DNA from: Deltaproteobacteria bacterium
Lineage (GTDB): Bacteria > Desulfobacterota > Desulfomonilia > UBA1062
Length of the DNA stretch: 64,000 nucleotides
Direction of reading: 5' to 3'
NCBI GenBank assembly: GCA_018433775.1
Contig: JAHDQN010000057.1
Span: 66,121-130,120 of the forward strand
Shown piece after piece: positions 1 through 64,000 of the stretch. Both the position numbers and the translations under genes were made by a program. The notes under the pieces were generated by a model. It searched no databases. It was not told where the DNA came from and was given only the letters and a program-made list of their open reading frames with translations. Positions within the stretch are counted from its first letter, which is position 1. Every line of letters begins with the position of its first letter.

Positions 1-782
1 AGCGCCAGGATATTCACGTTGAACGGCGGCTTGATCCGGGCCAGGGCGGATATGACCGGCTCGCCCGCGACGCAGAAACCCACCCGCAGGCCGGCCAGCC
101 CGTGGGACTTGGAGAGGGTGTGGACCGTGGCCACGTTCGGATGGGAGTCGATGAGCTCCACAGCGCTGAGGAAATCGCTCTGCCGGACAAAGGCCGCGTA
201 GGCCTCGTCCAGCACGACCAGGGTCTCGGGCGGCAGCCCGTCCAGGAGCCTGCGGATCTCGCCTTCCGGCAGGCAGGTGCCGGTGGGGTTGTTGGGATTG
301 GCCAGAAACACGATCCCGGTCTTTTCGGACGACTTGTGCAGGATGTCGTCCACGTCGATGTGAAAATCCCTCATGCCGCTGGCCACGACCTGGGCCCCGC
401 AGACCAGCGAGGCGATCCGGTAGTAGCTGAAGGTGAGCCCGGGAACGATCACCTCGCGGCCCGGCGTGAGGTAGGCCCGGCAGAGCAGGTCGATGATCTC
501 GTCCGATCCGTTGCCCGCAAGGACCTCTTCGCTCCTGCACCCGAAGAATTCAGCGGCTGCGGCGCGCAGCTCGACGGCGTCGGGGTCGGGATAAAGGTGC
601 GCGCCCGCCATTGCCGACTCCATGGCCTGAACAGCCAGGGGGCTCGGACCCAGAGGGTTTTCATTGGATGCGAGCTTGATGGGGTCTTTGATGCCGTAGC
701 GCCCGGCAATGGTGTCTTTGGACGTTCCCGGAACGTATGCGGGGATCTTCTCGGTCCAGGGGGCTGGTCTGGGTTGTCTCAC
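1..782 (-). CDS. hisC: Histidinol-phosphate / aromatic aminotransferase (HisC family), partial. N-terminus at 782, C-terminus runs off the left edge.
   Basis: Hand translation of the minus strand gives ...PAYVPGTSKDTIAGRYGIKDPIKLASNENPLGPSP..., with the LASNENPxGPSP signature of the HisC family. A GTG start at 780-782 overlaps the pheA stop (GTGA). It is missing from the ORF track because no in-window stop follows an ATG; the plus-strand ORF 102..836 is its antisense. Confidence 0.8.
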   Translation of the reverse strand, partial: MRQPRPAPWTEKIPAYVPGTSKDTIAGRYGIKDPIKLASNENPLGPSPLAVQAMESAMAGAHLYPDPDAVELRAAAAEFFGCRSEEVLAGNGSDEIIDLLCRAYLTPGREVIVPGLTFSYYRIASLVCGAQVVASGMRDFHIDVDDILHKSSEKTGIVFLANPNNPTGTCLPEGEIRRLLDGLPPETLVVLDEAYAAFVRQSDFLSAVELIDSHPNVATVHTLSKSHGLAGLRVGFCVAGEPVISALARIKPPFNVNILA

Positions 783-1897
783 TGGATGGTTCTCCCTTCA
801 GGGTATGATCCGAGCACGGTGACATCCCTGGTGTAGCGCCGTAACTCTTCCATGGCCTTTTCCACGTTGTCGTCCATGAGGCTCCCCTGAAAATCGATGA
901 AGAAGATGTATTCCCAGGGGTTTTCCCTGGAGGGCCTGGACTCGATCTTGGTGAGGTTGACCCCCTGCTGGGCGAACACCCCGATGGCGTGATAGAGTGC
1001 GCCCGGGATGTTCTCCAGGGTGAGAATGATGGATGTCTTGGCCTTTCCCTCCACCGGGGTCATGGCAGGCGACACCACCCAGAAGCGGGTGATGTTTTCC
1101 TGAAAGTCGCTGATGTTCTCGGCCAGGATATCGAGGCCATAGAGCCGGGCCGACAGCGAGGACGCCACTGCCGCGGCGTCCTCCCGGCCGCGCGCGGCCA
1201 GGGCGGCGTCCGAAGTGCTGGGGGTCTCCCGCACTTCGGCGCCCGGCAGGTTGTTGGTAAGCCAGTTTCTGCACTGGGCAAGGGCCTGCGGGTGGGAGTA
1301 GACGACACGGACGTTCTCCAGGGTGGTGGTCGAGAGCAGGCAGTTGCGGATGGGGAGCGTGACCTCGCGGTTGACGAAGAGGTGCGAGACAGCCATGAGA
1401 TCCAGCGTGCGGTTCACCATGCCCTCGGTCGAGTTCTCCACCGGCACCACGCCCAGGTCGGCCCGGCGCATCAGGACCTCGCTGATCACCGCGTCGATGT
1501 CCTTCTGAGGCATGAGCCGGGCGTCGTGGCTGAAGAGGACATGCGCTGCCTGGTGGGAGTAGCTGCCCTCCGGGCCCAGGTAGGCGACCTTGCGCCTCTG
1601 CTGGAGCGCGCGCGAGATGCTGAAGATCTCCGTGAAGATCTTCTCGACCGCGGCCGCGGTCAGGGGAGGGCGGAGATGCGCGGTAAGGCGTTGGACAACG
1701 GCCTCCTCCCGGGAGGGATCGAAGGCGTCACGGTTGGTCCTGTTTTTGATCGCACCCATCTCCACGCTCAGCTCGAACCGCTTTCGGAGAAGCTCGAGCA
1801 GCTCGTCGTCGAGAGCGTCGATCTGCGCCCGTATGGCATCCATGTCTTTGTCTTTGCTCATGTTCTCGCCGTCACCCGCATCCACATTACCGCTCAT
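779..1897 (-). CDS. pheA: Bifunctional chorismate mutase / prephenate dehydratase (P-protein), with a C-terminal ACT domain.
   Basis: 372 aa. An N-terminal CM helix (IRAQIDALDDELLELLRKR) is followed by a PDT domain (VAYLGPEGSYSHQAA...) and a C-terminal ACT-like segment (TSIILTLENIPGALYHAIGVFAQQGVNLTKIESRP). Confidence 0.9.
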   Translation of the reverse strand: MSGNVDAGDGENMSKDKDMDAIRAQIDALDDELLELLRKRFELSVEMGAIKNRTNRDAFDPSREEAVVQRLTAHLRPPLTAAAVEKIFTEIFSISRALQQRRKVAYLGPEGSYSHQAAHVLFSHDARLMPQKDIDAVISEVLMRRADLGVVPVENSTEGMVNRTLDLMAVSHLFVNREVTLPIRNCLLSTTTLENVRVVYSHPQALAQCRNWLTNNLPGAEVRETPSTSDAALAARGREDAAAVASSLSARLYGLDILAENISDFQENITRFWVVSPAMTPVEGKAKTSIILTLENIPGALYHAIGVFAQQGVNLTKIESRPSRENPWEYIFFIDFQGSLMDDNVEKAMEELRRYTRDVTVLGSYPEGRTIQ

Positions 1898-2200
1898 ACC
1901 CGTTTTTTCATGTCCGGCATCGAAAATTCTTCAAGCCGGTCTCTCTCAGCCAAAAAAAGATACTCCCCCCACTGCAGTGCATTACCGGGTGTGCCCGGTA
2001 CCATATATGAAGATTGCGTTCAAGCCTAGCAGAACAGCGATTCATTTTCAATCCATCTTCATCCTTCATTTCTCCGGCCGTTTCTGCCGATTCATTGGTG
2101 AGAGGCAGGGCTGTTGACATGCAGAGACTTGGTATGCCATATACTGACCAGCATTATTCTAGAGTAAAGGGATCTTTCTCGTTCGAGTGAAAGTGAATCG

Positions 2201-3373
2201 TTGATGATGAAGAGATATACGGCCATCTTCACCAGATATGCTGTTGTAGTGCTGACAATGACGGCGATGCTGCTCATCCCCACGGGCAGGCAGGGCGACG
2301 CAGAGGTGGTGACTGTGCCCCCGCGGCAGCCAGTGGTTTCCCGTGAGGCCATGAAAAGCATCACCCCCGATCTCATCGAAGACATCGGGCTCACCATCGA
2401 CTGGGAGCTCCAGGACTATATTGCGTCCACGGCCCGGAGATACCGTGTAGGCTTTGCCGCCGTGGCGATCCTCGATCCCTTCAGCGGCGAGATACTCGCG
2501 CTCTACGGCAAGGACTCTCAAGGTGAAGACTGCGGGCTCGGCCTCGACGCCTATCTGGCGGCGAGCCTTTTCAAGGTGGTCACTGCCACGGCCGCCATCG
2601 ATTATGGGGGAATGTCGGTGAACTCCCCCTGCTCATACACCGGCCGTGCGCATACGCTCTACAGGAGCCAGATCTTCCCTGAAAGGGAGCGCTGGCCGCG
2701 GACGATCACCCTGGCCCGTGCCTTTGCCTCGTCCAACAACGTGGTGTTCGGAAAGATCGGTGCCAGGGAGCTGGGCGTAGAGCCCCTTCTGCTTGCGGCC
2801 ATGCGGCTCGGGTTCTGGCAGTCGCCGATGATCGACAGCGAGTGTGCGCCGAGCACCCTGTTTTTCCCGGAGGATGATTTCCATCTCGCCGAGCTCGCGT
2901 GCGGGTTCAACCGCGAGACCAGGGTGTCACCGGTCCACGCGGCCCAGATGGTGAGCGCGGTGCTGAATGACGGAGCCATGGTGACCCCGAGGATCCTGCG
3001 CAACAGCGGCACCGCCTTCCAGCAGGTCCTGAGCGGCGAGACCGCGGATGACCTGTATCTGATGATGCGACAGACCGTGAAGAGCGGCACCGTATCCGGC
3101 GCATTCCGGCGCGTGCGCAATGACCGCGCGATAAGGGGCCTTTCCATCGGGGCAAAGAGCGGCACCATCAAGGGCACGTCTCCGGACGGAAAACGAAACT
3201 GGTTCATGGGCTTTGCCGAAGACCCGGCAACCGGCAAGGCCATCGCCATCGGCTGCCTCGTCATCCACAACGGCTACTACCGCATCCAGGCGGACGACCT
3301 GGCGAGCAAGATCATCCGCTTCCATTTTTCCCGGCCGTTCACTGTCGCCTCTGCCGACGCCGGGAAAACCTGA
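2201..3373 (+). CDS. Penicillin-binding-protein transpeptidase-domain protein (class B PBP / beta-lactamase fold), N-terminal membrane anchor.
   Basis: 390 aa (TTG start in the track). Motifs in the order expected for acyl-serine transferases: SxxK (ASLFK), SxN (SSN) and KSG/KTG (AKSGT). An N-terminal hydrophobic segment is present. Confidence 0.75.
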   Translation: MMMKRYTAIFTRYAVVVLTMTAMLLIPTGRQGDAEVVTVPPRQPVVSREAMKSITPDLIEDIGLTIDWELQDYIASTARRYRVGFAAVAILDPFSGEILALYGKDSQGEDCGLGLDAYLAASLFKVVTATAAIDYGGMSVNSPCSYTGRAHTLYRSQIFPERERWPRTITLARAFASSNNVVFGKIGARELGVEPLLLAAMRLGFWQSPMIDSECAPSTLFFPEDDFHLAELACGFNRETRVSPVHAAQMVSAVLNDGAMVTPRILRNSGTAFQQVLSGETADDLYLMMRQTVKSGTVSGAFRRVRNDRAIRGLSIGAKSGTIKGTSPDGKRNWFMGFAEDPATGKAIAIGCLVIHNGYYRIQADDLASKIIRFHFSRPFTVASADAGKT

Positions 3374-3482
3374 TCTTTGGCAGGCATCAGCCGAGCATCG
3401 ACCCGGCTCCGGAATCTTACCAATAAACACCTCCCTTGCGCTTGACACCGACAGGATGCCGTGATAGCAAGGAATGCGGTTT

Positions 3483-3559
3483 CGGGACGTAGCGCAGTCT
3501 GGTAGCGCACCTGAATGGGGTTCAGGGGGTCGGAGGTTCAAATCCTCTCGTCCCGACCA
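3483..3559 (+). tRNA. tRNA-Pro, anticodon GGG.
   Basis: 77-nt cloverleaf folded by hand. Acceptor CGGGACG/CGTCCCG with C1:G72, typical of bacterial tRNA-Pro. D-arm GCGC-AGTCTGGTA-GCGC. Anticodon stem CCTGA/TCAGG with loop ATGGGGT (anticodon GGG). T-arm GGAGG-TTCAAAT-CCTCT. Discriminator A and CCA are encoded. Minus-strand ORF 3522..3713 ends ...GFEPPTP, the usual tRNA antisense artefact. Confidence 0.9.
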
Positions 3560-4233
3560 ATTTTCTCATTAAGCTGCATTCAGATGCGGCATTCCTCTCA
3601 TCCTTCTTTTGAAGCCGGGTACGAATCGGGGTACAGGATCGGCTGCCGCAGGGCTTATGCCACTGTTTCATCGTGCCTGAGGTCATTTTCCGCATGACCG
3701 TCATGGATTTCATGGTCCAAGTCGAATCCCGTGCCGGCTTGCTCCCGTTGCGCTATTCCATTTCCTTTTTCAAGGGTTATGAGCTATGGTGTTTGCATTC
3801 CTTTTATTTTATGAAGAGGAGTTGTGATCATTCATTTTATAGAGAGGGTTTTGATCATGTTTCTTCCAAAGCAGGAGATATTGAAGGCGATCATCGGGAA
3901 AAAAGTGGATATAAGCTATCGAGATGGCGCAATCTCCCTCTCTGCAAGAGAAGAGTCCGAGCATATAATACGGGAGGTCGGAGAGAAATTTTTTCTCGCA
4001 GAGCGTTTCCAGGGGGATGTCTCGGCGGGAAAAACGTATTACATCATCCAGCATGTTGTTTTTATTGATGCTTCTCTCCTGATCTGATTTCATACGCCTG
4101 CGATTCCTGAAGGGAACCGTATCGGAGAACTTGAAGAAAGCGACCCTGTCCGGCCGGGACGGCCTCTCCATGCCGGGGGCGATATCCTGTGGAAGACGGA
4201 TATCCCTTTGTGTTTGTCCTCCAGAGGCATACG

Positions 4234-5079
4234 TCATTGCTGCAGGCCGATAAAGCCTTCTTGTTCCACGAGCCGTTGCCCTGCGGTGCTCAGGACGAAA
4301 TCGATGAAGCTCTTCACGCTGCCCGAGGGTGTGCCTCGGGAATACATGAACAGCGGCCGTGATAATGCATAGGTGCCGCTGACGATGTTCTCCCTCGTGC
4401 ACGCGGCGTCATCTATGACGAGAGCCCTGACCTTAGGGCTTACGTATCCGAACCCGATATATCCGATTGCGCCTGGCGTCTGGGAAACAATCTGGACCAC
4501 GGCCTGGTTCGAAGCGGCGGTCAGTGCGTCCGGGCGAACCTTCTCCTTGTCCAGGGCGAGCTCTGCAAAGGTTTCGAAGGTGCCGCTGGAGGTGTCCCGT
4601 GAGACGACCACGATCCTGGAACTCTCGCCGCCAAGGTCTTTCCAGTCCGAGATCCTGCCGGCATAGATTGCCTTGAGCTGCTCTCTTGTCAGCTTGCCGG
4701 TCGGGTGTGAAGGATGAACCACGACCGCGATGCCGTCCATGGCGATGACGTGTTCGGCAGGCTTCAGCCCCTGAGCTGCGGCCTTTTCGACTTCAGCAGC
4801 CTTGATCCGCCGAGAGGCATCCGCAATCTGGGCAGTACCATCCAGCAGAGATGCGATTCCCATTCCCGACCCTCCGCCCTGCACCGATACGGTAATGCCG
4901 GGATAGCGGTCCATGAATTCTTCAGCCGCGATCTGGGCGATCGGGAGTATGGTGGTTGACCCCTTCACCAGAACGCTTTCTCCTCCTGACAAGGCTGATC
5001 CAGGGAGCATGCCTGAAAAGATCGTCACCGCCGCTGCCGCGATCAGCATTTTCTTGATACGAGTATCGCTGTCTTTCAT
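4234..5079 (-). CDS. pstS: Phosphate ABC transporter substrate-binding protein, PstS family (orphan: no pstCAB adjacent).
   Basis: 281 aa with an N-terminal signal peptide. Typical PstS segments: LVKGSTTILPIAQIAAEEF, SVQGGGSGMGIASLLDGTAQIA, VVVSRDTSSGTFETFAE. Confidence 0.8.
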   Translation of the reverse strand: MKDSDTRIKKMLIAAAAVTIFSGMLPGSALSGGESVLVKGSTTILPIAQIAAEEFMDRYPGITVSVQGGGSGMGIASLLDGTAQIADASRRIKAAEVEKAAAQGLKPAEHVIAMDGIAVVVHPSHPTGKLTREQLKAIYAGRISDWKDLGGESSRIVVVSRDTSSGTFETFAELALDKEKVRPDALTAASNQAVVQIVSQTPGAIGYIGFGYVSPKVRALVIDDAACTRENIVSGTYALSRPLFMYSRGTPSGSVKSFIDFVLSTAGQRLVEQEGFIGLQQ

Positions 5080-5349
5080 GAAGATCCTCCCTTATCCGGT
5101 TTTTGCCTTCCCAGATAGGGGACTCATGTGAGGAAGTGATAAGAATCCGGTTAATTTTTCGTTAAGAATGCGGGATTGAACGATTGCCGTGCCATGGTCC
5201 GGATAACCCGGGGATGCATCCCGAGTGCCTGGCCGCGTGGATGTAAGGAGGCTGTATCCGGGCGGCTGGCAGGAGTGGAGGGCTGGTTGGGGAGGGTTGA
5301 TTGTCGAGGCCTCAGGCCGAGGCTCAGGACATCGAGATCAGGGCTTCGA

Positions 5350-5997
5350 CTATTCTTCGGGAAAAAGGTCGCTTTCGATGATCCTGGACCCGAGGGGGTA
5401 TACGAAAAAGGCGGTAAAGAATTTCCCATATTCGACCAGCCTCTTGGCCAGGGCGCGTGCCGAGGAAAGAAGCTTGTCGGTCTCGGGCTCGCCCACGGGC
5501 TGATAGGAGAAGGCCAGATGATTCATTCTGTTCAGTTCCTGAAACGCGAGGCGCACCCGCGGGATATGGTACCGCGAGCTCACCACCACGGCCGATCTCA
5601 GAGATCTTGCCTGCATGATGCTCATGGTGAGGGCCGCCTCGCCGAAGGTTCCCCCGCAGTATTTCAGAACGGCTGAATCCATGTGCTCCGTTCTGCCGAT
5701 CAGCACCCTCTCCCCGGGTATGTTTCTGCCAATACCGTATAACTTCTGCAGGGACTCCCAGCTGAGGCCGCTGTCCCGAAGGGGAAGGATCAGATAACGG
5801 CCGTGACCCTGCTCCACCAGGTGCACCCCCCTGGTCAGGCGCTGGCGGTCTTCATCGGGGCATCCCGCCAGGACGACCACGGCATCGACCGGATTGCGCA
5901 GGGCATCGCACTCCTGCAGGTCGATCCTTGCAATGAGGGTAATGAGCACAGCCAGGAATAGAACGGCCACGGCAATAAATAGTATTTTTCGCGTCAT
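5350..5997 (-). CDS. DUF218 / YdcF-ElyC-SanA family membrane-anchored protein.
   Basis: 215 aa. N-terminal TM helix, then VVVLAGCPDEDRQRLTRGVHL and SRYHIPR, resembling the DUF218 core. Confidence 0.55.
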   Translation of the reverse strand: MTRKILFIAVAVLFLAVLITLIARIDLQECDALRNPVDAVVVLAGCPDEDRQRLTRGVHLVEQGHGRYLILPLRDSGLSWESLQKLYGIGRNIPGERVLIGRTEHMDSAVLKYCGGTFGEAALTMSIMQARSLRSAVVVSSRYHIPRVRLAFQELNRMNHLAFSYQPVGEPETDKLLSSARALAKRLVEYGKFFTAFFVYPLGSRIIESDLFPEE

Positions 5998-6374
5998 CCT
6001 GTCACGTTCCGGCGGCGAGGCGCGTTCCGCACAGGCCTCTCATACGGGAAAACACATCCATGCTTTGTAATACAGCCCTTCCCACGATATCTTGATTGAC
6101 TGGATTGACTCCGTCAATCTGCATACCACAAGAGACCATTCCCGCATAGGGGGAAGTGGGCCCGGCAGGTGAGGATCCTTTGGGAGGGTGATAATTATCC
6201 GGGCTCCCGAAGGTTCCGGGGTTCCCGGGCCGGACGCGGGGTGCGAGGGGTGTCGTGCCCTGCAGATTCACCTTTGATGTCGCTGTCCGGGTGATATTGA
6301 GGCTATTGACTTCTCGGGGCGATGCTTTTATGGTGTGAGAGTTCGTTGAAAGTCTTATTTGTTTTTCATCAGAT

Positions 6375-6869
6375 GTGAGGAGAGGGGGCACCATGAACAG
6401 GCCTGGACTGTTTATGGCTTTTATGATCGTTGCGGTTGCGTGCCTGATGTATCTCTTCGCCCTTTCATCTGTCCTATACGCCGGCGCCGACACTGAACCG
6501 GAAGAGACCTTTATCATGGAAAATCTCCTGCCCGCACAGCAGGGCGACCCGCAGGCCCAGCTCTTTGTGGGCTATCTCTACGAAACCGGCCAGGGCGTCC
6601 GGCAGGACTACTCCGAGGCCGCCCGGTGGTACCGCAAGGCGGCCGAGCAGGGCAACACCATCGCGCAGGCACAGCTGGGGAACATGTATCGTCTGGGCAA
6701 GGGGGTCTCGCAGAGTTACATCATGGCCTACATGTGGTTCGATGTCTCGGCCAGGGGGGGCAATGCGAGCGCCAGGGACCTCAGAAGGGCCGTGGCCGCA
6801 GGCATGAGCCCCGGGGAGATCGCCGAGGCAAAGCGCATGTCTGCCGAGTGGAGGCCGGGAAAGCGGTAG
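6375..6869 (+). CDS. Sel1-repeat (TPR-like) secreted protein.
   Basis: 164 aa. Signal peptide followed by two or three Sel1-like repeats (AQLFVGYLYETGQGVRQDYSEAARWYRKAAEQGNTIAQAQLGNMYRLGKGV). Confidence 0.65.
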   Translation: MRRGGTMNRPGLFMAFMIVAVACLMYLFALSSVLYAGADTEPEETFIMENLLPAQQGDPQAQLFVGYLYETGQGVRQDYSEAARWYRKAAEQGNTIAQAQLGNMYRLGKGVSQSYIMAYMWFDVSARGGNASARDLRRAVAAGMSPGEIAEAKRMSAEWRPGKR

Positions 6870-6938
6870 GTTTTCCTGGGAAGGCCCGGAAGGCGGCGGG
6901 TTTGTGCGAACAGGCCGGCGAACCGGGGGGTCTGGGAA

Positions 6939-8663
6939 TTATGACGGGCTGCCCGGGTCGAGCAGCGCCATTCTTGTTTCTATCTCGTGGGGCGGGGCTC
7001 CGCTCAAAAGGGCGTCCTGAAGGAGACTGAGCGCAGGTGCCATTTTCCCTTCAGCCCGGGAGATATCAGATGCCAGGAGCCGGGCACTCCAGCACCGGGG
7101 ATCGAGCGTGGTCGACGCCTCTGCCATTGCAGAAGCGGCAGCGGACTGGTCCTGCTCGAAGAGCCGCTGTCCGATCAGCACACAGAGTCCGGCCAGCTCT
7201 TCGGCGCTCCCGATCTCGAGGTCCGTGCTCATACTGAAGATTTCCATGAGCCGTTCGATCGCGCTTTCGACGTGCTGCATCTCGCCGCAGGCAATACCCG
7301 TGGATGCCGTGGCGGCAAGGATCCGGAGATCGTCCGGAAACGACCCCAGCGCCTTGAGGTAGACCGCATGGGCATCGGTCGTCCTGCCTGCGTGCCGGTA
7401 CAGCCGTGCCAGAGCCAGAATCACCTGGACATCCTCGTTTGCACCGTGGCCATAGGCGTGCTCCAGGTGGGTGAGGGCTTCATCGACCTTTCCTCCGGAT
7501 ATCAGGGCAAAGCCGAGGGCCTTCCTGGGAAGGGGCCATTCCGGGTTCATCCCGATGGAATCCCGGTAAGCGATGGCGGCCTGGCTGGATCTGCCGGTTT
7601 TTTCAAGGGCGCGGCCCAGCGAGTAGGACATGGCAGCCCTTATGTCCGAGGGCTTGGCATATCCATCCACCTCGAACCCGTGCCTTTGCGCGGCCAGAAA
7701 GGATTGTACAGCCTCGCCGTAGCGCTCGAGCCCGAAGAGAACCATACCCAGGCCGTAGTGCATGTATCCGCTCCGGGGAGACCGTGCCACACCGTCCAGG
7801 GCCTCTTCGAGGGCCTCGTTCATTCTGCCCTGTTTCAGGTGAATGTCGGTCGCCAGGAAGGAGCTCGTGAGATACCAGCCTTCGCTCTCTGAGCATTTCC
7901 TCGCCTCCTTGATGTGTTCCATGCATTTGTCGTAGTCTCTGAGGCCGTAATAGGTCATGGCGATCATGAAGTGCCGGTGTCCTGAATCCGTGCCCTCAGC
8001 GAGTTCGTCGAGCTGGATTGCAAGGTTTCTCCTACGCTTGGCCTCCAGGGACGACTGGTCTGCATACCCGGTGTGGTGGATGGCGATGCCCGTGTTCACA
8101 AATCTTATCCCCGAGGTCTTCTTGAGCGAGGGCAGGAGCTGCTCGTGGATGCGTCCCTCGAACCTCACGCCCTCCATATGGGGGAAGATGCGCAGCTGGA
8201 TGGAACCCAGGGAGCCCCAGGTGACAGGGGTGTTCAGGAGTGTGAGGAAATACGCGGTGTGTTTCCCCGGATCGAGCGATCTTTTCAAACCTCGCAGGGC
8301 TGCCGCCGCCTCTTGTGTCACGTGGTCGTCCGCGTCGAGCCACAGGAGGTAGTCGGACTCAGCCAGCGCGATAGAGGCGTTGCGCGCCGCCGAGAAATCG
8401 TCGCACCAGGAGAAATGCCCGATCTTCGCCCCAAAGGACTTTGCCAGAGAGACGGTTGAGTCGATCGACCCGGTGTCCACGACGCAGATCTCGTCGACTA
8501 CGTCCCTGATGTCGGAGAGGATGCGTCCGAGGTTTTGCTCCTCGTTCTTCACGATCATGACAGCCCCCAGGGTCGGCTTTTCGTGGGGTTTTGTCACGGC
8601 CGCTCCCGATGATGCCGGGGGATCGATGACTGCACGGCGCGCCCCGCCTTCATGAAGCTTCAC
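6939..8663 (-). CDS. Glycosyltransferase family 2 (GT-A) catalytic domain fused to C-terminal TPR repeats; candidate flagellin glycosyltransferase (same composition as Listeria GmaR, from memory).
   Basis: 574 aa. GT2 core PTLGAVMIVKNEEQNLGRIL...VVDTGSIDSTV...DYLLWLDADD (DxD), then TPR-like repeats. Paralog of 21222..22892. Last gene of the nine-gene operon; overlaps the upstream 1598-aa gene by 14 nt. Confidence 0.8.
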   Translation of the reverse strand: MKLHEGGARRAVIDPPASSGAAVTKPHEKPTLGAVMIVKNEEQNLGRILSDIRDVVDEICVVDTGSIDSTVSLAKSFGAKIGHFSWCDDFSAARNASIALAESDYLLWLDADDHVTQEAAAALRGLKRSLDPGKHTAYFLTLLNTPVTWGSLGSIQLRIFPHMEGVRFEGRIHEQLLPSLKKTSGIRFVNTGIAIHHTGYADQSSLEAKRRRNLAIQLDELAEGTDSGHRHFMIAMTYYGLRDYDKCMEHIKEARKCSESEGWYLTSSFLATDIHLKQGRMNEALEEALDGVARSPRSGYMHYGLGMVLFGLERYGEAVQSFLAAQRHGFEVDGYAKPSDIRAAMSYSLGRALEKTGRSSQAAIAYRDSIGMNPEWPLPRKALGFALISGGKVDEALTHLEHAYGHGANEDVQVILALARLYRHAGRTTDAHAVYLKALGSFPDDLRILAATASTGIACGEMQHVESAIERLMEIFSMSTDLEIGSAEELAGLCVLIGQRLFEQDQSAAASAMAEASTTLDPRCWSARLLASDISRAEGKMAPALSLLQDALLSGAPPHEIETRMALLDPGSPS

Positions 8664-11600
8664 CCGTGAAAGCCCGTGTGGCCGATCCGGCCTGTTCCTG
8701 GAGGGCGCACAGCCTGCCGATGTCGGGGTTTTCGGGCTGGGCCCTTTTCACCAGCTCGATGAGGTCGGCCTGGACAAGGTCGTGCCTGTTCGTGGCAACG
8801 AGTGCATCCAGCAGGTTGGCCAGTGCGTCCGGGTCCCGCGGATTCAGGCTCAGGGCCTTGTGCATGGTGACGATGGCGTCGTCGATACTCCCGAGCTCCC
8901 ACTGGATCACTCCGAGGTTGTTCAGTGCCTGGGAGTTTGCCGGATCGGTCTCGAGGACTCTCCTGAAGACCCTGATCGCTCCGGCAAGATCGCCTTCTGC
9001 ATACCGCTGCTCGCCCATCTCGATGAGTATCCCGATCCGCTGGTTCATGGTGAGGTGGAGGCGATACCCGTCTTCTGTCATCTCGAGTATGTCTTTCCAC
9101 TTCTCTGCGAAATAGGTGCGGTTTTTTCCCATGACCTGTTCATAGTCGATGGCGTTGCCGGTGAAGGTCATGCTGCCGTAGTGGTGGATGAAGACATCGC
9201 GGGCCATGATGTTGCGGAAGCCTGCAATGCGCGAGCGCAGGCAGAGGTCGTCGTCCTCGAAGTTGCCGCTGCCGTATTTTTCATCAAGGCCGCCGATGAT
9301 CTCGATAAGGGAGCGTTTCATGAGCAGGCAGAAGCCTACGAGACGAAGGGTGTCCTCGAATCTGCCTGCGTTGTCGCGGGCGAGATCCCGGGCAAAGGCA
9401 TGCATCCGCTCAAGACCGCTTCCGTCGGGTGCACCCTCGACGAGCTGGGGGCCGGAGACCGAGTTGCTCATGGGGCCGACCATGCCGATGTCGCCCGAGC
9501 TGTCGAGGTGTCCGAGCATGCCTGAGAGCCACCCCTGGGTGACGATCACGTCGTTGTTCAGGAGCAGGATGTACGCTCCTTCGGCCGCCTGGATGCCCTG
9601 ATTGCAGCCTCTGGCGAATCCGAGATTCTGCTCGTTTTCGATGAGCTTGTAGTTGCTGTTTTTTTCCGCCAGGGTTCGGAGCCACTGAACCGTGCCGTCG
9701 GTCGATCCGTTGTCCACGAAGATGATCTCGTGGGGCTCGGGCGTGTGCTCCTTGATGCTCTGCACGCACTGCTTCGTATATTCAAGTCCGTTGTAACTGA
9801 GGATCACGATGGAGACCGGACCCTGCATTGCCTCGGGCTGCCGCAGCGATTCGTGCTCGCCCTGTCTGCCCGGTGCCTCGTAGAGTCGGATACGCCGGGC
9901 ATCGGTCCAAAGAAGAGTCCCGTCCTCCTCTATGACGGCATCGGGGGTGATCCTGCCGATCCATTTTTCGTGCAGGCGCTGGATATTCTCCTTGATCTTC
10001 GTAAAGCGCTCGGGCCCGCTTTTCGATTCATGGTGGATCAGCACGCTTTCCGGCTGGTAGACGAGAGTCCATCCCTTCTCCTGGAGCCTGAAGCACAGAT
10101 CGAGGTCTTCGTAGCCGTTCCAGTACCCCTCGTCGAACATGCCCACCTCCTCAAAGAGGTTTCTCCGTACCAGAAGACAGCCTGCGGTAAGGGCCTGATA
10201 CGTCCTGGATACGTTGGCATCCCGGTGGTCAGCGGGCAGGCCGTAATAGATATGCCTCCCGACAAGGGGGTCTGGAAGCTTTTTGTCGTCGATTATCAAC
10301 ACTCCGGCATGCTGGATGGTTCCATCGGGGAAAAGCATCCGGCTGCCGGCTGCCGCGGCCGTGGGATCGCTGTCCAGCACAGTAACCAGAGCGGCAAGCC
10401 ATCCCGGCCGGGGCTCGGTGTCGTTATTGAGGAAGAGAACATAGGGCGATGAGGCCGCCTGCGCCCCCTGGTTGCAGGCCCGGGCGAAACCCAGGTTCTC
10501 CGGATTGGCGATGACCCTGACCCTGTTCCCGAGGCCTTCGAGATAATCCCGGGTCCCGTCCGTGGATCCGTTGTTCACGACAATGCACTCGAATGCTCCG
10601 GGGGGCGTGTTGGAAAACAGGGCATCGATGCATTTCCTGGTGAATTCGACCTTGTTGAAGACGGGTATCACGATCGACACACGGCTTGCTGTACTGGTGC
10701 ATTCGCCCGTGACCGGAGACGGCTGCATCTCCCCGGGCATTTCCGATTCCGCCCCGGCACCAGGTGACGAGTGGGCGGGCCGGACCTGTCCACGGTCGTT
10801 TGCGAAAAGCACGGCCCTGCGGGTGGCTTCAAGATATGTCCTCCCGAATCTGTGATCCGGTTCGAGATGACAGCCTTCGCCCCATTCGTTGAAGGCATTG
10901 ATGAAAACCATCCTTTCTTTCGTCTGTGATTGCAACAGCCTGGCGAGGACTTCCTTGAGCCATAATTCATAGAGCTGTGGCGTCGTGTTATGGAAAATTA
11001 CGGCCCCTTTCCGGCGCCTCGGGGAATTGTCCCAGGACGGGCAGACACAGGGGAAGCGGAGATAGTCGGGCTCGCTTTTCGAAAGTGCCGCCCGGATAAG
11101 GGCATGATAATCGTAGACGTGGTGTCCGGTGTGCATCAGGTCTTCACGCGGTTTTCCCAGGTGGATGCCGTCGGGCTGGAATTCTATGGCAGCGTCGAAG
11201 CCCAATGCCCTGGGATCGGTCATGTCCTGGACGAACCGCTCGACGCGGCAGAGAAAGAGATCCCCGATCCCCTGCCTGCGGGCTTCTTCTCGCCAGAGCG
11301 TGGTAGTGGCGAGCGGATCGGGCAGATTGCTCGCCCGGTACACGATGAACAGAGGTTTGCCGTCTACCTGGATGTATCGAGGGTCCCTGAATATCCCGCA
11401 GAGGTGCCTGATGTGGTCAAGATCGTCCTGAGCGCTGTAGTTCTGCTGTATCAGGACATCGCAATCGCGGCCGTCCCAGGCACGAGTCCAGTTCTCGTTG
11501 GCCCAGCACAGGCAGAAGGGGAAGTCGGGTTCCCCGGATTCCAGCACCTGTCGCAGGGGATAGTCGAGCAGGAGCTTGCCGTTGAACCAGTAATGGTAGT

Positions 11601-13446
11601 AGCAGAATCCATGGATGCCGTGCTCGCGCGCGAGCTCGGCCTGGGCCTTTCTCGTCTCTGCGAGGCGCAGGTCGTAATAACCCAGATCTGACGGCACATG
11701 GGGCTGATAGTGCCCCGGGAAGAGGGGTTTTGCCTTGGAGACATTCGTCCACTCCGTGAACCCCTTTCCCCACCAGATGTCGTTTTCCGGAATGGGGTGG
11801 AACTGAGGGAGGTAGAAAGCGATGGCGCGGACATCCCGTGAGTGTCCGGCGGGCTCACGGTTATCTGAAGTCGGGTTTGGATCCGCACGGGTGCCTTTTC
11901 CCCCAGGATATTTTCGGGAAAGGTTTACTGCGGGACGGCCCGCGGCTGCAGAAGAAGACAAGTCGCTGTCCGTTATCTCGTTCTTCCAGAATTGCTTGAC
12001 CTTATCCAAGCTCTGTAATTCGCTCCTTTCGGCAATCTCCCTGTTCTCCTCATCATCGAAAAAGACCATCTCTCTGAGCTCTTCCGGACGATGATCGCAC
12101 GAATCCAGGATCCGGTACATCTCGACAAGCCCGGCATGAAGGGCATTATCAGCCCTGTGTCTGAGATAGTCGGTGCGGATTTCCCGAGCCACATCCATGC
12201 GCAGCTCAGGGTTTCTGATAAAGCCGTCCAGTTTCTCGAAAAATTCCTCCCTTGTCATGTCCTCGCCGAAATGCCTCCGGTAGGCATCCGACTGCAGCAG
12301 GGTATGGTTTCTGAACACTCGGGATTTGCCGTATTTGGGCACCGGGCAGCTCAATCCTATGACCGGGGCATGTGACTGGACCCCGAGCGATGGTTGGGGC
12401 ATGGCCTCCAGGCAGATATCCGATGCCAGATAGTAGTTGGTGAGGTCCGGTATCTGCGCGTGGAACATCACTCTCTCAGGCAGATCGAATCCCCTGACCA
12501 TCGGATCGTTTTTCGGCAGACCGACCACGATGCACACAACATCCGGATACATATCGAGGATAACCTTCAGGAGATGGAAATAATTGTACTCCTTGTTCGG
12601 GATATATTTTTCCCTCGTTCCCACCGTCAGGATAACGGTTTTCCGGGGGTCGATGTGCAGCAGGGCTTTTGCCTTTGCTTTTTCGTCCGCGTCAACCCGT
12701 CTGTCCATATGATCCGACAAGGTGAACGGGAGAAAAAGACAGTTGTCCGCCGATCGGTATCTCATAGTGAAGTCAGTATGATAGCGCGTGTGGCACACGA
12801 TCAGATCGGCAATGGACCTTCCGTGCCAGAACCAGGAATGGGCATGATTCTCCAGAGCAACCGGAACATCGCCCGGCACCGCAAAGGCGAGCGAGGGGAT
12901 TACATCATGCGGGTGGGCATATGTGATCACCCGCTGGAAACGCTGGGCAAGAAGCCTCAGGGCATAGGCCCGCTCAAAGGGTGTCCGGAAGTTTTTCAGA
13001 GAACACGCTTGGACATATGTCTCCATCCCGGCTCCGAACCATTCCGGGATGACGGACAGACTGGTGTTTGTCAGGACCAGGCACTGATGGCGTTCTCCCG
13101 ATCTTCTCATGATCTGGCGGATCAGCCGGGTGTGGCCGCCGATGCCTGCGACCTCGGTCGCGACGTGAAGGGTGCTGTATTCTGTCGGGAGAGGGAACCA
13201 TGTGCTGATGTCCTGCGGAATGTTTCCGATCTCGACGAGATCTTCCAAGTGGTTGCCATAAAAGGATAACAGGTTTTCGATATCCGAATCGTAGAAGCAA
13301 CCGGGATGGTTCCGCCACGCGAACTCTCCGAGTTTTCTGATCAGCAACAGGTTCTTGTCTATCGATGCGGTCCCTGATGCATGAAAGTCGATTTTAGACT
13401 TCGCCAGCTGGTAGAAATGTTTGTTCCGTTGAAGAAAATCTTCCAT
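8650..13446 (-). CDS. Giant multidomain glycosyltransferase: unknown N-terminal domain (about 480 aa, possibly GT-B-like), WbsX-like domain, two tandem GT2 (GT-A) domains and C-terminal TPR repeats.
   Basis: 1598 aa. WbsX-like block: AIAFYLPQFHPIPENDIWWGKGFTEWTNV...CWANENWTRAWDG. First GT2: VSIVIPVFNKVEFTRKCIDAL...VVNNGSTDGT...FLNNDTEP...GYEDLDLCFRL. Second GT2: VSIVILSYNGLEYTKQCVQSI...FVDNGSTDGT...LLNNDVIV...GNFEDDDLCLR. TPR repeats at the C-terminus (ALNNLGVIQWELGSIDDAI...). The many internal ORFs on both strands are antisense or out-of-frame artefacts. Confidence 0.75.
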   Translation of the reverse strand: MEDFLQRNKHFYQLAKSKIDFHASGTASIDKNLLLIRKLGEFAWRNHPGCFYDSDIENLLSFYGNHLEDLVEIGNIPQDISTWFPLPTEYSTLHVATEVAGIGGHTRLIRQIMRRSGERHQCLVLTNTSLSVIPEWFGAGMETYVQACSLKNFRTPFERAYALRLLAQRFQRVITYAHPHDVIPSLAFAVPGDVPVALENHAHSWFWHGRSIADLIVCHTRYHTDFTMRYRSADNCLFLPFTLSDHMDRRVDADEKAKAKALLHIDPRKTVILTVGTREKYIPNKEYNYFHLLKVILDMYPDVVCIVVGLPKNDPMVRGFDLPERVMFHAQIPDLTNYYLASDICLEAMPQPSLGVQSHAPVIGLSCPVPKYGKSRVFRNHTLLQSDAYRRHFGEDMTREEFFEKLDGFIRNPELRMDVAREIRTDYLRHRADNALHAGLVEMYRILDSCDHRPEELREMVFFDDEENREIAERSELQSLDKVKQFWKNEITDSDLSSSAAAGRPAVNLSRKYPGGKGTRADPNPTSDNREPAGHSRDVRAIAFYLPQFHPIPENDIWWGKGFTEWTNVSKAKPLFPGHYQPHVPSDLGYYDLRLAETRKAQAELAREHGIHGFCYYHYWFNGKLLLDYPLRQVLESGEPDFPFCLCWANENWTRAWDGRDCDVLIQQNYSAQDDLDHIRHLCGIFRDPRYIQVDGKPLFIVYRASNLPDPLATTTLWREEARRQGIGDLFLCRVERFVQDMTDPRALGFDAAIEFQPDGIHLGKPREDLMHTGHHVYDYHALIRAALSKSEPDYLRFPCVCPSWDNSPRRRKGAVIFHNTTPQLYELWLKEVLARLLQSQTKERMVFINAFNEWGEGCHLEPDHRFGRTYLEATRRAVLFANDRGQVRPAHSSPGAGAESEMPGEMQPSPVTGECTSTASRVSIVIPVFNKVEFTRKCIDALFSNTPPGAFECIVVNNGSTDGTRDYLEGLGNRVRVIANPENLGFARACNQGAQAASSPYVLFLNNDTEPRPGWLAALVTVLDSDPTAAAAGSRMLFPDGTIQHAGVLIIDDKKLPDPLVGRHIYYGLPADHRDANVSRTYQALTAGCLLVRRNLFEEVGMFDEGYWNGYEDLDLCFRLQEKGWTLVYQPESVLIHHESKSGPERFTKIKENIQRLHEKWIGRITPDAVIEEDGTLLWTDARRIRLYEAPGRQGEHESLRQPEAMQGPVSIVILSYNGLEYTKQCVQSIKEHTPEPHEIIFVDNGSTDGTVQWLRTLAEKNSNYKLIENEQNLGFARGCNQGIQAAEGAYILLLNNDVIVTQGWLSGMLGHLDSSGDIGMVGPMSNSVSGPQLVEGAPDGSGLERMHAFARDLARDNAGRFEDTLRLVGFCLLMKRSLIEIIGGLDEKYGSGNFEDDDLCLRSRIAGFRNIMARDVFIHHYGSMTFTGNAIDYEQVMGKNRTYFAEKWKDILEMTEDGYRLHLTMNQRIGILIEMGEQRYAEGDLAGAIRVFRRVLETDPANSQALNNLGVIQWELGSIDDAIVTMHKALSLNPRDPDALANLLDALVATNRHDLVQADLIELVKRAQPENPDIGRLCALQEQAGSATRAFTGEAS

Positions 13447-13590
13447 GATTCCTGTTCGTCTCCCTCAACCGAGGATCCGGTCAGATTCGATGGGCATCGT
13501 CTGTATGCAGAACAGACGTCTTGAAGAGCCCGCATATTCCCCACAGATGGTGTTCCTGAATGTGATGAACAGATATGAGATGAGCCTGCC

Positions 13591-14598
13591 TCATGATCTG
13601 CTCACCAGCCTCATATCCTTGAGGCATTGCACCCCGGCCCTTACCCGCAACCAGGCAGGGTCGGGGTCTCTGTCCTGAGCCCACGCAATCAGGGCGGCAG
13701 GTATGTCGGCTCCGGCTTCGTGGGAAAAGGGATAGTGTCCTCCGAAACGCGGGTTGGCTTCCAGCAGGCAGGGGCCGTTCCGGTCGACAATGACATCCAC
13801 GTCGAGCATTCCCGTATGTATCAACCGTTCGCCAATGAAACGGCCGAATGACTCCAGGACCGGGTCAGCCACTGTCTCCGCCGCATCCGTCTCCCCAGAG
13901 CGCATTGCAAGCTTGCGCTTCACGAAGCAGGCCGCAAACTTGCCGTTCAGGTCGTTTACTACATCCAAGCCGTATTCCTGCCCCTGGACATATTCCTGAA
14001 CAATCAGATCTTCCCGGCCGGACCTCAACAGACCGTTCGATTCCATGCGCGATATCTTGCCCTTGGCCAGCAGGAAGGAGCTGTGCAGCTCATCTTCGGT
14101 AAACACGGTCTCTACGGCGATGGATCCCTGGCCATATCGAGGCTTTACCACCAGGGGGAAGTCAAGGGTCCCATCCGCTATATATTGCAAGGCCGAATCC
14201 AGACCGAGGGCGGTCTTGGGGACGCGTATACCTTCACGCATCCCGAATTCCCAGAAGGCATACTTGTCCAGGCAGGTGTCCAGCACGGACGGATCGGACA
14301 CGGCGACTTTCGTCCCCAGTTGCCGGAACCGGTTGCAGGCGCGCGCAATAAAAGGTGACTCCCAGTCATGCAGCGAGCACAGCAGCCGTACCTCGGAGCG
14401 CCGGCAGACGTCCAGCAGCTGCTCGATGAAATCCTCGCTGCCTGCGGGCGGGACGACGACAGCCCTGTCCGCGGCCAGCATACCGGTGGCATGGGCGTGC
14501 GAATTGGTGGCAATGACCAGGCCGCGACCTCCGAGCGCCTGCTGGAAATAGCGCACCAGGTAACTGCGGCGCCCCACGCTGCTCAGGAGTATATTCAT
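13591..14598 (-). CDS. ATP-grasp domain ligase (CPSase-L-chain-like). Probable start at MNILLSSVGRR; the track ORF extends to 14643.
   Basis: N-terminus M.ILLSSVGRR typical of ATP-grasp proteins; central VVKPRYGQGS and C-terminal LLEANPRFGG segments. The upstream 15 codons overlap the GNAT gene. Confidence 0.7.
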   Translation of the reverse strand: MNILLSSVGRRSYLVRYFQQALGGRGLVIATNSHAHATGMLAADRAVVVPPAGSEDFIEQLLDVCRRSEVRLLCSLHDWESPFIARACNRFRQLGTKVAVSDPSVLDTCLDKYAFWEFGMREGIRVPKTALGLDSALQYIADGTLDFPLVVKPRYGQGSIAVETVFTEDELHSSFLLAKGKISRMESNGLLRSGREDLIVQEYVQGQEYGLDVVNDLNGKFAACFVKRKLAMRSGETDAAETVADPVLESFGRFIGERLIHTGMLDVDVIVDRNGPCLLEANPRFGGHYPFSHEAGADIPAALIAWAQDRDPDPAWLRVRAGVQCLKDMRLVSRS

Positions 14599-14605
14599 GG
14601 ATGCA

Positions 14606-15193
14606 TCAGTCCCCGCCCTCCGATGTCTTCTTCCTGGGCGCATCTTTCAACCATTCTTCCTTCAGAATCCGGTGCTGATAGATATCCTGCAATGCTCCTC
14701 GACAGTAGAAGTGCTGTGCCATGCAGGCTTCCTGCACGAACCCGTTTCTTTCATAAACCCTCCGGGCATGGGTATTTGCAGGGATGGTCCAGAGGTAGAT
14801 CTTGTTGAGATTCAGATTTCCGAAGGCATACCGGAGGACCATCGGGATCACCTCGTCAGGGATGTGACGCCCCCAGTAATCCTTTTCACCGATGGTCATG
14901 TAAAACTGCGCGTGCAGGTGTCGCCGGTCGATCCGGAGCAGTCCGGTCATGCCGATCACCCTGTCTGTTGCCGTATCGCAGATGGAGAGATCGATGCGGC
15001 TGTGATGCTGTTCCTGAGCGGCCCGTCTGAACCAGGCCATGGTCGTTGCCAGTGAGATCGGATAATCCATCAACAAAGTCCTGTTGATTTCCGGGTCGTT
15101 GAACCATTTTGGCCGGAGCGTGAGATCATTCTCCTCCAGACCGCGCAGGTAGACCCTTGTACCCGAAAACACCATTTCTCTATGATCGCTCAT
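14606..15193 (-). CDS. GNAT-family N-acetyltransferase (RimL / PseH-like).
   Basis: 195 aa with a GNAT fold (RVIGMTGLLRIDRRHLHAQFYMTIGEKDYWGRHIPDEVIPMVLRYAFGNLNLNKIYLWTIPANTHARRVYERNGF). Confidence 0.75.
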   Translation of the reverse strand: MSDHREMVFSGTRVYLRGLEENDLTLRPKWFNDPEINRTLLMDYPISLATTMAWFRRAAQEQHHSRIDLSICDTATDRVIGMTGLLRIDRRHLHAQFYMTIGEKDYWGRHIPDEVIPMVLRYAFGNLNLNKIYLWTIPANTHARRVYERNGFVQEACMAQHFYCRGALQDIYQHRILKEEWLKDAPRKKTSEGGD

Positions 15194-15200
15194 GCATACC

Positions 15201-16196
15201 TCAGTATCCTTTTGTGAAATCGACCCTGTTGATCAAAGGACTGCCTGTTGCAAAACGATTCAGATTCTCCACCGCATCAGGCAAATGCGGGAGCTCACCC
15301 CGTATCATCCCGCCGCGGTGCGGAGACATGACCACGTTGTCCAGGGTTTCGAACGGAAAGCGTGAGGGCCTGGATAAAGAGTGTCCCCGTTGCGGGTACT
15401 GGTACCAGACATCTATACCCGCACCGGCAATCCGGTTCTTCTTGAGGACACAGAACAGTGACTCCTCGTCAATGATGTCACCTCTCGAAACATTGATGAG
15501 ATAGGAGGTGCTCTTCATGAGCTCGAGCTGTTCCCGTCCGATCATTCCCCTGGTCGCGGGAGTCAGGGGGGCCGTTACGATCAGCACGTCACAACGCTTG
15601 AACAGGTGATTCAGCCCCTCAGGCCCCAGTATGGCCAGTTCCCCTTCCTTCCTGCCTTCGGAAGCAAGGGCGCGGATGGTTACATCAAATCCCTTGAGCA
15701 TTTTCTCGAGCTTTCGACCTACGGCGCCATACCCTATCAAACCGATATCTTTTCCGTATAATGCATCCGGTGGTGTAAAGTCTTCAGAGCCGGGTCTGCG
15801 CCAGTTACCCTGCTTCAAGGCACAGTGGTGTGACGGTATCTGCTTCATACAGGCAAGGAGCAGGGCCATCGCCAGTTCGGCTACGGATGCGGCATTGCTG
15901 TGAGAGTTGCACACCTGGAAGGAATATTTCTCAAGCAGGCCGAAGTCAATCTTGTCCAGTCCGGTCCATGGGATCTGCAGGAGCTTCACGCCGGTTGCCG
16001 CATCCATAACTTCCGGGGCGGGCACATCGCCCAGCAGTATGTCGATGCCCCTGGATGCTTCTTCCGCCAGGGTGGGAATCGAGTAGTCCTTCGGAATGAC
16101 GAACACCACATCCGGCATGACATGGGTGCGGAGATATTCCAGGTCGAGGTCCCAGAACTTCCGGGTCAGGAGGCACTTAATCTTCTTTTTTTTCAT
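15201..16196 (-). CDS. D-isomer-specific 2-hydroxyacid dehydrogenase family, NAD-binding (SerA/GhrB-like).
   Basis: 331 aa. Rossmann motif GLIGYGAVGRKL and a catalytic region NVSRGDIIDEESL...AGAGIDVW...SPHRGG typical of the D-2-HADH family. Confidence 0.8.
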   Translation of the reverse strand: MKKKKIKCLLTRKFWDLDLEYLRTHVMPDVVFVIPKDYSIPTLAEEASRGIDILLGDVPAPEVMDAATGVKLLQIPWTGLDKIDFGLLEKYSFQVCNSHSNAASVAELAMALLLACMKQIPSHHCALKQGNWRRPGSEDFTPPDALYGKDIGLIGYGAVGRKLEKMLKGFDVTIRALASEGRKEGELAILGPEGLNHLFKRCDVLIVTAPLTPATRGMIGREQLELMKSTSYLINVSRGDIIDEESLFCVLKKNRIAGAGIDVWYQYPQRGHSLSRPSRFPFETLDNVVMSPHRGGMIRGELPHLPDAVENLNRFATGSPLINRVDFTKGY

Positions 16197-17355
16197 GAGC
16201 TGATGACTCCATGAATTCCAGAATTCTCTTCATCCCCTCCTCGAACACATCGGTTTGATTCACGAAGGAGAGGCGGCAATAGTCCGGATAATTATTCCCG
16301 AACGCCAGCCCGGGCACTATCGCAACGTTTTTTTGATCGAGGAGTTCAACGGCGAAAGTGTCACAGTCCATCCGGGAAGCAGATATATTGATGAATGTGA
16401 AGTATCCACCCTCGTACTCCGTACCGCTCAGATAAGGTGAGCGGCTCAGCAGGCGATCGTAGATGATCTTTCGCTCGCGGAGCTTCCGGACATAGTTTCC
16501 GATATGATCCCGGTTTCCGTCGAGAGCGGCAAGGGCTGCCTGCTGGATGAAGGCAGCCGTATTGGTATTGATGTGCTCGTGTATGGTGAGCATGGCGCGT
16601 GTGACCGTGGCAGGGGCGTGGACGTAACCGATGCGCCACCCGGTCATGAAATGGGCCTTGCTGAATCCCCCGACCGTAATGACCCGGTTTTCAATGCCGG
16701 GAATCGACGCCGGGGCACGGTGCTTGGTATCACCTACCACCATTGATTCGTAGATCTCGTCCGATAGCAGGTATAATCGCGGATGTTGTCTCATCTCCTC
16801 GGCAATGAAGAGGATATCGTCGTCGGAAAGCATTCTGCCTGTGGGGTTGTGCGGCGTATTGATGAAAAGCAGCTTTGTCCTGTCCGTAAGGCAGCTCGAG
16901 AGTTTTTCCCGGTCCAGATCGAATACGCCCGGGGTCATGTCCACATCGCACACCTTCACCCCGGAACCGGTGATGTGCACGATCGGGGAATTGCTGACGT
17001 AGCAGGGCCGCAGGAGGGCGACCTCATCTCCTGGTTCGAGCAGGGCTGCGCACGCCAGGAAAAGGGCATTTTTCGCCCCCGGTGTGATGATGATCTGCTC
17101 TGCGCCTGCCTCTATCCCATGCGAAGCCTTCAGGTAGCGGGCAATGCATTCCCTTAAGGGTGGCAGCCCCTGTGGGTTGGAGTATTTCGTCAAGCCATCG
17201 CGCAGGGCTTTTACCCCGGCCTCCACGATGTGAGGGGGTGTCGGCACCTCTGCCTCTCCCAGGCCCAGGGAAATGATCTCTCTGCCCTGTCGTACATGTT
17301 CCCGGACCTTCTGACTGAATTCCAGCGTGACCGATGGTGTTATCTGTTTCATACC
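16177..17355 (-). CDS. Class I/II PLP-dependent aminotransferase (AspC family). Start taken at MKQITP; the track ORF 16177..17499 carries a spurious N-terminal extension.
   Basis: PLP-lysine context GGFSKAHFMTGWRIGY. NPQG, TPGAK and INTPHNPTG motifs. 14-nt gap to the upstream DegT gene stop. Confidence 0.8.
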   Translation of the reverse strand, partial: GMKQITPSVTLEFSQKVREHVRQGREIISLGLGEAEVPTPPHIVEAGVKALRDGLTKYSNPQGLPPLRECIARYLKASHGIEAGAEQIIITPGAKNALFLACAALLEPGDEVALLRPCYVSNSPIVHITGSGVKVCDVDMTPGVFDLDREKLSSCLTDRTKLLFINTPHNPTGRMLSDDDILFIAEEMRQHPRLYLLSDEIYESMVVGDTKHRAPASIPGIENRVITVGGFSKAHFMTGWRIGYVHAPATVTRAMLTIHEHINTNTAAFIQQAALAALDGNRDHIGNYVRKLRERKIIYDRLLSRSPYLSGTEYEGGYFTFINISASRMDCDTFAVELLDQKNVAIVPGLAFGNNYPDYCRLSFVNQTDVFEEGMKRILEFMESSAHEKKED

Positions 17356-17368
17356 TCTCACCTTTGTT

Positions 17369-18475
17369 TTACGAAACGAGAATGTCGATGGTCCGGTACA
17401 GGTCTTTGTCGGTGAGGCCGTAGTACAGAGGCAGGCACAGGATGCGCCTGGTGATGTCCTCGGAAACGGGCGCCGGCTGATACTCCACGATCTTGCCAAA
17501 CGTGTTCACCGATGGATAAAAGTACCTTCTGGGATGGATATCATGCCGCTTCAATTTCTCCTCAGCCTTGGACATCTCCGATTCACTCGTGAAGATGACC
17601 GGGAAATATGAACAGTTCGCCTCACCTGATCTGATACTCTGAAACCGTATCGATGCCACACCACTCAATGCATCGCGGTAGATCGCATACTTCCTCTTTC
17701 TGTCCGCGAGAACGGCATCGTAGTATTTCAGATTTGCGATCCCCAGCGCTGCGTGAACTTCGGTCATTTTTCCGTTAAAGCCATCTTCAACGATGTCCCT
17801 CGCCTCGTCATGGCCGAAGAAACGTATTCTCCTGAGCCGCTCATGCAGTTCGAAATCCCCGGTGATGCATCCCCCGCCTTCAGCCGTGTTCAGCAGCTTG
17901 GTGGCATGCAGACTCGTGGCCGTGATGTCACCGCATTCCAGCAGACTCCTGCCCCGATACATCGAGCCGACCGCATGTGCCCCGTCATAGATCACCTTCA
18001 GCCCGTATCCGGTTGCGATATCCTCTATCGACTGGACATCACAGGGGTTCCCGAACACATGAACCGGCATGATTGCGCAGGTCCTGTCGGTAATGAGCGG
18101 CTCTATATTGCAGGGGTCGAGGTTCAGTGTTTCGGGGTCGATGTCGCAAAAGATCGGTACGCACCCTTCCCATTTGATGGCGCTCACCGTGGCGATCCAG
18201 GTGAACGGGGTGGTGATGATCTCTCCCTTCAGCCCCAGAGCCTTGATCGCCATCTGAAGCGCAATGGTCCCGTTGGATACGGCTACGAAACTGGAAAGCC
18301 CCAGCTTCTTGCAAAGATCCCTCTCCAGCTGCTGAACCAGTGGGCCGTTATGGGTCAGTATGCCCCGTGACCATGCACCCCTGAGCAGTTCGACATACTC
18401 CTCCAGAGGGGCGAGAGAGGGCATGGTAACAGGGATCGAAGGGTGATTATTCATCTGTTCTGATTCTGAATTCAT
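17369..18475 (-). CDS. DegT/DnrJ/EryC1/StrS family sugar aminotransferase (PseC/EvaB-like). Start at MNSESEQ (18475) or MNNHPS (18454); the track ORF extends to 18841 through the upstream gene.
   Basis: Conserved core ...VAVSNGTIALQMAIKALGL...PFTWIATVSAI...VHVFGNP...DGAHAVGS...TSLHATKLLNTAEGG (Schiff-base Lys in HATK). Confidence 0.85.
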   Translation of the reverse strand: MNSESEQMNNHPSIPVTMPSLAPLEEYVELLRGAWSRGILTHNGPLVQQLERDLCKKLGLSSFVAVSNGTIALQMAIKALGLKGEIITTPFTWIATVSAIKWEGCVPIFCDIDPETLNLDPCNIEPLITDRTCAIMPVHVFGNPCDVQSIEDIATGYGLKVIYDGAHAVGSMYRGRSLLECGDITATSLHATKLLNTAEGGGCITGDFELHERLRRIRFFGHDEARDIVEDGFNGKMTEVHAALGIANLKYYDAVLADRKRKYAIYRDALSGVASIRFQSIRSGEANCSYFPVIFTSESEMSKAEEKLKRHDIHPRRYFYPSVNTFGKIVEYQPAPVSEDITRRILCLPLYYGLTDKDLYRTIDILVS

Positions 18476-19439
18476 GGATGAGCCTCGCTTGATTGATGTT
18501 CTGGGCATATTCGTCTCCGGCAATATCCGGATCATGTACTGCACGGGAGAAATACTCCAGTATCCCGGCGAAATGATCGTCAGCCTCGAGGGTGAGAACC
18601 TCTTTTCCTTCGGAGGTCTCAATGACCACCTCGGGTCTGAAACCCGGGGGCGCGGTGAAGATCCGGTTTGCCGAGAGCTTCCCCCTGCTTCCCCATAACT
18701 CGAGGGAGCACTGATAGTGATGGTCAAAGCCGAATGCGATCTCGGAAAAGAGCGGTCCGTTCTTCTGCCGCAGAAAGCCTCCACCCCAGATGTCCACGCG
18801 CCTCTGCTCATCGATGCAGAAGCTTGCGGCTTTGACCTCAAGGTCCGCGCCGAGGAATATCTGGGATATTTTTATGGGATACGCCCCTGCATCCAGCAAG
18901 GCGCCGCCTCCCAGGTCTTTCCGGTACCGGATGTTATCCGGATCGGGAAAGGGGGGGAACCCAAAGGATGAGCGCACACAGCGCAGCTCGCCGATCACCC
19001 CGTTATCCACCATTCGCTTGATTTCCGCCAGCTGGCTATGGAAACGGAACTGAAAGTTCTCGACCAGCGCAAGTCCCTTGTCCCTGGCTGCACGATTGAG
19101 CGATGTAACCTCGCCCACGCTGCAGGCAAGAGACTTTTCCACCAGTACGTGGAGCCCCTTGTTCAGTGCATGTTCGATCCACGGCGCGTGCAGGGCATTG
19201 GGCAGCGGGATGTACACCGCTTCCAGGCCTCCGGCATCCACCAGCGACTCGTAACTCCTGAAGGCCTGAGTGTCGAATTCCCTTGCCCACGCATCGGCCT
19301 TGTCTCCATCACGGCTGGCGATTCCGGCCAGCCGGTACAGGCGGCCCTGTTCGAGGATCGCAGGGATCATCAGTCTTCCGGCGACGCTTGCACAACCCAG
19401 CACACCTATATTTATTCTTTTTCCGGTCATTTCTCTCAA
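18447..19439 (-). CDS. Gfo/Idh/MocA family NAD(P)-dependent oxidoreductase (candidate sugar C-3 dehydrogenase/ketoreductase, WbpB/KijD10-like).
   Basis: 330 aa. N-terminal Rossmann RINIGVLGCASVAGR and EKSLA (the EKP-like motif) with a C-terminal alpha/beta domain. ATGA overlap with the upstream dehydratase stop. Confidence 0.8.
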   Translation of the reverse strand: MREMTGKRINIGVLGCASVAGRLMIPAILEQGRLYRLAGIASRDGDKADAWAREFDTQAFRSYESLVDAGGLEAVYIPLPNALHAPWIEHALNKGLHVLVEKSLACSVGEVTSLNRAARDKGLALVENFQFRFHSQLAEIKRMVDNGVIGELRCVRSSFGFPPFPDPDNIRYRKDLGGGALLDAGAYPIKISQIFLGADLEVKAASFCIDEQRRVDIWGGGFLRQKNGPLFSEIAFGFDHHYQCSLELWGSRGKLSANRIFTAPPGFRPEVVIETSEGKEVLTLEADDHFAGILEYFSRAVHDPDIAGDEYAQNINQARLIHEFRIRTDE

Positions 19440-20851
19440 GTAAACGATATCGCGGCAATAAGACTTCGTGCCTGGATATTCAGGTAGTTGTTGAACTTGA
19501 GGAAGGTAAACAACTGGCTCAGGGTCATCCAGATATAATGATCGGGCAGTTCGACCGGCACCTCTTCTCCACCAAGGACGATCATGTTCCGGTTTTGTTC
19601 CCGATAGAACCGCCCCCCTTCCTCCGATTGCATGGAATCGTAGACGATCCGGTCATCCTTCACATTGAGCACATATTCCAGGAAGGGCAGGGTCCCTTCT
19701 TTTGTCTGCCGATAGTTTCCGGTCAGACACTGAACCGTGGGTGCGAATTCGATGATGTCGTGATTTCCGCACTCCAGCTTGGCCTGCACGGCAAAATGCA
19801 GGATTCCGTTAATCTCTTTGCAGACAAAGGCACAAAGGCCTTCCTGGGCAGGCTCCACCATTGGCTGGGTCCAGGTGACCACTTCCCGGTTGCTTATTTC
19901 GACCTCCACGCCGATCACTTTAAAGAATCTACGGTCTTTGCGGTAGATCTCCGAGTGGTCGAAGTTCCAGTCTTCAAGCCTGTCCAGGGGGATCCTCCGT
20001 ATCTGCAGATCGTATGCGCTCTTCAGTTTCGCCAGAAAGGTGATGATGTTTTCGACCGTGTGAAGGCCCCCGGTGTCCGACAGGGCCGACTTGAGAAAGA
20101 GCCTGTGAATTTCCCGTGTACGGGGATTATGATTGAGGAAGTTGAAAAAATCTATTACCTCAGGCTCGAATATTCCAAAGGGTATGCCCGATATCACGGT
20201 GCGGGTATCCATGTTCACGAGGTTGTCGCTGCTCATCAGCTGCTTTATCTGCCCCAGGGTCAGCCAGATGAAGCCGTCGTGGACAGGGATCTCTTCATCG
20301 ATCCTGATAATGATGTTGCGGTTCCTCTTTTTCAGAAATCGTGCACCCTGCTCGGACTGGAGCTGATCGAGCAGGATCTGATCATTTCTGGCGTTCTGGA
20401 AATATTCCAGGTACTGGGGCTTGTGCCCTTTATGCACCTGCATGTAATTGCTTCTCGTAGCCTGCAGTGTCGGTGAGAGCTGGACGTAATTCATGTTGCC
20501 GGGTTCGATCTTGGCTTGAGTGAGAAAGTGAAGGATCCCGTCAAACTCCCTGACGATAAACCCGAGATAACCGATCTCGTGCTGATTGATAATGGGTTGA
20601 TCCCACTCGGATATGGTGCCCCAGTTCGTATTGACATGGATGCCGTCAATGGAGAAGAAATTCCCTGACTCATGCCCGATTCTCCCGTCAAGAAAGCGCC
20701 AGAGGTCCAGCTTGTGGAACGGGATTTTGCTGACCTTGATATCCACGTGGTCTTTCCGCTCAGACAGCCAGTTGGCGACCTGGCCGGTTTTTATGTATGC
20801 CCCTTCAGGGGCAAACGAGCTTCTCAGAAATTGAAAATTCAAATGAGCCAT
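19436..20851 (-). CDS. NDP-hexose 2,3-dehydratase (EvaA/TylX3/OleV family; two tandem Nudix-like Hexose_dehydrat domains). First gene of the operon.
   Basis: 471 aa with a clear internal duplication. Repeat 1: ...GHESGNFFSIDGIHVNTNWGTISEWDQPIINQHEIGYLGFIVREFDGILHFLTQAKIEPGN... Repeat 2: ...RKDRRFFKVIGVEVEISNREVVTWTQPMVEPAQEGLCAFVCKEINGILHFAVQAKLECGN... The size, two-domain architecture and RFFS(V/I)(E/D)G-type motif match the 2,3-dehydratases of deoxysugar pathways as I remember them; not database-checked. Confidence 0.65.
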   Translation of the reverse strand: MAHLNFQFLRSSFAPEGAYIKTGQVANWLSERKDHVDIKVSKIPFHKLDLWRFLDGRIGHESGNFFSIDGIHVNTNWGTISEWDQPIINQHEIGYLGFIVREFDGILHFLTQAKIEPGNMNYVQLSPTLQATRSNYMQVHKGHKPQYLEYFQNARNDQILLDQLQSEQGARFLKKRNRNIIIRIDEEIPVHDGFIWLTLGQIKQLMSSDNLVNMDTRTVISGIPFGIFEPEVIDFFNFLNHNPRTREIHRLFLKSALSDTGGLHTVENIITFLAKLKSAYDLQIRRIPLDRLEDWNFDHSEIYRKDRRFFKVIGVEVEISNREVVTWTQPMVEPAQEGLCAFVCKEINGILHFAVQAKLECGNHDIIEFAPTVQCLTGNYRQTKEGTLPFLEYVLNVKDDRIVYDSMQSEEGGRFYREQNRNMIVLGGEEVPVELPDHYIWMTLSQLFTFLKFNNYLNIQARSLIAAISFT

Positions 20852-21221
20852 GTGAATACACCGTTTCCCGGTCCCAGTGGCAAAAAGCCGTCTCCCGTTC
20901 TCAAACAGTATCTTCCCGGACCGTTGTTTCCTTGCATGAGGCTCCGCCCGTTATGGGTGAAAAGCCGCCCACTTTGAGAAAGCATCATAACCATGTTCTG
21001 CTGACCCAACATAAACCGGGATGAATTCAGCAATATATATGCCATGCACATACCGGTGGTTATGTTTATGATTTAATAGGGATAATCCCCGCTTGTTGCG
21101 AGAGAGAGTCAATATATTGACTTTTTGCATGGCCGAATTTGGCAACCGCCGGAGATTCACTGTCCAGGGAAAAATATCACCGGCTGCGCTGCTCATGATT
21201 GCGCAGGGAAAAGACGATAGG

Positions 21222-22892
21222 ATGCCTATGGTCAAGTTGCAGGAACAGGGAAGAGATGACAAGCGGCCCACGCTGGGGGTCGTGATGATCGTGAAGAACG
21301 AGGAAGAGAGGCTCCCACTGATTTTGTCCGACATCCAGGGGGCTGTCGACGAGATCGTGGTGGTGGACACGGGCTCACGAGACCGATCGGTCGAAATAGC
21401 CCGATCTTACGGCGCCAAGACCGGGTTTTCTGCCTGGTGCAACGACTTCTCAGCTGCAAGGAACGAATCAATACGCCTTGCCGGGTCAGACTACCTGCTC
21501 TGGCTGGATGCCGATGACCGAATCCGTGCGGAAGACCGGGAAAAGATCCGAGAGCTCAAAAAGAGCCTCAGACCGGCAAGAGACAGAGGATATCTGCTCA
21601 GGATCATGGTCCAGGGCAATGACGATTCAGACACTGTCGCCCTGCAGCCGAGGATCTTCCCGAACAGGGAAGGGATCGTGTTCGAGGGGAGGATACACGA
21701 GCAGATACTCCCCTCAATGGAGCGAAGCGGTGTTGCACTTGAAAAGGTGGACATCACGATAGAACATTCCGGCTATCACAGCCCCGAGGTCATCCGGGAA
21801 AAGGCGGAGAGGAATCTCAAGATCCTCATGGATGGGTCGGGTCGGAAAGAAGGCGATGTCATGCATCTTTTCCGCATTGCCATGAGCTATTATGCGCTTC
21901 GCGATTATGAGAAGTGTCTCGAATATCTCGCCCTGATAAGGAGACAGACCGGAACGGAAACCCGGGAGAAATATCATTACCTCGTGGCGGCAGAGTGCTA
22001 TGCCCGGATGAATGAACCCGGGAGTGCTCTGCGGGAACTGAGGAATGCGGTCCGGATCTTTCCGCGGAGCGGGGCCGTGCAGTATTTTCTGGGCTATCTG
22101 TGTCTCAGGATAAATTTACTCGATGAAGCGATCACCGCACTGGGGAATTCTGTCGGCCTGGGTATAGAGATCGAGAATTTTCCTCTTCCCACGGATATCC
22201 GGGAAGGTCTGCACTACCAATACGGTTGCGCCCTGGAAAAGGTGGGACGGGTCCGGGAAGCCGTATCTGCCTATCAGGAATCTCTGCATGCGAATCCGGG
22301 CTACACTCCTGCACTCAGGGCCCTGGGAATGGTCCTGTTGAACTCCGGTGAAGTGCAGAAGGCCATATCCTGTCTGGAGCGTGCGCAGCAGAGCGCGGGG
22401 AAATACGATCGACAGCTATGCCTTTCCCTGGCAAGGGCTTATATTTTCGTGGGCAAATTCTCCGACGCCCATGCCGTCTACCTCGGGTCGCTCCAGCACG
22501 ATCTCTGCGATATGGAAGTTCTCTCGGGAGCCGTTCAGACAAGCATAGAGACGAATGATATTCAGACGCTCCGGTCATCGATCAGAACATTGGCGTCCTT
22601 TTTCGGAAGAGAAGGGGGGGATTTTCCGGATGCGGCCGGTGACTATGCCGGCGCATGTGCGGAAATCGCGCGGGTGCTGCTTGACCGTGATGATCCGCTT
22701 ATTGCGAAAAGGCTTGCCGATGCCGCATTGAGGATGGATGAAACCTGTGCCCATGCGCACCTGGTCTGTGCGGATATCGCTCTTGTATCCGGCGATGTCG
22801 TAAAGGGCATCTCATGCATGGAGAAAGCTTTGTCTCATGGGGTCTCGCTTGATCAGATCACGGAAAGGATGGAGAGAATCGGCACGCCATGA
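21222..22892 (+). CDS. GT2 (GT-A) + TPR glycosyltransferase, paralog of 6939..8663; candidate flagellin glycosyltransferase. Start taken at MPMVKL; the track ORF starts at TTG 21093.
   Basis: PTLGVVMIVKNEEERLPLILSDIQGAVDEIVVVDTGSRDRSVEIARSYGAKTGFSAWCNDFSAARNESIRLAGSDYLLWLDADD is nearly colinear with the 6939..8663 product. C-terminal TPR repeats. The 21093-21221 extension contains a promoter-like palindrome. Confidence 0.8.
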   Translation: MPMVKLQEQGRDDKRPTLGVVMIVKNEEERLPLILSDIQGAVDEIVVVDTGSRDRSVEIARSYGAKTGFSAWCNDFSAARNESIRLAGSDYLLWLDADDRIRAEDREKIRELKKSLRPARDRGYLLRIMVQGNDDSDTVALQPRIFPNREGIVFEGRIHEQILPSMERSGVALEKVDITIEHSGYHSPEVIREKAERNLKILMDGSGRKEGDVMHLFRIAMSYYALRDYEKCLEYLALIRRQTGTETREKYHYLVAAECYARMNEPGSALRELRNAVRIFPRSGAVQYFLGYLCLRINLLDEAITALGNSVGLGIEIENFPLPTDIREGLHYQYGCALEKVGRVREAVSAYQESLHANPGYTPALRALGMVLLNSGEVQKAISCLERAQQSAGKYDRQLCLSLARAYIFVGKFSDAHAVYLGSLQHDLCDMEVLSGAVQTSIETNDIQTLRSSIRTLASFFGREGGDFPDAAGDYAGACAEIARVLLDRDDPLIAKRLADAALRMDETCAHAHLVCADIALVSGDVVKGISCMEKALSHGVSLDQITERMERIGTP

Positions 22893-22979
22893 TCGAGGAG
22901 CCGGCTCGGCCGTTATCGGCACGGCCATCTTTCCACAGGGAGCGCCAGAAATCCTCCCGTTTATCCGGCTGCACGGGTT

Positions 22980-23075
22980 GATGCGAGAGCGGCTCTGTCG
23001 ATCATCGATGATGCTATCCATAAAGCCGGCGCAGTGCTTGGCGACATCGGTGCATTGATGAACCGGTTCGACTAA
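22980..23075 (+). pseudogene. Flagellin gene relic: about 96 nt encoding ...DARAALSIIDDAIHKAGAVLGDIGALMNRFD* (the D1 C-terminal helix), with no N-terminal part and stopping 61 codons early.
   Basis: Roughly 80 percent nucleotide identity, by eye, to fliC 24125..24220 (DASEALSIVDDAIDAVGTVLGDIGAVVNRFD). The reading frame differs from the track ORF 22837..23058; the upstream in-frame sequence is unrelated to flagellin. Confidence 0.6.
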
Positions 23076-23108
23076 ACCTGTTTCAAAAAAGGAATTGTTA
23101 TTCAGTGT

Positions 23109-23135
23109 TAAAGTGCAAAACTTTTTTGCCGATAA
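23109..23135 (+). promoter_or_regulatory. Sigma-28 (FliA) class-3 flagellar promoter, TAAA-N15-GCCGATAA.
   Basis: TAAAgtgcaaaacttttttGCCGATAA is an exact match to the sigma-28 consensus, about 135 nt upstream of the fliC ATG. Confidence 0.75.
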
Positions 23136-23270
23136 GGGGGGAAGAGATAAAAACCAATGAAAGGAGGGGGGCAAGTAACACATTGTCTGATCAGGACAAT
23201 AAAAACTGATCAAATATAAAAAAACGGCCAAGGATGGCCGGAAAAACAAAAAATCAAGGAGGATTTAATT

Positions 23271-24404
23271 ATGGCACTTCGTATCAACACCAACGTAGCA
23301 GCACTCAACGCACACCGGCAGTTACTCGGAACAGAGCAGAGACTTGGTCAGAACATGGAGAAGCTCTCCAGCGGTTACCGCATCAATAAGGCTTCTGATG
23401 ATGCGGCCGGCCTGTCGGTTGCCAACCGGCTCCGCACCAACATCAGGTCATTGACCGTTGCATCGAGAAACGTCACCGAGGCGAAGGCCATGGTGGCCAT
23501 CGCAGAAGGCGCGGCCAACCAGGTGGAAGGTATTCTCGAGCGGATGAAAGAGCTCGCAACCCAGGCCGCATCGGACAACGCAGCCCAGGACCGCGACAAA
23601 ATCGACAGCGAGTTCCAGTCCCTCAGAGACGAGATCACCAGGATTGTGGGCGACACCGAGTACCAGGGCACCAAGCTCATCGACGGCACCTTCGGTAACG
23701 CCCTTGACGCAGACACCTCCACCGCTGACGGCGTGACCGGTCTCGATGCCAGCGGCATCAGGCTCGGCGGAGTGGAGGCAGGCATTTATACCATTGGCGC
23801 GACCGCGGGCGGGGCAATCACCATCACGGGTCCGGCTGATGTCGGAATCGAGCAGACCGTTAACACCACTTCAGACGGTGCACAGAGCCTCAGCTTCGAT
23901 GCACTCGGCATCACCCTCAACCTGGGCGAGGACTTTGATTACAGCGAAGCTGATCTGGACGGAACAGCCATTGTCGTCACCAGCGGGACCGGGACCTATC
24001 AGGTCGGCTCCAGCAACACGGCGGCAGAGGACGAGATCTCCGTATCTCTGGGCAACCTGCAGGTGAGCGAACTCGGTTCGGGTACGGGCAGCATGATATC
24101 CGACGTGTCTCTGGCCACGCGAGCCGATGCGAGCGAGGCCCTGTCGATTGTCGATGACGCCATCGATGCAGTCGGCACAGTGCTCGGCGACATCGGTGCA
24201 GTGGTGAACAGGTTCGACTACACTTATTCCAACCTGCAGATCACCATCGAGAATTTCTCGTCTTCCGAGTCGGTCATCCGGGATGTGGATATGGCGGCTG
24301 AGATGGTCAGCTTCACGAAGAACCAGATCCTGCTCCAGGCCGGTACTGCCATGCTGGCACAGGCCAACATGTCGTCCCAGGGCGTCCTGAGCCTGATGGG
24401 TTAG
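23271..24404 (+). CDS. fliC: Flagellin.
   Basis: 377 aa. Conserved N-terminus (MALRINTNVAALNAHRQL...LSSGYRINKASDDAAGLSVANRL) and C-terminus (...AMLAQANMSSQGVLSLMG). Ser/Thr/Gly-rich central variable region. AAGGAGG Shine-Dalgarno 8 nt upstream. Confidence 0.95.
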   Translation: MALRINTNVAALNAHRQLLGTEQRLGQNMEKLSSGYRINKASDDAAGLSVANRLRTNIRSLTVASRNVTEAKAMVAIAEGAANQVEGILERMKELATQAASDNAAQDRDKIDSEFQSLRDEITRIVGDTEYQGTKLIDGTFGNALDADTSTADGVTGLDASGIRLGGVEAGIYTIGATAGGAITITGPADVGIEQTVNTTSDGAQSLSFDALGITLNLGEDFDYSEADLDGTAIVVTSGTGTYQVGSSNTAAEDEISVSLGNLQVSELGSGTGSMISDVSLATRADASEALSIVDDAIDAVGTVLGDIGAVVNRFDYTYSNLQITIENFSSSESVIRDVDMAAEMVSFTKNQILLQAGTAMLAQANMSSQGVLSLMG

Positions 24405-24422
24405 CGACGATCTGATCCGGTG

Positions 24423-24454
24423 AGATCACGGGGCTTAAGCGCCCCGTGATCTCC
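24423..24454 (+). terminator. Perfect 13-bp GC-rich hairpin after fliC (gagatcacggggc-ttaagc-gccccgtgatctc), no U-tract.
   Basis: Read directly; 18 nt after the fliC stop. Probable partial terminator or RNA-stabilising hairpin. Confidence 0.5.
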
Positions 24455-24470
24455 CTGGTGAAAGGCGGGT

Positions 24471-24881
24471 GTGGCCATGAAGATAGTCAGCACAAACCCA
24501 ATCATGACAGAGCCGGTCCTTGGTGATTATGCAAGGGCGAAGACTCAGGCCACCCTTATGGAAAATGAACGGTCGTTCCTCAGTAGTCCGAATCGCGAGA
24601 GCATAGGCCAGGTCCGTGATGAGAAACAGCAGGCCACGGAGATGGTGCGAAAACTCGATGCTGAGGAAACGAAAGAAGCCTTGAAAGATCTCAATGAACA
24701 GCTGAAACGCATGAATCGTACGATTCGTTTCAGCATAGACGAGGAATTGCAAGATGTCGTGGTGAAGGTTGTTGACAAATCCAGTGGAGAGGTCGTCTCG
24801 CAGATTCCACCCGAGGGAGTTCTCAAGCTCAGAGAGCGGATACGCGACATGGTGGGTTTGCTCGTTGAGAAGAAGGTGTAG
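24471..24881 (+). CDS. flaG: Flagellar protein FlaG.
   Basis: 136 aa. C-terminal FlaG signature ...RFSIDEELQDVVVKVVDKSSGEVVSQIPPEGVLKL. Confidence 0.85.
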   Translation: MAMKIVSTNPIMTEPVLGDYARAKTQATLMENERSFLSSPNRESIGQVRDEKQQATEMVRKLDAEETKEALKDLNEQLKRMNRTIRFSIDEELQDVVVKVVDKSSGEVVSQIPPEGVLKLRERIRDMVGLLVEKKV

Positions 24882-24945
24882 GGTGGCTTAGAGAAGATTC
24901 AGAAAAATTGGGGCCGGATCCTCAAGATCCGGCCCTGATTGTTCG

Positions 24946-27900
24946 ATGAATACCGGCAATAGAGCGCAGGGAGGGACAGACGTGTCAAACTATATTTCAG
25001 GTATGGCATCAGGTTTCGACTGGGCCTCCATGATTACGCAGCTGATAGCCCTGGAGCGGCGGCCCATCGATCTGATGGAGTCCGACAAGGAAAATGTCAA
25101 TGCCCGCTACAATGCCTGGACCTCCATCAACACCAATCTCCTCTCTCTGAAAACCGCGGCAAAGGCCTTGTCAACCAAGGAAGACTTCAACCTGTATTCT
25201 TCCGGCTCGTCCATCACCGGCACGAGTGCGGATGTTACGGATCTTCTGGATTTTTCCATAGGCTCGAACGCGACCGAGGGTTCTTACAGTCTCAAGGTGA
25301 ACAATCTGGCACAGGCGCAGAAGCTCGGATCGAGAAGTTTCAGCTCGACCAGCGAGGCGCTGAACATCTCGGGCGATCTTGTTATTAACGGGCAAGCCGT
25401 GAATATCGCGAGCACGGACAGCCTCTCGGATGTCCGGAACAAGATCAACGAGCTGAACTCGGGAGAAAATTCGGCCGGGGTCACGGCATCCATCTTCACG
25501 GTGGATCAAGGAGAGTACCGGCTCACGTTCACCTCGCAGAAGACCGGGGCCGGCGGGATCGATATCGCCAACGGGTCATCGACCGACGTGCTTGGACTTC
25601 TGGGCCTCACAGACGAAACCGCGGACCTGAAGCATGCCGTTACCGGAGGAGCCCAATCCTCGCTGTTCACCAGCTCCACCCAGGATATCGAGACACTGCT
25701 CGGGCTTAGCGCCGGTGCCTCGGGGAATGTGACGATCGCCGGAGAGAGCATCGCGATCGATCTCTCCACGGATTCCCTGCAGTCGATCCGTGACACGATC
25801 AACAGCAACGCCAATCTTCAGTCGCTCGGCGTAAGCGCATCCATCGTTTCCGAGACAGACTCCGGGACCACACAGTATCGTATCCAGATCAACGGGACGC
25901 AGTCGCTCACCGATACGGACAATATCCTCCAGACGCTCGGCTTCATCAAGCTCGGGCATTCCGATGTCACCGGCCTTGCCGGGGGCACGGGCAACACGGT
26001 AAACGGCAAGGCGATCACCGAAGATACCCTGCTGGCCGATATCGACGGATACAACACCTGGACATCGGGCGATACGATAACCATTCAGGGAACCGACCAC
26101 GGCGGCTCGGCCGTGGGGCCGGTGAGCTTCACTGTCAACGCCTCATCCACCATGGGTGATCTCCTGCAAGCCGTAGAAACGGCCTTCGGAAGCAACGTCA
26201 GCACCTATGTGGACGGCAGCGGCGCAATCGTGGTAGAGGATCAGCTCTCGGGTGCATCCGGTCTTGCCCTGACATTGACATCAAACCTCGCGGATGCGAA
26301 CTCTGTGCTGGATTTCGGTGCATTCGATGCATCCACCATACGCAAGCGCCAGATCACTGCCGGGGAAGATGCCCTGATCACCGTGGACGGGATCGATATC
26401 ACCCGGTCGGACAACCAGATCACCGACGTAATAAGCGGGGTGACACTGAGCCTGCGGAGCGAAGACCCGGACGCCGAAATCACGCTCAACATCAACAGGG
26501 ATTACGACGGCATAAAAAAGAAGATATCCGATTTCGTCACCAGCTACAACGATATCATTTCCTATGTAAACAGCCAGTTTGACTATACCGAAAAGGGAGA
26601 GGATGTCGAAACCCCGCCCCTGTTCGGTGATTCGGCGCTTCTGACCGTGAGGGGATCCATCCGCAACGTGATTCTTTCCGGTGTCACAGGGCTCAGCTCT
26701 TCGTTCGATCATCTGAGCCTTATCGGCGTCAATCTGGACAAGAATGGAAATCTCTCGATCAACGATGCAAAACTCGACGGTTACCTTCGGACGAATTTCT
26801 CCGATGTGGTCAATCTCTTTGTCGCGCAGGGCAGCAGCTCAAACAGCAACGTTACCTATCTGAGCTCCAGGGAGAAAACCCAGGAGGGGACGTATGATCT
26901 GGAGATAACACAGGCCGCAACACAGGCCAATACCACGGGTGTGGGCTTCAACGGCATACTGAGCGAGGATTCGACCCTGACCGTGACTGACCAGGGGGGA
27001 AGGGAAGCGATCATTTCTCTGGAGGCCGGGTGGGGCATCACGTCGATCGTCAATGCGATGAACTCGGAGTTTTCCCGGGAATATCAGGAGGTCCGGGTGG
27101 GCGCCAATAGCTATTATTCGGATGCCTCGCAGACTTCAGCGGTCAACGCGGGAACGACTTGGGACAGCGTGCACGATGAGACAGGAGCCTCTGCAAACCT
27201 GGCGGACGGTGACACGATTACCTTTTCGGGTACGAACCGCAGCGGGAAAGAGATAAGCGGATCCTATACCATCGCGGATGTCTCCGCAGACACGGTCGGC
27301 GGGCTCCTGAGCGAGATCGAGGCGTCCTTCGGCAGCGGATACGACGCCTATATCGACTCGCAGGGGAGGATCGCCATCAAGGACACGGCCATGGGCGATT
27401 CGAAATTGAGCCTGAGCGTTTCTGCAGTCAAGAACCTGGATTTTGGCGCAATCGATGTGGATCCGACCGGCGCTGACGGGTCTCAGGAAGGCAGGTATTC
27501 GATGAGCATGACCGCCGCGAACAGTGACGGCCAGCTCAAGATCTCGAACAATGATTACGGCGATTATAGCTTTACCGTTTCTGCAGCCGGCGGCAACCTC
27601 GGGGTCAACGACGGCACCTACACCGGCACCGCGGTAGCCGGCAGGATCAGGGCGGAAGGCTCGAGCGCCTGGATGACCATGACCGGCTCGGGCAGGACCC
27701 TTACCGTAGACAATGGCCAAGACGCGGAAGGCCTCGTGCTCAGATATGCCGGCAGTTCGACCGGCACCTTTGACTTCACCTTCATGACCGGCGTGGGCGA
27801 GAAGATGGACCGGGCGTTGTACTATATGACGGATACCTTTGACGGGTTCATCGCAGACAAGCAGTCGACGCTGAAGAACCGGATGAACTCAATCGATCTG

Positions 27901-28053
27901 AAGATCGAGGCGACCGAGAGACGCATCGCGAAAAGAGAAGAGATCTTGATGGCCCAGTTCGTCACCATGGAAAGGCTCATTACCCAGTTTCAGGCTCAGC
28001 AGCAGTGGCTGGGGTCTCAGATCGGCAGCCTTGGCGGGTGGTCGGGCGAGTAG
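24946..28053 (+). CDS. fliD: Flagellar filament cap protein FliD (HAP2), unusually long (1035 aa).
   Basis: N-terminal FliD_N (GMASGFDWASMITQLIALERRPIDLMESDKENVNARYNAW) and C-terminal FliD_C (...MNSIDLKIEATERRIAKREEILMAQFVTMERLITQFQAQQQWL). Long Ser/Thr/Gly/Asp-rich middle. Confidence 0.85.
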   Translation: MNTGNRAQGGTDVSNYISGMASGFDWASMITQLIALERRPIDLMESDKENVNARYNAWTSINTNLLSLKTAAKALSTKEDFNLYSSGSSITGTSADVTDLLDFSIGSNATEGSYSLKVNNLAQAQKLGSRSFSSTSEALNISGDLVINGQAVNIASTDSLSDVRNKINELNSGENSAGVTASIFTVDQGEYRLTFTSQKTGAGGIDIANGSSTDVLGLLGLTDETADLKHAVTGGAQSSLFTSSTQDIETLLGLSAGASGNVTIAGESIAIDLSTDSLQSIRDTINSNANLQSLGVSASIVSETDSGTTQYRIQINGTQSLTDTDNILQTLGFIKLGHSDVTGLAGGTGNTVNGKAITEDTLLADIDGYNTWTSGDTITIQGTDHGGSAVGPVSFTVNASSTMGDLLQAVETAFGSNVSTYVDGSGAIVVEDQLSGASGLALTLTSNLADANSVLDFGAFDASTIRKRQITAGEDALITVDGIDITRSDNQITDVISGVTLSLRSEDPDAEITLNINRDYDGIKKKISDFVTSYNDIISYVNSQFDYTEKGEDVETPPLFGDSALLTVRGSIRNVILSGVTGLSSSFDHLSLIGVNLDKNGNLSINDAKLDGYLRTNFSDVVNLFVAQGSSSNSNVTYLSSREKTQEGTYDLEITQAATQANTTGVGFNGILSEDSTLTVTDQGGREAIISLEAGWGITSIVNAMNSEFSREYQEVRVGANSYYSDASQTSAVNAGTTWDSVHDETGASANLADGDTITFSGTNRSGKEISGSYTIADVSADTVGGLLSEIEASFGSGYDAYIDSQGRIAIKDTAMGDSKLSLSVSAVKNLDFGAIDVDPTGADGSQEGRYSMSMTAANSDGQLKISNNDYGDYSFTVSAAGGNLGVNDGTYTGTAVAGRIRAEGSSAWMTMTGSGRTLTVDNGQDAEGLVLRYAGSSTGTFDFTFMTGVGEKMDRALYYMTDTFDGFIADKQSTLKNRMNSIDLKIEATERRIAKREEILMAQFVTMERLITQFQAQQQWLGSQIGSLGGWSGE

Positions 28054-28084
28054 GATACAGAGATACCGGGGCACAGAGCTGGAA

Positions 28085-28115
28085 GGGGTGACGGAGCTAT
28101 CCGCCACCCCCTTTT
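28085..28115. terminator. Rho-independent-type terminator between convergent fliD and 28137..28601(-): GGGGTGACGGA-gcta-TCCGCCACCCC followed by CTTTTC.
   Basis: 11-bp stem with one mismatch, 4-nt loop and a T-run on the plus strand, 32 nt after the fliD stop. Confidence 0.55.
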
Positions 28116-28136
28116 CATTCCGGGAATACGGGTGCT

Positions 28137-28601
28137 TCAGTGTGCGGCCGGGACGGGATAGGACCTGTCACCCATCTTGAGAATGATCCTTCCTTCTTCA
28201 TCCTCTTCCATCATCAGGGCCAGCAGATAATACGCGGCGCGGGAGAATCGCACCTTCATGCCGTCTGGCAGCAGGCAGTACATGACGTTCTGCTCTCCGA
28301 TGGACAGGGTCCCGGGGTCGAGCTTGTGAACCTCGCCCGTGTTCAGAAGCACCAGGAGTCCGGTCTCCTGGTCCCCCCGGATGGACGCCACCACGAAGGG
28401 GGTGTCTTCCACATCCACATAGCAGACCTCGGACTGAAAGACGATCCGGTACCTGCCATCTTCGTCCTTCTGGAGCGCATTGCAGAATGTCAGGAGAACC
28501 AAGGGGTTCACGATCTCCTGGTTCTCGTAGTACCATTTCCCTTCCTTGTCGATCCGGATTTTGCAGGAGTCGGTGACATCCCGGAGTTCGCTCGGCTTCA
28601 T
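28137..28601 (-). CDS. Conserved hypothetical protein (DUF1285-like?).
   Basis: 154 aa. IRIDKEGKWYYENQEI...LLTFCNALQKDEDGRYRIV resembles the DUF1285 family as I recall it. Weak call. Confidence 0.35.
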   Translation of the reverse strand: MKPSELRDVTDSCKIRIDKEGKWYYENQEIVNPLVLLTFCNALQKDEDGRYRIVFQSEVCYVDVEDTPFVVASIRGDQETGLLVLLNTGEVHKLDPGTLSIGEQNVMYCLLPDGMKVRFSRAAYYLLALMMEEDEEGRIILKMGDRSYPVPAAH

Positions 28602-28746
28602 GGACCTGTCTCCCCGTTTTTTTCTTTTCTATTTTAGCATAACCCGACCCCATGACCATCTCAAGGATAAAGTATTCTCAAGTAATATTGATTCCTTGAT
28701 CTTACTGTGGTAATCAGACTCGATATGTGTTCTCCAAACTCTTTGG

Positions 28747-29355
28747 ATGCAAGGGGAGGTTATGGCAAAAGGCGATAAGCAGGAGATGATCATCGATGCG
28801 GCCCTGGAGGTGTTCCGCGAGAGAGGCTACGCAAACGCGCGGATGGCCGATATCGCCAGGAGAGCGGGTGTTTCCTACGGGCTGGTCTATCACTATTTTG
28901 GAAGCAAAGAGGTTCTGTTCAACCTGATCGTGGGCACCTGGTGGAACGACCTGTATTCGATGATGGAGCGTGAAAAGGCATCGAACGCCGATTTCCGCCA
29001 GAAGCTCGTTCACGTCATCACCTTCTTCCTCGACACCTACATCCAGAGGCCCAACCTCATATCCATCTTCGTGAGCGAGGTGTGCCGGAGCTCGGTCTAT
29101 CATACCGAAGAGGGCCTGGCAAAGTTCCTGAAGTTCTTCAGCCTGTGCGAGGAGATCATGCTCGAAGGCCAGCACAAGGGACTCCTCAAAAAGGAGATCT
29201 CCCCCCACCATCTCACCTACATCTTCTATGGGGCGATCGAGACCTTTATTTCCGTCATGGTTCTCGGCAAGGAACCCCTGACCAGGAAGCGGGAGGAGCG
29301 TGCCGTGAACGCGATTCTCGAGGTGTTCATGGACGGCGCCAAGGCCGCTGTGTAG
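28747..29355 (+). CDS. TetR/AcrR family transcriptional regulator.
   Basis: N-terminal HTH IIDAALEVFRERGYANARMADIARRAGVSYGLVYHYFGSKEVLF. Confidence 0.85.
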   Translation: MQGEVMAKGDKQEMIIDAALEVFRERGYANARMADIARRAGVSYGLVYHYFGSKEVLFNLIVGTWWNDLYSMMEREKASNADFRQKLVHVITFFLDTYIQRPNLISIFVSEVCRSSVYHTEEGLAKFLKFFSLCEEIMLEGQHKGLLKKEISPHHLTYIFYGAIETFISVMVLGKEPLTRKREERAVNAILEVFMDGAKAAV

Positions 29356-29446
29356 AGCACGGCGAAAGGGCCCTCCCCGGGAAAACGAGAAAGCGCTCAA
29401 CTGTTCCGAGGAAATATCCGAACTAAAAAAATGAGGGAGTACGCCC

Positions 29447-30316
29447 ATGCCGAGAAAATCCGGAAAGGTCATCATCTGCGCGGCCCTGGCCGGGCCTGCG
29501 ACCATGAAGACACAGAACCCTGCCGTGCCCTACACGCCGCGGGAATTCGCCGAAGAGGCGGCCAGGTGTTACCGGGCAGGGGCGGCCATGGTCCATGTCC
29601 ACGCCCGGGACGACCAGGGCATGCCCACGCACGAGATCGAAAGGATTCGGGACACCTATAATGCGATCAAGGACAAAACCCCTGAGCTGATCGTGAACCT
29701 GAGCTCTGCCGTGGGATTCGGGAAAACGCCCGAACAGAGGCTGGCCCAGATCATGGCGATCCGTCCGGAGATGGCCTCGCTGAACACCAACACCATGAAC
29801 TTCAGCATGATCGACCGGCCGACAGGGAGGATCGTGGCGGATTTCGTCTTCGAAAACACCTTCACCATGCTGCAGGATTTCGGAAAGGCGATGGAATCCG
29901 AAAAGATCAAACCCGAGATCGAGTGCTACGACATGGGCGGGATCGACAACACGCTTCTCATGGCAAAGCAGGGGTTCTTCTCGGGGCCCATGAACTTCAA
30001 TTTTGTCTGGGGGGTTGCCGGGGGGCAGTCCTTCCGCCCCGACGCCTTTGTCGCCATGGTCAACGCGCTGCCCCCAGGCTCGGAGTTCACCGCCTGCGGG
30101 GTGGGCCTGGACCAGTTTCCCTCCATCACCCAGTCGTGCCTGCTGGGCGGTCACATGCGGGTAGGGCTGGAGGACAATATCAGGGTTCCGGGCGGGGATC
30201 TCGCAAAAGGAAGCTACGAGCAGGTCGAGTGGGCTCTCAGGATTGCGGAAGTCCTGAGCAGGGAGCCCGCGACGCCGGATGAGGCACGGACAATCATGGG
30301 CCTCAGAACATCGTGA
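29447..30316 (+). CDS. 3-keto-5-aminohexanoate cleavage enzyme family (BKACE / DUF849) TIM-barrel protein.
   Basis: 289 aa. VIICAALAGPATMKTQNPAVPYTPREFAEEAARCYRAGAAMVHVHARD is the typical BKACE N-terminus. Confidence 0.7.
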   Translation: MPRKSGKVIICAALAGPATMKTQNPAVPYTPREFAEEAARCYRAGAAMVHVHARDDQGMPTHEIERIRDTYNAIKDKTPELIVNLSSAVGFGKTPEQRLAQIMAIRPEMASLNTNTMNFSMIDRPTGRIVADFVFENTFTMLQDFGKAMESEKIKPEIECYDMGGIDNTLLMAKQGFFSGPMNFNFVWGVAGGQSFRPDAFVAMVNALPPGSEFTACGVGLDQFPSITQSCLLGGHMRVGLEDNIRVPGGDLAKGSYEQVEWALRIAEVLSREPATPDEARTIMGLRTS

Positions 30317-30429
30317 GGGATTGAGCGGTATGAGGAGGGACCAGGCGGTATGTTTCCTTGAGACCCTCATTCGTCTCTTTACTCTTTCTGATCAGGAGGC
30401 GTGCTGTTCTCAAGGGCAGGAGGAAATGC

Positions 30430-31836
30430 ATGATGCTTCACGGGCGGAATAGACGGAGGGCAGTAATCCTGTGCGTTGCTTTTCTGCTCGCCCTCGTGGG
30501 TACGGGACACCCCGCTCGGGCACATATGACCCACACCGTGAGGGAGGGGGACTCGCTCGGCCGGATCGCCGCGCACTATCTCCCCTACACCGATTCATAC
30601 ACCAGTGAAGAGCTCATCAGCGACATCAGGGCGCTCAACGCCTTGAGCTCCAGCATGCTCTCGATAGGGCAGGACCTCACCATTCCCGTGGTCCGGAGCG
30701 AGCCTGTCAGGGCAACGAGCAGGCCGAAGGCCAAGGACTTTGCCGCCCGGGGCATCTATGTGAATGAACAGAATGCGGGAACCGGAAGGATCTTCGACCT
30801 GACGCGGAGACTGAGGAGCTCCGGGGAGAACACGGTCGTGGTCGACGTCAAGGAGGTAAAGGGAACGCTTGCCTACCCGAGCTCCATTCCCGGCGCCTTT
30901 GCCTCGGTCTCTTCCTGCCCGTACAGCATCGGGGACATTTCAAAGCTCATTGATCATCTCCACAAGATGGACATGCATGTGGTGGCGCGTGTCTGCGTTT
31001 TCCGGGACAAGCTCATGGCCTCGTCGATGGAAGGCTGGAGATACAGCGAGGAATGGGTCAATCCGGCCAACGAGGATGTTCAGCAGTATCATCTCGCCCT
31101 TATCCGGGAGCTCATAGGCCTGGGCGTGGACGAGATACAGCTCGACTACTTCCGGTATCCTGCCGACGGAAGGACGGACACCGGCATTGAGGGCAAAGAC
31201 CGGAGCGACGTTATCGCCGAATACCTCGCGCAGATACACGATCTCACCTCGGCGGGCAAGGTGCTGCTCTCCCTGGACATGTTCGGGATCGTGATCTGGC
31301 AGCGGAGCATGGATGTCAGCGTGCTGGGGCAGGATGTGCAGAAGATCGTGGATCACATCGACATCATCTCGCCCATGCTCTATCCTTCTCATTTCGGAAA
31401 GGACTTCGACGGCATACCCAACCCGGCTGACGAACCCTACTATTTCGTGAGAGAAGGGGTGCAGAGGCTCAAGAACATCGTGGGAGACAGGGCGGCCATC
31501 AGGCCCTGGCTGCAGTCGTTCCCCTTGAGAATCACCGCCGGTTTCGATCCTGAATACGTCAGGTGCCAGATCGATGCCGCACGGGATGCCGGCGCAGTCG
31601 GCTGGCTCCTCTGGAGCCCGGGAAACCGGTATGACGAGGCCTTTGCCGCACTCGAGGACATGCACGTCGCAAAGATGGCCGAGAAAGCGGCCCTTCAGGA
31701 AGAAGAGCAGGGCGGGAGCGTGCAGGGATCGGATGCGAACTGGCACTTCGAGAAGTGCCTTACCCCAGGATCTCCCGGACAGCTGCTCCTTCCTGTAGAC
31801 GGTCCGGCGGTGAGACAGATGGGAATACCGTTCTAG
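30430..31836 (+). CDS. Secreted LysM-domain protein with a GHL10-like (DUF4015-type) putative glycoside-hydrolase TIM-barrel domain. Start taken at MMLHGRN after an AGGAGG Shine-Dalgarno; the track ORF begins at 30358.
   Basis: Signal peptide, then LysM (HTVREGDSLGRIAAHY...LSIGQDLTIPV), then a TIM-barrel-like region (VVVDVKEVKGTLAYPS...VDEIQLDYFRYP). Confidence 0.55.
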   Translation: MMLHGRNRRRAVILCVAFLLALVGTGHPARAHMTHTVREGDSLGRIAAHYLPYTDSYTSEELISDIRALNALSSSMLSIGQDLTIPVVRSEPVRATSRPKAKDFAARGIYVNEQNAGTGRIFDLTRRLRSSGENTVVVDVKEVKGTLAYPSSIPGAFASVSSCPYSIGDISKLIDHLHKMDMHVVARVCVFRDKLMASSMEGWRYSEEWVNPANEDVQQYHLALIRELIGLGVDEIQLDYFRYPADGRTDTGIEGKDRSDVIAEYLAQIHDLTSAGKVLLSLDMFGIVIWQRSMDVSVLGQDVQKIVDHIDIISPMLYPSHFGKDFDGIPNPADEPYYFVREGVQRLKNIVGDRAAIRPWLQSFPLRITAGFDPEYVRCQIDAARDAGAVGWLLWSPGNRYDEAFAALEDMHVAKMAEKAALQEEEQGGSVQGSDANWHFEKCLTPGSPGQLLLPVDGPAVRQMGIPF

Positions 31837-32111
31837 GTAGACGTCCCTGTGAACCCCTTTGGCTTATGGGAAATAGCTGATCACACATTCACATCCTAAG
31901 CTTCCTAATATCCCAAAAGAATTATTGATCTCTGAGAGAACTATTCGCAGGAGAAAGCTTGAGGGCCGGTTCAAGCATGATGAAGGCGAAAGGATCATGA
32001 GGCTTGTTCGATCCGGCCATAAGAATCCTTGGAGGCAAGGAAGACACGTCAATTGCGGAACGGATGTGAAACGAAAACGGAAAAATTAACGCTTGTTTTA
32101 TTAAGGCGAAA

Positions 32112-32208
32112 TGGCGGAAGCGCACAGGAATCGAACCTGCCCAGGACGCTCGACGCGCCCCACACCGGATTTGAAGTCCGGGGGACCCACCAGAACCCGA
32201 CCGCTTCC
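32112..32208 (-). tRNA. selC: tRNA-Sec (selC), anticodon UCA, 97 nt.
   Basis: Minus-strand RNA GGAAGCGG-TCGGGTTCTGGTGGGTCCC-CCGGA-CTTCAAA-TCCGG-TGTGGGGCGCGTCGAGCGTCCTGGG-CAGG-TTCGATT-CCTG-TGCGCTTCC-G-CCA. It has the extended 8-position acceptor, a long variable arm, anticodon loop CUUCAAA (UCA) and a colinear architecture with E. coli selC (GGAAGATC...GGACTTCAAATCC...GGTTCGACTCC...). Anchored against track ORF 32029..32256. The 8th acceptor pair is G·G. Confidence 0.85.
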
Positions 32209-32342
32209 ACAGGTGGGGTATATAGCATGTTCGTTCTAAGAGAGCAAACACTCTGAGTGCAACTGACCGGGCGGCGGCCATCGCGATGGCGTGCATGGAT
32301 TCCATCTTGACAGGATTACGTGTTTAATGGTCTTTTTCCCCT

Positions 32343-32864
32343 ATGACAACAAGACTGGTCGTCTGCCTTGTCGTGTCTCTGATCATCCATGCCGTTGCGC
32401 TGGTTCAGCCCTGGAGCCTCGTTGTTGTCGCAGGCGCCGTCAGGCAGCCTTCCCTGAGCATTCCGGTCAGGCTGGTGGATGAGGTCGGGCCTGAAGATCT
32501 CCTTCGTAAGGTCGAGAAGGTTCCGGATGAGATAGAAGAGGTAAGCGAGGGCATCAGCTTTGAGACCGAAGGTGAGGTGAGCGCCGACTATCTCGAGCTG
32601 CTCAAGGCGAAGATATTCGATGCCTGGGAATATCCCGAGGATGCCATCGCCGGCGGTGCCGACGGGACTGTGAGGGTCCGCTTCGTTCTCGACGCCCTGG
32701 GCTCGGTGACAGAGATCGGCGTCCTGTCTGGCTCCGGTCACGCGAGCCTGGATTCCGCAGCCCTGGCTGCCGTGCGGAAGGCCGGGCCGTTCGGCCCGTT
32801 CACCGAAGACTTGGCCGGCGAGACGCTCAATATTACCGGCAGCTTCTGCTATGTGCTCGACTGA
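32343..32864 (+). CDS. TonB C-terminal-domain protein (energy transducer TonB family, short form).
   Basis: 173 aa. N-terminal TM segment; C-terminal TonB_C motif YPEDAIAGGADGTVRVRFVLDALGSVTEIGVLSGSGHASLDSAALAAVRKAGPFGPF. Confidence 0.7.
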   Translation: MTTRLVVCLVVSLIIHAVALVQPWSLVVVAGAVRQPSLSIPVRLVDEVGPEDLLRKVEKVPDEIEEVSEGISFETEGEVSADYLELLKAKIFDAWEYPEDAIAGGADGTVRVRFVLDALGSVTEIGVLSGSGHASLDSAALAAVRKAGPFGPFTEDLAGETLNITGSFCYVLD

Positions 32865-32975
32865 GATTATCCTGGAGATCCGCCTGATGAGGTGTATGAC
32901 ATTATGTCATATGTCGAGACCTGACCCCATGATTGATTCTAAGGCGGATGCGCCATTGTGCCGATAGGGGAGGGT

Positions 32976-33161
32976 ATGGATCCGATACAGGGGACAAACA
33001 ACTCTCTGGCCATGGCCCTCATCGCGGTCAAATACCTGGAAGACGCCCAGCAGTTGAGCGCCGCCAGGGCCGGTATGATGCTCGATACCGTCAAGGAGAC
33101 CGGGGAGCTCGTGGTCCAGCTCATCGAAGGGCTCGGCGAGAACATCGATCTCTACGCCTGA
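32976..33161 (+). CDS. YjfB-like putative motility protein (small, about 61 aa).
   Basis: MDPIQGTNNSLAMALIAVKYLEDAQQLSAARAGMMLDTVKETGELVVQLIEGLGENIDLYA. The size and C-terminal ...LGxxIDxxA pattern match the YjfB_motility family as I recall it. GGGGAGGG Shine-Dalgarno before the ATG at 32976; the track ORF begins at 32958. Confidence 0.45.
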   Translation: MDPIQGTNNSLAMALIAVKYLEDAQQLSAARAGMMLDTVKETGELVVQLIEGLGENIDLYA

Positions 33162-33240
33162 AAAACCGGGTGCGCATTTCCACCAGGCTGAATTCTATTG
33201 CGTCTTGCATATATTTTCAGCCGGTATTATGACATCTCTC

Positions 33241-34014
33241 ATGCGTTTTCTTCTGACCAATGACGACGGAATATATGCCCAGGGCCTGCTTGCCATCAAA
33301 CAGGCACTCGAAGAGATCGGCGAGGTGGTGGTGATCGCTCCGGTTACCGAGCAGTCTGCGGTGGGTCACACCATAACCCTGGCCGATCCCCTGAAGGTGA
33401 TCCCCATCCACCGAAGCGGCGGATTCTACGGCTACGGCATCACGGGCTCGCCCGCCGATTGCGTGAAACTGGGTATATCCTGCATCATGGAATCCCCGCC
33501 CGATCTGGTGGTTTCGGGCATCAACCGGGGCGAGAACGTGGGCATCAACGTGCTCTATTCGGGAACGGTCTCCGCCGCCACCGAGGCCCTGATCCTCGGG
33601 CATACCGGGCTTGCCCTGTCCGTGGACAACTACCAGAACCCCGACTACCGGGCCGCGAGCGTGTTCGGCTCCCGCCTGGCATCCAGCCTCGCATCGAGGC
33701 GGGATCCGGCGCCACTGGCCCTGAACGTGAACTGCCCGTCCTGTCCGATCCATGAGATCACCGGCGTGAAGATCACCCGGCAGAGTGAATCGAGGATCGT
33801 GGACAAGTTCGTGAAAAGGGAAAATCCCAGAGGCACGATATACTACTGGCAGGCAGGGATGACCCAGATCATCGACGACGGGGAGGATACGGACGCGATA
33901 TGCCTGAAGAAAAAGATGATCTCCATCACCCCCATCCACTACCGGCTGGGATACAGTCCGCAGGACGGCGAGCTCAAGAATCTCGACCTGGAGGAAATGC
34001 TCCGTGGGGTATGA
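33241..34014 (+). CDS. surE: 5'/3'-nucleotidase SurE. Start at MRFLLTNDDGI; the track ORF starts at 33205.
   Basis: MRFLLTNDDGIYAQGL...VVVIAPVTEQSAVGHTITL...SGINRGENVG...YSGTVSAATEA is the canonical SurE sequence. Confidence 0.9.
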   Translation: MRFLLTNDDGIYAQGLLAIKQALEEIGEVVVIAPVTEQSAVGHTITLADPLKVIPIHRSGGFYGYGITGSPADCVKLGISCIMESPPDLVVSGINRGENVGINVLYSGTVSAATEALILGHTGLALSVDNYQNPDYRAASVFGSRLASSLASRRDPAPLALNVNCPSCPIHEITGVKITRQSESRIVDKFVKRENPRGTIYYWQAGMTQIIDDGEDTDAICLKKKMISITPIHYRLGYSPQDGELKNLDLEEMLRGV

Positions 34015-34696
34015 AGGCCTGGAGTCCAGGATCGGATATGTCTTTCGCCGCAAAGAGCTCCTGGAGGAGGCTATGACACACACCACCTATGTCAACGAGC
34101 ACCGCGAAGAGGATATCCAGGACAACCAGCGGCTCGAGTTTCTCGGCGACTCGGTGGTGAATGCCGTGATCACGGCCCGGTTGTTTTCCGAGCTCACGGA
34201 CGAGCGTGAGGGAAACCTGACCAAGAAGCGCGCGGAGCTCATCAACGAGACCGCGCTCTCGAAAATCGCCCGGCACCTCTCACTCGGCGATCACCTGAGT
34301 CTGGGCAGGGGCGAGGAGTTGGACCAGGGCAGGGAGAAGACCTCGATCCTGGCGGACGCCTACGAGGCGCTCATCGGAGCCGTTTTCCTTGACAGCTCGT
34401 TCGACGAGGCGTCCCGTATTGTGGAGAGGCATTTCACGGACGTGCTCGGACCTATCGAGAAGGTGACCATCACCGACTACAAGAGCCTCCTGCTCGAGGT
34501 CTGCCAGTCACGTTTCAAGTGCCTGCCACGGGTCGTGGTGGTGGACGAGATCGGGCCGGAGCACGAAAAGGAATTCGTCGTCAACGTGGAGCTCGAGGGT
34601 CGTGTGGTGGGCCGGGGAAGAGGGCGGAACAAGAAGCAGGCAGCGCAGAGCGCATGCAAGGAGGCGTTGAAATCTCTGGATTATCCCCTGTCGTAA
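34004..34696 (+). CDS. rnc: Ribonuclease III.
   Basis: RNase III signature NQRLEFLGDSVVNAVI and a C-terminal dsRBD (KSLLLEVCQSRFKCLPRVVVVDEIGPEHEKEFVVNVELEGRVVGRGRGRNKKQAAQSACKEALKSL). Overlaps the surE stop by 11 nt. Confidence 0.9.
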   Translation: MGYEGLESRIGYVFRRKELLEEAMTHTTYVNEHREEDIQDNQRLEFLGDSVVNAVITARLFSELTDEREGNLTKKRAELINETALSKIARHLSLGDHLSLGRGEELDQGREKTSILADAYEALIGAVFLDSSFDEASRIVERHFTDVLGPIEKVTITDYKSLLLEVCQSRFKCLPRVVVVDEIGPEHEKEFVVNVELEGRVVGRGRGRNKKQAAQSACKEALKSLDYPLS

Positions 34697-35697
34697 TCCC
34701 TGTATTCGTGTCCCATCTGGGGTGTCCGCACCGGTGCATCTTCTGCGACCAGACACAGTTTTCGGAGCCGGTGGCGCCCGAACGGATACCCGGTATCGTC
34801 TCCACGTTCATCGCCGGCTGCAGAGATCCCCACCTGCGGAAGCGGATCATTGCCTTTTACGGGGGGTCCTTCACCGGGATTACGCCCGGCCTGCTCGACC
34901 GTTATCTGGCAGAGGCCGGCCGTCTGGTCGAGGCAGGGATCGTCCACGGCATCAAGGCGTCGACCCGGCCCGATATGATCACTCCCGAGCTCCTCGCCAG
35001 GTGCAGAAGAACCGGATTCGTCGAGATGGAGATCGGGGTCCAGTCAATGGACGACCGCGTCCTCGAAGCGAGCAGGAGGGGGCACAGCGCGTCCGATGCG
35101 GTCAGCGCCGCCCGGATCGTCCGTGATTCGGGCCTGGAGCTGGGCATCCAGCTCATGCCGGGGCTTCCCGGAGAAGACAGGGAGAGCTTCCGTCGCACCA
35201 TCGACGAGACGGTGAGCCTGAGGCCCGATCATGTCCGGCTCTATCCCGCCGTGGTGGTCAAGGGCACCGAGATGGATCGTATGTACCAGGCCGGTGCATA
35301 TGTTCCCCTTGACCTCGATGAGGCCGTCAGGCGATGCCTGTACGGGTATGCCCGGTTCTCGCGACAGGGATGCACCGTGCTCAGGATGGGGCTGCCTCCT
35401 TCCCGGTCCTTGCAGGTCGCGGCAGGCCCGTACCACCCCGCGTTCGGCTTTCTCGTCAAGGCCCGGGGGTATCGTGTCATGACGGGTGTGCTCAAACAGC
35501 GTTTCGGCGGTGAGCTGGATCTGGAAGTGCATCCGGGCAGCGTGTCGGAACTCATCGGGTACCGGAAGGAAAACATTGATGAATTCGGGTTTATTTACAG
35601 TTTTGACGAGCGTTTGCCGAGGGATTATGTACAGGTGCGCGGTGCTGTAGAAAGAGGTTGCCTCCAACTTAAGGATATTTTAGAGTATATTTTATGA
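34654..35697 (+). CDS. Radical SAM protein (ELP3/HemN-like core). Start uncertain: ATG 34654 (43-nt overlap with rnc) or GTG about 34711.
   Basis: CxxxCxxC cluster CPHRCIFC near the N-terminus, followed by a GGSFTG (GGGTP-like) motif. The track ORF from 34519 has an Arg/Gly-rich junk N-terminus read through rnc. Confidence 0.7.
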   Translation: MQGGVEISGLSPVVIPVFVSHLGCPHRCIFCDQTQFSEPVAPERIPGIVSTFIAGCRDPHLRKRIIAFYGGSFTGITPGLLDRYLAEAGRLVEAGIVHGIKASTRPDMITPELLARCRRTGFVEMEIGVQSMDDRVLEASRRGHSASDAVSAARIVRDSGLELGIQLMPGLPGEDRESFRRTIDETVSLRPDHVRLYPAVVVKGTEMDRMYQAGAYVPLDLDEAVRRCLYGYARFSRQGCTVLRMGLPPSRSLQVAAGPYHPAFGFLVKARGYRVMTGVLKQRFGGELDLEVHPGSVSELIGYRKENIDEFGFIYSFDERLPRDYVQVRGAVERGCLQLKDILEYIL

Positions 35698-38129
35698 GTG
35701 CACATGTGGTCGATGTACGGTCCCTGCCGGTTCTTCCCGAGCTGGCCGACCATGTCATCAGGATGGCGCTGGAAGATGATATGTCCGTTGCCAGGGTCTC
35801 GGCCCTCATCGAGAAGGATCAGGCCCTGACGGCACGGATACTCTCCCTGGCCAACTCCAGCTACTACAAGCGCTCCCGGAGCATCTACACGGTGCGCGAC
35901 GCCGTGGTGGTCATCGGGTTCGACGCGGTGCGCACCGTGTCCCTGGGGGTCTCCGTGCTGGACATGTTTCCCACGGTCAAGGGCACGAGCCTCGACCTCA
36001 AGTCGTTCTGGCGGCACTCCATGGCGTGCGCGTTCTATGCCGAGGCCATGATGGGGGTGGTGAACAGTCGCAATGTTGCGAAGGCCTTTTGCGCAGGTCT
36101 GCTTCACGATATCGGCAAGCTGGTGCTCGATCGCACGAGACCCCGGGAATACGCCGCGGTGCTGGAAGAGGCCGCGAAGGGAACCATGTCTCTGTCCGAG
36201 GTGGAAAAGGAGATGCTCGGCACCACCCATGCCGACGTGGGGCGCGAGGTCATCGCCCACTGGAGGTTGCCCCGGCTGTACGAAGAGAGCGTCTGGTCCC
36301 ACCATGCCCCGGTCCAGATTCTGGACGAGGAGCAGTATCAGCTCTCGGGCATTCTCCACATCGCCAACATCCTGGCCCACATGACATCTGCGGGGGCGTC
36401 CGGGAACCGCTTTCCCCAGAAGCTGACGAACCCTCTCCTGAAGAGGTTCGGTCTGAGCGCGGATATCCTGGATTCACTGATGGAGAAGGTACCCGGGCAG
36501 ATAGACGCCATATGCGAGGAGATCGGCATCGGCAGGCCGGTCGAAGGGCTGTTCGGCATCGTGAACACCGCGAACACGAGGCTTACGGATATCTCTTTGG
36601 AGCTTAAGCGGCACGCCGACGAGGCCCGGGAGGCCAAACAGAACGCGGATGTCCTCATCGGGCTCCTGGGCGAGCTCAACGATTCGACCCGGATATCCGA
36701 CGCCCTCGAGAAGGCGTCCGGCTCGCTGCAGGACGCCGGTATTATCCGGAGCTTTCTGGGGGGCCTCAAGGCGGGCGGGTACTACCTGGTCTACGAAGCC
36801 ACCCCGGAGCGCAGCTCCCGCTTCATCCGGGTGAAGGACGAAGAGCTCAAGGCAATGATATTCTCCCGCCAGTCCCTGGTGGGCACGATGCTCCCCAACG
36901 GGGTGTTCGTGTATTACGAGCCGGCAGCCGGCGAGGCCGGAGAGGATCATTCGTTCATGTCCGCCGTGGTCGGAGCCATCTCGTCGTCGCTCAGGCGCAT
37001 TCATATGGAGAGCAGCATGGCCGAAGGAGAAGACAGTTTACGAAAAGCGCTGAAGGGCTCCGCGGATGACAAGCAGAAGGCAGAGGATGCCTTAAGCCTC
37101 AACCAGGAGCTCATGGATGCCTCGCCGTACGGCCTGTGCCTCCTGGACGAGAACAAACGGGTGAGGCTCGAGAATGAGAGTTCCCGCGAGATCCGCCGGG
37201 CCCTGGGCATTGCCGGAGACGATCTGCTTGCCGCCCTGCCGGGAGATTCCCGCGAGGAATGCCGGGAGCTTCACGCCGCCGTCGAGTCAGGGCGCGAAGC
37301 TGCCCTGATCTGGCACGACCGCACCCGTTCCTTCAGGGTCGAAACCAAACCGGTGAAGATCAACAACTGGCTGCTCATCGTGTTCTGTGATATCACGAGC
37401 GAGCTGGAGGAAGAGCGCCGGAAGGTCGCCTACGCCAGGATGACCACTGTGGGCAACCTGGCCGCCTCCATGGCGCACAACATGAAGAGCCCCCTGGGTG
37501 CGATCCACGGGTTCGGCAGTATCATCAAGGACGACCTGAGCCAGGGAAGGCTCCATGTGCTCCGCAACGGGCAGGATGACGAGGATTTCAAGGACATGAT
37601 CTCCAACATCATCACCGGCTCGGAGAACCTGCTCAAGATCGTGAATCAGCTGCTGAGCTTCACGAGAAAATGGGAGAGCCCCGAAGGGGAGATCGATATC
37701 GAGGGTTTCGTGGACGGGATCTTCCAGATCGTCTCGTCTCAGGCCAACTCCGCGGGGGTGAAGCTCGCCCGGGAGATCGAGGTAGACACCGCCCGCACCA
37801 GGGCGGAAGCGCTCGAACAGGTGCTCATCAACCTCCTGATCAATGCCGTGAAGGCATCGTCCCAGGGCGCTCGGGTTGTCCTGAAGGTGTCGCTCAAAGA
37901 CGGCGGGGTCGAGTTCGCCGTGACCGACTTCGGCATCGGCATGGACCAGGACCAGGTCGTGAAGGTTTTCGATCCGCTCTATACGGCATGGCCCGTAAAG
38001 ACAGGGATGGGGCTGGGGCTTTCCCTTGCAAAGGATATCGTCGATTCCATGGGCGGCCGCATCGACGTCACCTCCTCGCCGGGGAAGGGTTCGACATTTT
38101 CGGTGTGGATACCGGAAGGTAAGGGATGA
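35694..38129 (+). CDS. Sensor histidine kinase with an N-terminal HDOD domain.
   Basis: 811 aa. HDOD domain (LPELADHVIRMALEDDMSVARVSALIEKDQALTARILSLANSSYY...AGLLHDIGKLVL). C-terminal HisKA (ASMAHNMKSPLGAI) and HATPase_c (GMGLGLSLAKDIVDSMGGRIDVTSSPGKGSTFSVWIP). ATGA overlap with the radical-SAM stop. Confidence 0.8.
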   Translation: MSAHVVDVRSLPVLPELADHVIRMALEDDMSVARVSALIEKDQALTARILSLANSSYYKRSRSIYTVRDAVVVIGFDAVRTVSLGVSVLDMFPTVKGTSLDLKSFWRHSMACAFYAEAMMGVVNSRNVAKAFCAGLLHDIGKLVLDRTRPREYAAVLEEAAKGTMSLSEVEKEMLGTTHADVGREVIAHWRLPRLYEESVWSHHAPVQILDEEQYQLSGILHIANILAHMTSAGASGNRFPQKLTNPLLKRFGLSADILDSLMEKVPGQIDAICEEIGIGRPVEGLFGIVNTANTRLTDISLELKRHADEAREAKQNADVLIGLLGELNDSTRISDALEKASGSLQDAGIIRSFLGGLKAGGYYLVYEATPERSSRFIRVKDEELKAMIFSRQSLVGTMLPNGVFVYYEPAAGEAGEDHSFMSAVVGAISSSLRRIHMESSMAEGEDSLRKALKGSADDKQKAEDALSLNQELMDASPYGLCLLDENKRVRLENESSREIRRALGIAGDDLLAALPGDSREECRELHAAVESGREAALIWHDRTRSFRVETKPVKINNWLLIVFCDITSELEEERRKVAYARMTTVGNLAASMAHNMKSPLGAIHGFGSIIKDDLSQGRLHVLRNGQDDEDFKDMISNIITGSENLLKIVNQLLSFTRKWESPEGEIDIEGFVDGIFQIVSSQANSAGVKLAREIEVDTARTRAEALEQVLINLLINAVKASSQGARVVLKVSLKDGGVEFAVTDFGIGMDQDQVVKVFDPLYTAWPVKTGMGLGLSLAKDIVDSMGGRIDVTSSPGKGSTFSVWIPEGKG

Positions 38130-40873
38130 CCATGACGCAGAAGATCTTGGTGGTCGAGGATGACCCGGTTTTCAGGAATTATCTGCACCAGGTGCTCAAA
38201 TACGACTTTGACGTGGTGACGGCGGAGGGGCCGCTGGAGGCGTTAAAGGCCCTGGAGAAGGACTCGTTCGCACTCATGATCACCGATCTGAGGATGCCGG
38301 ACATGGACGGCAGGGCCCTGGTGGAAAAGGTCCGCGCGGAGATCGACCCGCACCTCATGGTGATCGTCATCACCGCCTTCGAAGACGACTGGCCCATGGA
38401 CATGGCCATGTCGTCCGACGTGTTCCGGTATCTGCGCAAGGGCGCATTCCTTCCCAGCGAGCTCAAGCAGAATGTGTCCAAGGCCCTCGAGATGCGGGGC
38501 TCAATCGTGTCTCTCGAAGAGTACAAGAGGCGCGCGGACATATCCGAGACCATCTACAAAGACGTGTTTGAAAAGTCCACCGACGCCCTGTTCATCACCG
38601 ACATCGATTTGCAGCCCGTGGTCCTGAACCGGCGTTTCACCGAGCTCAGCGGGTACACCCTGGACGATCTCAAGGGCAGGACCCTCTTCGACATCATCGA
38701 CGAACGGGATCGTTCGGCCGCCGTCAGTGCGTTCAACGCCCAGATCGCCGGGAAGCCGCCGGGGACGGTCCGGCTGCATTTCCTGAGAAAGGACGGAAGC
38801 AGCAGGTATGTGCGGGTTTGGGCCCGGGTGGTCCGGGAGGTCCAGGACATGTCCAGCGCGGTCTTCTGCATGGCCCGGGACATGGGCGATGCGCAGGACG
38901 AGCGGAGCGCGGACAGCCCGTCCGTCGAGAAGCTCCAGGAAAGCCTTGCCGGGAAGGACCGGCAGATCGAGAACCTCCAGAGGCAGTTCCAGCGCCTCAC
39001 CGATCACGCCAAGGATATCGTCATCTGGCTGGGCAGAGATTTCGCCTGCGAGTACGTGAACCAGGAGGTGAGCAGGACGCTCGGGTACCCCCCGGACGAG
39101 CTTCTGGGAAAGCAGGTGCCCTGGGAAGAGATCCTACACCAGGAGGATCTTCCCCTGGTCGATGCGTGGCGGGAGGCGACCGGGAAAAGGGCCGCGGACA
39201 TGGAAGGGGAGATCCGGGTCTACACCAAGTCGCGCTACATGCTCTTTCTCTCGTACCGCATCTCGTTCCAGTACGATGCCCACGGGATCTTCAGCGGCCT
39301 GGACATCATCGCCGAGGACATCACCCAGCAGAAGATCGCCGAGCAGGAGCTCCGCAGTGCAAACCGGAAGATCCAGGAGTTCAACGCCAGGCTCACTGAC
39401 GGGGTAAGCAGAAAGATCAAGGCGTTGAGAGAGTCGGAGGAACGGTACAAGCAGATCGTCGAGGACTCCGGCGACATCATCTTCTCCCTCGATAGCGAGG
39501 CGCGCCTGGTATACATGAACCGGATAGGGCTCGAGACCCTGGGCGTGACCCTGGAAGACATTTTCCAGAGGCCCTGCCGGGAGTTCATGGCCGACGAGGC
39601 ATCCGAAGACATGCTCCGGAAAATGATCGGGCTCATCGGAAACGGCAAGGGTCCCGGTCCCTTCGATATCTCTATCGAGACCCCGGAGGGCAGGAAGATC
39701 TACCGGACCACCCTCACCCAGATCGGGGACCACTCGCGGGTCGAATACGTCTGCATCGCTGGCGACATCAGCGAGGAGATCGCCACGAACAAGAGACTCC
39801 AGCTTCTGGCCACTATCGAGCACTACAGCGCGGATGCCATTGTCGGCCTGGACACCGACCGGAAGGTCATATCATGGAATCAAGGCGCCGCCATGATGTT
39901 CGGGTGGTCTGAGGAAGAGGTGGTGGGCAAGCCGGGCCTGTTCGTCGTCCCGGACGAGAGGATAAAGGAATCGGACGAGATCTTTGACGAGGTGTGCCGC
40001 AACGGGCTGGTGAAGGACCGGGAAACCCGGCTGAAGACCAAGAGCGGCCGGATTCTTGATGTGCTGCTGACCATTACCGCGCTCAAGGATGCCTCGGGAG
40101 ACATCTTCGGGTTCTCGGCCATCATCAAGGACCTCACCGAGAAAAAGAAGATGGAGTCGGCCCTCATTCAGTCCGAGCGTCTGGCAGCGACAGGCAAGCT
40201 CTCCGCGAGCATCGCCCACGAGATCAACAACCCGCTCTACGGCATCCGCAGCTGCCTGAACCATGTGCTCAACACCCGGAAGGATGGGATCGACCACCAG
40301 TTCGTGAGGCTCGCCATCAAAGAGACCGACCGGATTGCCGACCTCATCAGGAACATGAAGACCTTCTACATGCCCAACGAGGGCGGGGTGCAGAAGGTGG
40401 ACATCAGCGAATCGCTGCGCGATGTGTTCATCCTCAACAGAAAATATCTCGAGGAGCACTCGGTGAAGTTGAAGTTTGCACCGGACGGCGCATATTATGT
40501 TGAGTGTATTCCGGATCAGATCAAGCAGGTCTTCATCAACATCATCAACAACGCCGTGGAGGCGATGCCGGACGGTGGAGAGCTTCGGGTGGATATAAAA
40601 AACGATGCAGACACCGGAACGGTCGGCATCTCGTTCGAAGACAACGGGGTGGGCATTGCCAGCGATGAGCTGCCCCGGGTGTTCGAGATGTTCTATACCA
40701 GGAAGACCATGGTCAAAGGCGTGGGCCTGGGACTCTCCGTGAGTTACGGCATCGTCAAGCGCCACGGCGGGATCATCGATGTGAAGAGCGAGGTGGGGAA
40801 GGGCTCCACGTTCACGGTCACCTTGCCGGTCAAGACCCTGTGGGCACGGCAGATGCATCTCGATCTTGAATGA
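38126..40873 (+). CDS. Hybrid response regulator / sensor histidine kinase: N-terminal REC domain, three or four PAS domains, HisKA and HATPase_c.
   Basis: 915 aa. REC (KILVVEDDPVFRNYL...ALMITDLRMPDMDG). PAS blocks. HisKA (SASIAHEINNPLYGI). HATPase_c (GVGLGLSVSYGIVKRHGGIIDVKSEVGKGSTFTVTLP). ATGA overlap with the preceding kinase. Confidence 0.85.
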   Translation: MTMTQKILVVEDDPVFRNYLHQVLKYDFDVVTAEGPLEALKALEKDSFALMITDLRMPDMDGRALVEKVRAEIDPHLMVIVITAFEDDWPMDMAMSSDVFRYLRKGAFLPSELKQNVSKALEMRGSIVSLEEYKRRADISETIYKDVFEKSTDALFITDIDLQPVVLNRRFTELSGYTLDDLKGRTLFDIIDERDRSAAVSAFNAQIAGKPPGTVRLHFLRKDGSSRYVRVWARVVREVQDMSSAVFCMARDMGDAQDERSADSPSVEKLQESLAGKDRQIENLQRQFQRLTDHAKDIVIWLGRDFACEYVNQEVSRTLGYPPDELLGKQVPWEEILHQEDLPLVDAWREATGKRAADMEGEIRVYTKSRYMLFLSYRISFQYDAHGIFSGLDIIAEDITQQKIAEQELRSANRKIQEFNARLTDGVSRKIKALRESEERYKQIVEDSGDIIFSLDSEARLVYMNRIGLETLGVTLEDIFQRPCREFMADEASEDMLRKMIGLIGNGKGPGPFDISIETPEGRKIYRTTLTQIGDHSRVEYVCIAGDISEEIATNKRLQLLATIEHYSADAIVGLDTDRKVISWNQGAAMMFGWSEEEVVGKPGLFVVPDERIKESDEIFDEVCRNGLVKDRETRLKTKSGRILDVLLTITALKDASGDIFGFSAIIKDLTEKKKMESALIQSERLAATGKLSASIAHEINNPLYGIRSCLNHVLNTRKDGIDHQFVRLAIKETDRIADLIRNMKTFYMPNEGGVQKVDISESLRDVFILNRKYLEEHSVKLKFAPDGAYYVECIPDQIKQVFINIINNAVEAMPDGGELRVDIKNDADTGTVGISFEDNGVGIASDELPRVFEMFYTRKTMVKGVGLGLSVSYGIVKRHGGIIDVKSEVGKGSTFTVTLPVKTLWARQMHLDLE

Positions 40874-41762
40874 TATGGAACATACCGACGTCGTCCGATC
40901 AGGCTTCATTGCGATCGTGGGAAGGCCCAATGTTGGGAAGTCCACCTTCCTGAACCGGGTCATCGGCTCCAAGATCTCCATTACGGCCAGCAGGCCCCAG
41001 ACCACCAGAGACCGTATCTTAGGGATCTACGACACCGAGGACGCCCAGATCATCTTTCTGGATACCCCGGGCATCCATGAGGCCGGGAAGGCCCTGAACC
41101 AGTATATGGTCGAGAAGGCACTGAGTACGCTCTCCGATGCGGACATCGCCATGGTCATGGCAAGCCCTGAGGAGACCGCCGAGAAGCTCTCCCGGGTGAT
41201 GGCCCACGTCGGCACGTCGGGAAAGGATGCGGTGCTCGTCCTGAACAAGGCCGATCTGATTTCTGAGGAAGAGCGGGAGAGGAGGCTCGGCCTGCTCGGC
41301 TCCGTGGGGGCGTTCAGGAGCGCGTACGCGGTTTCCTCCCTCACCGGCGACGGCGTCACTGAGCTGTTGGCCGGGCTCAAGAGCCTGCTGCCGGAAGGGC
41401 CCAGGTTCTTCCCCGACGACATGATCACGGACGCAAACCTGCGGTTTCTCTGCCAGGAGCTCGTCCGCGAGAAGGTGTTCGCCCTGACGGGCAAGGAGAT
41501 CCCCTATGCAACTGCCGTGGAGGTGGAGGAGTTCCGGGAAGGAGAGCCCACCTATATCAGTGCCGCCATTCATGTGGAACGGCCGTCCCAGAAGGGCATC
41601 GTGATCGGCGCGGGCGGAAAGATGTTGAAAGAGATCGGAAAACAGGCGAGAATGGACATCCAGAGGCTGCTGGGCACCCGGGTGTTTCTCGAACTGTTCG
41701 TGAAGGTGACCAAGGACTGGACCAGGAAGCCCGCGCGCCTCAAGGAACTGGGATACAAGTAA
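40866..41762 (+). CDS. era: GTPase Era.
   Basis: G1 GRPNVGKST, G3 DTPG, G4 NKAD; C-terminal KH domain. Confidence 0.95.
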   Translation: MNDMEHTDVVRSGFIAIVGRPNVGKSTFLNRVIGSKISITASRPQTTRDRILGIYDTEDAQIIFLDTPGIHEAGKALNQYMVEKALSTLSDADIAMVMASPEETAEKLSRVMAHVGTSGKDAVLVLNKADLISEEERERRLGLLGSVGAFRSAYAVSSLTGDGVTELLAGLKSLLPEGPRFFPDDMITDANLRFLCQELVREKVFALTGKEIPYATAVEVEEFREGEPTYISAAIHVERPSQKGIVIGAGGKMLKEIGKQARMDIQRLLGTRVFLELFVKVTKDWTRKPARLKELGYK

Positions 41763-43072
41763 TGCCGGTTGTCGCCATTGTCGGAAGACCCAATGTGGGG
41801 AAGTCCACCCTGTTCAACGACCTGGTGGGACAGAACCGGGCCATCGTGGGGCCCCAGCGGGGGATCACCCGGGACCGGATCTACGGCAGACTGTCTCTGG
41901 ACGTCGGCATCGAGGCCGACCTCGTGGACACCGGGGGGTTCGACACCACGGGCGAAGGGGATTTCTCCCGGCACATGTTCGAACAGACCATGCTGGCGAT
42001 CCAAGAATCCGACCTCATCGTGTGTATGTTCGATGTACTCTCCGAACTGACCGCCGACGACCGCGAGCTGGTGCGCATCCTGAGGGAATCCCCGGTGCCG
42101 GTGGTCTATGTCGCCAACAAGGTGGACGACCCGCACGGGAGCGCGGCCTCGGCCGTGCTCTATGAGCTCGGCCTCCAGGACTTCATTGAGATATCGGCGC
42201 GGAAGAAGACCGGGCTCAAGCTCTTGAAAGAACGGATCGGACAGGTCGTGCAGGCCCTGCCCGTCACAGACCTGGAGCACGAGACCGATGCCATAAGGGT
42301 GAGCATTCTCGGGCGTCCCAACGTGGGCAAGTCGCTGCTGCTCAACCGGATCATCGGGGAGAACCGGGCCATTGTCTCGCCCGTGGCCGGCACCACCAGG
42401 GATTATGTCGATATCCGGGTGGGCCACGGGGGAAGGGACTATGTGTTCGTGGACACGGCCGGCATCAGGCGGAAATCGCGCATCCAGGACATGCTGGAAC
42501 GGGAGAGCGTGTTCCGTTCGCTCAAGAACGTCAACCTCTCGCACGTCTGCCTGCTGCTCATCGACCCGGCCGAGGGCGTGACCGAGCAGGACAAACGCAT
42601 CAGCAGCATCATGGCCGAGCACGGCAGGGCCTTCGTGGTGGTGGTCAACAAGAGCGACCTCCTTGAGGCCGGCAGGCGTACCGAGGTCAGGGAGGCGGTC
42701 CACTATTCCCTGAAGTTCATCCCCGATGTCAAAGTCGTGTTCGTCTCCGCACTCACCGGCAAAAACGTGCAGAGGATGTATCCGCTCATCGACGAGCTCT
42801 TCACCAAGACCACCACCCAGGTCACCACCGGGCGCCTCAACCGGGTTCTCGCGGATGTCACGGAGTCGTACACCCCGCCCGTGGTCAAGGGCAGACAGGT
42901 CAAGTTCTTCTACGCCAACCAGGTGGGGACGGTGCCGCCGGAGTTCCGGATCGTCACGAACTTTCCCGATTCCATCCAGCCCAGCTATCACCGCTATCTC
43001 GTCCGCTCCTTCAAAAAAGCGCTTTCACTCGAGGGCATACCCGTCAAGCTCAGGTTCGTGCCCAAATCGTGA
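41762..43072 (+). CDS. der: Ribosome-associated GTPase Der/EngA (tandem GTPase domains + KH-like C-terminus).
   Basis: Two P-loops (GRPNVGKSTLFN and GRPNVGKSLLLN), two NKxD motifs (NKVD, NKSD). Start overlaps the era stop (TAATG). Confidence 0.95.
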   Translation: MPVVAIVGRPNVGKSTLFNDLVGQNRAIVGPQRGITRDRIYGRLSLDVGIEADLVDTGGFDTTGEGDFSRHMFEQTMLAIQESDLIVCMFDVLSELTADDRELVRILRESPVPVVYVANKVDDPHGSAASAVLYELGLQDFIEISARKKTGLKLLKERIGQVVQALPVTDLEHETDAIRVSILGRPNVGKSLLLNRIIGENRAIVSPVAGTTRDYVDIRVGHGGRDYVFVDTAGIRRKSRIQDMLERESVFRSLKNVNLSHVCLLLIDPAEGVTEQDKRISSIMAEHGRAFVVVVNKSDLLEAGRRTEVREAVHYSLKFIPDVKVVFVSALTGKNVQRMYPLIDELFTKTTTQVTTGRLNRVLADVTESYTPPVVKGRQVKFFYANQVGTVPPEFRIVTNFPDSIQPSYHRYLVRSFKKALSLEGIPVKLRFVPKS

Positions 43073-43486
43073 GAAGGGGTCCGTCCGCTTAAGCAGTTTC
43101 GCGGAAACGGGCAGGTCTCGCAAGCTCTCCCCTTTTTTTGTCCGTGAGAAGAAAGATGCAGGGGGACATCGGTTTGACTACTGCCGGCAGAACGGGTTCT
43201 CGCGGAAGCATGAGGGAAAATCACCTGTCCCGCCCCGCCCTGAGGATGGATTCTCCAATTCCCCTCGTCCTTCTGTAAGGTTGGGATAATTTATTCATTT
43301 TTGTGGTTGACAGGGCCGGGCTTGTATGTTTCTATAAAAAGAAACATGATGATCGCTCGCAGAAAGGGATGCGGTCTCCGGCGTGCCATCGCCGGTCTTC
43401 CTTCTCGCACAAGGAGGGGAAGCGGAGATCACGGGAGCCTGAGGGTTCTTCCCCTCTGCACACGATAACTTACAAGGAGGTTTCCC

Positions 43487-44875
43487 ATGAACACCAAGAT
43501 TTTATTGAATGAAGACGAGATTCCCCGCCAGTGGTACAATCTCGCGGCGGATCTGCCCACTCCCATGCAGCCGCCCCTGGGCCCGGACGGGAATCCCGTG
43601 AAGCCCGAGGATCTCGCCCCGATCTTCCCCATGAACCTCATCGAGCAGGAAGTGAGCCAGGAGCGCTGGATCGACATCCCGGAGGAGGTCCTGGAGATTC
43701 TCTACCGGTGGCGTCCTTCCCCCCTGCGCCGGGCAGTGCATCTCGAAAAGTTTCTGGGTACCCCGGCCCGGATCTACTACAAGGACGAGGGGGTTTCTCC
43801 TCCCGGGAGCCACAAGCCCAACACCGCCGTTGCCCAGGCATGGTACAACAAGCAGTTCGGCATCAAGAAGATCACCACCGAGACCGGAGCAGGTCAGTGG
43901 GGCAGCGCCCTGGCGTTTGCGTGCAACCTTCTGGGGCTGGAATGCAAGGTGTATATGGTGCGGATCTCCTTCGACCAGAAGCCCTTCCGGAAGCTGATGA
44001 TGAACGTCTGGGGAGCCACGTGCGTGGCAAGCCCCAGTCCGGAAACCCAGGCCGGCCGGGATATCCTGGCAAAGACGCCCGATACCCCGGGGAGCCTCGG
44101 CATTGCCATCAGCGAGGCCATTGAAGAGGCGGTCTCTGACGTGAGCGGCCAGACCCGCTATGCCCTGGGCAGCGTGCTCAATCACGTGATGCTCCACCAG
44201 AGCATCATCGGCCTGGAGGCCAAGAAACAGCTGAGCAAGGCAGGTGAGAAAAAGGTCGACGTGGTCATCGGCTGCGCCGGTGGAGGGAGCAACTTCGCGG
44301 GCCTCGCATTTCCCTTCGTGGCCGACAAGATCAATGGTGCACAGATCGAGATCTATCCGGTAGAGCCCTCCTCCTGTCCCACCCTGACGCGGGCTCCCTT
44401 CACCTATGACCACGGCGACGTGGCAAAGATGACCCCGCTGCTGCCCATGTACACCCTGGGGCACGGCTTTGTTTCTCCTCCTATCCATGCGGGCGGGCTC
44501 CGATACCACGGCATGGCTCCGCTGGTGAGCCAGGCCGTGGTTGAGGGCCTTCTCACCCCCAAGGCCTATGACCAGCTCCACTGCTACCAGAGCGCGCTCA
44601 TCTGGGCCAAGACCGAGGGGTTCATCCCGGCCCCCGAGACCTCGCACGCCATCACCGCGGTCATCGACGAGGCGAACAAGGCCAAGGAGGAAGGCAAGGA
44701 AAAGGTGATCCTGTTCAACTGGAGCGGCCACGGCCTCATGGACCTCGTGGGCTATGCGAACTTCATGGACGGCAGGCTCATAGACTACCCCCTGCCCGAG
44801 CAGGATCTCAAGACCTCGCTCAAGTCGCTGGAGGGTCTGCCCAAGGCCCCCATGGTCAAGTCCGGAAGGTGGTAA
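43487..44875 (+). CDS. trpB: Tryptophan synthase beta-chain-like PLP enzyme, TrpB2 type (stand-alone, no trpA adjacent).
   Basis: 462 aa. Long TrpB2-type N-terminus ([24 protein letters not shown]). PLP-lysine region [15 protein letters not shown] glycine loop. Confidence 0.85.
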
Positions 44876-45144
44876 TGCAGCAGCACGCGGTGGAATTCGA
44901 CGAACTGAGCACCCGGTGCCCGATGCTGGGGCACCCGGTGCCGTTCTCCTACTGCAGGCAGTGCGGCGGTGCGATTCCCTGCCGGAAGATCGTCGACTGC
45001 TGGTCCGGGAGGATCGATATTCAGGGCTTTCTGTGCAGCAGCTTTTCAGAGGAAGAACTGTCCCGGATCGTCGCTCCCCCCAAGCCCAAGCTGCTCCAGA
45101 TCATCGAGCTGGCCCGGGCGGCCAGGGACAGGAACGGTCAGTAG
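44869..45144 (+). CDS. Small Cys-rich hypothetical protein (possible zinc-ribbon); start overlaps the trpB2 stop.
   Basis: 91 aa with [22 protein letters not shown]...C spacing. No recognised family. Confidence 0.25.
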
Positions 45145-46508
45145 AGATCCGCCAGCACGTTCAGGTGGCGGTAGACGTTTCTGGGCAGGATGCCCAGGGT
45201 GAGCAGGCTTGCCTGAAGGTTTGAGGTGTCCACCTTCTCCAGCTCCAGTCCGGGCAGGAGCCTGTTGGTCAGAACATCGGCCACATAGGTGAGGCTCACG
45301 ATCTCGCTGTTGTCACGGGCGACCTCCGGGGCATGGTGGAAGGATATGACATCCTTGAGGACACCCGGAAGATGCCATTTCTCCGCGAGCATGAGCCCTG
45401 CCTGACAGTGCTCAAAGCCTATGATGTCCTGCTCGACCTTGCTGGAATCCTCTTTGTGCTCGATGATCATCCGGTAGAAGAGGGGCTGCATCTTGTCGAT
45501 ATACTGATCGAGCACCACCTTTCCGATGTCGTGGAGCAGCCCGGCGGTGTAGGCTACATCGGGATTGATCTTCTTCTGCGCCGTTGCCAGGGCCTTGCAC
45601 AGCCGGGCCGTTGCCACCGCGTGGTGGAACATCCCGCCCCGGCAGAGGGAATACCCGCCGTCCGACGAGTGGTAGAGGTTTTCGATCTGGGCCGTGATCA
45701 CTATCTGGAGCAGCACCTTGCTGCCCAGAAAGACGATGGCCTGGTCGATCGACGCGATCTTGCGGGGCAGCCCGGTGTACGATGAATTGCACATCCTGAG
45801 CACCTTGGCGCTCAGGACCTGGTCTTTCTTTATCTCGGCGGCAATGGTGTTGATGTCTACATTGTCGTCGGAAAGCATCTGGGCGATGTTGAAGACGATC
45901 TGGGGAACCGGGAGAAGCCTTTCTATGGTCTTCTCGATGGTCTCCCTGTCCATGGGCTTTTTCTGGACGCCTTTCACGGGTCTCTCAAGCAGAACCGGTT
46001 CAATGCTGCACGCCCCGGTGTCGAGCCGGAAGGTCAGGCAGAAAGGGTTCACCCCGCTCGCCTCCAGGGTCTTGATGGCGATGCCGTGTTTTTTCAGGAG
46101 GGACAGCGTGATCTCGACGGTCTTGTAGGCGAAATTGATGCTCACGTCGCGGGCGGAGAAGGAATCGACCAGAGCACCGCCGGCAATGAACGCCTCCATG
46201 GTATCGATGCATGCCCCCTGCTCGACCATGGCATCGATGAAGGCGGGAATCCCGGTGCATGCATAATACGATGTATGGTAATCAGGAACGTCGCTCACGG
46301 GCTCGGGCAGAAGGATGTGGAGCATGCCTCCCAGCTTGCTCTTGTGATCGTATATGGCAAGGCCCACGCACGAGCTCAGAAAGGCCTTCAGCAGCCCGTG
46401 CCTGCCGATGACCATACCTCCGGTGGGAACAATCGTCGTCAAGGAAAATCCCCCTGCTCTTTGCATTGCCTTTCCGGCCTTTGCCTTAAAAGACCGGTTG
46501 CCTCTCAC
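45138..46508 (-). CDS. Fusion protein: N-terminal CheD-like chemoreceptor glutamine deamidase domain plus C-terminal HDOD domain.
   Basis: The N-terminal third, GGMVIGRHGLLKAFLSSCVGLAIYDHKSKLGGMLHILLPEP, matches the CheD core (LGSCV...GGM.H..LP). The C-terminal half, NIAQMLSDDNVDINTIAAEIKKDQVLSAKVLRMCNSSYTGLPRKIASIDQAIVFLG...AGLLHDIGKVVL, is HDOD. The first 15-30 codons of the track ORF may be an extension. Confidence 0.7.
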   Translation of the reverse strand: MRGNRSFKAKAGKAMQRAGGFSLTTIVPTGGMVIGRHGLLKAFLSSCVGLAIYDHKSKLGGMLHILLPEPVSDVPDYHTSYYACTGIPAFIDAMVEQGACIDTMEAFIAGGALVDSFSARDVSINFAYKTVEITLSLLKKHGIAIKTLEASGVNPFCLTFRLDTGACSIEPVLLERPVKGVQKKPMDRETIEKTIERLLPVPQIVFNIAQMLSDDNVDINTIAAEIKKDQVLSAKVLRMCNSSYTGLPRKIASIDQAIVFLGSKVLLQIVITAQIENLYHSSDGGYSLCRGGMFHHAVATARLCKALATAQKKINPDVAYTAGLLHDIGKVVLDQYIDKMQPLFYRMIIEHKEDSSKVEQDIIGFEHCQAGLMLAEKWHLPGVLKDVISFHHAPEVARDNSEIVSLTYVADVLTNRLLPGLELEKVDTSNLQASLLTLGILPRNVYRHLNVLADLY

Positions 46509-46509
46509 A

Positions 46510-47019
46510 TCAGGGCGATGAAAAGTGCCTCTGACGCTCCTTCATTACGTCGATGATCAACATTGCACAATATCCGTTTAACACGCCGGTAACGACCGAT
46601 ACAAGGAGAAACATGGGCATGATATGGGTCAGCGAGATGTGTGCGACGAAAAACAGGGCGATGGCGAGCTGTGCAGACATGTGCGCCGCCGCGCCGGCCA
46701 CGCTCACCCCGATGGGAGAGAACAGTGATCTGGGCATGGCCCACATGGTGAGTGCCGCAGAGAGCCCGCCGCCCAGAGAAAAGGCGAATATGGGCGAGAA
46801 GATGCTGCCCGTGAGGGCCGACCCGATAACGACCCTGCCGATCACCACGACGATCGCCCACAAGCCCCCGAAGGTATACAGGGCGCACAGGGTAAGGATG
46901 TTGGCCAGACCGAACCTCAAAAACGGGGCGGGCCGGGGAATGAACGACTCCATCCAGTGCAGGGCCACTGCCATGGCCACAAAGAGAGCCAGGGTCGCGA
47001 TGCGGGCGTTTCTGTCCAT
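46510..47019 (-). CDS. Gx-transporter / heptaprenyl-diphosphate-synthase-component-I-like polytopic membrane protein.
   Basis: 169 aa, about 5 TM helices, Gly-rich (FGLANILTLCALYTFGGLWAIVVVIGRVVIGSALTGSIFSPIFAFSLGGGLSAALTMWA). Confidence 0.45.
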   Translation of the reverse strand: MDRNARIATLALFVAMAVALHWMESFIPRPAPFLRFGLANILTLCALYTFGGLWAIVVVIGRVVIGSALTGSIFSPIFAFSLGGGLSAALTMWAMPRSLFSPIGVSVAGAAAHMSAQLAIALFFVAHISLTHIMPMFLLVSVVTGVLNGYCAMLIIDVMKERQRHFSSP

Positions 47020-47202
47020 GATCCTTTCAAGTCCCTTCCGAAGCTGTCTTCTCTCTCAGGATTCAATACTCCGCAGTCTCGCCGCGAAAGATCTATTCCC
47101 GTCCGGAGCTTTTGACACCCCGTAGTTTGCCTAAGGCGTAGTTCATTACACGCCTTACCACGAGCCGAGCGTTTTTGCCACCCTGGGTGGAGTTCAGCTC
47201 CC

Positions 47203-48072
47203 TCAGGGCCAGGAGTAGAATCCGCCCCGGTTTTCTCCCTTGCGGCGGTACACGATCACCGTGGGGTCCTCGACATCGGCAAGCGATTCGACCTTTCTGA
47301 GGGCCTCCTCGTAATAGCCCACCTCGTCCACCAGGTGAAGGGCCTTGCCCGTCGTGGAGGTGACGACCCTCCCGTCCTGGAACACCGCGATGTCCTGCTC
47401 GGTTACCGGACGTGTTTCTTTCACCCTGGACATGAAGTTTGAAGAAAATTCCATGACGATACTCTTCAGGAGATCGTATTCCTCGGGCGTCATATCGCGC
47501 AGCGGTGTACCGGCATCCTTGAGGTTGCCCGAGGTGATGGTCTGGTTGTCGATGCCCACCTTTTCCATCAGGCCTTCAAGACTGATTGACGGCAGCAGGA
47601 CGCCCACGTTTCCCACCACGGAGGAGGGCAGGGCGACGATATAGTCGGCGGACAGGGCCGCCATGTATGCCCCGGAGGTGCCCTGGTCCACGATGCAGCC
47701 CACTACGGGTATTTCCTGCGTAGACTTGTATTCCCGGATCCTCCTGAACACCAGGTCCGATGCCGTGTATGCCCCGCCGGGAGAGTCTATCTTCAGGATC
47801 ACGCCCCTGATCTTCTTGTCCTTTTGCGCCATTTCGAGCACATTATCGAGCCGTTCCAGGGTGCCCTGCCGCTGGATGAAGGTGTCTCGTGATCCGGTGG
47901 TCCGGATCAGTCCCAGGATCTCCACCACCAGGATTTTCTGGCCCGATCCTTTCCTGATGACACGTTCCTCCAGGGGAGGGACCTGCGTGAGGCTGGACAG
48001 ATCGACAGAAACAAAAGCGCAGCCGCTCAAGAGAAAGAGCAGAGCTGTGTACAAGAGCAGTCTTCTCTCCAT
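47203..48072 (-). CDS. sppA: Signal peptide peptidase SppA (S49 family, 36K type), lipoprotein. Start at MERRLLLYTALLFLLSGC; the track ORF starts at 48120.
   Basis: Lipobox LLSGCA. S49 core ...IRGVILKIDSPGGAYTASDLV...GTSGAYMAALSADYIVALPSSVVGNVGV. Confidence 0.8.
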   Translation of the reverse strand: MERRLLLYTALLFLLSGCAFVSVDLSSLTQVPPLEERVIRKGSGQKILVVEILGLIRTTGSRDTFIQRQGTLERLDNVLEMAQKDKKIRGVILKIDSPGGAYTASDLVFRRIREYKSTQEIPVVGCIVDQGTSGAYMAALSADYIVALPSSVVGNVGVLLPSISLEGLMEKVGIDNQTITSGNLKDAGTPLRDMTPEEYDLLKSIVMEFSSNFMSRVKETRPVTEQDIAVFQDGRVVTSTTGKALHLVDEVGYYEEALRKVESLADVEDPTVIVYRRKGENRGGFYSWP

Positions 48073-48581
48073 GATTTCCTCCTCTCTGCTTAAAATGAAG
48101 CACCTAATCAGAGAATACATAAAATTTTTTCTGATTCAATCAAAGTCTGGGAAACAGAATCGGGGACGGGTTCACATTTCCATTTTCTTCCCGCGCAATT
48201 GAATCCTCCTTCTAAAGTCCGCTTGTTGAAGGGCTTTGAGGGTGGGAGCACATTCCCGTTCAAGCTTTTAGGCTTCCACGGGCTCCAGGGCTTGCCGTTG
48301 AAGGTTCATACCATTGATCCCTCTTTCTCCTTCGCTTCTAAAGGACGTAAAAGGAGGGGCCGGGTTCCCCGCCTTTTGCGGCTTCAACCGGGTTCATGTC
48401 TTGCCCTGAAAGGCCCATGCCATTGATCGGACGCATTCGTTTCTGATCAGGTTAAGCCTTGGACACGCTCGAACGTGTACATTGCATGGCCTGTGGAAGC
48501 AACAATGTACACACACCTCTGAGGTGCCCAAACCGGCGTGCAAGAACAACGACCCTGGTGCGCTGATCTCGGGATGCGGGC

Positions 48582-49988
48582 TCAGCCTCCGGACGGGGCG
48601 CTCCCGATTTCTCCGCCGACCGTGATATCTGGGATCAGCAGGGTGGGCTGAGCATCCGCCACACCTACGCCCTGACCGTCCTTGCCGCAGGTTCCGATGC
48701 CGAAGCCCAGATCGTTGCCCACATGCGCGATCGAGCCCAGGACCTTCGGGCCGTTGCCGATAAGGGTGGCCCCCCGGATGGGCGCTCCGACCTCTCCGTT
48801 TTCGATGAGATAACCTTCCGCGATGTTGAACACGAAGTCGCCGTTGACCGTGTTGACCTGCCCGCCGCCCATCTTCTTCACGAACACGCCCTTGTCCACC
48901 TTGGCCAGGATCTCTCCGGGAGAGAGCGTCCCGGGCTGGATCATGGTGTTGCTCATGCGGGGGATGGGCCGGTTCCGGTACGATTCCCTTCTCCCGTTTC
49001 CGCTCAAGGGAAGGCCGAACTTCATGGAGGTGATGAAATCGGTGAGATAGGTCTTCAGGATGCCGTTTTCCACCAGCACGGTGCGGGTTGCGGGGTTTCC
49101 CTCGTCATCGTAGCCCATGCTGCCCCTGAGGCCTTTCACTGTTCCGTCGTCGATGACGGTGATGGCGTCCGATGCGACCCGGTTGCCGATCTGCCCGGAA
49201 TAAACGGACAATCCTTCGCCTGCGAGGTCGGCCTCGAGCCCGTGGCCGATCGCCTCGTGGACCATGGTTCCTCCCGCCTCGCTGGACAGGACGACCGGCA
49301 TGGTCCCGGCAGGCGCCCGCCTGGCATGGAGGGTCTTGAGTGCGCGGGAAAGGGCGCGTTCCGCGATGAGCTCAGGGGGGTCCTCTTCGAGGAGTTCGAA
49401 ACCCCTGGTGCCGCCCACCGGCTCGTACCCGGTCTCGATGAGGGAATCCCGCGCCACCACGCCCTGAACCACAAACACGATGGAGTCCCGCCGGTCCTCC
49501 ACGATGAATCCCTTGGAGTTCGCCACGACCACGCTGCGCACACCGTCTCCGTACATCACCTTCACCTGCGCGACGGACGGGTCGTACCCCCAGGCCTTTG
49601 ACTGCGCCCGGTTGACCATCTCGATCTTTTTGTCCGGATCGACGCCTGTGGGATCGATCCGGGAAAGCACGACCTCCCGGACGGGTCTTTTCTCCAGGGA
49701 AACAGCCTTCTCGAAGCTGCCTTTCTGCACCGCCGCCGCGACGGTGTCGGCAAGCTCATCAAGCGAAGAAAAGTCATTGGTGTATGCATAGGCGCTGCGG
49801 TCTCCCACCACGACACGCAGCCCCAGGCCGCTCTCGGTCGTGCTGACGAAGCGCTCGATCCTCCTGGCCTCGGACACGATGGAGGTGCCCTGTTTGTGTT
49901 CGATATAGACTTCGGAGAAGTCCCCGCCGTTTTTCAAAGCCTTTTTCAGCAGTCTTTCGAATGGTATGTCTTTTAACGATGTTTCCAT
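48582..49988 (-). CDS. tldD: TldD/PmbA-family metalloprotease (TldD). Start at METSLKD (49988); the track ORF 48582..50414 carries a 142-codon artefactual extension across smpB.
   Basis: METSLKDIPFERLLKKALKNGGDFSEVYIEHKQGTSI... HExxxGH motif MVHEAIGHGLEAD. C-terminal TldD region GGEIGSAPSGG. Confidence 0.85.
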   Translation of the reverse strand: METSLKDIPFERLLKKALKNGGDFSEVYIEHKQGTSIVSEARRIERFVSTTESGLGLRVVVGDRSAYAYTNDFSSLDELADTVAAAVQKGSFEKAVSLEKRPVREVVLSRIDPTGVDPDKKIEMVNRAQSKAWGYDPSVAQVKVMYGDGVRSVVVANSKGFIVEDRRDSIVFVVQGVVARDSLIETGYEPVGGTRGFELLEEDPPELIAERALSRALKTLHARRAPAGTMPVVLSSEAGGTMVHEAIGHGLEADLAGEGLSVYSGQIGNRVASDAITVIDDGTVKGLRGSMGYDDEGNPATRTVLVENGILKTYLTDFITSMKFGLPLSGNGRRESYRNRPIPRMSNTMIQPGTLSPGEILAKVDKGVFVKKMGGGQVNTVNGDFVFNIAEGYLIENGEVGAPIRGATLIGNGPKVLGSIAHVGNDLGFGIGTCGKDGQGVGVADAQPTLLIPDITVGGEIGSAPSGG

Positions 49989-50410
49989 GATTTCACCTCT
50001 CGGGCCATGTCTCTTTTTATGTCCCGCTCCTTGATCACCTCTTTTTTCCGGTATTCCTTCCTGCCTTTGGCAAGACCCAGCTCCACCTTGATGAGATTTC
50101 CCTTCAGGTAGACGCTCAAAGGCACCAGTGTCAGCCCCTTTTCCTTGATCTTGCCCGATAGCCTGGTGATCTCTTTTCTGTGCAGCAGGAGCTTTCTTTT
50201 GCGCTCGGGGTCCACATTGAATATGGAGGCCTGCACATAGGGAGCGATGTGGAAATTGGTGATGTATGCCTCCGAGTCGATAATCTGCGCATAGCTGTCC
50301 TTGATGCTGCCCCCGCCGTCTCTCAGCGATTTCACCTCCGGGCCGCTCAGCATGATGCCCGCCTCGACCTTTTCCAGGATGTCGTAGGAGCTGCGGGCCT
50401 TTTTGTTCAT
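49973..50410 (-). CDS. smpB: SsrA-binding protein SmpB. Start at MNKKARSSYD; the track ORF starts at 50518.
   Basis: NKKARSSYDILEKVEAGIMLSGPEVKSLRDGGGSIKDSYAQI...LLLHRKEI...GLTLVPLSVYLKGNLIKVELGLAKGRK. 16-nt overlap with the tldD start. Confidence 0.9.
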   Translation of the reverse strand: MNKKARSSYDILEKVEAGIMLSGPEVKSLRDGGGSIKDSYAQIIDSEAYITNFHIAPYVQASIFNVDPERKRKLLLHRKEITRLSGKIKEKGLTLVPLSVYLKGNLIKVELGLAKGRKEYRKKEVIKERDIKRDMAREVKSWKHR

Positions 50411-50429
50411 GCACAGGACGCGCCTGGCC

Positions 50430-50840
50430 TCACTCTTCATGGATGACCTCGATGATCTTGGGCGCCTCGATCTTTTTTCCCAGACGCCTGACAGCTGCGA
50501 GACTCGCCGCAAAAGCAAGAACCGCGCCCAATGCCTGGAACAAGACCGGCGTGCCCGCGGCCTGGGTGATGAAGAGGGCGGCCAGGATGGCGGCCAGGGG
50601 AACCATGAATGCGAAGGTCGAGGCCTTGAGCAGAGAGGCGCCTTCCATGGCGATGACTACGGTGTCGCCCCTGCGGACAGGCTCGGGCGGCCGGGACAGC
50701 ATCAGATCCATGCGGTTTTTCGTAAAGCCGTGGCACACGCCCGTGGCCTGGCAGCCCTGGCAGGCCGCCTTCCGGTCCACGATCACGCGGACTTCGGAAT
50801 CGTAAACGCCTTCAATGGTTCCGCAGACAGTGTTTATCAT
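50430..50840 (-). CDS. RseC/MucC-family (SoxR-reducing-system) membrane protein.
   Basis: 136 aa. N-terminus GTIEGVYDSEVRVIVDRKAACQGCQATGVCH (G.V..V....V.V...SAC.xC....C pattern of RseC_MucC), then two TM helices. Confidence 0.6.
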   Translation of the reverse strand: MINTVCGTIEGVYDSEVRVIVDRKAACQGCQATGVCHGFTKNRMDLMLSRPPEPVRRGDTVVIAMEGASLLKASTFAFMVPLAAILAALFITQAAGTPVLFQALGAVLAFAASLAAVRRLGKKIEAPKIIEVIHEE

Positions 50841-50847
50841 GGGGGAA

Positions 50848-52617
50848 TCAGCTCAGCGCGAAGAGATCGGGGGATTTGCCCACGATCTCCTGGTCCATGA
50901 ACGCGTAGATCTCGCCTGCCGTTTTCATATGGAAGACATGCTCGGCTATCCGCCGGCACTGGTCGAGATCGACTTTTCTGGCCATTTCCTTGACGTGGGA
51001 GATGGCGAATGCATTCGTGGAGAGGATGTCTATTCCCATGCCCAGCAGGATGGGCGTATAGATCTCCCTGCCCGCCATTTCGCCGCACATGGACACCGGA
51101 ATACCGGCGCTGTGGGCCGCATCGACGGTGGACTTGATCAGCCTCAGCACCGCCGGATGCAGGGGTTCGTAGAGGTAGTTCACATATTCGTTGCCCCGGT
51201 CGATGGCCAGGGCATACTGGATCAGGTCGTTGGTCCCGATGCTGAAGAAATCCACCTCGGAGGCGAGGATATCCGCGATGGTGGCCGCGGAGGGGACCTC
51301 GATCATGATTCCCACCGGGATACTTTCGTCGAAGGGGATGCCTTCCTTGAGCAGGGTCTCTTTTGTTTCATCAAGGATGGCCTTTGCCTTCATGAGCTCG
51401 TCCATGCCCGAGATCATGGGGAACATGATGGATGTGTTGCCGTAGTGGCTCGCCCTCAGGATTCCCCTGAGCTGCGTCCTGAAGACGTCCACCTCTTTGA
51501 GGCACAACCGGATGGCCCTCAGGCCCATGACCGGGTTCATCTCATTACGGAGCTTGCCCAGCGATGAATAGAGCTTGTCACCGCCCAGGTCCAGTGTCCT
51601 GATCACGGTGTTGTAGGGCGATACGGTCTCCACCACGGTCTTGTACGCCTGGTAGTGGTCCTCCTCGCTGGGGACGTGGTTCCTGTTGAGATAGAGAAAC
51701 TCGGTGCGGTAGAGCCCGATGCCCTCGGCCCCGTGGTCAAGGACAGTCTTCACCTCGTCCTTGAACTCCAGGTTTCCCTTGACCTTGACGTACTTCCCGT
51801 CCCGGGTGACGGCCGGGGACTTTGCCTTTTCCTTGAGCTTCAGCTCGAGGGTGATGAACGAGCGTTCCCGGTGCTCATATTCCAGGACCTGATTCTCGGA
51901 GGGGTTGACGATCACTACGCCGGAAATCCCGTCGAGGATCACGTTGTCCCCCGGATTGATCAGCGCGGAGGCGTTCTCCAGACCCACCACGGCGGGCATC
52001 TCCAGGGAATGGGCGATGATGGAGGTGTGTGACGTCAGGCCGCCCACGTCGGTGGCGAAGCCCAGGATCTTTTCCTTGTTCAGCATGGCGGTATCTGCGG
52101 GGGAGAGATCGTGGGCCACGATGATGCTGTTGTCAAGGAGGTGGCACCTGCTGGTCTTCCTGCCGATGAGGTTCCTGAGGAGGCGCTCTCCCACGAAGGT
52201 CGTATCCGCGACCCTGCTCTTGATGTATTCATCGCCGATGGAGTCGAAATCCTTTTCGATTTCAAGCAGCGCGTTCTTGAGCGCCCATTCGGCATTGATG
52301 TGTTCCGTGGTGATGAGCTCCCTGACCCTGCCGCTGAGTGCGGGATCGGTGAGCATCATCATATGCGTCTCCAGGATAAAGGAATGCTCTTTCCCCACGT
52401 TGTGGGCTTCGAGCTCCCTGATCGCCTCTTTGATCTGTTTCTCGGACACCTTGACCGCATTGTCGAAGCGCTTTATTTCGTCTTTCAGAAGAGACGCCGT
52501 AATCCGGATCTTGGGGTAACGCTCGATCTTTTTGGTGTCCATGATCACGGCCTTGCCGATGGCAATGCCGGCCGATGCGGCTACCCCGTGGAGAATATGA
52601 ACCTGGCGCTGATCCAT
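50848..52617 (-). CDS. ptsI: Phosphoenolpyruvate-protein phosphotransferase, PTS Enzyme I.
   Basis: 589 aa. GVAASAGIAIGKAVI N-terminus. Phospho-His region GGLTSHTSIIAHSLEMPAVVG. C-terminal PEP-utilising TIM barrel. Confidence 0.95.
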   Translation of the reverse strand: MDQRQVHILHGVAASAGIAIGKAVIMDTKKIERYPKIRITASLLKDEIKRFDNAVKVSEKQIKEAIRELEAHNVGKEHSFILETHMMMLTDPALSGRVRELITTEHINAEWALKNALLEIEKDFDSIGDEYIKSRVADTTFVGERLLRNLIGRKTSRCHLLDNSIIVAHDLSPADTAMLNKEKILGFATDVGGLTSHTSIIAHSLEMPAVVGLENASALINPGDNVILDGISGVVIVNPSENQVLEYEHRERSFITLELKLKEKAKSPAVTRDGKYVKVKGNLEFKDEVKTVLDHGAEGIGLYRTEFLYLNRNHVPSEEDHYQAYKTVVETVSPYNTVIRTLDLGGDKLYSSLGKLRNEMNPVMGLRAIRLCLKEVDVFRTQLRGILRASHYGNTSIMFPMISGMDELMKAKAILDETKETLLKEGIPFDESIPVGIMIEVPSAATIADILASEVDFFSIGTNDLIQYALAIDRGNEYVNYLYEPLHPAVLRLIKSTVDAAHSAGIPVSMCGEMAGREIYTPILLGMGIDILSTNAFAISHVKEMARKVDLDQCRRIAEHVFHMKTAGEIYAFMDQEIVGKSPDLFALS

Positions 52618-52883
52618 CAGGCCTCTCCGAATCCCTGCTTGACGAGCCTTGCAAGCGCTTCGACTGCCTGGCTCTCATCGTCGCCGGCGGCCTTGATGAC
52701 AATATGGCTGCCTTTGGTGGCAGCGAGGGTTAGCAGTTCCATGATGCTTTTTCCATTTACCTCCATGTGGTCTTTTATTACGATGATATGGGAAGTGAAC
52801 TCCGACGCCTGACGGGAGAATGCCGCAGCGGCACGAGCGTGCAATCCCAACTTGTTCTGGATGGTTACTCTTTGCTCCTTCAT
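52617..52883 (-). CDS. ptsH: Phosphocarrier protein HPr (88 aa). Start at MKEQRVTIQNKLGLHARAAAAF; the track ORF extends to 53162.
   Basis: GLHARAAA (His-15 phosphorylation motif) and GKSIMELLTLAATKGSHIVIKAAGDDESQAVEALARLV. ATGA overlap with ptsI. Confidence 0.85.
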   Translation of the reverse strand: MKEQRVTIQNKLGLHARAAAAFSRQASEFTSHIIVIKDHMEVNGKSIMELLTLAATKGSHIVIKAAGDDESQAVEALARLVKQGFGEA

Positions 52884-53593
52884 TTTATAATAGTCCATAC
52901 CAAACTGAGAGTAAATACTCCATAGAATATCCATAACACCCCCAGTTTGAGTCTGAATGCAACGGCTGCGGCGATAAAGACCAGCAGATTCGCCCCCAGC
53001 AGGGTCAACCCCGTATCGTGCTTGAGCGACATCACGGCAATGACCATCCCTGCCAGCAGGGGGATGGCCAGGGCGATGCGTTTCGTCCTGTCGATCGCCA
53101 GGGTCGCGGCCAGCTCCAGGGCCCCTGCCGGCCCGTTTCGGTAACCCCGGGCAAACCCCCATGTCATGGTCCAGAGATGGATACCGTTGTAGAGCAGGAG
53201 CACCAGGATCATGGACCAGACGTTATCCCCCATGAGGGCAAGGAGCAGGAGGAGCGCGATGATCGGCTTGAGCGTGGCCCAGAAAAAGGTGTCGCCCAAA
53301 GCGGCCAGTGAACCGGAGATCCCGGGCCTGAGCTTCTCGATCACCGCCTCGTCGCCGCGCTCCTCGATGTTCAGGAAGACGCCGCCGATTGCGGGTGCCA
53401 TGTAGGGGTGGGTGTTGAAAAAGCGGACGTATTTCTCAGCCGCTTTTTCCGCGTCAGCCGGGCGCACCTTCTTCAGGCCGGGCAGCATGGCATACACGAA
53501 GCCGATATTCTGCATGCCTCTGAAATTCCACGCACCCTGGACGAAGAAAAAACGCCAGATAATTTTTACCATTAGTCTTTTTGACAGTTCCAC
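52880..53593 (-). CDS. PTS mannose/fructose/sorbose-family IID-like membrane component (ManZ-like), stand-alone.
   Basis: 237 aa. RFFFVQGAWNFRGMQNIGFVYAMLPGLKKV and FFNTHPYMAPAIGGVFLNIEE align with E. coli ManZ (LFQGSWNFERMQALGF...FFNTQPFVAAPILGVTLALEE). 4-nt overlap with the HPr start; no IIA/IIB/IIC partner in the window. Confidence 0.7.
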   Translation of the reverse strand: MELSKRLMVKIIWRFFFVQGAWNFRGMQNIGFVYAMLPGLKKVRPADAEKAAEKYVRFFNTHPYMAPAIGGVFLNIEERGDEAVIEKLRPGISGSLAALGDTFFWATLKPIIALLLLLALMGDNVWSMILVLLLYNGIHLWTMTWGFARGYRNGPAGALELAATLAIDRTKRIALAIPLLAGMVIAVMSLKHDTGLTLLGANLLVFIAAAVAFRLKLGVLWIFYGVFTLSLVWTIIK

Positions 53594-53663
53594 AGCTTGA
53601 GAATCACTAGCACAGAAAAAACAGGGAAGGCAATAGCCGCCGGCCAGGGGACTTCAAGCGGCA

Positions 53664-54317
53664 TTACCGCGATTTTTTTACCCCTATTTTCCCGCAAAAC
53701 TCGGCCAGCCTGCACCGTGAGCAGAAGGGGCTTATGGGCACGCAGACGAACTGCCCGTAAGGGACGAGATAGTCGTTGATGACGGTCCAGTACCTCACCG
53801 GAAGTTTTTCTCTGAGCCTCATTTCCGTCTCGTCGGGATTTCTGGTGGACACATATCCCCACCGGTTGGTGATCCGGTGGACATGGGTGTCGACACAGAT
53901 GCCCAGGCCGCCGAAGGCGAGGATGATCACGAGGTTGGCCGTCTTTCTCCCCACCCCCGGCAACGCCAGGAGCCGGTCCATGTCGTCGGGAACCCGGCCC
54001 CCGAAGGTGTCCAGCAGGATCCGGGATACCTCCAGGATATTTCTTGCCTTGGTCTTGTAGAACCCCACCGGGAATATGGCCTTTTCGATCTCTTCCACAG
54101 GGATGCGCACCATCCGCTCGGGCGTGGGGGCAAGGGCAAAAAGCCTCCGGGACGCCTCTTCGGTGGTCGCGTCTTTGGTCCTGAGGCTGAGCATGGTGGA
54201 AACGAGCACCTGGAAGGCATTCGAGGTGCGGGCCACCTTGCTGACGATGGGCTCGCGCAGAGGCTTCACATCGGCTTTCAGGATGCGGAACACAGAGTCG
54301 ATCACCGAGTTGTCCAT
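53664..54317 (-). CDS. nth: Endonuclease III (HhH-GPD + 4Fe-4S). Start at MDNSVI; the track ORF starts at 54515.
   Basis: HhH-GPD LPGVGRKTANLV. Cys cluster CVPISPFCSRCRLAEFC. 218 aa from the chosen start. Confidence 0.9.
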   Translation of the reverse strand: MDNSVIDSVFRILKADVKPLREPIVSKVARTSNAFQVLVSTMLSLRTKDATTEEASRRLFALAPTPERMVRIPVEEIEKAIFPVGFYKTKARNILEVSRILLDTFGGRVPDDMDRLLALPGVGRKTANLVIILAFGGLGICVDTHVHRITNRWGYVSTRNPDETEMRLREKLPVRYWTVINDYLVPYGQFVCVPISPFCSRCRLAEFCGKIGVKKSR

Positions 54318-54360
54318 GGGTCGTTCCCTACACCGGATGATGGTTTTCCGCAACCTTTCT

Positions 54361-55443
54361 TCAGAAGCCGAACTTGAGTCCGAGTACGTACCTGCGGTCG
54401 CTGTGCTGCCCTGCGTAGGTGCCCACCTCTTCGGCATAGGTGAGCAGGTCGAGCTGGACGTACCGGGCATCGATCTCCAGGCCGAGCGTGATGTATCCCT
54501 GATAAAGGCCCCCACGCAGGGTTAAGAGGTTCTCGAATGTATATTCGGCACCAATCCTGATTCTCTTGCCCGGGTCATCCTCGTCATCGATCATGCCCGC
54601 CACATCAAAATAATCCAATGCAAGAACCCAGGAATCCACGTAAGCTGTCAATCCGATGTCTACATGCTCCTCAAGATCTCGTGCATCGTCCATGTCCGAC
54701 CCGATGAGATTGTTGGCGCTCAGGCCCATCTGAAAAATAACGTTCTTTTGCCCGATGGCAATCTCTTCGAACCGGTAGATAAAACCGACGTCGAGCAGAG
54801 TCCCGTAGCCGTCCTGCACGTCGTCTTCCACCAGATCATCAAAATTGTCGCTGGTGATGTCGGGCACGGTGTATTCCTCGTTGAGGCTCTGGCGCACGAC
54901 GTACTTCAGGCTGGCGCCGATGGAAAGCGCGTCATCAAAAAAGGCGTGTGCATATCCCAGAGCAGCGCCTGCATCTGAAGTGCTGTCAACCACGATGCTG
55001 GGGTACTGGTAGTTCCGCGCGATGAAATTGGTCTTGGCCGTGCCGAATATGCCGAAGGCGAAGTGGGGCCTTATGTAATAGGGAAAGACCGCAGCAGATG
55101 CATGGGAGTATTCGCCGATATAGTCCCTCAGGAATTCCGCCACCTCAAGCTCGTTGTCGGTGTCGACGTCGAGGATATCGGTGTAGGCGTCGTAAGCACC
55201 CTGTCCCACTTCCGCCTCGACGGAGAAGAGCACGAGCCTCCGGTCCGGTACATGGGAGAGGCCGGCCGGGTTATAGAACAGGGCGTTCTGGTCATTCGAC
55301 ACGGCCACGAACGCGCCCCCCATTCCCAGAGGCCGTGTACCCCGGTAGATATAGTTGTACTCATTCGCATGCAGTATGGATGAAACGAGTATGGGTATGA
55401 GCAAAGGAAAGCAGCACAGAAGTTTTTTCATCGTATCCCCCAC
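54361..55443 (-). CDS. Putative outer-membrane beta-barrel protein (FadL/PorV-like fold?), unknown function.
   Basis: 360 aa. Signal peptide MKKLLCCFPLLIPILVSSILHA. Alternating amphipathic strands, aromatic-rich, C-terminal ...LGLKFGF ending in Phe. Confidence 0.45.
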   Translation of the reverse strand: MGDTMKKLLCCFPLLIPILVSSILHANEYNYIYRGTRPLGMGGAFVAVSNDQNALFYNPAGLSHVPDRRLVLFSVEAEVGQGAYDAYTDILDVDTDNELEVAEFLRDYIGEYSHASAAVFPYYIRPHFAFGIFGTAKTNFIARNYQYPSIVVDSTSDAGAALGYAHAFFDDALSIGASLKYVVRQSLNEEYTVPDITSDNFDDLVEDDVQDGYGTLLDVGFIYRFEEIAIGQKNVIFQMGLSANNLIGSDMDDARDLEEHVDIGLTAYVDSWVLALDYFDVAGMIDDEDDPGKRIRIGAEYTFENLLTLRGGLYQGYITLGLEIDARYVQLDLLTYAEEVGTYAGQHSDRRYVLGLKFGF

Positions 55444-55461
55444 TTCATTCTCTCCGAGCGG

Positions 55462-56478
55462 CTACTCGGCGGAGAGACTAATCGCAAGATTATGAACACC
55501 GGCAGTGGTCATGGTCGAGATGATGTCATTCTCATCGAGCTCGGAAATGGTCGCGCCTTCCCTGTCCAGGACACAGGCGAGGAAGTCCTGGAGGGCATCA
55601 CGAACGTCGTTCTGCTCGGGAGTGGCCCTGTCGAAGGCCTGCACTGCATCGTAAACATCGATCAGGTCCCTCTGGTAGGTATTCAATAACAGGAGGCCGA
55701 GATTCTCTTCTCGGAAGGCCTCTCCCTTAAGCATACTCAATGTGTTTTGATCAAAAGAAAACCTTTCCTCGCGGTAATAGCGATAGGCCTCTGTGTTGAT
55801 CGGCACCGGAACCAGGCCGGGGACGTGTTTCTCAGGATCCTGGTTGGCAAGCGACTTGTTGAGCCCATCAGCAACCCGGGTACCGGTGTAATAAACAAAA
55901 TGGGTCGCCGACGCCACGCCCAGTTGGATTTCATCGTCGAGTGTGTGCCTGTTGGTGTCCTTCAGCACACGCAGTACATACTGCGCCTCTTCGAGGTTGT
56001 CGATAAGATCTCCCATGCAGTGGCCGTCAATGAACTGGGCATTCAGATATTCCGCATTATCCGGGTCTGTTTCGTCGAGGAAGATGAGCACGGTTCTGTC
56101 TTCTGCAGTGCACATGCTCTCATTGTTGTTATCCTCCGGTATAGGCGCAGGAAAGAGGGAAAGGGACTCCTGGACCATATCGAAATCTCCCTGCTCGACC
56201 AGTCCGGAGTATCTGATAAGACTGACGAAATCGACACCCGCCCTGCCCATATAGGCAGAACTGAGAAGCCTCGATACCCGCGGGTCGGGGCTGGTAGTGT
56301 TATAGACTTCAGTCAGCAGTAGGACGGTTGTGGCATAATCCTGGTCATCCAGGGCAATGGCCGCCTCTTCAATAATCGCATCATGGCTGGAATCGTCCGA
56401 TATACCCTCAAAAGTGCTGTCATTGCTGCACCCGGATAAGAAAAGGAACAGGACCAGCATCGTGGTGATTGTCTTCAT
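55462..56478 (-). CDS. Acidic lipoprotein of unknown function. Start at MKTITTMLVLFLFLSGCS (AGGAGG Shine-Dalgarno upstream); the track ORF starts at 56922.
   Basis: Lipobox FLSGCS. 338 aa, Asp/Glu-rich. No recognised domain. Confidence 0.5.
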   Translation of the reverse strand: MKTITTMLVLFLFLSGCSNDSTFEGISDDSSHDAIIEEAAIALDDQDYATTVLLLTEVYNTTSPDPRVSRLLSSAYMGRAGVDFVSLIRYSGLVEQGDFDMVQESLSLFPAPIPEDNNNESMCTAEDRTVLIFLDETDPDNAEYLNAQFIDGHCMGDLIDNLEEAQYVLRVLKDTNRHTLDDEIQLGVASATHFVYYTGTRVADGLNKSLANQDPEKHVPGLVPVPINTEAYRYYREERFSFDQNTLSMLKGEAFREENLGLLLLNTYQRDLIDVYDAVQAFDRATPEQNDVRDALQDFLACVLDREGATISELDENDIISTMTTAGVHNLAISLSAE

Positions 56479-57135
56479 TCCAATCCTCCTGCATAAACGA
56501 ACACCGTAATTTTCCCGAATTCCCCGGATAAACATATCACGAATGTGCAAATTATACGCCATTATAGCCGGTTCTCGTTTCATGTCAAAAGGTTTCCTTG
56601 TCGAAACCGGACATTCTCTGGGAAATCTGTTCTGGGAAGAGTGATGTGTTTCCCCGGATATCCTGCGGGAGGGGGTGTTGTTCGCCGGTAAGGTCATTGG
56701 ACGATGTTCATCGAAAGGGTAGGCCGCCCGTTCTTGGAGGGGGCAGCAAAGGGATAGGGATATGCGGCTTGCTGCATTCTGACAATGCAGGGCAGGCTTT
56801 TCCGGAGCTTGAGAAATCTTGTGATGGAAAATCTTTTTCCGATAATGGGTAAAAGTTTTCATAGAACCTTGGACTATGGTGACGGGGAATGGGATAAAAT
56901 GTATACAACAGTGAACAGACAAAAGAATATTTTTTCAGAGATTTTATGTGGAGAATCCCATGATCGTGAAGGGCGTTTCATGTGTGTGCAGGTCCTGGGA
57001 TATGCCGGAATAGTTATTGCATTTATCCAATAATAAATTATGTTTGTAGGGTAATGATAATTCACTCAGGTGAACAATTGATTGGCCGCGGTCAATGATT
57101 CCGGTACACGGTATGCCGGTCGGGAGACATGGGGA

Positions 57136-59577
57136 ATGAGGATAAAATCTCTTGGGTCGTTTCTGATATCGTGCGGCGTGATGGCGCTTCTTTCGTCATG
57201 TTCGGGGAGCAGCAGCAGTGATGAGGCCATTGCCGAGAAATCCATCTACGATCCCGGTGTCTCTGTAGCAGCCGTCGGCTTTGATGAAGCGTGCGAGATC
57301 GGTCTTTTTCTCGTGGACGAGCAGGGCAATCTTTTCCCCTTGAAAGACGGCGATCATGTGGAGCCCGGGAGCAGGACCCTTGCGGTAGAAACCTCGTGCG
57401 GGCCATCCGCTATTGATAGGGTGTATGTCTCAGACGGGTCGGGATACCGGGAGGAGGCACTGCCTAAGGACGGCCGTTTCGTGTGCGAATTCGCCGTGAG
57501 CGAGGAAGATCTCTACCAGGTGGTTCTCGTTCAGGCCATTCATCCCGGCGGGAGGGCGAGCAAGGAGAAGATCGTCCTCTCGACGAGCCGGCCACTGCCT
57601 GTGGACTCGTATATCAGGAACGGTGTGGGGATTCTGGCGTCACAGATGCTGCTCGATCTACAGAAGCAGGATCTTGCTGCCGTGCTGGATGAAAGGATAG
57701 GCGAGGCCTTCGATTCGCTGAACCGGCAGGGGGCGTCGTTCATAACCGGGCTCTCGTATGGAGACAGCAATCATGACACCCCCGATATCGTGGTGCACAC
57801 CCTCGAGGCCGTGCATCTCGACGAGCTGCCCTCAGCGGTTCTCCGTCTGCAGTTTACCGTGAAAGACGTTTCACTCTCGATCCTGCCTGTCTACGGACAG
57901 CCCTTCGTGTCCACGGGCTCGAACGATCTCCTGGTCGAAACCTGCATTGCCGTTGAAGGCGCGGGCCTGAACGGTGATGTGCGCCTGGTGTTCGACCTCC
58001 TGGATTCGGCCGGAGTAGCTTTCTCGCAGCCCTTTTTCTTCCATCGTGTTGTCGAGCGCGCAATCGCCTCCGAGCTCGGGCGGATCGAGCTCCCCCCGGT
58101 TGCGTTCGACCCCGCCGAAACCGGATACGAAGCTGCGGACCTGCTTCCCGGAAGCATCCGGGTATTCGGGGCGGAAAAGGATGTGCCGGGACTGTTGGGA
58201 GGATTCGAGTCCGATCTCGACACATATGTCTTTGCGGATGTCTACGGCATCCCGGAGGCAACCGGCCCCGGAGTAATCGCCCTGGGACTCGGCCTCTCTT
58301 CACAGGCCCGTGAGGACGTAGCCTGGGCGTCTCCCCCTGGTGCGGCGCCCCTGAACCCCTTCGACATGGAGGAAAAGTTCAACGATTTGTTCGGCTCTGC
58401 CATCGATGAGGTGTTCGAAGCCATCAGGCAGGAGAACTCGGATCTGATCACCAGCCTGAGCTACGGCGACGGCGACCCGGCTACGGATGATTTCACCATC
58501 AAATCCCTGGCCTTTCACGATTCGGGTTCAAACCCGGATGTGAAGACCGCGACGATCCGCTTCACCATAGAGCAGGTGGACATGGAAGCGGTGTCCCTGT
58601 TCGGGATTCCGCTTATCACAACGCAGGGTAACGATCTCAACATCGATGCGACCTTTTTAGTCGAATACCGGGAAGACCAGGCAGGGAAAATGATTGTCCT
58701 GGATACCCAGTCCGTGCAGGATGTAGCCTTTGCCGAACCTTTTGATTACGATTATCCTCTCGTGGATGAAAAGGGAATGGTGGAAGACATGATCAGGACG
58801 GATCTGGAGGAAATGGCAGCCCGCGAATACGATGCCGGCGAGATGATCGAGGGGTTCGATATCGGGCTCGATCTTTCCGGCTCTTCCCTCGCAACCGGAC
58901 CGTATGCGGTGTTCCCGGACCTGTATCCTGTCTGCCATGATCCCGGCTGGCTGCTCGCCTTGCCGGATACCTCAAGCTTGAGCCTCGCCCTTTCACAGAC
59001 AGTCGTCAACCAGCTCCTGGCAGACAGTATCGACCTGCAGGACGAGTGGGATGTATACGAGCTTGTCAACACGCTTCTGGGAGAAGAATTTCCAGGATTC
59101 AGACAGGGGCGCTCGACCTCTGAGCAGACAGTCATGCGCCTGAGCGTACCGCCCGCCATCGATCTGAGAGGCTCCCGGATACGGCTTGAAGTCCCTGACA
59201 TCGTTTTTCAATACCGGACAGGAGACATGCCGCAGTGGGAGGCATCAGTGGACTTGTGTATGATCATAGCCCCTTCAGCCGATGGATACCGGCTCGACAT
59301 CGACCTTTCCCGCGTACCCGGGAAGAGCCGCTTCCACGTGATGAAGGACAACCCGGGCAATCTCGGCATCTTCGACCATTCTTCGCTGGCTGAAGACATC
59401 ATGGGCAGCCTGCCCGAACTGATGGGCGGTTCGGGCGACGCTCCATTCCTGTCGTTCGAGCTCGATGCCTGGGAGCCCGCCCTGGTGTTCGAAGACCGGA
59501 ACGAGCCGATGAGCGTATCGGCTGGAGGCGGATATCTCTACCTCGATATGGCGGTTTCTGGCCTGGATTTCCTCTAG
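57136..59577 (+). CDS. Large acidic lipoprotein with an internal tandem-duplicated domain of about 130 aa, unknown function. Start at MRIKSLGSFLISCGVMALLSSCSG; the track ORF starts at 57082.
   Basis: Lipobox LLSSCS. Repeat A (...EAFDSLNRQGASFITGLSYGDSNHDTPDIVVHTLEAVHLD...VYGQPFVSTGSNDLLVETCIAV...VAFSQPF) and repeat B (...EVFEAIRQENSDLITSLSYGDGDPATDDFTIKSLAFHD...LFGIPLITTQGNDLNIDATFLV...VAFAEPF) are clearly homologous. Confidence 0.5.
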   Translation: MRIKSLGSFLISCGVMALLSSCSGSSSSDEAIAEKSIYDPGVSVAAVGFDEACEIGLFLVDEQGNLFPLKDGDHVEPGSRTLAVETSCGPSAIDRVYVSDGSGYREEALPKDGRFVCEFAVSEEDLYQVVLVQAIHPGGRASKEKIVLSTSRPLPVDSYIRNGVGILASQMLLDLQKQDLAAVLDERIGEAFDSLNRQGASFITGLSYGDSNHDTPDIVVHTLEAVHLDELPSAVLRLQFTVKDVSLSILPVYGQPFVSTGSNDLLVETCIAVEGAGLNGDVRLVFDLLDSAGVAFSQPFFFHRVVERAIASELGRIELPPVAFDPAETGYEAADLLPGSIRVFGAEKDVPGLLGGFESDLDTYVFADVYGIPEATGPGVIALGLGLSSQAREDVAWASPPGAAPLNPFDMEEKFNDLFGSAIDEVFEAIRQENSDLITSLSYGDGDPATDDFTIKSLAFHDSGSNPDVKTATIRFTIEQVDMEAVSLFGIPLITTQGNDLNIDATFLVEYREDQAGKMIVLDTQSVQDVAFAEPFDYDYPLVDEKGMVEDMIRTDLEEMAAREYDAGEMIEGFDIGLDLSGSSLATGPYAVFPDLYPVCHDPGWLLALPDTSSLSLALSQTVVNQLLADSIDLQDEWDVYELVNTLLGEEFPGFRQGRSTSEQTVMRLSVPPAIDLRGSRIRLEVPDIVFQYRTGDMPQWEASVDLCMIIAPSADGYRLDIDLSRVPGKSRFHVMKDNPGNLGIFDHSSLAEDIMGSLPELMGGSGDAPFLSFELDAWEPALVFEDRNEPMSVSAGGGYLYLDMAVSGLDFL

Positions 59578-60425
59578 ATATACGGGATTTTTCTCCTGCC
59601 GACCCCGGGCTGGTTGAATCCTCCATTGCGTCAGCCATCCTGGCGCTGTGCAAAAATGCACTTTAACCGGAAAAACTATTTCTTCCACACGGGCACAGCG
59701 GGCGGGGAATGAGAGGGCCCTGCCGCCTGCAGTGCTCACCCCCTCAGAAGCAGGGCAACTTCCCTGCAAGTCGCACGTTAATCAACGGTATAGTCTTCAA
59801 TGGCGAGCCTTATCGCGTGATTCCCAGGGGGCAAGTTTCAAGGAGAATGTTATCCACCTGTTTCGTCTTTTACCAAACGTTCACGGGAGGAGGATGAAAG
59901 CTGGAGACGTTGGTCCCTGCTATCCTTAGTGCCGGACATTCTCGTGATATGTGATCTCTGAAATGCATAAAGAGGGAAATTTCTGTTGCAAATATTTGAG
60001 AACTTGTTAGAGTAATGACGGTTCATTATTATTAAATGATATGGAGATTTGAAGGGATGAGACAGAGTGTATCCTGTTTGGGCAAAGGGGTTTCGCCATG
60101 GCAGAATCTTTCTTTGCGTACGCCTCTGAATACTGCAGTGGTAAACAGAGGCTTGCCGAAAAAGCAGCCCCCTGCATTGGAGTCCTGAGATCCCGGGGCG
60201 GCGGCTCGCATTGTGGTGGTTTGTCACTTAAGGGTTAGTGACGAGGAGGCGGAGCAACATTTCCGCCGTTTGCTGTTCCCATGGAGACCAGGGCTTGCCT
60301 TTGAGTCCATGCCGTTGAACGAGGCCGTATCGGTATTGCAGTTGCCGGGGAAGACCCGGATTGAGAGGCTGCCGGGGCGGTCCGTGATTCCCTGGGCAAT
60401 CTCGGATTGAGGGGAAAGGGGAGGT

Positions 60426-62855
60426 ATGAAAAAAATTATTCGGTTCAGCGTGCATCGCCCCTGGTGGGTGATCGGCATTGTCCTGTGTATCACCGGGTTT
60501 TTTCTCACGCAGGTCCCCCGGGTGAAGATCGATCCCCGGGTAGAGATTGTCCTGAAGCAGAACAACCCGGTCGAGGCGGTGTACAACAGGAACAAGCAGG
60601 AATTCGAGTCGTACGCGGACATTCTCATCGGAATGCTTCACACCGATGTCTACAACCCCGGTTCACTGGAGAAGATCTGGAAGATCACCCGGGAGGTGGA
60701 AGATCTCGAAGGAGTGAAAAAGGTCACCGGCATTCTCAATGTGAAGAATATCACGGGCAGCGAGGGCGGTTTGGATGTGAGCCCCCTGGCTGAAGAAGGG
60801 GAGGTCCCGTCTTCCCGGGAAGAACTGCTGGAGCTGAGGGAAAAGGCTGCATCCTGGGGGGTGTACGAGGGGGTGTATGTCACGGCCGACGGAACGGGAA
60901 CGGCGCTGTCGGTGGTGCTTGACGGCACCGTGGAGACCGACGATATCGTGCCCATCTACTACACCCTGCTGGATATCGTGGAAAAGTACGAGGGGCCCGA
61001 GGAGTTCTTCATATCCGGCCCTACGGTGGTCGAGGCGCTGCAGGGGCATTATATGATCAAGGACCTGAAGCTCCTGGTGCCGTTGGTCAACATCGTGCTG
61101 CTCGGGTTTCTGTTTCTGTTTTTCCGGAATTTCCGGGGCATGGTGCTGCCCCTGCTTGCCGTGGGAATCGGGTCCATCTGGACCATCGGCCTGATGTCCC
61201 TGCTCGATGTCCCGCTTACTATGGTCACGAGCGTGCTCCCGGTGGCGCTCATCGCCGTGGGCTCGGCCTACGGCATTCATGTTCTGGAAAACGTGTTTTC
61301 CGACGCCGAAGAAGGGAGAACAGGCTCATCCGGGATCACTGCCTCCGTCACTCGGGTGAGCCTGCCCGTCATCATGGCCGGGCTCACCACCATAGCATCG
61401 TTCATGTCGCTGTGCACCTCGGCCATTGTTCCCCTGAAGCAGTTCGGCGCCCTGTCGGGCTTCGGACTGCTCGTGGCGGTCGCGATATCGCTCACATTCG
61501 TTCCGGCAGTGCTCTCCGTAGCGGAATCCAGGGGGTGGAAGTACCGGTCTCACCACCATTCGAACAAGGATCTGATCGGTCCGGCGCTGGGATTCTTCTC
61601 GCGTACCAGCCTCACCAGGAGCCGGCTCATCCTGGGAATCAGCCTGATGCTGTTCGTCCTGTCGGCAGGGGGCGGGCTCCTGGTGAAGAGCGACCTGAAC
61701 CTCATCGAAGACTTCCGCACGGGCAGCCCCATCCGGGTGGCCGACGAGATTCTCAACGACAAGTTCGGCGGCACGTCGCTGTTCAACGTGGTGCTCGACA
61801 GCATGGAGCCGGACGACATCAAGGACCCTGCGGTATTGCGGGAGATGGATACCCTCCAGAACAGGCTCATGGGCATGGAGGATATCGGCAAAGCGGTATC
61901 CGTGGTGGACTTCATCAAGCGGATGAACCAGGCCATGCACGAGGGCGATCCTGCATACTATACCATTCCGGAGTCACAGGAACTCGTGGCCCAGTATCTC
62001 CTGCTCTTCTCGTTTTCGGGCGGGAGCGGCGAGCTGGACAGCTTCGTGGACTTCGACTACAGCAGCGGCCAGATCCTGCTGCAGATGAAGTCCCAGAGCG
62101 GATACCTGGCCCAGGACGTGGTGGATGAGGTCAATGATTATCAGGAACGCGAGCTCGAGAGCCCGCGGATTGCGGGAATATTCACCACCGGCCTTTCCAT
62201 GCTGGCAAAGGAATTCAACCGCCTGGTGGTACAGAGCCAGGTCAGGAGCTTCACGGTCTCGTTCATCCTGGTGATCCTCATCGTTTCGGTGATGTTCAGG
62301 TCGATCAAGCTGGGATGCTACAGCGTGGTGCCGCTCGTAGTGCCCATTGTCCTGAACTTCGGAATCATGGGGGTCACTGGCATCAAGCTCAACGCCGCAA
62401 CAGCCATCATCGCGAGTCTGGCAATCGGGATCGGAATCGACTATTCCATCCATTTTCTGAGCCGCTACCGGCACGAGATCCGCCTGCATGAGAGCGTGGA
62501 AAAGGCCATCGAGACATCGCTCAACACCTCGGGAAGGGCCATTCTCTACAATGCCCTGGCCGTGGCGGCCGGGTTTCTGGTGCTCGTGCCGTCAAACTTC
62601 GTCATCATCAGCCAGCTGGGTATACTCGTGGCCCTGGTCATGATCACCACCTCCCTGGCCTCCATCACCCTGCTGCCGGCCATACTCAAGATATTTCCAC
62701 CGAAGCTGGCCGAGGAAAGGCCCAGAGCCCTCGCTCCGGTGTTACCCTTGCATACATCCACTTCCGGTGTTCAAAACGGGGAGGAAAATGTGGTAGGGTA
62801 TACGGGCAAGGCAGTGAATACACAATCGAACAGGAGGGTCGAACATGAAATATAG
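60426..62855 (+). CDS. MMPL / RND-superfamily exporter (COG1033, HpnN-like), 12-TM with two periplasmic loops.
   Basis: 809 aa. N-terminal TM plus periplasmic loop, then two SSD-like 5-TM bundles (LLVPLVNIVLLGFLFLFFRNFRG...; ...SFILVILIVSVMFRSIKLGCYSVVPLVVPIVLNFGIMG). Confidence 0.8.
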   Translation: MKKIIRFSVHRPWWVIGIVLCITGFFLTQVPRVKIDPRVEIVLKQNNPVEAVYNRNKQEFESYADILIGMLHTDVYNPGSLEKIWKITREVEDLEGVKKVTGILNVKNITGSEGGLDVSPLAEEGEVPSSREELLELREKAASWGVYEGVYVTADGTGTALSVVLDGTVETDDIVPIYYTLLDIVEKYEGPEEFFISGPTVVEALQGHYMIKDLKLLVPLVNIVLLGFLFLFFRNFRGMVLPLLAVGIGSIWTIGLMSLLDVPLTMVTSVLPVALIAVGSAYGIHVLENVFSDAEEGRTGSSGITASVTRVSLPVIMAGLTTIASFMSLCTSAIVPLKQFGALSGFGLLVAVAISLTFVPAVLSVAESRGWKYRSHHHSNKDLIGPALGFFSRTSLTRSRLILGISLMLFVLSAGGGLLVKSDLNLIEDFRTGSPIRVADEILNDKFGGTSLFNVVLDSMEPDDIKDPAVLREMDTLQNRLMGMEDIGKAVSVVDFIKRMNQAMHEGDPAYYTIPESQELVAQYLLLFSFSGGSGELDSFVDFDYSSGQILLQMKSQSGYLAQDVVDEVNDYQERELESPRIAGIFTTGLSMLAKEFNRLVVQSQVRSFTVSFILVILIVSVMFRSIKLGCYSVVPLVVPIVLNFGIMGVTGIKLNAATAIIASLAIGIGIDYSIHFLSRYRHEIRLHESVEKAIETSLNTSGRAILYNALAVAAGFLVLVPSNFVIISQLGILVALVMITTSLASITLLPAILKIFPPKLAEERPRALAPVLPLHTSTSGVQNGEENVVGYTGKAVNTQSNRRVEHEI

Positions 62856-63639
62856 ATATGCCATGATATCAGTCCTTGGCGTGCTGGCCGCCGGAGCCTT
62901 TGTCCTCACGGGCCAAGTTCCGGCTCTGAGCGCGGAGATGAGCGCCTATGACATCGTGAAGAAGTCCGAGGAGCTTACGGACCAGGCCAATGACAGCACG
63001 GCCGACATGACCATGATCCTCTTGAACGACAAGGGCCAGAAGCGCGAGAGAAAGCTCAGCGCCTTTGTGAAGAAATATAGCGAGGACAGCTCCAAATCAA
63101 TCCTGTTCTTCGACTCGCCTGCCGACGTGAAGGGCACGAGCTTCCTGGTGTGGACCGAAAACAAGGAGGACAAGCAGTGGCTCTACCTCCCGGCACTGCA
63201 GCGGGTGCGCCAGATCAGCGCCAGCGGCAAGGGAGAGAGCTTCATGGGCACGGAGCTCACCTTTTTCGACATGGGTAGTCACGATGTTGACGACTATACC
63301 TTCACCATGCTGGGCGAGGAGCCGGTCGACGGCGAAGACTGCTACCAGATCGAGGCCCTGCCCAAAGAGATGGAGTTCTATAGCAAGATCATCTTCTGGA
63401 TTCGCAAAAGCAACTTCATCCCGGCAAAGGCCGACTTCTACGATCCCAAGGGCCGGTACGAAAAGCAGGGCACCTTCACCCAGGTCAAAAACATCCAGAA
63501 CATCAACACCCCCATGCACATCGAGATGCACAACGTGCAGAACAACAGGACCACGATCATCGAGCTGGGCAACGTGGTCTATGACACCGGGCTCAAAGAT
63601 GCTATATTCACCGAGAGGTACATGAAAAGGGGCAAATGA
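62845..63639 (+). CDS. Outer-membrane lipoprotein-sorting (LolA-like) periplasmic partner of the MMPL exporter.
   Basis: 264 aa with a signal peptide. YLPALQRVRQISASGKGESFMGTELTFFDM resembles the LolA_like family usually encoded next to COG1033 exporters. 11-nt overlap with the upstream gene. Confidence 0.65.
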   Translation: MKYRYAMISVLGVLAAGAFVLTGQVPALSAEMSAYDIVKKSEELTDQANDSTADMTMILLNDKGQKRERKLSAFVKKYSEDSSKSILFFDSPADVKGTSFLVWTENKEDKQWLYLPALQRVRQISASGKGESFMGTELTFFDMGSHDVDDYTFTMLGEEPVDGEDCYQIEALPKEMEFYSKIIFWIRKSNFIPAKADFYDPKGRYEKQGTFTQVKNIQNINTPMHIEMHNVQNNRTTIIELGNVVYDTGLKDAIFTERYMKRGK

Positions 63640-64000
63640 GGGAAGGCTGCGGGGGAAGGAATGCACAAGGGCGGTTCAGCCCCGGCAAGTATGATTATTG
63701 CTGGTTTCTTTCCGCGGCCTGTCTTGCGGATAACCCGGGCAAGGGACATTGCGCTTCGAGTGTTCTTTTCCAAGGCCCCGCTCGAGCAGATGAGAGTTGT
63801 ATCCGGGTTTGATCCACCTTCCGGGGTCTGCTGAGGAAGACGTTGGAAGATGGCCCCACATTCGCAGCCGCTTGCGGTTTTTAAAGTTGGACCGAAGGAT
63901 CGGGCCTTAAGATATACCATGGATCGGTATTGCATGATGGGATGAAAACTCAGAGACCGCTCTTTCCTCTGAGCAGGGGAGGGGCGGATGAGAGGGGCAC

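Follow-up and report, generated by a model that had tools for sequence, protein, structure and literature searches.

A five-module protein beside flagellin in an uncultured Desulfomonilia-like bacterium, a candidate elongating enzyme for flagellin O-glycans

What could a single polypeptide of 1598 residues, which joins several glycosyltransferase (GT) folds and a WbsX domain to a TPR domain, be doing in an island with flagellin? The question is raised by a 64,000-nucleotide stretch of DNA (the window), whose features are collected in Table 1. Our answer, held with moderate confidence, is that the protein (hereafter, the giant), from an uncultured, Desulfomonilia-like relative of sulfate reducers, is a soluble cytoplasmic multi-enzyme that elongates flagellin O-glycans ahead of export.

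Table 1. Position in the window, strand and basis of assignment for the giant, its parts and the surrounding genes.
Feature	Position	Strand	Basis
Giant, complete 1598-aa multi-module enzyme gene	8650..13446	minus	single ORF, ATG start, no internal stop
Module 1, aa 1-500, divergent GT-B (GT4-like) domain without curated family	11947..13446	minus	
Linker 1, aa 501-541, Pro/Gly/Ser/Arg-rich	11824..11946	minus	compositional scan
Module 2, aa 542-875, WbsX (PF14307), modelled GH99/GH71-like TIM barrel	10822..11823	minus	
Linker 2, aa 876-921, Pro/Ser/Gly/Glu-rich	10684..10821	minus	compositional scan
Module 3, aa 922-1166, GT2 (GT-A) domain a	9949..10683	minus	Pfam Glycos_transf_2, Glyco_tranf_2_3
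Module 4, aa 1210-1440, GT2 (GT-A) domain b	9127..9819	minus	Pfam Glyco_tranf_2_2, Glycos_transf_2
Module 5, aa 1474-1584, short TPR domain	8695..9027	minus	Pfam TPR_19, TPR_11, TPR_16, TPR_2
GmaR-like GT2 + long TPR protein, downstream of giant, called 552 aa	6939..8597	minus	Pfam
Seven co-directional sugar-modification genes, upstream of giant	13591..20851	minus	Pfam and gene calls
ATP-grasp	13591..14598	minus	Pfam
GNAT	14606..15193	minus	Pfam
2-hydroxyacid dehydrogenase	15201..16196	minus	Pfam
Class I/II aminotransferase	16177..17352	minus	Pfam
DegT aminotransferase	17369..18475	minus	Pfam
GFO/IDH/MocA reductase	18447..19439	minus	Pfam
NDP-hexose 2,3-dehydratase	19436..20851	minus	Pfam
Second GmaR-like GT2 + TPR protein, 599 aa, divergent, just upstream of flagellin	21093..22892	plus	Pfam
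Flagellin, 377 aa, presumed acceptor	23271..24404	plus	Pfam Flagellin_N, Flagellin_C
FliD filament cap, 1035 aa	24946..28053	plus	Pfam FliD_N, FliD_C, Flagellin_IN

Gene calling in two independent assemblies yields the same 1598-residue gene with its neighbours in unchanged order; the copy in Logan SRR13787005 is identical, while that in GCA_025563055.1 is 98% identical, with 83 nucleotide differences and no indel. Since the 4797-nt frame is intact in both, a frameshift or assembly artefact is excluded, and the single polypeptide of the earlier note, which a frameshift or stop on resequencing was to refute, stands. The gene is under purifying selection (43 synonymous and 37 non-synonymous codons against the GCA_025563055.1 copy, pN/pS ~0.26). 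That the frame is a mis-assembly, or a recent stop-loss fusion becoming a pseudogene, has in its favour solely the unusual length; against it stand the two-assembly comparison, on which we rejected a frameshift or pseudogene, and homologues with colinear segments extending up to aa 1139, and we give this reading almost no chance of being correct. An RBS-like GAGGGAG/AGGAA lies just upstream of the frame, and the start codon call is right, since homologue alignments begin at residue 2-5. A promoter scan returned nothing above shuffled expectation. The protein has no transmembrane-like segment, with a maximum 19-residue Kyte-Doolittle mean of 1.86.

Pfam domain annotation and structure models bear out the five-part architecture first read from the letters alone: an N-terminal domain, WbsX, two GT2 domains and TPR. 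The first linker has pLDDT <50 at aa 501-520 and is weakly conserved across homologues. The exact arrangement is rare: among 5.8 billion clustered proteins a single orthologue, near-identical in sequence, shares it, and a literature search on multidomain flagellin glycosyltransferases returned no enzyme with a matching architecture. The giant is nevertheless an unusual fusion of module types already known, and not a new kind of system. The early count of three or four transferase modules has to be narrowed to three recognisable GT folds and one further enzyme, WbsX, which is a transferase only putatively.

Searched against Pfam, NCBIfam and PDB sequences, the N-terminal ~500 residues match nothing, either as a single sequence or as a 7-sequence profile, and direct comparison with the GT-B models of Pfam and NCBIfam gave LpxB as sole match (E 0.11), with none from NCBIfam. 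The predicted structure displays the two Rossmann domains of a GT-B fold, and relatives found with the domain profile (E 1e-121 to 1e-40) match Glyco_trans_1_4 or Glycos_transf_1 over the corresponding C-terminal half, in some cases with GT-B Pfam scores above cutoff (P0028 31.6 bits, P0015 28.1, L010 27.6). In the absence of a curated match, the fold assignment rests on this moderate-confidence model and on transitive hits; on both, the description of module 1 as a GT-B-like, GT4-like domain holds, in line with the original guess for a region of ~480 residues. The invariant motifs are GGHTR (aa 103-107), NHAHSWFW (200-207), TREK..PN (277-284) and CLE.MPQPSLGVQ (345-357), and the stretches with pLDDT <50 (aa 202-247 and 348-364) include invariant motifs. 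The region putatively equivalent to the EX7E motif of retaining GT4 enzymes, CLEAMPQPSLGVQ (aa 345-357), holds one Glu (E347) and then Gln357, in a part of the model with pLDDT <50. The family comprises about 1900 clusters at 50% identity.

Module 2 matches Glyco_tran_WbsX (PF14307) over profile positions 2-350 of 350 (E 7e-140, 466.9 bits against a cutoff of 25.1), and the 25-residue motif quoted in the first reading lies at aa 545-569. The WbsX-like assignment is thereby secured, but not the glycosyltransferase status, as the model is a hydrolase-like (beta/alpha)8 barrel that keeps the catalytic Glu-x-x-Glu pair of GH99; NEWGEG lies at aa 853-858 (window 10873-10890). By sequence the module falls outside GH99: there is no Pfam GH99 hit, and its similarity to the GH99 endo-alpha-1,2-mannosidases/mannanases (BxGH99, BtGH99 and human MANEA) and GH71 is marginal (phmmer E 0.02; profile E 0.008-0.05). 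The hydrolases of GH99 are secreted or reside in the Golgi, whereas this module is predicted to be cytoplasmic, sits within a biosynthetic enzyme and has extra invariant motifs of its own, PQFHP.PEND and WANENWT.

Given the predicted glycoside-hydrolase fold, the contribution of WbsX to elongation is uncertain. The module might be a GH99-like retaining transglycosylase, a trimming hydrolase or a phosphorylase-type enzyme that partners the GT-B domain, and no NDP-sugar transferase, in which case the giant would combine three classical transferases with one glycan-remodelling enzyme. We regard this as possible, though less likely than not. The transferase label of the family, which stems from O-antigen gene counts, speaks for the opposite; a similar fold does not settle chemistry, and the substrate-proximal part of the model (domain aa 18-60, with the motif PQFHP..ENDxWWGxGFTEW) has pLDDT <50. 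Nor did searches for WbsX, PF14307, OpGH99A and GH99 with O-antigen in the searchable literature return a biochemical characterisation or a published mechanism for any family member. This alternative concerns one module and is compatible with elongation of flagellin glycans by the whole protein.

Both GT2 modules, as originally claimed, are supported by Pfam matches above the gathering threshold: Glycos_transf_2 scores 213.7 bits (cutoff 23.3) over two stretches, the best being 924-1101, Glyco_tranf_2_3 scores 97.5 bits, and Glyco_tranf_2_2 scores 63.8 bits in the second module (1210-1404). Each contains a (D/N)NGSTD motif, a DxD-type motif and a downstream acidic box, namely VVNNGSTDGT (956-965), FLNNDTE (1005-1011) and YEDLDLC (1112-1118) in GT2a, and FVDNGSTDGT (1243-1252), LLNNDV (1295-1300) and FEDDDLC (1396-1402) in GT2b. 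The expected DxD motif is therefore present in type, but its actual variant is NND, with an acidic ED(L/D)D box further along each module; the roles of these residues we take to be those of GT-A enzymes in general. Among PDB sequences, GT2a is closest to 6p61, K4CP (a chondroitin synthase; E 9e-13), 8uhv and GalT1, with no GmaR hit, and it is weakly similar to polypeptide GalNAc-transferases (E about 1e-8). GT2b is closest to K4CP (E 1.6e-10) and 6p61, with GmaR at E 1.3e-4 only. As these domains resemble glycan-elongating GT2s and barely match GmaR, the giant is more likely an extender than a primer.

The C-terminal TPR array is present but short, about 110 residues and roughly three repeats. 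The GT2b+TPR unit is kept in two relatives, P0004 (38% identity) and P0009 (47%). Compared with the small GT2-TPR neighbours, it displays only generic similarity and no specific TPR likeness, and we discarded the notion that this end of the giant was copied recently from one of them. We conjecture that the TPR domain is a docking element for flagellin.

On the minus strand, the island consists of a GmaR-like transferase, the giant and seven sugar genes; on the plus strand, divergently, of a second GmaR-like transferase, flagellin and FliD. The flagellin contains 69 Ser and Thr residues, at highest density in its central aa 160-280. Both small transferases combine a GmaR-specific GT2 domain with a long TPR array. 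The downstream one, whose longest ORF reaches 8663, has the GmaR GT domain 22ao as best PDB match (E 1.9e-24), followed by SunS, a peptide glycosyltransferase, and the SunS family as best NCBIfam match; the one upstream of flagellin matches 22ao at E 6.4e-25 and shares 38% identity along its whole length with the downstream protein (6939-8663), and SunS matches of the two lie at E about 1e-16. These flanking paralogues, passed over in the first reading, are the closest relatives here of a known flagellin O-glycosyltransferase. On these similarities they are stronger candidates than the giant for the first step of flagellin O-glycosylation, and the priming role that had been implied for the giant is not upheld. 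Families for Wzx, Wzy, ABC exporters or polyprenyl-phosphate transferases are absent from the ORFs scanned (window position 1 to ~42 kb), as are nonulosonic-acid genes from the ORFs scanned; no dTDP-glucose synthase or 4,6-dehydratase gene was seen in the island, and no Maf/DUF115 domain occurs among the Pfam hits of the giant or its neighbours.

Mechanistically, the acceptor, the donors, the order of action and any catalytic activity of each module would then be as follows. One or both flanking GmaR-like GT2-TPR enzymes would put the first sugar on flagellin Ser/Thr, and the three-repeat TPR domain would hold the giant on flagellin or on the priming enzyme. The GT-B, the two GT-A (GT2) and the WbsX modules would add further residues; one of these is probably a 2-deoxy amino sugar whose synthesis and N-acylation would fall to the seven upstream genes. 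The GT-B/WbsX pair is here fused to a GT2...GT2-TPR unit that, in related flagellin islands, belongs to a distinct protein encoded alongside.

The GT-B and WbsX domains also recur together in other genomes, either fused or as adjacent genes. At L007 (P0002), L005 (P0004) and L018 (P0006), fused GT-B+WbsX+TPR relatives have flagellin and a GT2-TPR gene at most 10 kb away. The co-occurrence search suggested in the earlier note thus places the fused core beside flagellin in 4 of the 4 assessable loci, the window included, a small sample; the flagellin link it had proposed is borne out by these relatives as by the island itself, with its flagellin, FliD and sugar-nucleotide genes. At L008, an adjacent gene encodes the GT2...GT2-TPR part as a protein of its own, which has 1215 residues and is 36-37% identical to aa 921-1185 and 1197-1536 of the giant. 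Unfused pairs without TPR (L016, L010, L011 and L017) sit in Wzy-type or ABC-transporter-associated glycan clusters, or in other non-flagellar settings. Thus the cassette is not flagellum-specific, being found in polysaccharide clusters as well, and GT-B and WbsX are best explained as a conserved working pair linked by gene fusion and fission. A small separate GT2-TPR gene is present at every flagellin-linked locus examined, which makes it the constant candidate primer.

Across these relatives, fusion to TPR correlates with flagellin context, an indirect support for TPR docking.

Two homologous MAG loci bear the label 'Bacteroidetes bacterium', which we rejected as a sign of a non-flagellated host. 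P0002 is encoded on the MAG contig L008, and on another contig, L007 from JGI, it has flagellin, FliS and FliD as neighbours, so that the label is no evidence against a flagellar role.

Could the giant itself be the priming enzyme? Its TPR domain would then dock flagellin, one module would prime Ser/Thr and the others extend, leaving the small GT2-TPR proteins to act at further sites, on other flagellar proteins or in regulation (compare GmaR). The GT2b-TPR order of its C-terminus, the GalNAc-transferase similarity of GT2a and the TPR domain in all fused relatives adjoining flagellin are consistent with this, but the contrast in GmaR matches (absent for GT2a and marginal for GT2b, against ~1e-24 for the neighbours, with SunS at ~1e-16) and the recurrent separate GT2-TPR gene render it distinctly unlikely. 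We consider it just as improbable that the giant builds a non-flagellar glycan, such as a lipid-linked or free polysaccharide or one on another surface protein, within a general surface-glycan island that happens to include flagellin. The Wzy-, Wzt/ABC- and O-antigen-like clusters that house standalone GT-B/WbsX pairs and GT-B relatives (L016, L015, L010) point that way, as does the naming of WbsX from O-antigen clusters; large multi-domain proteins named wbsX exist, for example in Burkholderia gladioli, where a gene of >1450 aa under that name affects O-antigen (PMC13391952). The P0007 locus has no flagellin in the available sequence, but its contig ends about 5 kb downstream and it is therefore uninformative. 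Against a non-flagellar product, no family of exporters, polymerases, flippases or initiating phosphoglycosyltransferases turned up in the ORFs scanned, the giant lacks a membrane segment, and all four assessable fused loci have flagellin and a GmaR-like transferase within 10 kb.

A further idea, which we regard as speculative and rather unlikely, is that the GT-B/WbsX pair is an undescribed two-part machine in which the cytoplasmic GH99-like barrel, its Glu-x-x-Glu pair intact, carries out biosynthetic transfer or en-bloc transglycosylation, and that TPR fusion redirects it from polysaccharide to flagellin. WbsX would then constitute a glycosyltransferase class with a hydrolase fold.

Elongation of flagellin glycans by the giant, our preferred reading, would extend current concepts rather than overturn them. 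The glycans on flagellin affect motility, the stability of the filament and how phages and hosts recognise it, and they are known mostly through the single-sugar or nonulosonic-acid systems of a few pathogens. For environmental Desulfobacterota, the present locus suggests a flagellin glycan of oligosaccharide type, built by a single tethered multi-enzyme. It also offers three handles: a large GT-B family still without a Pfam or NCBIfam model, a fusion/fission link indicating that this family works with WbsX, and a question of chemistry for the widespread WbsX proteins, given their GH99-like fold and retained catalytic pair.

Among known systems, GmaR, the flagellin O-GlcNAc transferase of Listeria monocytogenes, joins a cytoplasmic GT2 domain to TPR and acts on flagellin, and the last about 390 residues of the giant follow the same GT2-then-TPR order. 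The GmaR-like proteins of this locus are nonetheless the two small neighbours (E about 1e-24), and not the giant, which lacks both a GmaR-specific GT2 domain and a long TPR array. With its one catalytic domain GmaR attaches just one GlcNAc, whereas the giant has four putative catalytic modules. The E. coli K4 chondroitin polymerase K4CP, with two GT2 domains, and the O-antigen enzymes WbdA and WbbB each build a defined glycan and likewise hold several GT modules in one polypeptide. K4CP acts on lipid-linked or free polysaccharide and is devoid of TPR, WbsX and the giant's GT-B family; its likeness to GT2a and GT2b is limited to the generic GT2 core. To our knowledge, WbdA and WbbB also act on lipid-linked or free polysaccharide and have no TPR, WbsX or GT-B domain of this family. 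The giant's WbsX module matches the Pfam model of the WbsX-family O-antigen 'glycosyltransferases' end to end, but lies in a flagellin island instead of an O-antigen cluster and shares its chain with an uncurated GT-B domain, two GT2 domains and TPR. In FlmG of Caulobacter crescentus, a separate N-terminal, TPR-containing domain confers flagellin binding while a single transferase domain modifies flagellin in the cytoplasm by transfer of pseudaminic acid (PMC7591256); compared by domain description, the giant displays the reverse order, with a C-terminal TPR domain behind four putative catalytic modules.

The giant is encoded by a single ORF of 1598 codons that opens with ATG, contains no internal stop and is preceded immediately 5' by a purine-rich, ribosome-binding-like stretch; alignments of homologues begin at residue 2-5, which confirms the start codon. 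An identical protein is called in the independent Logan assembly SRR13787005, and a 98%-identical one on the GenBank metagenome contig GCA_025563055.1, with the same gene order around the gene in both. Compared with the GenBank copy (10001-14797 of locus L001), the window shows 83 substitutions in 4797 nt and no indel, with 43 synonymous and 37 non-synonymous codon changes (pN/pS ~0.26). The earlier note had considered that a frameshift might split the chain into separate genes; the two further assemblies, the lack of indels and this ratio argue against it and place the gene under purifying selection, so that an artefactual ORF can be regarded as excluded. The C-terminal part evolves faster, on the small number of 37 amino-acid differences: 22 lie beyond residue 1200 (GT2b, TPR), against just 3 within the 500 aa of the GT-B domain.

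Domains of the giant and genes of the surrounding flagellin island
Feature	Position	Strand	Remarks
Giant	window 8650-13446	(-)	
WbsX module	aa 542-875		Pfam E 7e-140, entire profile covered
GT2a module	about aa 922-1166		Pfam Glycos_transf_2, Glyco_tranf_2_3
GT2b module	about aa 1210-1440		Pfam Glyco_tranf_2_2, Glycos_transf_2
TPR module	aa 1474-1584		Pfam, about three repeats
GT2-TPR protein	window 6939-8597	(-)	downstream of giant
Seven sugar-modification genes	window 13591-20851	(-)	upstream of giant
NDP-hexose 2,3-dehydratase		(-)	upstream of giant
GFO/IDH/MocA reductase		(-)	upstream of giant
DegT aminotransferase		(-)	upstream of giant
Class I/II aminotransferase		(-)	upstream of giant
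2-Hydroxyacid dehydrogenase		(-)	upstream of giant
GNAT		(-)	upstream of giant
ATP-grasp ligase		(-)	upstream of giant
Second GT2-TPR protein	window 21093-22892	(+)	divergent from giant
Flagellin	window 23271-24404	(+)	divergent from giant; 69 Ser+Thr, densest aa 160-280
FliD filament cap, 1035 aa	window 24946-28053	(+)	divergent from giant; Flagellin_IN motif
Three ORFs	window 28140-30370		no Pfam match
LysM + DUF4015 (putative glycosyl hydrolase) protein	window 30358-31836	(+)	downstream of flagellar genes
tRNA-Sec gene	window 32112-32208	(-)	anticodon TCA, Rfam 69.8 bits

HMM annotation bore out the WbsX, double GT2 and TPR assignments made in the earlier note, Pfam supporting all of them; in an NCBIfam scan of the giant only the GT2 modules gave matches, all below threshold and to a variety of polysaccharide GT2 families. 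Both GT2 modules carry a (D/N)NGSTD nucleotide motif, an NND variant of DxD and an ED(L/D)D acidic box, and the linkers between modules are rich in Pro/Gly/Ser. No hydrophobic segment was found in the giant, which is therefore predicted to be soluble. Its domain matches make it a genuine member of GT2 (with two modules) and of PF14307, and it lies outside the GmaR and Maf families.

The N-domain (aa 1-500) had no match in a direct sequence search of Pfam, NCBIfam and PDB. A profile derived from seven aligned homologues (46-54% identity, many invariant motifs) and searched against 1.84 billion representatives recovered at least 1910 clusters (50% identity) at E <= 1e-3, 383 of them at E <= 1e-30, mainly standalone proteins of 500-560 aa (typically about 530 aa). 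In several of these relatives the corresponding C-terminal half matches Pfam Glyco_trans_1_4 or Glycos_transf_1, in some cases with a score over the curated cutoff, which supports the initial guess of a GT-B-like fold and points to a GT-B glycosyltransferase whose family is uncurated. The modelled structure would place the domain in GT-B/GT4 by structure, not by sequence; both structural models of the giant are of moderate confidence, built from seven-sequence alignments, and confidence is low at the stretch that would correspond to the GT4 EX7E motif, CLEAMPQPSLGVQ, which is invariant among homologues. The family (the seven aligned homologues and P0014-P0161) is without a Pfam or NCBIfam model, is labelled "hypothetical protein" in most sources and could be curated as a new GT-B family.

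Searching 5.8 billion clustered proteins with the giant gave 13 matches at E <= 1e-10, of which a single one, at 98% identity, repeats the five-part layout. A colinear GT-B+WbsX core (giant aa 1-880, 44-55% identity) is also found in six more proteins, P0002-P0007 (1352-2574 aa), whose C-termini vary: all have TPR, and the other modules are GT2, methyltransferase, B12-radical SAM or an additional WbsX. P0002 (locus L007, which also has FliS and FliD), P0004 (L005, with FliW and CsrA) and P0006 (L018) each have flagellin and a small GT2-TPR gene less than 10 kb away. The co-occurrence with flagellin loci that the earlier note had proposed to look for thus holds within 10 kb in 4/4 loci with enough flanking DNA, the window included and P0007 left out because its contig ends too early. 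GT-B and WbsX are separate adjacent genes, lacking TPR, in L010 and L011 (Geobacteraceae MAGs) and L016 and L017 (metagenome contigs); L015 holds a standalone GT-B relative with no adjacent WbsX, in a Wzt-type O-antigen-like cluster. L007 and L016 again carry the trio of 2,3-dehydratase, GFO and DegT genes alongside the pair. Fusion in some loci and separation in others argues that GT-B and WbsX form a functional pair, and TPR fusion goes with flagellin context in this handful of loci. In L008, GT2...GT2-TPR is a separate adjacent protein of 1215 aa (36-37% identity to giant aa 921-1185 and 1197-1536); the window giant is the GT-B+WbsX pair fused to modules that form a neighbouring polypeptide in related islands.

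Two WbsX copies, methyltransferase domains and a B12-binding radical SAM domain occur in one chain among the giant's relatives (P0002, 2574 aa, L007/L008; P0006, L018), with the radical SAM in L018 being the next gene. This suggests that flagellin glycans are methylated or tailored in other ways and that modules shuffle freely from one neighbouring gene to another. A 980-1186-aa protein precedes the split pair in the Geobacteraceae MAGs (L010 7010-9952 (+), L011 6423-9983 (+)) and may be an alternative glycoprotein substrate; the L010 copy has cadherin-like/Big_9 domains, and a Wzt-like ABC ATPase is encoded nearby in L010.

Nine minus-strand genes run in one direction, with the giant in eighth place. 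Its seven upstream neighbours together point to a 2-deoxy amino sugar carrying an amino- or hydroxy-acid as N-acyl group; neither rmlA nor rmlB turned up in the island. For the downstream GT2-TPR gene, the longest ORF (GTG at 8663) overlaps the giant 3' end by 14 nt; gene callers place its start at 8597, leaving a 52-nt gap. The window FliD is much longer than that of L007 (598 aa). From the tRNA-Sec gene, the source organism is predicted to use selenocysteine. It is an uncultured member of the Desulfobacterota: the nearest homologues of the window's Era GTPase, at 92% identity, come from MAGs labelled Desulfomonilia or "Deltaproteobacteria".

The two small GT2-TPR proteins bracketing the island are paralogues (38% identity over full length). 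Among solved structures they are closest to the GT domain of GmaR, the Listeria flagellin O-GlcNAc transferase (E 1.9e-24 for 6939-8597, 6.4e-25 for 21093-22892), followed by the peptide S-glycosyltransferases SunS and ThuS. We hold it moderately probable that GmaR-like enzymes would prime flagellin Ser/Thr in the cytoplasm and that the giant, tethered by its TPR either to flagellin or to the enzyme that primes it, would extend the glycan by up to four further steps; here we infer donors, acceptor, order and the activity of each module. The 2-deoxy amino sugar, made and N-acylated by the upstream genes, would probably be among the added residues. FlmG sets a precedent for flagellin binding through TPR (PMC7591256). 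With a single flagellin gene next to two putative priming enzymes, there may be two classes of site, two different first sugars or a further acceptor, FliD for example.

That the giant itself primes is improbable: GmaR matches GT2b at E 1.3e-4 and GT2a not at all, and the best matches of the GT2 modules are glycan-elongating GT2s such as 6p61, chondroitin polymerase K4CP and GalT1. GT2b-TPR shows only generic similarity to the neighbours. Synthesis of a non-flagellar glycan is likewise unlikely: an ORF scan from window position 1 to about 42 kb found no exporter, polymerase, flippase or initiating phosphoglycosyltransferase families. In favour of it, the surroundings of the split pairs are Wzy-type, associated with ABC transporters or non-flagellar in some other way. 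Compatible with priming followed by extension is a further possibility, which we entertain tentatively, that the WbsX module uses hydrolase-type (GH99-like) rather than nucleotide-sugar chemistry. Its sequence matches to GH99 endo-mannosidases are marginal; profile alignment pairs INAFNEWGEGCHLEP (NEWGEG, aa 853-858) with BxGH99 ITSFNEWHEGSQIEP, where E333 and E336 are general base and catalytic acid (PMC6055899), and both aligned glutamates are invariant in 7/7 homologues. The model predicts a hydrolase-fold module that would join GH99 by structure, not by sequence. A literature search turned up no biochemical work on a protein of the WbsX family, so the name "glycosyltransferase" is annotation, not mechanism. 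We think it rather doubtful that GT-B+WbsX is an undescribed biosynthetic machine employing a GH99-like barrel for transfer, retargeted to protein by TPR fusion.

The giant has a rare, uncharacterised architecture, built from module types that are all known and set in an island whose logic is known too. It resembles the TPR-tethered flagellin glycosyltransferases GmaR and FlmG (the latter likened by description) and the multi-module glycan synthases K4CP, WbdA and WbbB, and by analogy would work like a hybrid of the two.

Follow-up and report, generated by a model that had tools for sequence, protein, structure and literature searches.

Flagellin glycosylation has so far been studied mainly in pathogens. 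GmaR of Listeria monocytogenes is at once a flagellin O-GlcNAc transferase and the anti-repressor of MogR; it is a protein of 637 aa for which flagellin recognition through the TPR has been proposed and whose linker and antirepressor domains bind MogR (PMC9638930). SunS and ThuS S-glycosylate Cys of small bacteriocin peptides, are encoded with precursor and transporter genes, and combine a GT-A domain with helical repeats behind it, to which the polypeptide acceptor binds. A further set of cytoplasmic GT2 enzymes, encoded beside fliC, places the first sugar on flagellin Ser/Thr and includes FgtA/PA1091, CD0240, Fgt1/Fgt2 and predicted flagellin glycosyltransferases (FGTs) of Clostridium. PA1091 is required for any glycosylation (PMC11833859), fgt1 and fgt2 form a pair upstream of fliC (PMC3927599), and the combination GT2 plus TPR has served as a criterion for flagellin glycosyltransferases, by which C. 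sporogenes has two candidates (PMC13317340). In Maf enzymes, known from Shewanella, Campylobacter and Clostridium, the paralogous Maf-1 and Maf-2 modify different serines and acceptor specificity comes from a TPR domain (bioRxiv 10.1101/2023.12.03.569772).

The locus described here lies in a window of 64,000 nucleotides, the whole stretch of DNA that was analysed, and contains two genes of the GmaR/SunS type:

6939..8663, minus strand: paralog A, GmaR/SunS-type GT2 domain, then TPR domain (translation, Pfam)
21228..22892, plus strand: paralog B, GmaR/SunS-type GT2 domain, then TPR domain (translation, BLASTP, Pfam)

The GT2 domain of GmaR is homologous to that of A and B, and in all three a TPR/helical-repeat region follows it and the gene is linked to flagellin. 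GmaR differs in length (637 aa versus 552-554 aa), in its C-terminal part, to which a phmmer search with A gave no match, and in phylum (Bacillota versus Desulfobacterota). SunS and ThuS are sequence homologs as well as the best structural matches of the A model, and share with A and B the GT-A domain and the helical repeats after it; unlike theirs, the genomic partner here is flagellin, and glycocin genes are absent. A glycocin role of the SunS kind was considered and rejected, there being no precursor or transporter genes and a strong link to flagellin. The Pseudomonas and Clostridia GT2(+TPR) FGTs, set beside A and B by description, form tandem pairs, whereas A and B stand at opposite island edges; their sugars are rhamnose/viosamine, GlcNAc, or a deoxyhexose with phospho-N-methylthreonine, whereas a 4-amino-2,4,6-trideoxyhexose is predicted here. 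With Maf-1 and Maf-2 the likeness is one of function, two paralogous FGTs per organism; their catalytic fold and family are unrelated and their donors are nonulosonic acids, and A and B have no such Pfam match.

Gene layout and borders of the island

The first-pass annotation had pointed to two open reading frames sharing the motifs PTLGxVMIVKNEE, VVDTGS, SDYLLWLDADD and EGRIHEQxLPS; the frames exist and the motifs occur in both. Paralog A likely starts at GTG 8597 (552 aa), the start chosen by NCBI and supported by a GGGAG Shine-Dalgarno sequence, or at GTG 8663 (574 aa), where it overlaps the stop of the upstream gene. Start candidates of paralog B are ATG 21222 and ATG 21228, the latter being where its database representative begins, and the two proteins measure 552-554 aa. 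Paralog A has an exact match in the database (P0001), and a protein annotated as from a Desulfomonilia MAG (P0068) is 98% identical to paralog B.

A tightly packed minus-strand operon of 9 genes runs from 20851 down to 6939 with paralog A as its last gene. Paralog B diverges from the first gene of this operon and has flagellin directly downstream, with a gap of 378 bp between the end of B and flagellin; paralog A lies 14.6 kb from flagellin in the same island. The placement of one paralog inside the operon and the other divergent from it was thus described correctly. The claim that the outward-facing pair brackets the island is likewise borne out by comparison with related loci, in which A and B correspond to the outermost genes of the variable Sel1-to-flagellin region. 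This island is a variable flagellin glycosylation region situated between the Sel1 gene (6375..6869) and flagellin-FlaG-FliD (23271..28053), and its frame is conserved: PDT-transpeptidase to Sel1 on one side, then the island, then flagellin-FlaG-FliD-DUF1285-TetR-BKACE. The features at and between these borders, other than the operon, are:

6375..6869, plus strand: Sel1-repeat gene (Pfam Sel1 E 2e-20), convergent with A, conserved left border
20852..21227: divergent intergenic region of about 370 bp, from the first gene of the operon to B
22958..23086, plus strand: flagellin 3'-end remnant just past the B stop, translation RVDARAALSIIDDAIHKAGAVLGDIGALMNRFD ending in a stop codon
23109..23134, plus strand: sigma-28-type promoter-like site TAAAGTGCAAAACTTTTTTGCCGATA, upstream of flagellin
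23271..24404, plus strand: flagellin, 377 aa (Pfam Flagellin_N, Flagellin_C; NCBIfam)
24471-24881, plus strand: FlaG (Pfam), conserved right side of the locus
24946-28053, plus strand: FliD cap protein, unusually long at 1035 aa (Pfam), conserved right side of the locus

Sel1 stands beside a GmaR-like gene in the equivalent position in loci L004, L005, L089 and L090, and the synteny of flagellin-FlaG-FliD is the same in L002 and L006. Flagellin has a Ser/Thr-rich central domain and is presumed to be the acceptor. Promoters for both directions are presumed to lie in the divergent region; a sigma-70 promoter scan of this region gave only weak matches, no better than shuffles, and terminator and sigma-70 scans around the end of paralog A were also no better than shuffles. 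The sigma-28-type site is the sole match in the 64-kb window, with 0.12 expected by chance.

The remnant past paralog B matches flagellin with 47% identity over 68 aa (tblastn, E 4e-11), is repeated directly at 24104-24232 (129 nt, 78% identical), and recurs in L002 and L003. The locus has no other real scar.

Domain architecture and catalytic residues

Pfam assigns PF00535 (GT2) plus multiple TPR families to both proteins. The identification of A and B as GmaR-like GT2+TPR proteins is supported by the PDB searches. Querying with A alone gave the GmaR GT domain (22ao) at E 1.9e-24 and SunS at 4.5e-16; querying with the family profile gave them at 7e-40 and 7e-29, respectively. The 22ao match spans the whole GT2 domain of about 200 aa. 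The SunS-type family TIGR04195 of NCBIfam matches paralog A at 3e-18, far below its cutoff. An AF2 model of A (pLDDT 90) displays a GT-A fold and 20 helices between residues 181 and 546; using Foldseek, its best PDB folds were SunS/ThuS (7msn, 7msp, 7msk; E 5e-15 to 4e-14), followed by the OGT TPR domain. In Pfam neither A nor B contains a Maf, FlmG or GT41 (OGT) catalytic domain, the catalytic part being of GT2 type only; GT41 genes occur as separate proteins in the related loci L004-L006, L087 and L088.

The motifs WLDADD, VVDTGS, DFSAARN and HEQ are invariant in 17 family members, A and B included, and DADD, HEQ and 126 further columns are conserved in both the A and the B clade, so both enzymes look catalytically competent. 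GT2 homology, the DxD motif with the other invariant residues, the TPR domain and linkage to flagellin were all found for A and B and place them in the GmaR/SunS type.

The sugar cassette and the giant glycosyltransferase

Immediately upstream of A is the gene for a giant multi-GT protein, and beyond it lies the sugar block of the operon (13591..20851, minus strand, seven genes, with gene calls taken from L001 and L003):

8650..13446, minus strand: giant multi-GT protein, 1598 aa; 540-aa N-terminal region, WbsX, GT2, GT2, TPR (Pfam, NCBIfam)
13591-14598, minus strand: ATP-grasp (Pfam)
14606-15193, minus strand: GNAT (Pfam)
15201-16196, minus strand: 2-hydroxyacid dehydrogenase (Pfam)
16177-17352, minus strand: class I/II aminotransferase (Pfam)
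17369-18475, minus strand: DesI-like aminotransferase (Pfam; PDB 2po3 3e-58)
18447-19439, minus strand: KijD10-like 3-ketoreductase (Pfam; PDB 3rbv, sugar 3-ketoreductase, 1e-67)
19436-20851, minus strand: EvaA-like 2,3-dehydratase (Pfam; PDB EvaA 5e-108)

The EvaA/KijD10/DesI-type pathway is predicted to lead to an N-acylated dTDP-4-amino-2,4,6-trideoxyhexose; RmlA/RmlB, for the dTDP-sugar precursor, were not found in the 64-kb window. Residues 1-540 of the giant protein gave no family match, and the protein is likely a glycan-elongating enzyme.

Relationship of the two paralogs

By BLASTP, A and B are 38% identical over 549 aa with 3 gaps (E 6e-126), so that the colinearity, claimed by the first-pass annotation for about 250 aa, is real and extends through the whole protein. 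Identity along A is 67% at residues 31-120, 37.5% at 121-225, 29% at 226-330, 39% at 331-450 and 27% at 451-574. Compared with shuffles, the TPR/C-terminal half on its own reaches z = 81; the similarity thus exceeds generic GT2 motifs.

At the DNA level megablast gave no match between the two genes, and the sole blastn match is a stretch of 256 nt at 70% identity in the GT core. A repeat search found no long inverted repeat flanking the island, and GC3 of the two genes is 0.76 versus 0.64. As DNA-level traces of duplication or of gene conversion, these searches gave the 256-nt stretch and nothing else, and a recent duplication was accordingly rejected.

Among the top hits, B ranks 76th of 81 in distance from A, and 75 of the 80 homologs of other genomes are nearer. 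A neighbour-joining tree of these top hits recovers clade A with moderate support (78/100) and clade B in 100/100 replicates, with A and B as sisters in 0/100; a phylogeny of the pair, proposed as a check, therefore puts them in separate clades. Neither megablast-level nucleotide similarity nor a sister relationship in the tree, by which a recent local duplication would be recognized, was found. What stands of the duplicated GmaR-like GT2+TPR FGT first described is that A and B are true full-length paralogs in a flagellin glycosylation island; that they arose by a local or recent event is not supported, at 38% amino acid identity and with no megablast match.

The two clades also keep characteristic positions in the handful of contexts inspected per clade. 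In L002, L003, L006 and L087 a B-clade gene directly precedes flagellin. In L004 and L005, both viewed within 10 kb, an A-clade gene closes an operon near Sel1; at the A-clade locus L088 Sel1 was not seen within the contig. Separate clades and clade-typical positions together indicate, on sequence evidence, that A and B are old, long-diverged FGT lineages joined in one locus and not a duplication scar.

Linkage of the family to flagellin

Loci with a GmaR-like GT domain were scanned on genome contigs, mostly of distant phyla with few close relatives, a sample suited to flagellin linkage at the family level and not to the co-occurrence of A and B in the lineage. Among the matches listed, a flagellin open reading frame is present in 50 of 80 loci, lies at most 2 kb away in 44, and follows the GT gene on the same strand, as for B, in 34. 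Multiple GmaR-like paralogs occur in 23/80 of these loci, again among the matches listed; several per locus is a fairly common arrangement.

Proposed function

Taken together, A and B are probably anciently diverged GmaR/SunS-type FGTs whose most likely activity is O-glycosylation of the neighbouring flagellin prior to its export, in a locus that is composite and not the result of local duplication. Both would be cytoplasmic, protein-directed GT-A (GT2) enzymes with a C-terminal TPR substrate-binding domain. The B lineage appears to travel with flagellin-FlaG-FliD, seated just upstream of flagellin. The A lineage appears to move with exchangeable sugar/GT cassettes, of which it forms the last gene, at the island edge facing Sel1; in the window, the cassette of A would comprise the EvaA/KijD10/DesI-type pathway and the 1598-aa three-GT elongase. 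Each paralog may prime flagellin Ser/Thr on its own, the two perhaps differing in their sites, their first sugar or both; A might work with the giant GT and the special sugar of its cassette, and B might draw on a housekeeping nucleotide sugar. A division of labour by sites or sugars, giving the two glycoforms or two target residues suggested by the first-pass annotation, is a plausible hypothesis. Conserved positions that discriminate the A clade from the B clade (type II) number only 9 and are scattered, with none clearly indicating a different donor or acceptor. A single GmaR-like gene suffices in L006, L087 and L090, which makes redundancy of the second enzyme in the window conceivable.

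A more elaborate form of this division, of fairly low probability, would have two independent flagellin-glycosylation channels: a vertical, flagellin-linked B adding a simple basal sugar, and a horizontally exchangeable A cassette adding a second glycan at other sites. The second glycan would contain N-acylated 4-amino-2,4,6-trideoxyhexose and would be built by A, the three-GT elongase and the antibiotic-type deoxysugar pathway, and the FGT genes at the edges may be semi-conserved anchors for cassette swapping by recombination. Between strains, the island genes are 98-99% identical, core flanks 94-96% and flagellins only 80%, as swapping across such anchors would produce.

It is rather unlikely that the two paralogs act in sequence on one glycan, with one of them, probably B, priming and A adding a later sugar or serving the giant GT as its flagellin-docking subunit, possibly in an A-B or A-giant-GT complex. 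Such an order of action would suit the adjacency of A to the giant multi-GT gene, with which it is possibly translationally coupled, the recurrence of a giant GT adjoining a GmaR-like gene in L089, L090 and L091, and the extra GT2 domain fused before the GmaR-like module in certain homologs. In P. syringae, fgt1 and fgt2 are both flagellin glycosyltransferases, and rhamnose on serine is stated for Fgt1 only (PMC3927599). However, the TPR domain of A is complete and none of the catalytic residues invariant in the family is lost from it, and L090 has the giant GT and one Sel1-side GmaR-like gene without a flagellin-proximal one, so that the Sel1-side type can apparently serve as the only protein-directed GT.

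That one paralog has another target, e.g. the long FliD, or serves, like GmaR, as a regulator by way of the helical domain at its C terminus, is improbable. GmaR itself is bifunctional (PMC9638930), and 30/80 family loci have no flagellin nearby among the matches listed; flagellin adjacency is nevertheless the dominant pattern of the family. FliD measures 1023-1035 aa where a B-clade gene is present (the window, L002, L006) and 636 aa in L090, where it is missing, a correlation resting on very few genomes. As to regulation, phmmer with A (E <= 0.01) returned the GT-domain chain of GmaR only and no match to its C-terminal TPR-linker-antirepressor region, and a MogR-type partner was not identified.

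Although the shared architecture, the nearly gapless alignment and the inverted orientation at opposite island edges could suggest a recent in-locus duplication of one priming FGT, its copies being a redundant by-product or, as first proposed, a scar of island acquisition, this is highly improbable and already largely refuted by the low amino acid identity, the lack of a megablast match and of long inverted repeats, the GC3 difference, the closer relatives of A in other genomes, the tree, and the orthologs of each clade at their own characteristic position elsewhere.

Significance

As things stand, the pair of A and B is ordinary, well explained and unsurprising, and the enzyme type is already known. 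The locus adds a GmaR/SunS-type system from an uncultured bacterium of the sulfate-reducer type, in a Desulfomonilia-like lineage of Desulfobacterota, and offers a clean comparative frame, with a hypervariable interior inside conserved Sel1 and flagellin borders and two FGT lineages at characteristic edges. The predicted 2-deoxy-aminosugar would widen the known chemistry of flagellar glycans. If A and B differ in site or sugar specificity, they would provide a compact model for TPR-programmed acceptor specificity in GT2-type protein glycosyltransferases.

Variable island and its outermost genes

Genes A and B, which encode the two GmaR-like GT2+TPR proteins of the flagellin glycosylation island, are present as open reading frames where the first-pass annotation placed them. 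They and their neighbours on the left side of the window are as follows.

779..1897, left side of the window: prephenate dehydratase
2201..3373, left side of the window: transpeptidase
6375..6869, convergent with A: Sel1 gene (Pfam, E 2e-20)
6939..8663, minus strand: A, 574 codons counted from the first GTG
21093..22892, plus strand: open reading frame of B, likely start ATG 21222 or ATG 21228

Related loci share a frame of prephenate dehydratase, transpeptidase, DUF4139 and Sel1-repeat genes on one side and of flagellin, FlaG, FliD, DUF1285, TetR, BKACE and LysM-DUF4015 genes on the other, and the window has this right side too. The variable island is therefore 6939..22892 with A and B as its outermost genes, and the conserved frame (Sel1 left, flagellin right) confirms that the pair brackets it. 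GC3 is 0.61-0.76 in island genes and 0.79-0.86 in the core flanks, and is unequal within the pair (A 0.76, B 0.64). Compared with the loci L002 (GCA_050949585.1) and L003 of two close relatives across 13591..30316, protein identity is 98-99% for island genes and B, 94-96.5% for core flanking genes, 80-89% for FlaG and just 79-80% for flagellin, a pattern which suggests that the island is recently shared or strongly conserved and that flagellin is diversifying or recombining.

BLASTP aligns A and B over 549 residues (38% identity, 56% positives, 3 gap positions, E 6e-126), so that the colinearity first noticed in about 250 N-terminal residues extends to the full length. Identity peaks in the GT core, at 67% across A residues 31-120, and is 27-39% outside it to the end of the protein. 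The C-terminal half by itself stands 81 standard deviations over shuffled controls; thus, the likeness is not confined to generic GT2 motifs. For the DNA of the two genes, megablast returned no match and blastn a single 256-nt stretch of 70% identity.

Protein family, fold and catalytic residues

Both proteins carry an N-terminal Glycos_transf_2 domain with many TPR families behind it (Pfam). Among PDB sequences, the first ~200 residues of A match the GmaR glycosyltransferase domain 22ao (phmmer, E 1.9e-24) and the S-glycosyltransferases SunS and ThuS (E 4.5e-16 and 1.6e-12), and a family profile of 17 sequences sharpens the GmaR and SunS matches to 7e-40 and 7e-29. The AlphaFold2 model of A (mean pLDDT 90, pTM 0.77) has a GT-A alpha/beta domain at residues 10-176, then 20 helices through residue 546. 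Foldseek against the PDB places SunS and ThuS on top (E 5e-15 to 4e-14), and the TPR domain of O-GlcNAc transferase ranks next. The motifs IVKxEE, VVDTGS, DFSAARN, WLDADD and HEQ are family-invariant and are all carried by A and B, and 126 alignment columns are identically conserved across the A and B clades; both proteins therefore look catalytically competent.

The TPR domain of GmaR has been proposed to recognise flagellin (PMC9638930). GmaR is longer than A and B, and its chains beyond the GT domain gave no match with A (phmmer, E <= 0.01). Thus 'GmaR-like' refers here to catalytic domain and GT+TPR arrangement, not to regulatory function.

Homologs of 835-865 aa (P0004, P0005, P0006, P0010, P0013, P0015, P0018, P0019, P0022 and P0039) have an extra ~296-aa stretch ahead of a complete GmaR-like GT2+TPR module. 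Most of them are listed with PF10111, another GT2-type family, and several group as sister to the B clade. These proteins appear to be naturally occurring fusions in which a second GT is joined to a protein-directed one.

Operon ending in A and its predicted sugar

On the minus strand, the operon extends from 20851 to 6939; apart from one 144-nt gap, neighbouring genes overlap by, or are separated by, no more than 52 nt. B is divergent from its first gene, 370 bp apart. The operon genes, all on the minus strand, are in order:

First: EvaA-like NDP-hexose 2,3-dehydratase (PDB 4j7g, E 5e-108)
Second: KijD10-type sugar 3-ketoreductase (PDB 3rbv, E 1e-67)
Third: DegT-family (DesI-like) aminotransferase (nearest 2po3, E 3e-58)
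Next: class I/II aminotransferase, D-2-hydroxyacid dehydrogenase, GNAT, PylC-like ATP-grasp ligase
Second-last: giant glycosyltransferase of 1598 aa with WbsX, two GT2 domains and TPR
Terminal: A

By established deoxysugar biochemistry, the sugar enzymes would yield dTDP-4-amino-2,4,6-trideoxyhexose, followed by N-acylation. The first three genes (17369..20851, minus strand) are an antibiotic-type deoxysugar trio inside a flagellin glycosylation island and, together with the GNAT, ATP-grasp, class I/II aminotransferase and 2-hydroxyacid dehydrogenase genes, predict an N-acylated 4-amino-2,4,6-trideoxyhexose on flagellin. To our knowledge, this sugar has not been described among flagellar glycans. 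Genes for dTDP-glucose synthase and 4,6-dehydratase are absent from the 64-kb window. For residues 1-540 of the giant protein (11827..13446, minus strand), Pfam gives no hit at E <= 0.01; they form an uncharacterised domain joined to three glycosyltransferase domains. Three genes are annotated as two fragments apiece in L002, namely those for the giant glycosyltransferase, 2-hydroxyacid dehydrogenase and class I/II aminotransferase; this could reflect cassette pseudogenisation or assembly frameshifts.

Linkage to flagellin and possible roles of A and B

Downstream of B lie flagellin (23271..24404, plus strand), FlaG and FliD. A sigma-28-type promoter-like site at 23109-23134, ahead of flagellin, is the sole match in the 64-kb window (0.12 expected by chance). 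An inverted repeat at 24417..24458 (plus strand; 18 nt, 89% complementary, 6-nt loop), 13 nt past the flagellin stop, is likely a transcription terminator or mRNA-stabilising hairpin. With 1035 aa, FliD (24946..28053, plus strand) is of unusual length; its counterparts measure 1023-1025 aa in L002 and the related locus L006, but 636 aa in L090, a locus without a flagellin-proximal B-clade GT. A correlation between FliD length and the B-clade GT is possible, from very few genomes. About 8-20 kb off the flagellin locus, genes for a 456-aa protein with CheD chemotaxis, HDOD and HD domains (45138..46508, minus strand) and for an HDOD-histidine kinase fusion (35694..38129), which adjoins a response-regulator/PAS histidine kinase (38126..40873), may serve motility-related signalling.

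Among the matches listed from a retrieval via GT motifs (80 loci, many phyla), a flagellin-like ORF is present in 50. In 44, flagellin and the GmaR-like ORF are no more than 2 kb apart; they share a strand in 40, and flagellin is downstream of the GT, as with B, in 34. The genomic background is a few flagellin ORFs per genome, and the 72 found in 1.25 Mb of these loci are far above it. At least two GmaR-like ORFs occur in 23 of the 80 listed loci, 13 of which also have a flagellin-like ORF; multiple paralogous flagellin glycosyltransferases near flagellin are therefore common. GT2+TPR proteins, including two in one island, have been treated as candidate flagellin glycosyltransferases (PMC13317340), and the pairs Fgt1/Fgt2 (PMC3927599) and Maf-1/Maf-2, which modify different serines (bioRxiv 10.1101/2023.12.03.569772), have been studied experimentally.

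A and B are probably both flagellin glycosyltransferases, of separate ancient lineages, as indicated by homology, architecture, conserved catalytic motifs, flagellin linkage, old divergence and clade-typical positions. Their TPR domains would bind flagellin in the cytoplasm, and each would transfer a first sugar to Ser/Thr of flagellin's central domain, which is Ser/Thr-rich. A would draw on the island's special nucleotide sugar and cooperate with the giant three-GT protein; B would work on its own, possibly with a common UDP-sugar. A division of labour between two sites or two glycans, as raised at first pass, is plausible, at less than even chances. Sequential action of the two enzymes, or a complex, is unlikely, and a different target or moonlighting role for one of the two is more doubtful again.

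Divergence and origin of A and B

A and B belong to a large family: of the 8000 candidates that were scored with each query, at least 2646 and at least 3692 reached E <= 1e-10. In a distance-based neighbour-joining tree of 81 full-length homologs, top hits only, A groups with P0002, P0003, P0007, P0008, P0009, P0011, P0012 and P0014 (bootstrap 78/100) and B with P0068, P0034, P0042, P0050, P0056 and P0064 (100/100). The two are sisters in 0 of 100 replicates of this tree, and within its set B ranks 76th in closeness to A, and A ranks 68th in closeness to B. Recent duplication is thus very improbable, given also that megablast gave no match. The earlier view of paralogous GmaR-like enzymes bracketing the island stands; a duplicated priming enzyme, or a duplication scar of island acquisition, does not, the two falling in separate clades with clade-typical positions.

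These positions come from a few contexts per clade, with flanks of 10 kb each. In L002, L003, L006 and L087 a B-clade gene immediately precedes flagellin-FlaG-FliD; in L006 and L087, GT41 (OGT-like) genes stand beside the B-clade gene where the deoxysugar operon would be. A-clade genes end variable sugar/GT operons, with Sel1 and DUF4139 next in L004 and L005. Two other clades hold the Sel1-side position, with one gene in L090 and two in tandem (P0016 and P0046) in L089. By TetR, 78% identical in both comparisons with the window, L006 and L090 stand at the same organismal distance; L006 retains a B ortholog (53% identity), and all that L090 has is a gene with 41% identity to A and to B alike. 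Large TPR+GT41 (O-GlcNAc-transferase-like) proteins of 609-2194 aa adjoin the GmaR-like gene in L004, L005, L006, L087 and L088, pointing to another type of TPR-guided protein glycosyltransferase in those islands; the window has none.

A flagellin 3' end relic lies at 22958..23086 (plus strand), in the interval from the stop of B (22892) to the start of flagellin (23271). Its translation is RVDARAALSIIDDAIHKAGAVLGDIGALMNRFD*, and it is 78% identical in DNA over 129 nt to 24104..24232 of intact flagellin. It is shared with L002 and L003, is missing in L006 and L087, and suggests deletion of a tandem flagellin gene or recombination directly behind B. The real scar of the locus is this relic, not the A/B pair. 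Given the tree and the clade-typical contexts, the locus therefore combines a flagellin-side flagellin glycosyltransferase lineage, B, with a cassette-borne Sel1-side lineage, A.

Follow-up and report, generated by a model that had tools for sequence, protein, structure and literature searches.

The flagellin gene fliC of an uncultured Desulfomonilia-type bacterium adjoins a glycosylation island, and a short stretch of DNA between the two translates into a peptide resembling part of FliC itself. What is this stretch, from which gene does it derive, and does it still serve a function? These questions were addressed in the surrounding 64,000 nucleotides (hereafter “the window”, meaning the whole stretch of DNA that was analysed) and in related fliC loci. 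The coordinates of the relevant features are listed in Table 1.

Table 1. Features of the fliC upstream region, in window coordinates
Feature	Position	Strand	Remarks
GT2+TPR glycosyltransferase, last gene of the island	21093..22892	+	Pfam Glycos_transf_2 + TPR
Probable upstream continuation of the relic, more decayed	22936..22979	+	fliC codons ~271-285; may reach ~22920
Core flagellin relic	22980..23086	+	fliC codons 286-320, start of conserved C-terminal helix region
Start of the DNA shared by all locus types, with sigma-28-type promoter	23106..23136	+	TTAAAGT-N14-GCCGATAA
Intact fliC, 377 aa, Flagellin_N + Flagellin_C	23271..24404	+	followed by flaG, fliD
Segment of intact fliC that matches the relic	24126..24232	+	ungapped alignment to relic

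The flagellin-like segment and its extent

The 96 nt from window position 22980 to 23075 translate into DARAALSIIDDAIHKAGAVLGDIGALMNRFD, followed by a TAA stop, just as had been reported in the initial annotation of this DNA. That annotation had also estimated an identity of about 80% to fliC codons ~285-316, which was borne out by direct counting: 77/93 nt are identical over the 31 codons 286-316. Local alignment against fliC gave a significant match, in which nucleotides 856-962 of the gene align with 22980-23086 on the forward strand without gaps and with 87 of 107 positions identical (81.3%). When the whole 64-kb window was searched with blastn, this match had an E-value of 3e-24; the next best fliC matches were at E ~ 0.7, and no other match of this kind was present within the 64 kb. 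The stop codon of the GT2+TPR gene occupies 22890-22892, leaving 87 nt before 22980, and the TAAA of the sigma-28 promoter begins at 23110, 34 nt from the TAA of the relic; both distances had been given correctly.

To the right, the homology extends 11 nt past the TAA. Beyond 23086 the identity is at background (4/15 per 15-nt window), and no flagellin similarity was found there. The core of the relic corresponds to codons 286-320 of the 377 codons of fliC. It is an internal piece of the gene (approximately codons 270-320 when the upstream continuation is included), with the last ~57 codons, i.e., the C-terminal D0 helix, absent, and not the 3' stump that had been proposed.

To the left of 22980, nothing flagellin-like was detected by BLAST-type methods, and tblastn with fliC and with its N-terminal 140 aa revealed no flagellin N-terminal or central domain outside fliC in the 64-kb window. 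An earlier statement that no flagellin-like sequence lies upstream was therefore sound with regard to BLAST similarity and the N-terminal domain, but failed when the register of the core alignment was simply continued without gaps. The 60 nt before 22980 matched five fliC alleles at 26-29/60 positions in this register, compared with 15.5 ± 3.4 for ~ 1000 other offsets, among which the true register ranked first or nearly first. The preceding 30 nt matched the five alleles at 15/30 in the same register, and the identity to fliC over 22936-22979 was 20-21/44. This in-register excess suggests that flagellin-derived DNA probably reaches left to about 22920-22936. The 43-57 nt right after the GT2+TPR stop could not be distinguished from a chance match to fliC. 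Two other ways of aligning the upstream DNA were discarded. When gaps were allowed, the 87 nt preceding the relic aligned to fliC no better than shuffled sequences did, and a one-codon shift that gives a conserved “SVSLG”-like peptide was unsupported at the nucleotide level.

Decay and source lineage of the relic

The relic carries changes that disable it as a flagellin. The TAC codon of Tyr317 in fliC is replaced by TAA (23073-23075), and the Asp of the motif “AID” has become His (“AIH”), whereas this Asp is kept in the best 40 of 120 homologues. Over 31 codons the relic differs from fliC by 10 non-synonymous and 6 synonymous changes, giving a dN of 0.14-0.20 and a dS of 0.20-0.39 (NG86). The resulting dN/dS of ~ 0.4-0.8, a rough ratio based on 31 codons only, compares with ~ 0.17 for fliD (dN 0.027 and dS 0.16 between strains). 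No ORF of at least 30 aa from a start codon exists in the relic frame, and the Flagellin_N (PF00669) domain, a start codon and a ribosome-binding site are all lacking. The 60-aa translation of 22893-23072, which spans just the first third of Flagellin_C, had no Pfam match at E ≤ 1. The Flagellin_C profile (PF00700) does not recognise the relic, and the homology is visible solely by direct comparison with fliC. The segment thus combines significant nucleotide homology in a single register with disabling changes and relaxed constraint, as is characteristic of a pseudogene fragment.

Identity to fliC is uneven across position 22980, being 81% over the 107 nt of the core and ~ 45-50% over the 60 nt upstream of it. 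Among themselves, the five known fliC alleles show good conservation over this poorly matching stretch of 60 nt. Such unevenness is not expected if a plain copy of the present fliC had decayed neutrally at an even rate; it requires either a source that already differed there, as an allele or a paralogue, or small rearrangements. Judging by the drop from 81% to ~ 47%, the source was already distinct from the known alleles at the border of the variable domain, as would be the case for a diverged allele or a paralogue.

Identity of the core was 80-84% with own-clade fliC alleles (window and L082-L085) and 68-70% with those of the outgroups L087, L088, and L091. Among themselves, the own-clade alleles are 91-98% identical over the same 107 nt. 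The relic carries the clade-derived states GAT, CTG, and TTC (encoding part of NRFD), as found in fliC of the window and of L082-L085, and none of the flagellins compared was closer to it than these own-clade alleles. Taken with the identity of 80-84%, the clade-specific states point to a source within this fliC lineage that split off late, and that was neither an ancient paralogue nor a foreign flagellin. Database searches with the relic peptide gave no parent candidates. The query is too short for a word-indexed protein search to be informative, and phmmer against 1.84 billion representatives returned no match at E ≤ 0.001 with a 39-aa query that carries too few bits.

Distribution among relatives and the island haplotype

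The 107-nt core was found identical at 107/107 positions in L001, L083 (GCA_050949585.1), and L084 (GCA_025563055.1). All three also have the island and its GT2+TPR gene in common, along with a 378-nt spacer of 98.9-100% identity; L083 and L084 are related MAGs. The relic-bearing assemblies are independent and stem from different samples (Logan SRR13787005, GCA_050949585.1, and GCA_025563055.1); the three genomes are nearly identical here, and conservation among them is uninformative on selection either way.

In the sister loci L082, L085, and L176, a gene with a FliB_C domain lies directly upstream of fliC in place of the relic, its placement in L176 being read from the gene table. BLAST detected no relic in the FliB-type loci L082 and L085, which are homologous to the window from 23106 onwards, over 7-9 kb and with 91% identity. 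Conversely, no FliB remnant was detected in the window by tblastn. The FliB_C domain upstream of fliC is PF27117, of the flagellin lysine-methylase type, and the genes are located at 5433-5984 in L082, 4223-5587 in L085, 1851-3197 in L176, 11778-12701 in L173, and 10892-12247 in L174. The FliB_C gene of L082 encodes only 183 aa, and fliD of this locus is split in two ORFs (7828-10784); since the contig coverage is ~ 1.2x, both are probably sequencing errors.

More distant relatives share the downstream synteny of flaG, fliD, DUF1285, TetR, and BKACE, and the relic is absent from the outgroup loci L087, L088, L089, L091, and L172-L174. Upstream of fliC, these loci carry a GT2-TPR gene followed by a FliB_C gene (L173 and L174), a GT2-TPR gene directly followed by fliC (L172), TPR/GT41 genes (L091), or other DNA (L087 to L089). 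Altogether, 11 related fliC loci had readable DNA upstream of the promoter, ranging from ~ 170 nt (L177) to 9-10 kb; L086 and L090 begin too near fliC, and the upstream DNA of L177 is also too short to inform. In all loci with at least a few hundred nt upstream, fliC was preceded by plain spacer or by genes, which were FliB_C, GT2-TPR or others. A second flagellin was not present at the position of the relic in L082-L085, L087-L089, L091, L172-L174, or L176, each of which has a single fliC. The succession of a GT2-TPR gene and two tandem flagellins was seen solely in distant loci of the Syntrophobacterales type (L055, L072, and L152). The identity of GT2-TPR orthologues drops from 98% straight to ≤ 58%, and no partly decayed intermediates were recovered among relatives of the island, as genome and metagenome scans gave only homologues of ≤ 47% identity. 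In L015, a “delta proteobacterium” MAG, a short flagellin at 1577-2253 follows a GT2-TPR homologue and has its C-terminal part spread over two frames, possibly representing a frameshifted flagellin or an assembly error.

The island itself includes two GT2-TPR genes and genes for a 1598-aa WbsX/GT2 protein, DegT, a hexose dehydratase, GFO/IDH, an aminotransferase, an acetyltransferase, and an ATP-grasp protein, placing a glycosyltransferase and sugar-biosynthesis genes next to fliC. The GT2+TPR protein upstream of the relic has a native, intact C-terminus, as homologues align through residue 598 of 599 and the paralogue in the window (6939-8663, reverse strand) aligns to its very end. The two full-length paralogues share 38% aa identity (E = 6e-122). 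They are located at opposite ends of the island in opposite orientation, and bracket the sugar-biosynthesis genes and the 1598-aa WbsX/GT2x2/TPR protein. No foreign base-composition signature was found in the island or the relic.

When nine upstream regions were aligned, the -35 element was the first invariant block, and everything to the left of it differed between lineages. The relic ends 19 nt within the strain-variable side of this junction at 23106. It is at the sigma-28 -35 element that every cassette type adjoins the conserved unit. In a sliding-window comparison, the window was 98-100% identical to L083 and L084 from at least 20970 to ~ 23302, at the start of fliC. Past this point the identity was 89-90% in the fliC N-terminus, 60-70% in its centre, and ~ 93% downstream. 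In the centre of fliC, as many as 40% of the nucleotides vary from strain to strain, with flanking sequences that are 93-100% identical. In the downstream region (window 23303-28400), dS of fliD was 0.004 between L083 (island type) and L085 (FliB type), compared with 0.16 between the window and both, and flaG of L083 and L085 is likewise almost identical. Such a block of 98-100% identity over divergent fliC alleles and backbones indicates that island, relic, promoter, and 5'UTR constitute one unit, which homologous recombination has recently put on different backbones and fliC alleles. The crossover of the modification cassette was placed near the start of fliC. Because the relic is 16-19% divergent from any fliC, it predates the spread of this block, and it travels passively with the island haplotype.

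Origin and possible function of the relic

We consider it likely that the relic is a non-functional leftover of ~ 110-165 nt from a flagellin copy of the same lineage, which once stood between the GT2+TPR gene and the fliC promoter. The core idea of the initial annotation, a decayed flagellin relic in this position, was therefore right. Such an internal fragment implies a minimum of two breakpoints, located near 22893-22936 and at 23087-23107. The rearrangements, in their order and type, are a reconstruction from the observed homology, truncation at both ends, decay, distribution and haplotype block. A complete or partial copy of fliC-lineage DNA would have arisen between the GT2-TPR gene and the fliC promoter in an ancestor of the island haplotype. 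An economical route would be the tandem duplication of a segment reaching from the promoter to codon 320, which would put codon 320 right next to the DNA preceding the promoter, just as observed. The promoter and the first ~ 270 codons of the upstream copy would next have been deleted; alternatively, a complete second flagellin may have been trimmed by two deletions. The remaining fragment would then have drifted, and would have been carried along in the block of island, relic, promoter, and 5'UTR.

The initial annotation had favoured a former tandem flagellin gene, deleted or disrupted, possibly by insertion of the glycosylation island. That the relic is the remnant of a complete and functional tandem gene of the flaA/flaB type, destroyed by deletion or by island insertion, we regard as unlikely, although several observations are in line with it. 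Many bacteria have one flagellin directly after a GT2-TPR homologue on the same strand, two tandem flagellins follow GT2-TPR in L055, L072, L152, L029, and L081, and a paralogue diverged under selection would be expected to show such a drop, from 81% to ~ 47%, at the border of the conserved C-terminal domain. A complete tandem gene is thus possible, but the comparison with relatives lends it no support: no second flagellin occurs at this position in any relative, be it in island-type, FliB-type or outgroup loci with readable upstream DNA, and tandem flagellins after GT2-TPR turned up only in distant taxa when synteny was compared (L055, L072, and L152). The derived states of its own clade, moreover, imply a late split of the relic from the fliC lineage. 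Disruption by the island is likewise unsupported, as no 5' flagellin half exists at the other island border (~ 6939) or anywhere in the 64-kb window, and the relic falls on the island side of the junction and accompanies the island as it moves. We therefore lean towards a lineage-specific, probably short-lived or partial duplicate over an old, conserved second flagellin. That the similarity is due to chance or to an assembly artefact can for practical purposes be dismissed. Its short length is the only point in favour of this; the E-value of 3e-24 speaks against chance, and the same sequence would hardly recur in the same surroundings in three independent assemblies if it were an artefact.

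It is also very improbable that the relic is functional today, be it as a recombination patch with fliC, as a regulatory RNA or antisense target, or as a read-through tail of the GT2+TPR protein. What suggests such a role is that the TGA of the GT2+TPR gene and the relic share one reading frame, that 22893-23072 contains no stop codon, and that flagellin glycosyltransferases are described as binding flagellin through their TPR domains (FlmG, PMC7591256). A segment derived from a flagellin ORF would, however, be expected to retain an open frame, and an in-phase arrangement has a 1-in-3 chance; for these reasons the shared phase was judged to be a coincidence. The GT2+TPR protein also ends where its paralogue in the window and its homologues end, which argues against a read-through tail. 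As for a recombination patch, the longest exact match to fliC is ~ 23 nt, an identity of 81% is poor for homologous recombination, and no recent gene-conversion tract is present. The invariant Asp and the Tyr have been lost, and sister loci with an apparently intact fliC (L082, L085, and L176) lack the relic. Nor did the relic display an Rfam match at E ≤ 1, a forward-strand terminator, a promoter-like site, or an unusual RNA fold (z = -0.5), and the overlapping ORFs at 22812-23249 (reverse strand) and 22837-23058 (forward strand) had no Pfam match. From these missing signals we infer that the relic is a non-functional pseudogene fragment without a function of its own. That it is kept as a flagellin-mimicking read-through tail of the GT2+TPR protein, or as a homology patch guiding recombination of the island haplotype, appears scarcely credible. 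The residual chance of any function, which we take to be very slight, derives solely from the in-phase open frame and the position of the relic.

Read-through of the GT2+TPR TGA would append 60 aa ending in the flagellin-like peptide. Selenocysteine insertion or read-through at this in-phase TGA was considered and set aside, as the protein ends like its paralogue and homologues and the extension ahead of the relic would be Arg-rich junk.

Truncated and partial flagellin pseudogenes arise by duplication and deletion, and the tandem flaA/flaB loci of Campylobacter recombine and delete. Similar to such truncated pseudogenes, the relic adjoins a working flagellin gene, lacks the N-terminal domain, contains an in-frame stop and has been under relaxed constraint. 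Unlike the known cases, e.g., those at Campylobacter flaA/flaB loci, it keeps only ~ 35-50 internal codons. It also differs from stable two-gene flagellin loci in that it has no known intact partner in relatives and is linked to a mobile glycosylation-island haplotype. Accordingly, the relic is a new, unannotated instance of a familiar kind, a real but ordinary pseudogene scar.

Flagellin glycosylation islands with a GT2+TPR (GmaR-like) or TPR-GT (FlmG-like) transferase beside the flagellin gene are known (PMC9638930 and PMC7591256). The island in the window is of the same design, in that fliC directly follows GT2+TPR in the same orientation and sugar-nucleotide genes lie beside the latter, and this adjacency of GT2+TPR and flagellin recurs in dozens of the loci compared. 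In contrast to the island machinery with its predicted enzymes, the relic is debris at the right edge of the island. In the sister strains, one and the same promoter-fliC unit is preceded either by a FliB_C gene or by the island, like alternative FliB and glycosylation cassettes; unlike these flagellin-modification cassettes, the relic is a by-product and itself no cassette.

On its own, the relic matters little, other than as a historical marker: a fliC-lineage copy was once located downstream of the glycosyltransferase gene, ahead of the fliC promoter. The relic also tags an island and promoter haplotype that has recently spread over strains with very different flagellin alleles. Its surroundings are more informative, as FliB and glycosylation cassettes are interchangeable at the -35 element and the centre of fliC is hypervariable. 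In E. coli and Salmonella, the centre of fliC undergoes H-antigen-like allelic replacement. The pattern around the relic bears on the diversification of the flagellar surface in environmental relatives of sulfate reducers and matches what is known from enteric bacteria.

The 5'UTR of fliC (window 23137-23270) is conserved across nine loci. Its conserved elements are GAAAGGAGG, the palindromic GTCTGATCAGGAC...ACTGATC, and the Shine-Dalgarno sequence AAGGAGGA. No Rfam match was obtained in this 5'UTR. It contains a hairpin, CGGCCAAGGATGGCCG, with GGA in the loop, for which a compensatory change to CGACC...GGTCG was observed in L087 and L088. The layout of the 5'UTR resembles that of the CsrA/FliW-controlled flagellin leaders of other bacteria.

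Follow-up and report, generated by a model that had tools for sequence, protein, structure and literature searches.

Does the 97-nt stretch at positions 32112-32208 (minus strand) of this DNA encode a working selenocysteine tRNA, and how should one read the G that faces another G at the eighth layer of its acceptor stem? The earlier note had recognized a selC gene of E. coli-like bacterial layout here, and had offered two readings of the G·G opposition, a natural variant or a sequencing error. We address both questions by comparing the gene with tRNA-Sec loci from other bacteria and by examining its surroundings in the window, by which we mean the whole 64-kb stretch of DNA analyzed.

Identity and fold of the gene

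ARAGORN calls a tRNA-SeC with anticodon tca and boundaries at exactly 32112 and 32208, and Rfam model RF01852 scores 69.8 bits where the gathering score is 47 (E = 3e-12 for a search of the whole window), the whole model spanning 32116-32208 on the minus strand; the gene is accepted by the kind of tRNA predictor that the earlier note had proposed as a check. Read arm by arm, the RNA is GGAAGCGG UC GGGUUC UGGU GGGUCC C CCGGA CUUCAAA UCCGG UGU GGGGCGC GUCGA GCGUCCU GG GCAGG UUCGAUU CCUGU GCGCUUCC G CCA. It begins with GGAAG, has a 6-bp D-stem and 4-nt D-loop of the type recognized by SelA (GGGUUC/UGGU/GGGUCC), a 7-nt anticodon loop (CUUCAAA, with the anticodon at 32172-32174), a long extra arm with a 7-bp stem, and a T-arm (GGUUCGAUUCC), and it ends with the discriminator G73 (32115) followed by an encoded CCA. 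Every feature that the earlier note had listed can be seen in the sequence, and the resemblance to E. coli selC extends to the GGAAG start, the 8 + 5 layers, the D-stem and its loop, the CUUCAAA loop, the long extra arm, the GCAGG/CCUGU T-stem, G49·U65, C50:G64, G73, and the encoded CCA. The two genes differ at layer 7:66, which is G·G in the window but C:G in E. coli; at the top layer of the anticodon stem, which is C·U in the window but G·U in E. coli; and in that no genomic island is attached to the window selC.

Minimum free energy folding of selC alone does not return the cloverleaf (z = -1.05), which at -40.4 kcal/mol lies 2.4 kcal/mol above the minimum of -42.8; single-sequence folding is therefore uninformative for this gene, and we used covariation instead. 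A GTDB scan of one genome per species, using a degenerate pattern that put no constraint on the acceptor stem, gave at least 120 tRNA-Sec loci, a pattern-selected sample whose frequencies are not population estimates. Among the loci listed, 118 genes including the window gene were parsed layer by layer, and 38 distinct clade sequences were aligned and scored against the 8/5 cloverleaf (alignment A1).

All four arms are supported by covariation across these 38 relatives. In A1, 93.6% of cells are paired, compared with 79.9% in shuffles; both sides change at 17 pairs, none of 500 shuffles reaches any of the five measures, and pairing falls to 39-53% in controls in which the partner was slid by 1-3 columns. 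The D-stem is 99.6% paired with compensatory change at 5 of its 6 pairs, all 7 pairs of the extra-arm stem covary, and the 5-pair T-stem is 100% paired with 3 pairs covarying, the window subclade having C:G/A:U where most others have U:A/G:C. The CUUCAAA loop with its UCA anticodon is invariant in the 38 relatives, as are G73 and CCA across the 38 distinct aligned sequences (both among the loci listed), and ARAGORN makes the same tRNA-SeC call in each of the 32 clade relatives tested. The sixth, topmost layer of the anticodon stem is without a standard pair in all 38 distinct sequences; in the window it is C·U (nucleotides 27 and 45; A1 columns 27:46).

The nearest relatives of the window tRNA among the loci listed are L017, L090, and L118, from MAGs labeled Desulfomonilia or 'Syntrophaceae UBA1062', and all three have the same G·G. 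The tRNAs of L017 and L118 are identical to each other, and a single C/U change, through which the D-stem pair survives as U·G, separates them from the window tRNA; that of L090 has the same change and a second one, located in the linker that joins the extra arm to the T-stem. The identity, fold, and conservation of the gene are established.

The eighth acceptor layer

The opposed bases are the G at tRNA nucleotide 8 on the 5′ side (position 7 in E. coli tRNA-Sec numbering; 32201, minus strand), which is invariant in the clade, and the G at nucleotide 86 on the 3′ side (position 66; 32123, minus strand), assigned from the sequence and the parse of 118 genes. The next layers are G49·U65 and then C50:G64, and the acceptor/T helix as a whole has 8 + 5 layers, with 12 standard pairs and the one G·G mismatch.

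Among the loci listed, the commonest state of layer 8 is A-U (71 of 118 parsed genes), and G·G is found in 31 of the 118, the window gene included, with G49·U65 beside it in 31 of 31. The 30 other genes come from species-level genomes or MAGs of different projects, within the sample of at least 120 loci. Every G·G genome among the loci listed is of Thermodesulfobacteriota type, whether labeled Desulfomonilia, Syntrophaceae UBA1062, Desulfobacterales, or 'Deltaproteobacteria', or binned, in some cases, as 'Bacteriovoracaceae'; the flanks in these last bins are syntenic with those of other G·G loci. Layer 8 is unpaired in 30 of the 38 distinct clade sequences of A1, and layer 6 alternates between C-G and U-A while the G·G stays constant.

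These observations bear directly on the possibility that sequencing or assembly introduced the G·G by mistake into a selC of standard 8/5 type. A single wrong base would be enough to create the mismatch, and in most of the tRNA-Sec genes sampled this layer is a standard pair; but the same opposition recurs in 30 independent genomes or MAGs (L017, L090, and L118 among them), beside a neighboring pair that covaries between C-G and U-A. This recurrence refutes the error, to which we assign a probability close to nil; the G·G is really present, and of the two readings in the earlier note it is the natural variant that survives.

A second question is the register. G7 could instead pair with U65, leaving G66 bulged and the T-stem with 4 bp (an 8/4 fold), and because G7, G49, and U65 are invariant in the clade, covariation is silent on this point. 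In the relatives L010 and L057, however, where position 66 is C or U, that base pairs with G7, and we do not prefer the bulged register over an 8/5 fold with a symmetric mismatch.

Judged from this comparison, the G·G of the 8/5 helix is an inherited lineage trait, tolerated and usually kept. Layer 8 is G:C in L010, a close syntenic relative, and G·U in L057, a member of the clade from Desulfobacterales, so the mismatch is tolerated rather than required, and an adaptive story is correspondingly weakened. In three Acidobacteria among the loci listed the layer is C·A, C·U, and A·A.

Promoter and gene neighborhood

Upstream of the tRNA on the minus strand is an extended -10 element, TGcTATATA (32219-32227; TATATA at 32219-32224, TG at 32226-32227), whose TATATA stops 10 nt short of the tRNA 5′ end, and 17 nt farther upstream a -35-like TTGCTC (32242-32247), which in relatives is mostly TTGATC. 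In 26 of 35 clade loci TGnTA sits equally far from the tRNA, the clade -10 (TGnTAT...) ending 9-12 nt ahead of the tRNA, and a TTG... motif occupies the -35 zone in 30 of 35; promoter conservation is established, and the proposal in the earlier note that TATATA is a -10 box is plausible. A generic promoter scan found no selC promoter because its rule requires T at position 6 of the -10 hexamer.

Just upstream of the -35 element lies the palindrome CACTC-N-GAGTG (CACTCNGAGTG; 32249-32259), to which the earlier note had drawn attention. The palindrome is indeed there, although it is shared only with L090, and a rough estimate (4^-5 per position) predicts tens of palindromes with arms of 5 bp in 64 kb; it is probably incidental and no more than chance. 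On the downstream side, a consensus scan picked out a candidate terminator-like hairpin, TCCTTG-CCTC-CAAGGA followed by TTCTTATGG (32026-32041, minus strand), which lies 71 nt beyond the tRNA 3′ end and is a consensus match without comparative support.

The genes on either side of selC are conserved. Upstream, and divergent from selC, is a gene for a small protein with a TonB C-terminal domain (32343-32864, plus strand; Pfam), syntenic in L090, L118, L016, L070, L099, L109, L097, and L101; beyond it Pfam identifies SurE, RNase III, a radical SAM protein, an HDOD histidine kinase, a PAS kinase, Era, and Der, and the SurE side is conserved in L016, L070, L099, L109, L097, and L101. Downstream, and convergent with selC, is a gene for a putative glycosyl hydrolase with LysM and DUF4015 domains (30358-31836, plus strand; Pfam), syntenic in L090, L017, L118, and L091; the Pfam order toward selC on this side is a flagellin-glycosylation cluster, flagellin, FlaG, FliD, a BKACE enzyme, LysM-DUF4015, and selC. 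The flanks of selC are about 91% identical in nucleotides to those of L090 on the 5′ side and about 87% on the 3′ side, and 71-79% identical across segments to those of L118 and L017. Synteny is established, and the surroundings of selC are a conserved housekeeping neighborhood.

Several other features of the window are recorded here for their own sake. Look-ups of the exact proteins returned no record for the TonB-like protein or the HDOD kinase. Two HDOD proteins are encoded less than 10 kb apart, one fused to a histidine kinase (35694-38129) and the other to CheD (45138-46508). The flagellin of the window is encoded residue for residue on a 21.9-kb Logan contig (L123) from SRA run SRR13787005, which carries the same glycosylation genes and fliD neighbors and adds no sel genes; on the strength of this protein match and these neighbors, the same or a nearly identical organism is present in that sample. 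Adjoining flagellin, FlaG, and FliD is a large sugar-modification cluster (6939-22892) that looks like a flagellin glycosylation island: it encodes a 1598-aa glycosyltransferase that combines WbsX, two GT2 domains, and TPR, along with two GT2-TPR proteins, an NDP-hexose 2,3-dehydratase, DegT-type and class I/II aminotransferases, a GNAT protein, and an ATP-grasp protein. A 129-nt direct repeat of 78% identity has its first copy (22958-23086) in an AT-rich gap that precedes the flagellin gene on the upstream side and its second (24104-24232) within the flagellin 3′ coding region; it may be the remnant of a second flagellin gene.

Selenocysteine machinery

As the earlier note had stated, the 64-kb window contains no sel genes: neither Pfam scans of about 50 ORFs nor tblastn with E. 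coli SelA, SelB, and SelD found selA, selB, or selD. The same tblastn finds selA-selB beside selC in most alpha- and beta-proteobacterial loci (L003-L119), and hence the test works. At the Thermodesulfobacteriota-type loci among those listed, selA-selB is beside selC in none, and selC is alone with its own promoter. The window selC stands alone as does E. coli selC, whereas the sampled alpha- and beta-proteobacteria have selA-selB-selC clusters.

No selenoprotein gene was recognized in the 64-kb window, and a blind scan of the window for in-frame TGA returned 162 candidates, which is uninformative in GC-rich DNA. One such TGA, at 50432 upstream of TldD, was considered as a selenocysteine codon and rejected, the sequence before it being a separate small gene that ends in TGA. 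This small gene (50432-50840, minus strand), situated between PtsI and TldD, is a Cys-rich ORF (…CQGCQATGVCHG…) with a hydrophobic tail; it shares its reading frame with the TldD ORF, the TGA lying between the two.

Delta-proteobacterial anaerobes are rich in selenoproteins. In Desulfomonile tiedjei, of the class Desulfomonilia, selD itself has a Sec codon, and the class uses Sec (PMC5389517). We infer Sec use in the source genome of the window from the conservation of its tRNA: it is plausible that this genome makes selenoproteins, and the organism is likely to be a selenoprotein user.

Might the gene nevertheless be a selC pseudogene in decay, the genome around it having lost the Sec trait? 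Such decay would account for two non-standard layers in one tRNA, the G·G of the acceptor and the C·U at the top of the anticodon stem, and for the absence of sel genes from the window. Both odd layers, however, are clade-wide (30 of 38 distinct sequences for the acceptor layer, 38 of 38 for the anticodon stem); the single C-to-U difference from the nearest relatives preserves a D-stem pair as U·G; the promoter is intact and conserved; and the Rfam score is 23 bits over threshold. We regard a pseudogene as very unlikely, and selC is probably working as a gene; taking all of this together, 32112-32208 is very probably a genuine, functional, and independently transcribed selC of a Thermodesulfobacteriota bacterium.

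The AT-rich 3′ spacer

Between the LysM-DUF4015 gene and selC lies an AT-rich spacer (31837-32111; GC 0.43) that has no coding or RNA signal, and which raises the question of whether selC has served as a site of integration. The earlier note was right about composition, since the flank at 31860-32110 has a GC content of 0.434 compared with 0.577 for the window, placing it in the lowest 1% or so of 250-nt windows; its suggestion of an integration scar does not hold up as well. The scar would be that of a lost element inserted at the tRNA gene, as at E. coli selC, and besides the low GC content two observations are in its favor: i) the spacer cannot be aligned with the equal-sized spacer of L090 (L090 1120-1360) despite flanks about 91% and 87% identical; and ii) in L017 and L118 the corresponding interval is only about 60-80 bp long. 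Against it, i) Pfam scans of the neighboring ORFs reveal no integrase or other mobile-element gene beside selC, the only mobility-related match in the window being a weak TraF_2 (54361-55443) 22 kb away; ii) the 3′ end of the tRNA is not repeated anywhere in the 64-kb window, even when 3 mismatches are allowed; iii) the same genes lie on both sides of selC in many relatives; and iv) about 10 other intergenic pockets in the window are equally AT-rich, and the spacer has no Rfam match at E<=1, no similarity to any compared locus or to the rest of the window, and no remnants of mobile elements, repeats, or RNA families. A scar accordingly finds little favor with us and seems very improbable; with no integrase, repeat, RNA family, or similarity in evidence, the spacer is, as far as its sequence can tell, fast-evolving non-coding DNA.

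An AT-rich stretch (3626-3900; GC 0.40-0.47) also follows the tRNA-Pro(GGG) gene of the window (3483-3559), and a 131-aa ORF located there (3673-4068) has no Pfam match.

Comparison with known tRNA-Sec types

Acceptor/T branches with 12 bp have been described before: 7/5-plus-bulge types with Secmarker (PMC5330540), types from Cloacimonetes and Epsilonproteobacteria, and an 8/4 type with A51a in Actinobacteria and Chloroflexi (PMC5389517). The window tRNA resembles these 12-bp types, which occur in Sec-using genomes, in having only 12 standard acceptor/T pairs and one unpaired element. The known deviations from 8/5, however, all lose a residue or gain a bulge (PMC5330540, PMC5389517); unlike the 12-bp (7/5) types, the window tRNA keeps 8 nt per side and a 5-bp T-stem, has no bulge, and carries a symmetric 1x1 G·G. 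None of the tRNA-Sec papers and supplements searched describes a symmetric G·G type or contains this acceptor sequence.

The selC* tRNA-Cys and allo-tRNAs share with the window gene a tRNA-Sec-like shape, an occurrence in delta-proteobacterial anaerobes and, in some, a UCA anticodon (PMC5389517). A selC* tRNA-Cys carries U73 as discriminator and an 8/4 branch in which A51a is bulged, and selB*/cysS* follow downstream (PMC5389517); this identity is ruled out for the window gene by G73, by a 5-bp T-stem without bulge, and by the lack of a SelB-like gene in the window. Allo-tRNAs have 8/4 or 9/3 branches of 12 bp (PMC5389517), and are ruled out by the T-stem of 5 pairs, 100% paired and 3 of them covarying.

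Proposed mechanism and the EF-Tu antideterminant

The gene would be transcribed from its own extended -10 promoter of sigma-70 type, RNase P would have only a few nucleotides of leader to remove, and the CCA end is encoded. The RNA would fold into the bacterial 8/5 tRNA-Sec cloverleaf with a 6-bp D-stem, 4-nt loop, 7-bp extra arm, and G73; the G·G would be stacked between seven Watson-Crick pairs and G49·U65, in a helix of 13 layers of which 12 are standard pairs. We infer charging, use by SelA and SelB, and any role of the G·G along the following lines: SerRS would serylate the tRNA, SelA would convert the product to Sec-tRNA, and SelB would deliver this to a UGA marked by a SECIS element. 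SelA and SelB need a 13-layer acceptor/T helix (PMC7609411), and with 8 + 5 residues on each strand the 13 layers should be preserved.

The antideterminants by which E. coli tRNA-Sec avoids EF-Tu are C7:G66, G49:U65, and C50:G64 (PMC11231383, PMC9976931, PMC6267555). The window tRNA keeps G49·U65 and C50:G64 exactly, and replaces C7:G66, the first of these three pairs, with G·G. A purine-purine opposition at a layer contacted by EF-Tu should not improve EF-Tu binding, and the likeliest reading is that the G·G is neutral or mildly helpful for EF-Tu rejection.

A rival reading is that a tRNA with 12 standard pairs acts as a 7/5 species, carried by EF-Tu and inserting Ser (or Sec, independently of SelB) as a UGA suppressor, in the manner of allo-tRNAs or of the engineered tRNA-UTu. 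Nature does provide tRNA-Sec and tRNA-Sec-like molecules whose acceptor branches have 12 bp (PMC5389517, PMC5330540); but eight residues, not seven, lie between the T-stem and G73, so that the stack should still be one of 13 layers, the E. coli-type antideterminants G49·U65 and C50:G64 are kept, a purine-purine mismatch at the third site should make EF-Tu binding weaker still, and both the D-arm and the extra arm match the SelA/SerRS type. We consider a suppressor of this kind extremely unlikely, and return to a SelB-delivered tRNA in which the G·G is neutral or mildly helpful.

A more adaptive interpretation is conceivable, if rather unlikely: that G7·G66/G49·U65 defines an undescribed tRNA-Sec subclass, of 13 layers and 12 pairs with a symmetric mismatch, found in Desulfomonilia and Desulfobacterales-type bacteria, in which the mismatch is selected. 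Were this so, the G·G would be a stronger EF-Tu antideterminant, or a contact for a co-evolved SelB or SelA, and the C·A, C·U, and A·A that arose independently in the Acidobacteria would reflect a general rule of selection against a layer 8 that resembles a good EF-Tu site.

Significance

We wish to be plain that the gene is an ordinary one, belonging to a well-known kind and carrying a mismatch typical of its lineage, and that finding it opens no new question. It gives annotators a correct selC call, and as engineers of recombinant selenoproteins tune 7:66, 49:65, and 50:64, a natural mismatch variant is a small usable data point. For the organism, selC is the mark of a likely selenoprotein user; what goes beyond routine is only the inheritance of the G·G across a broad lineage of anaerobes.
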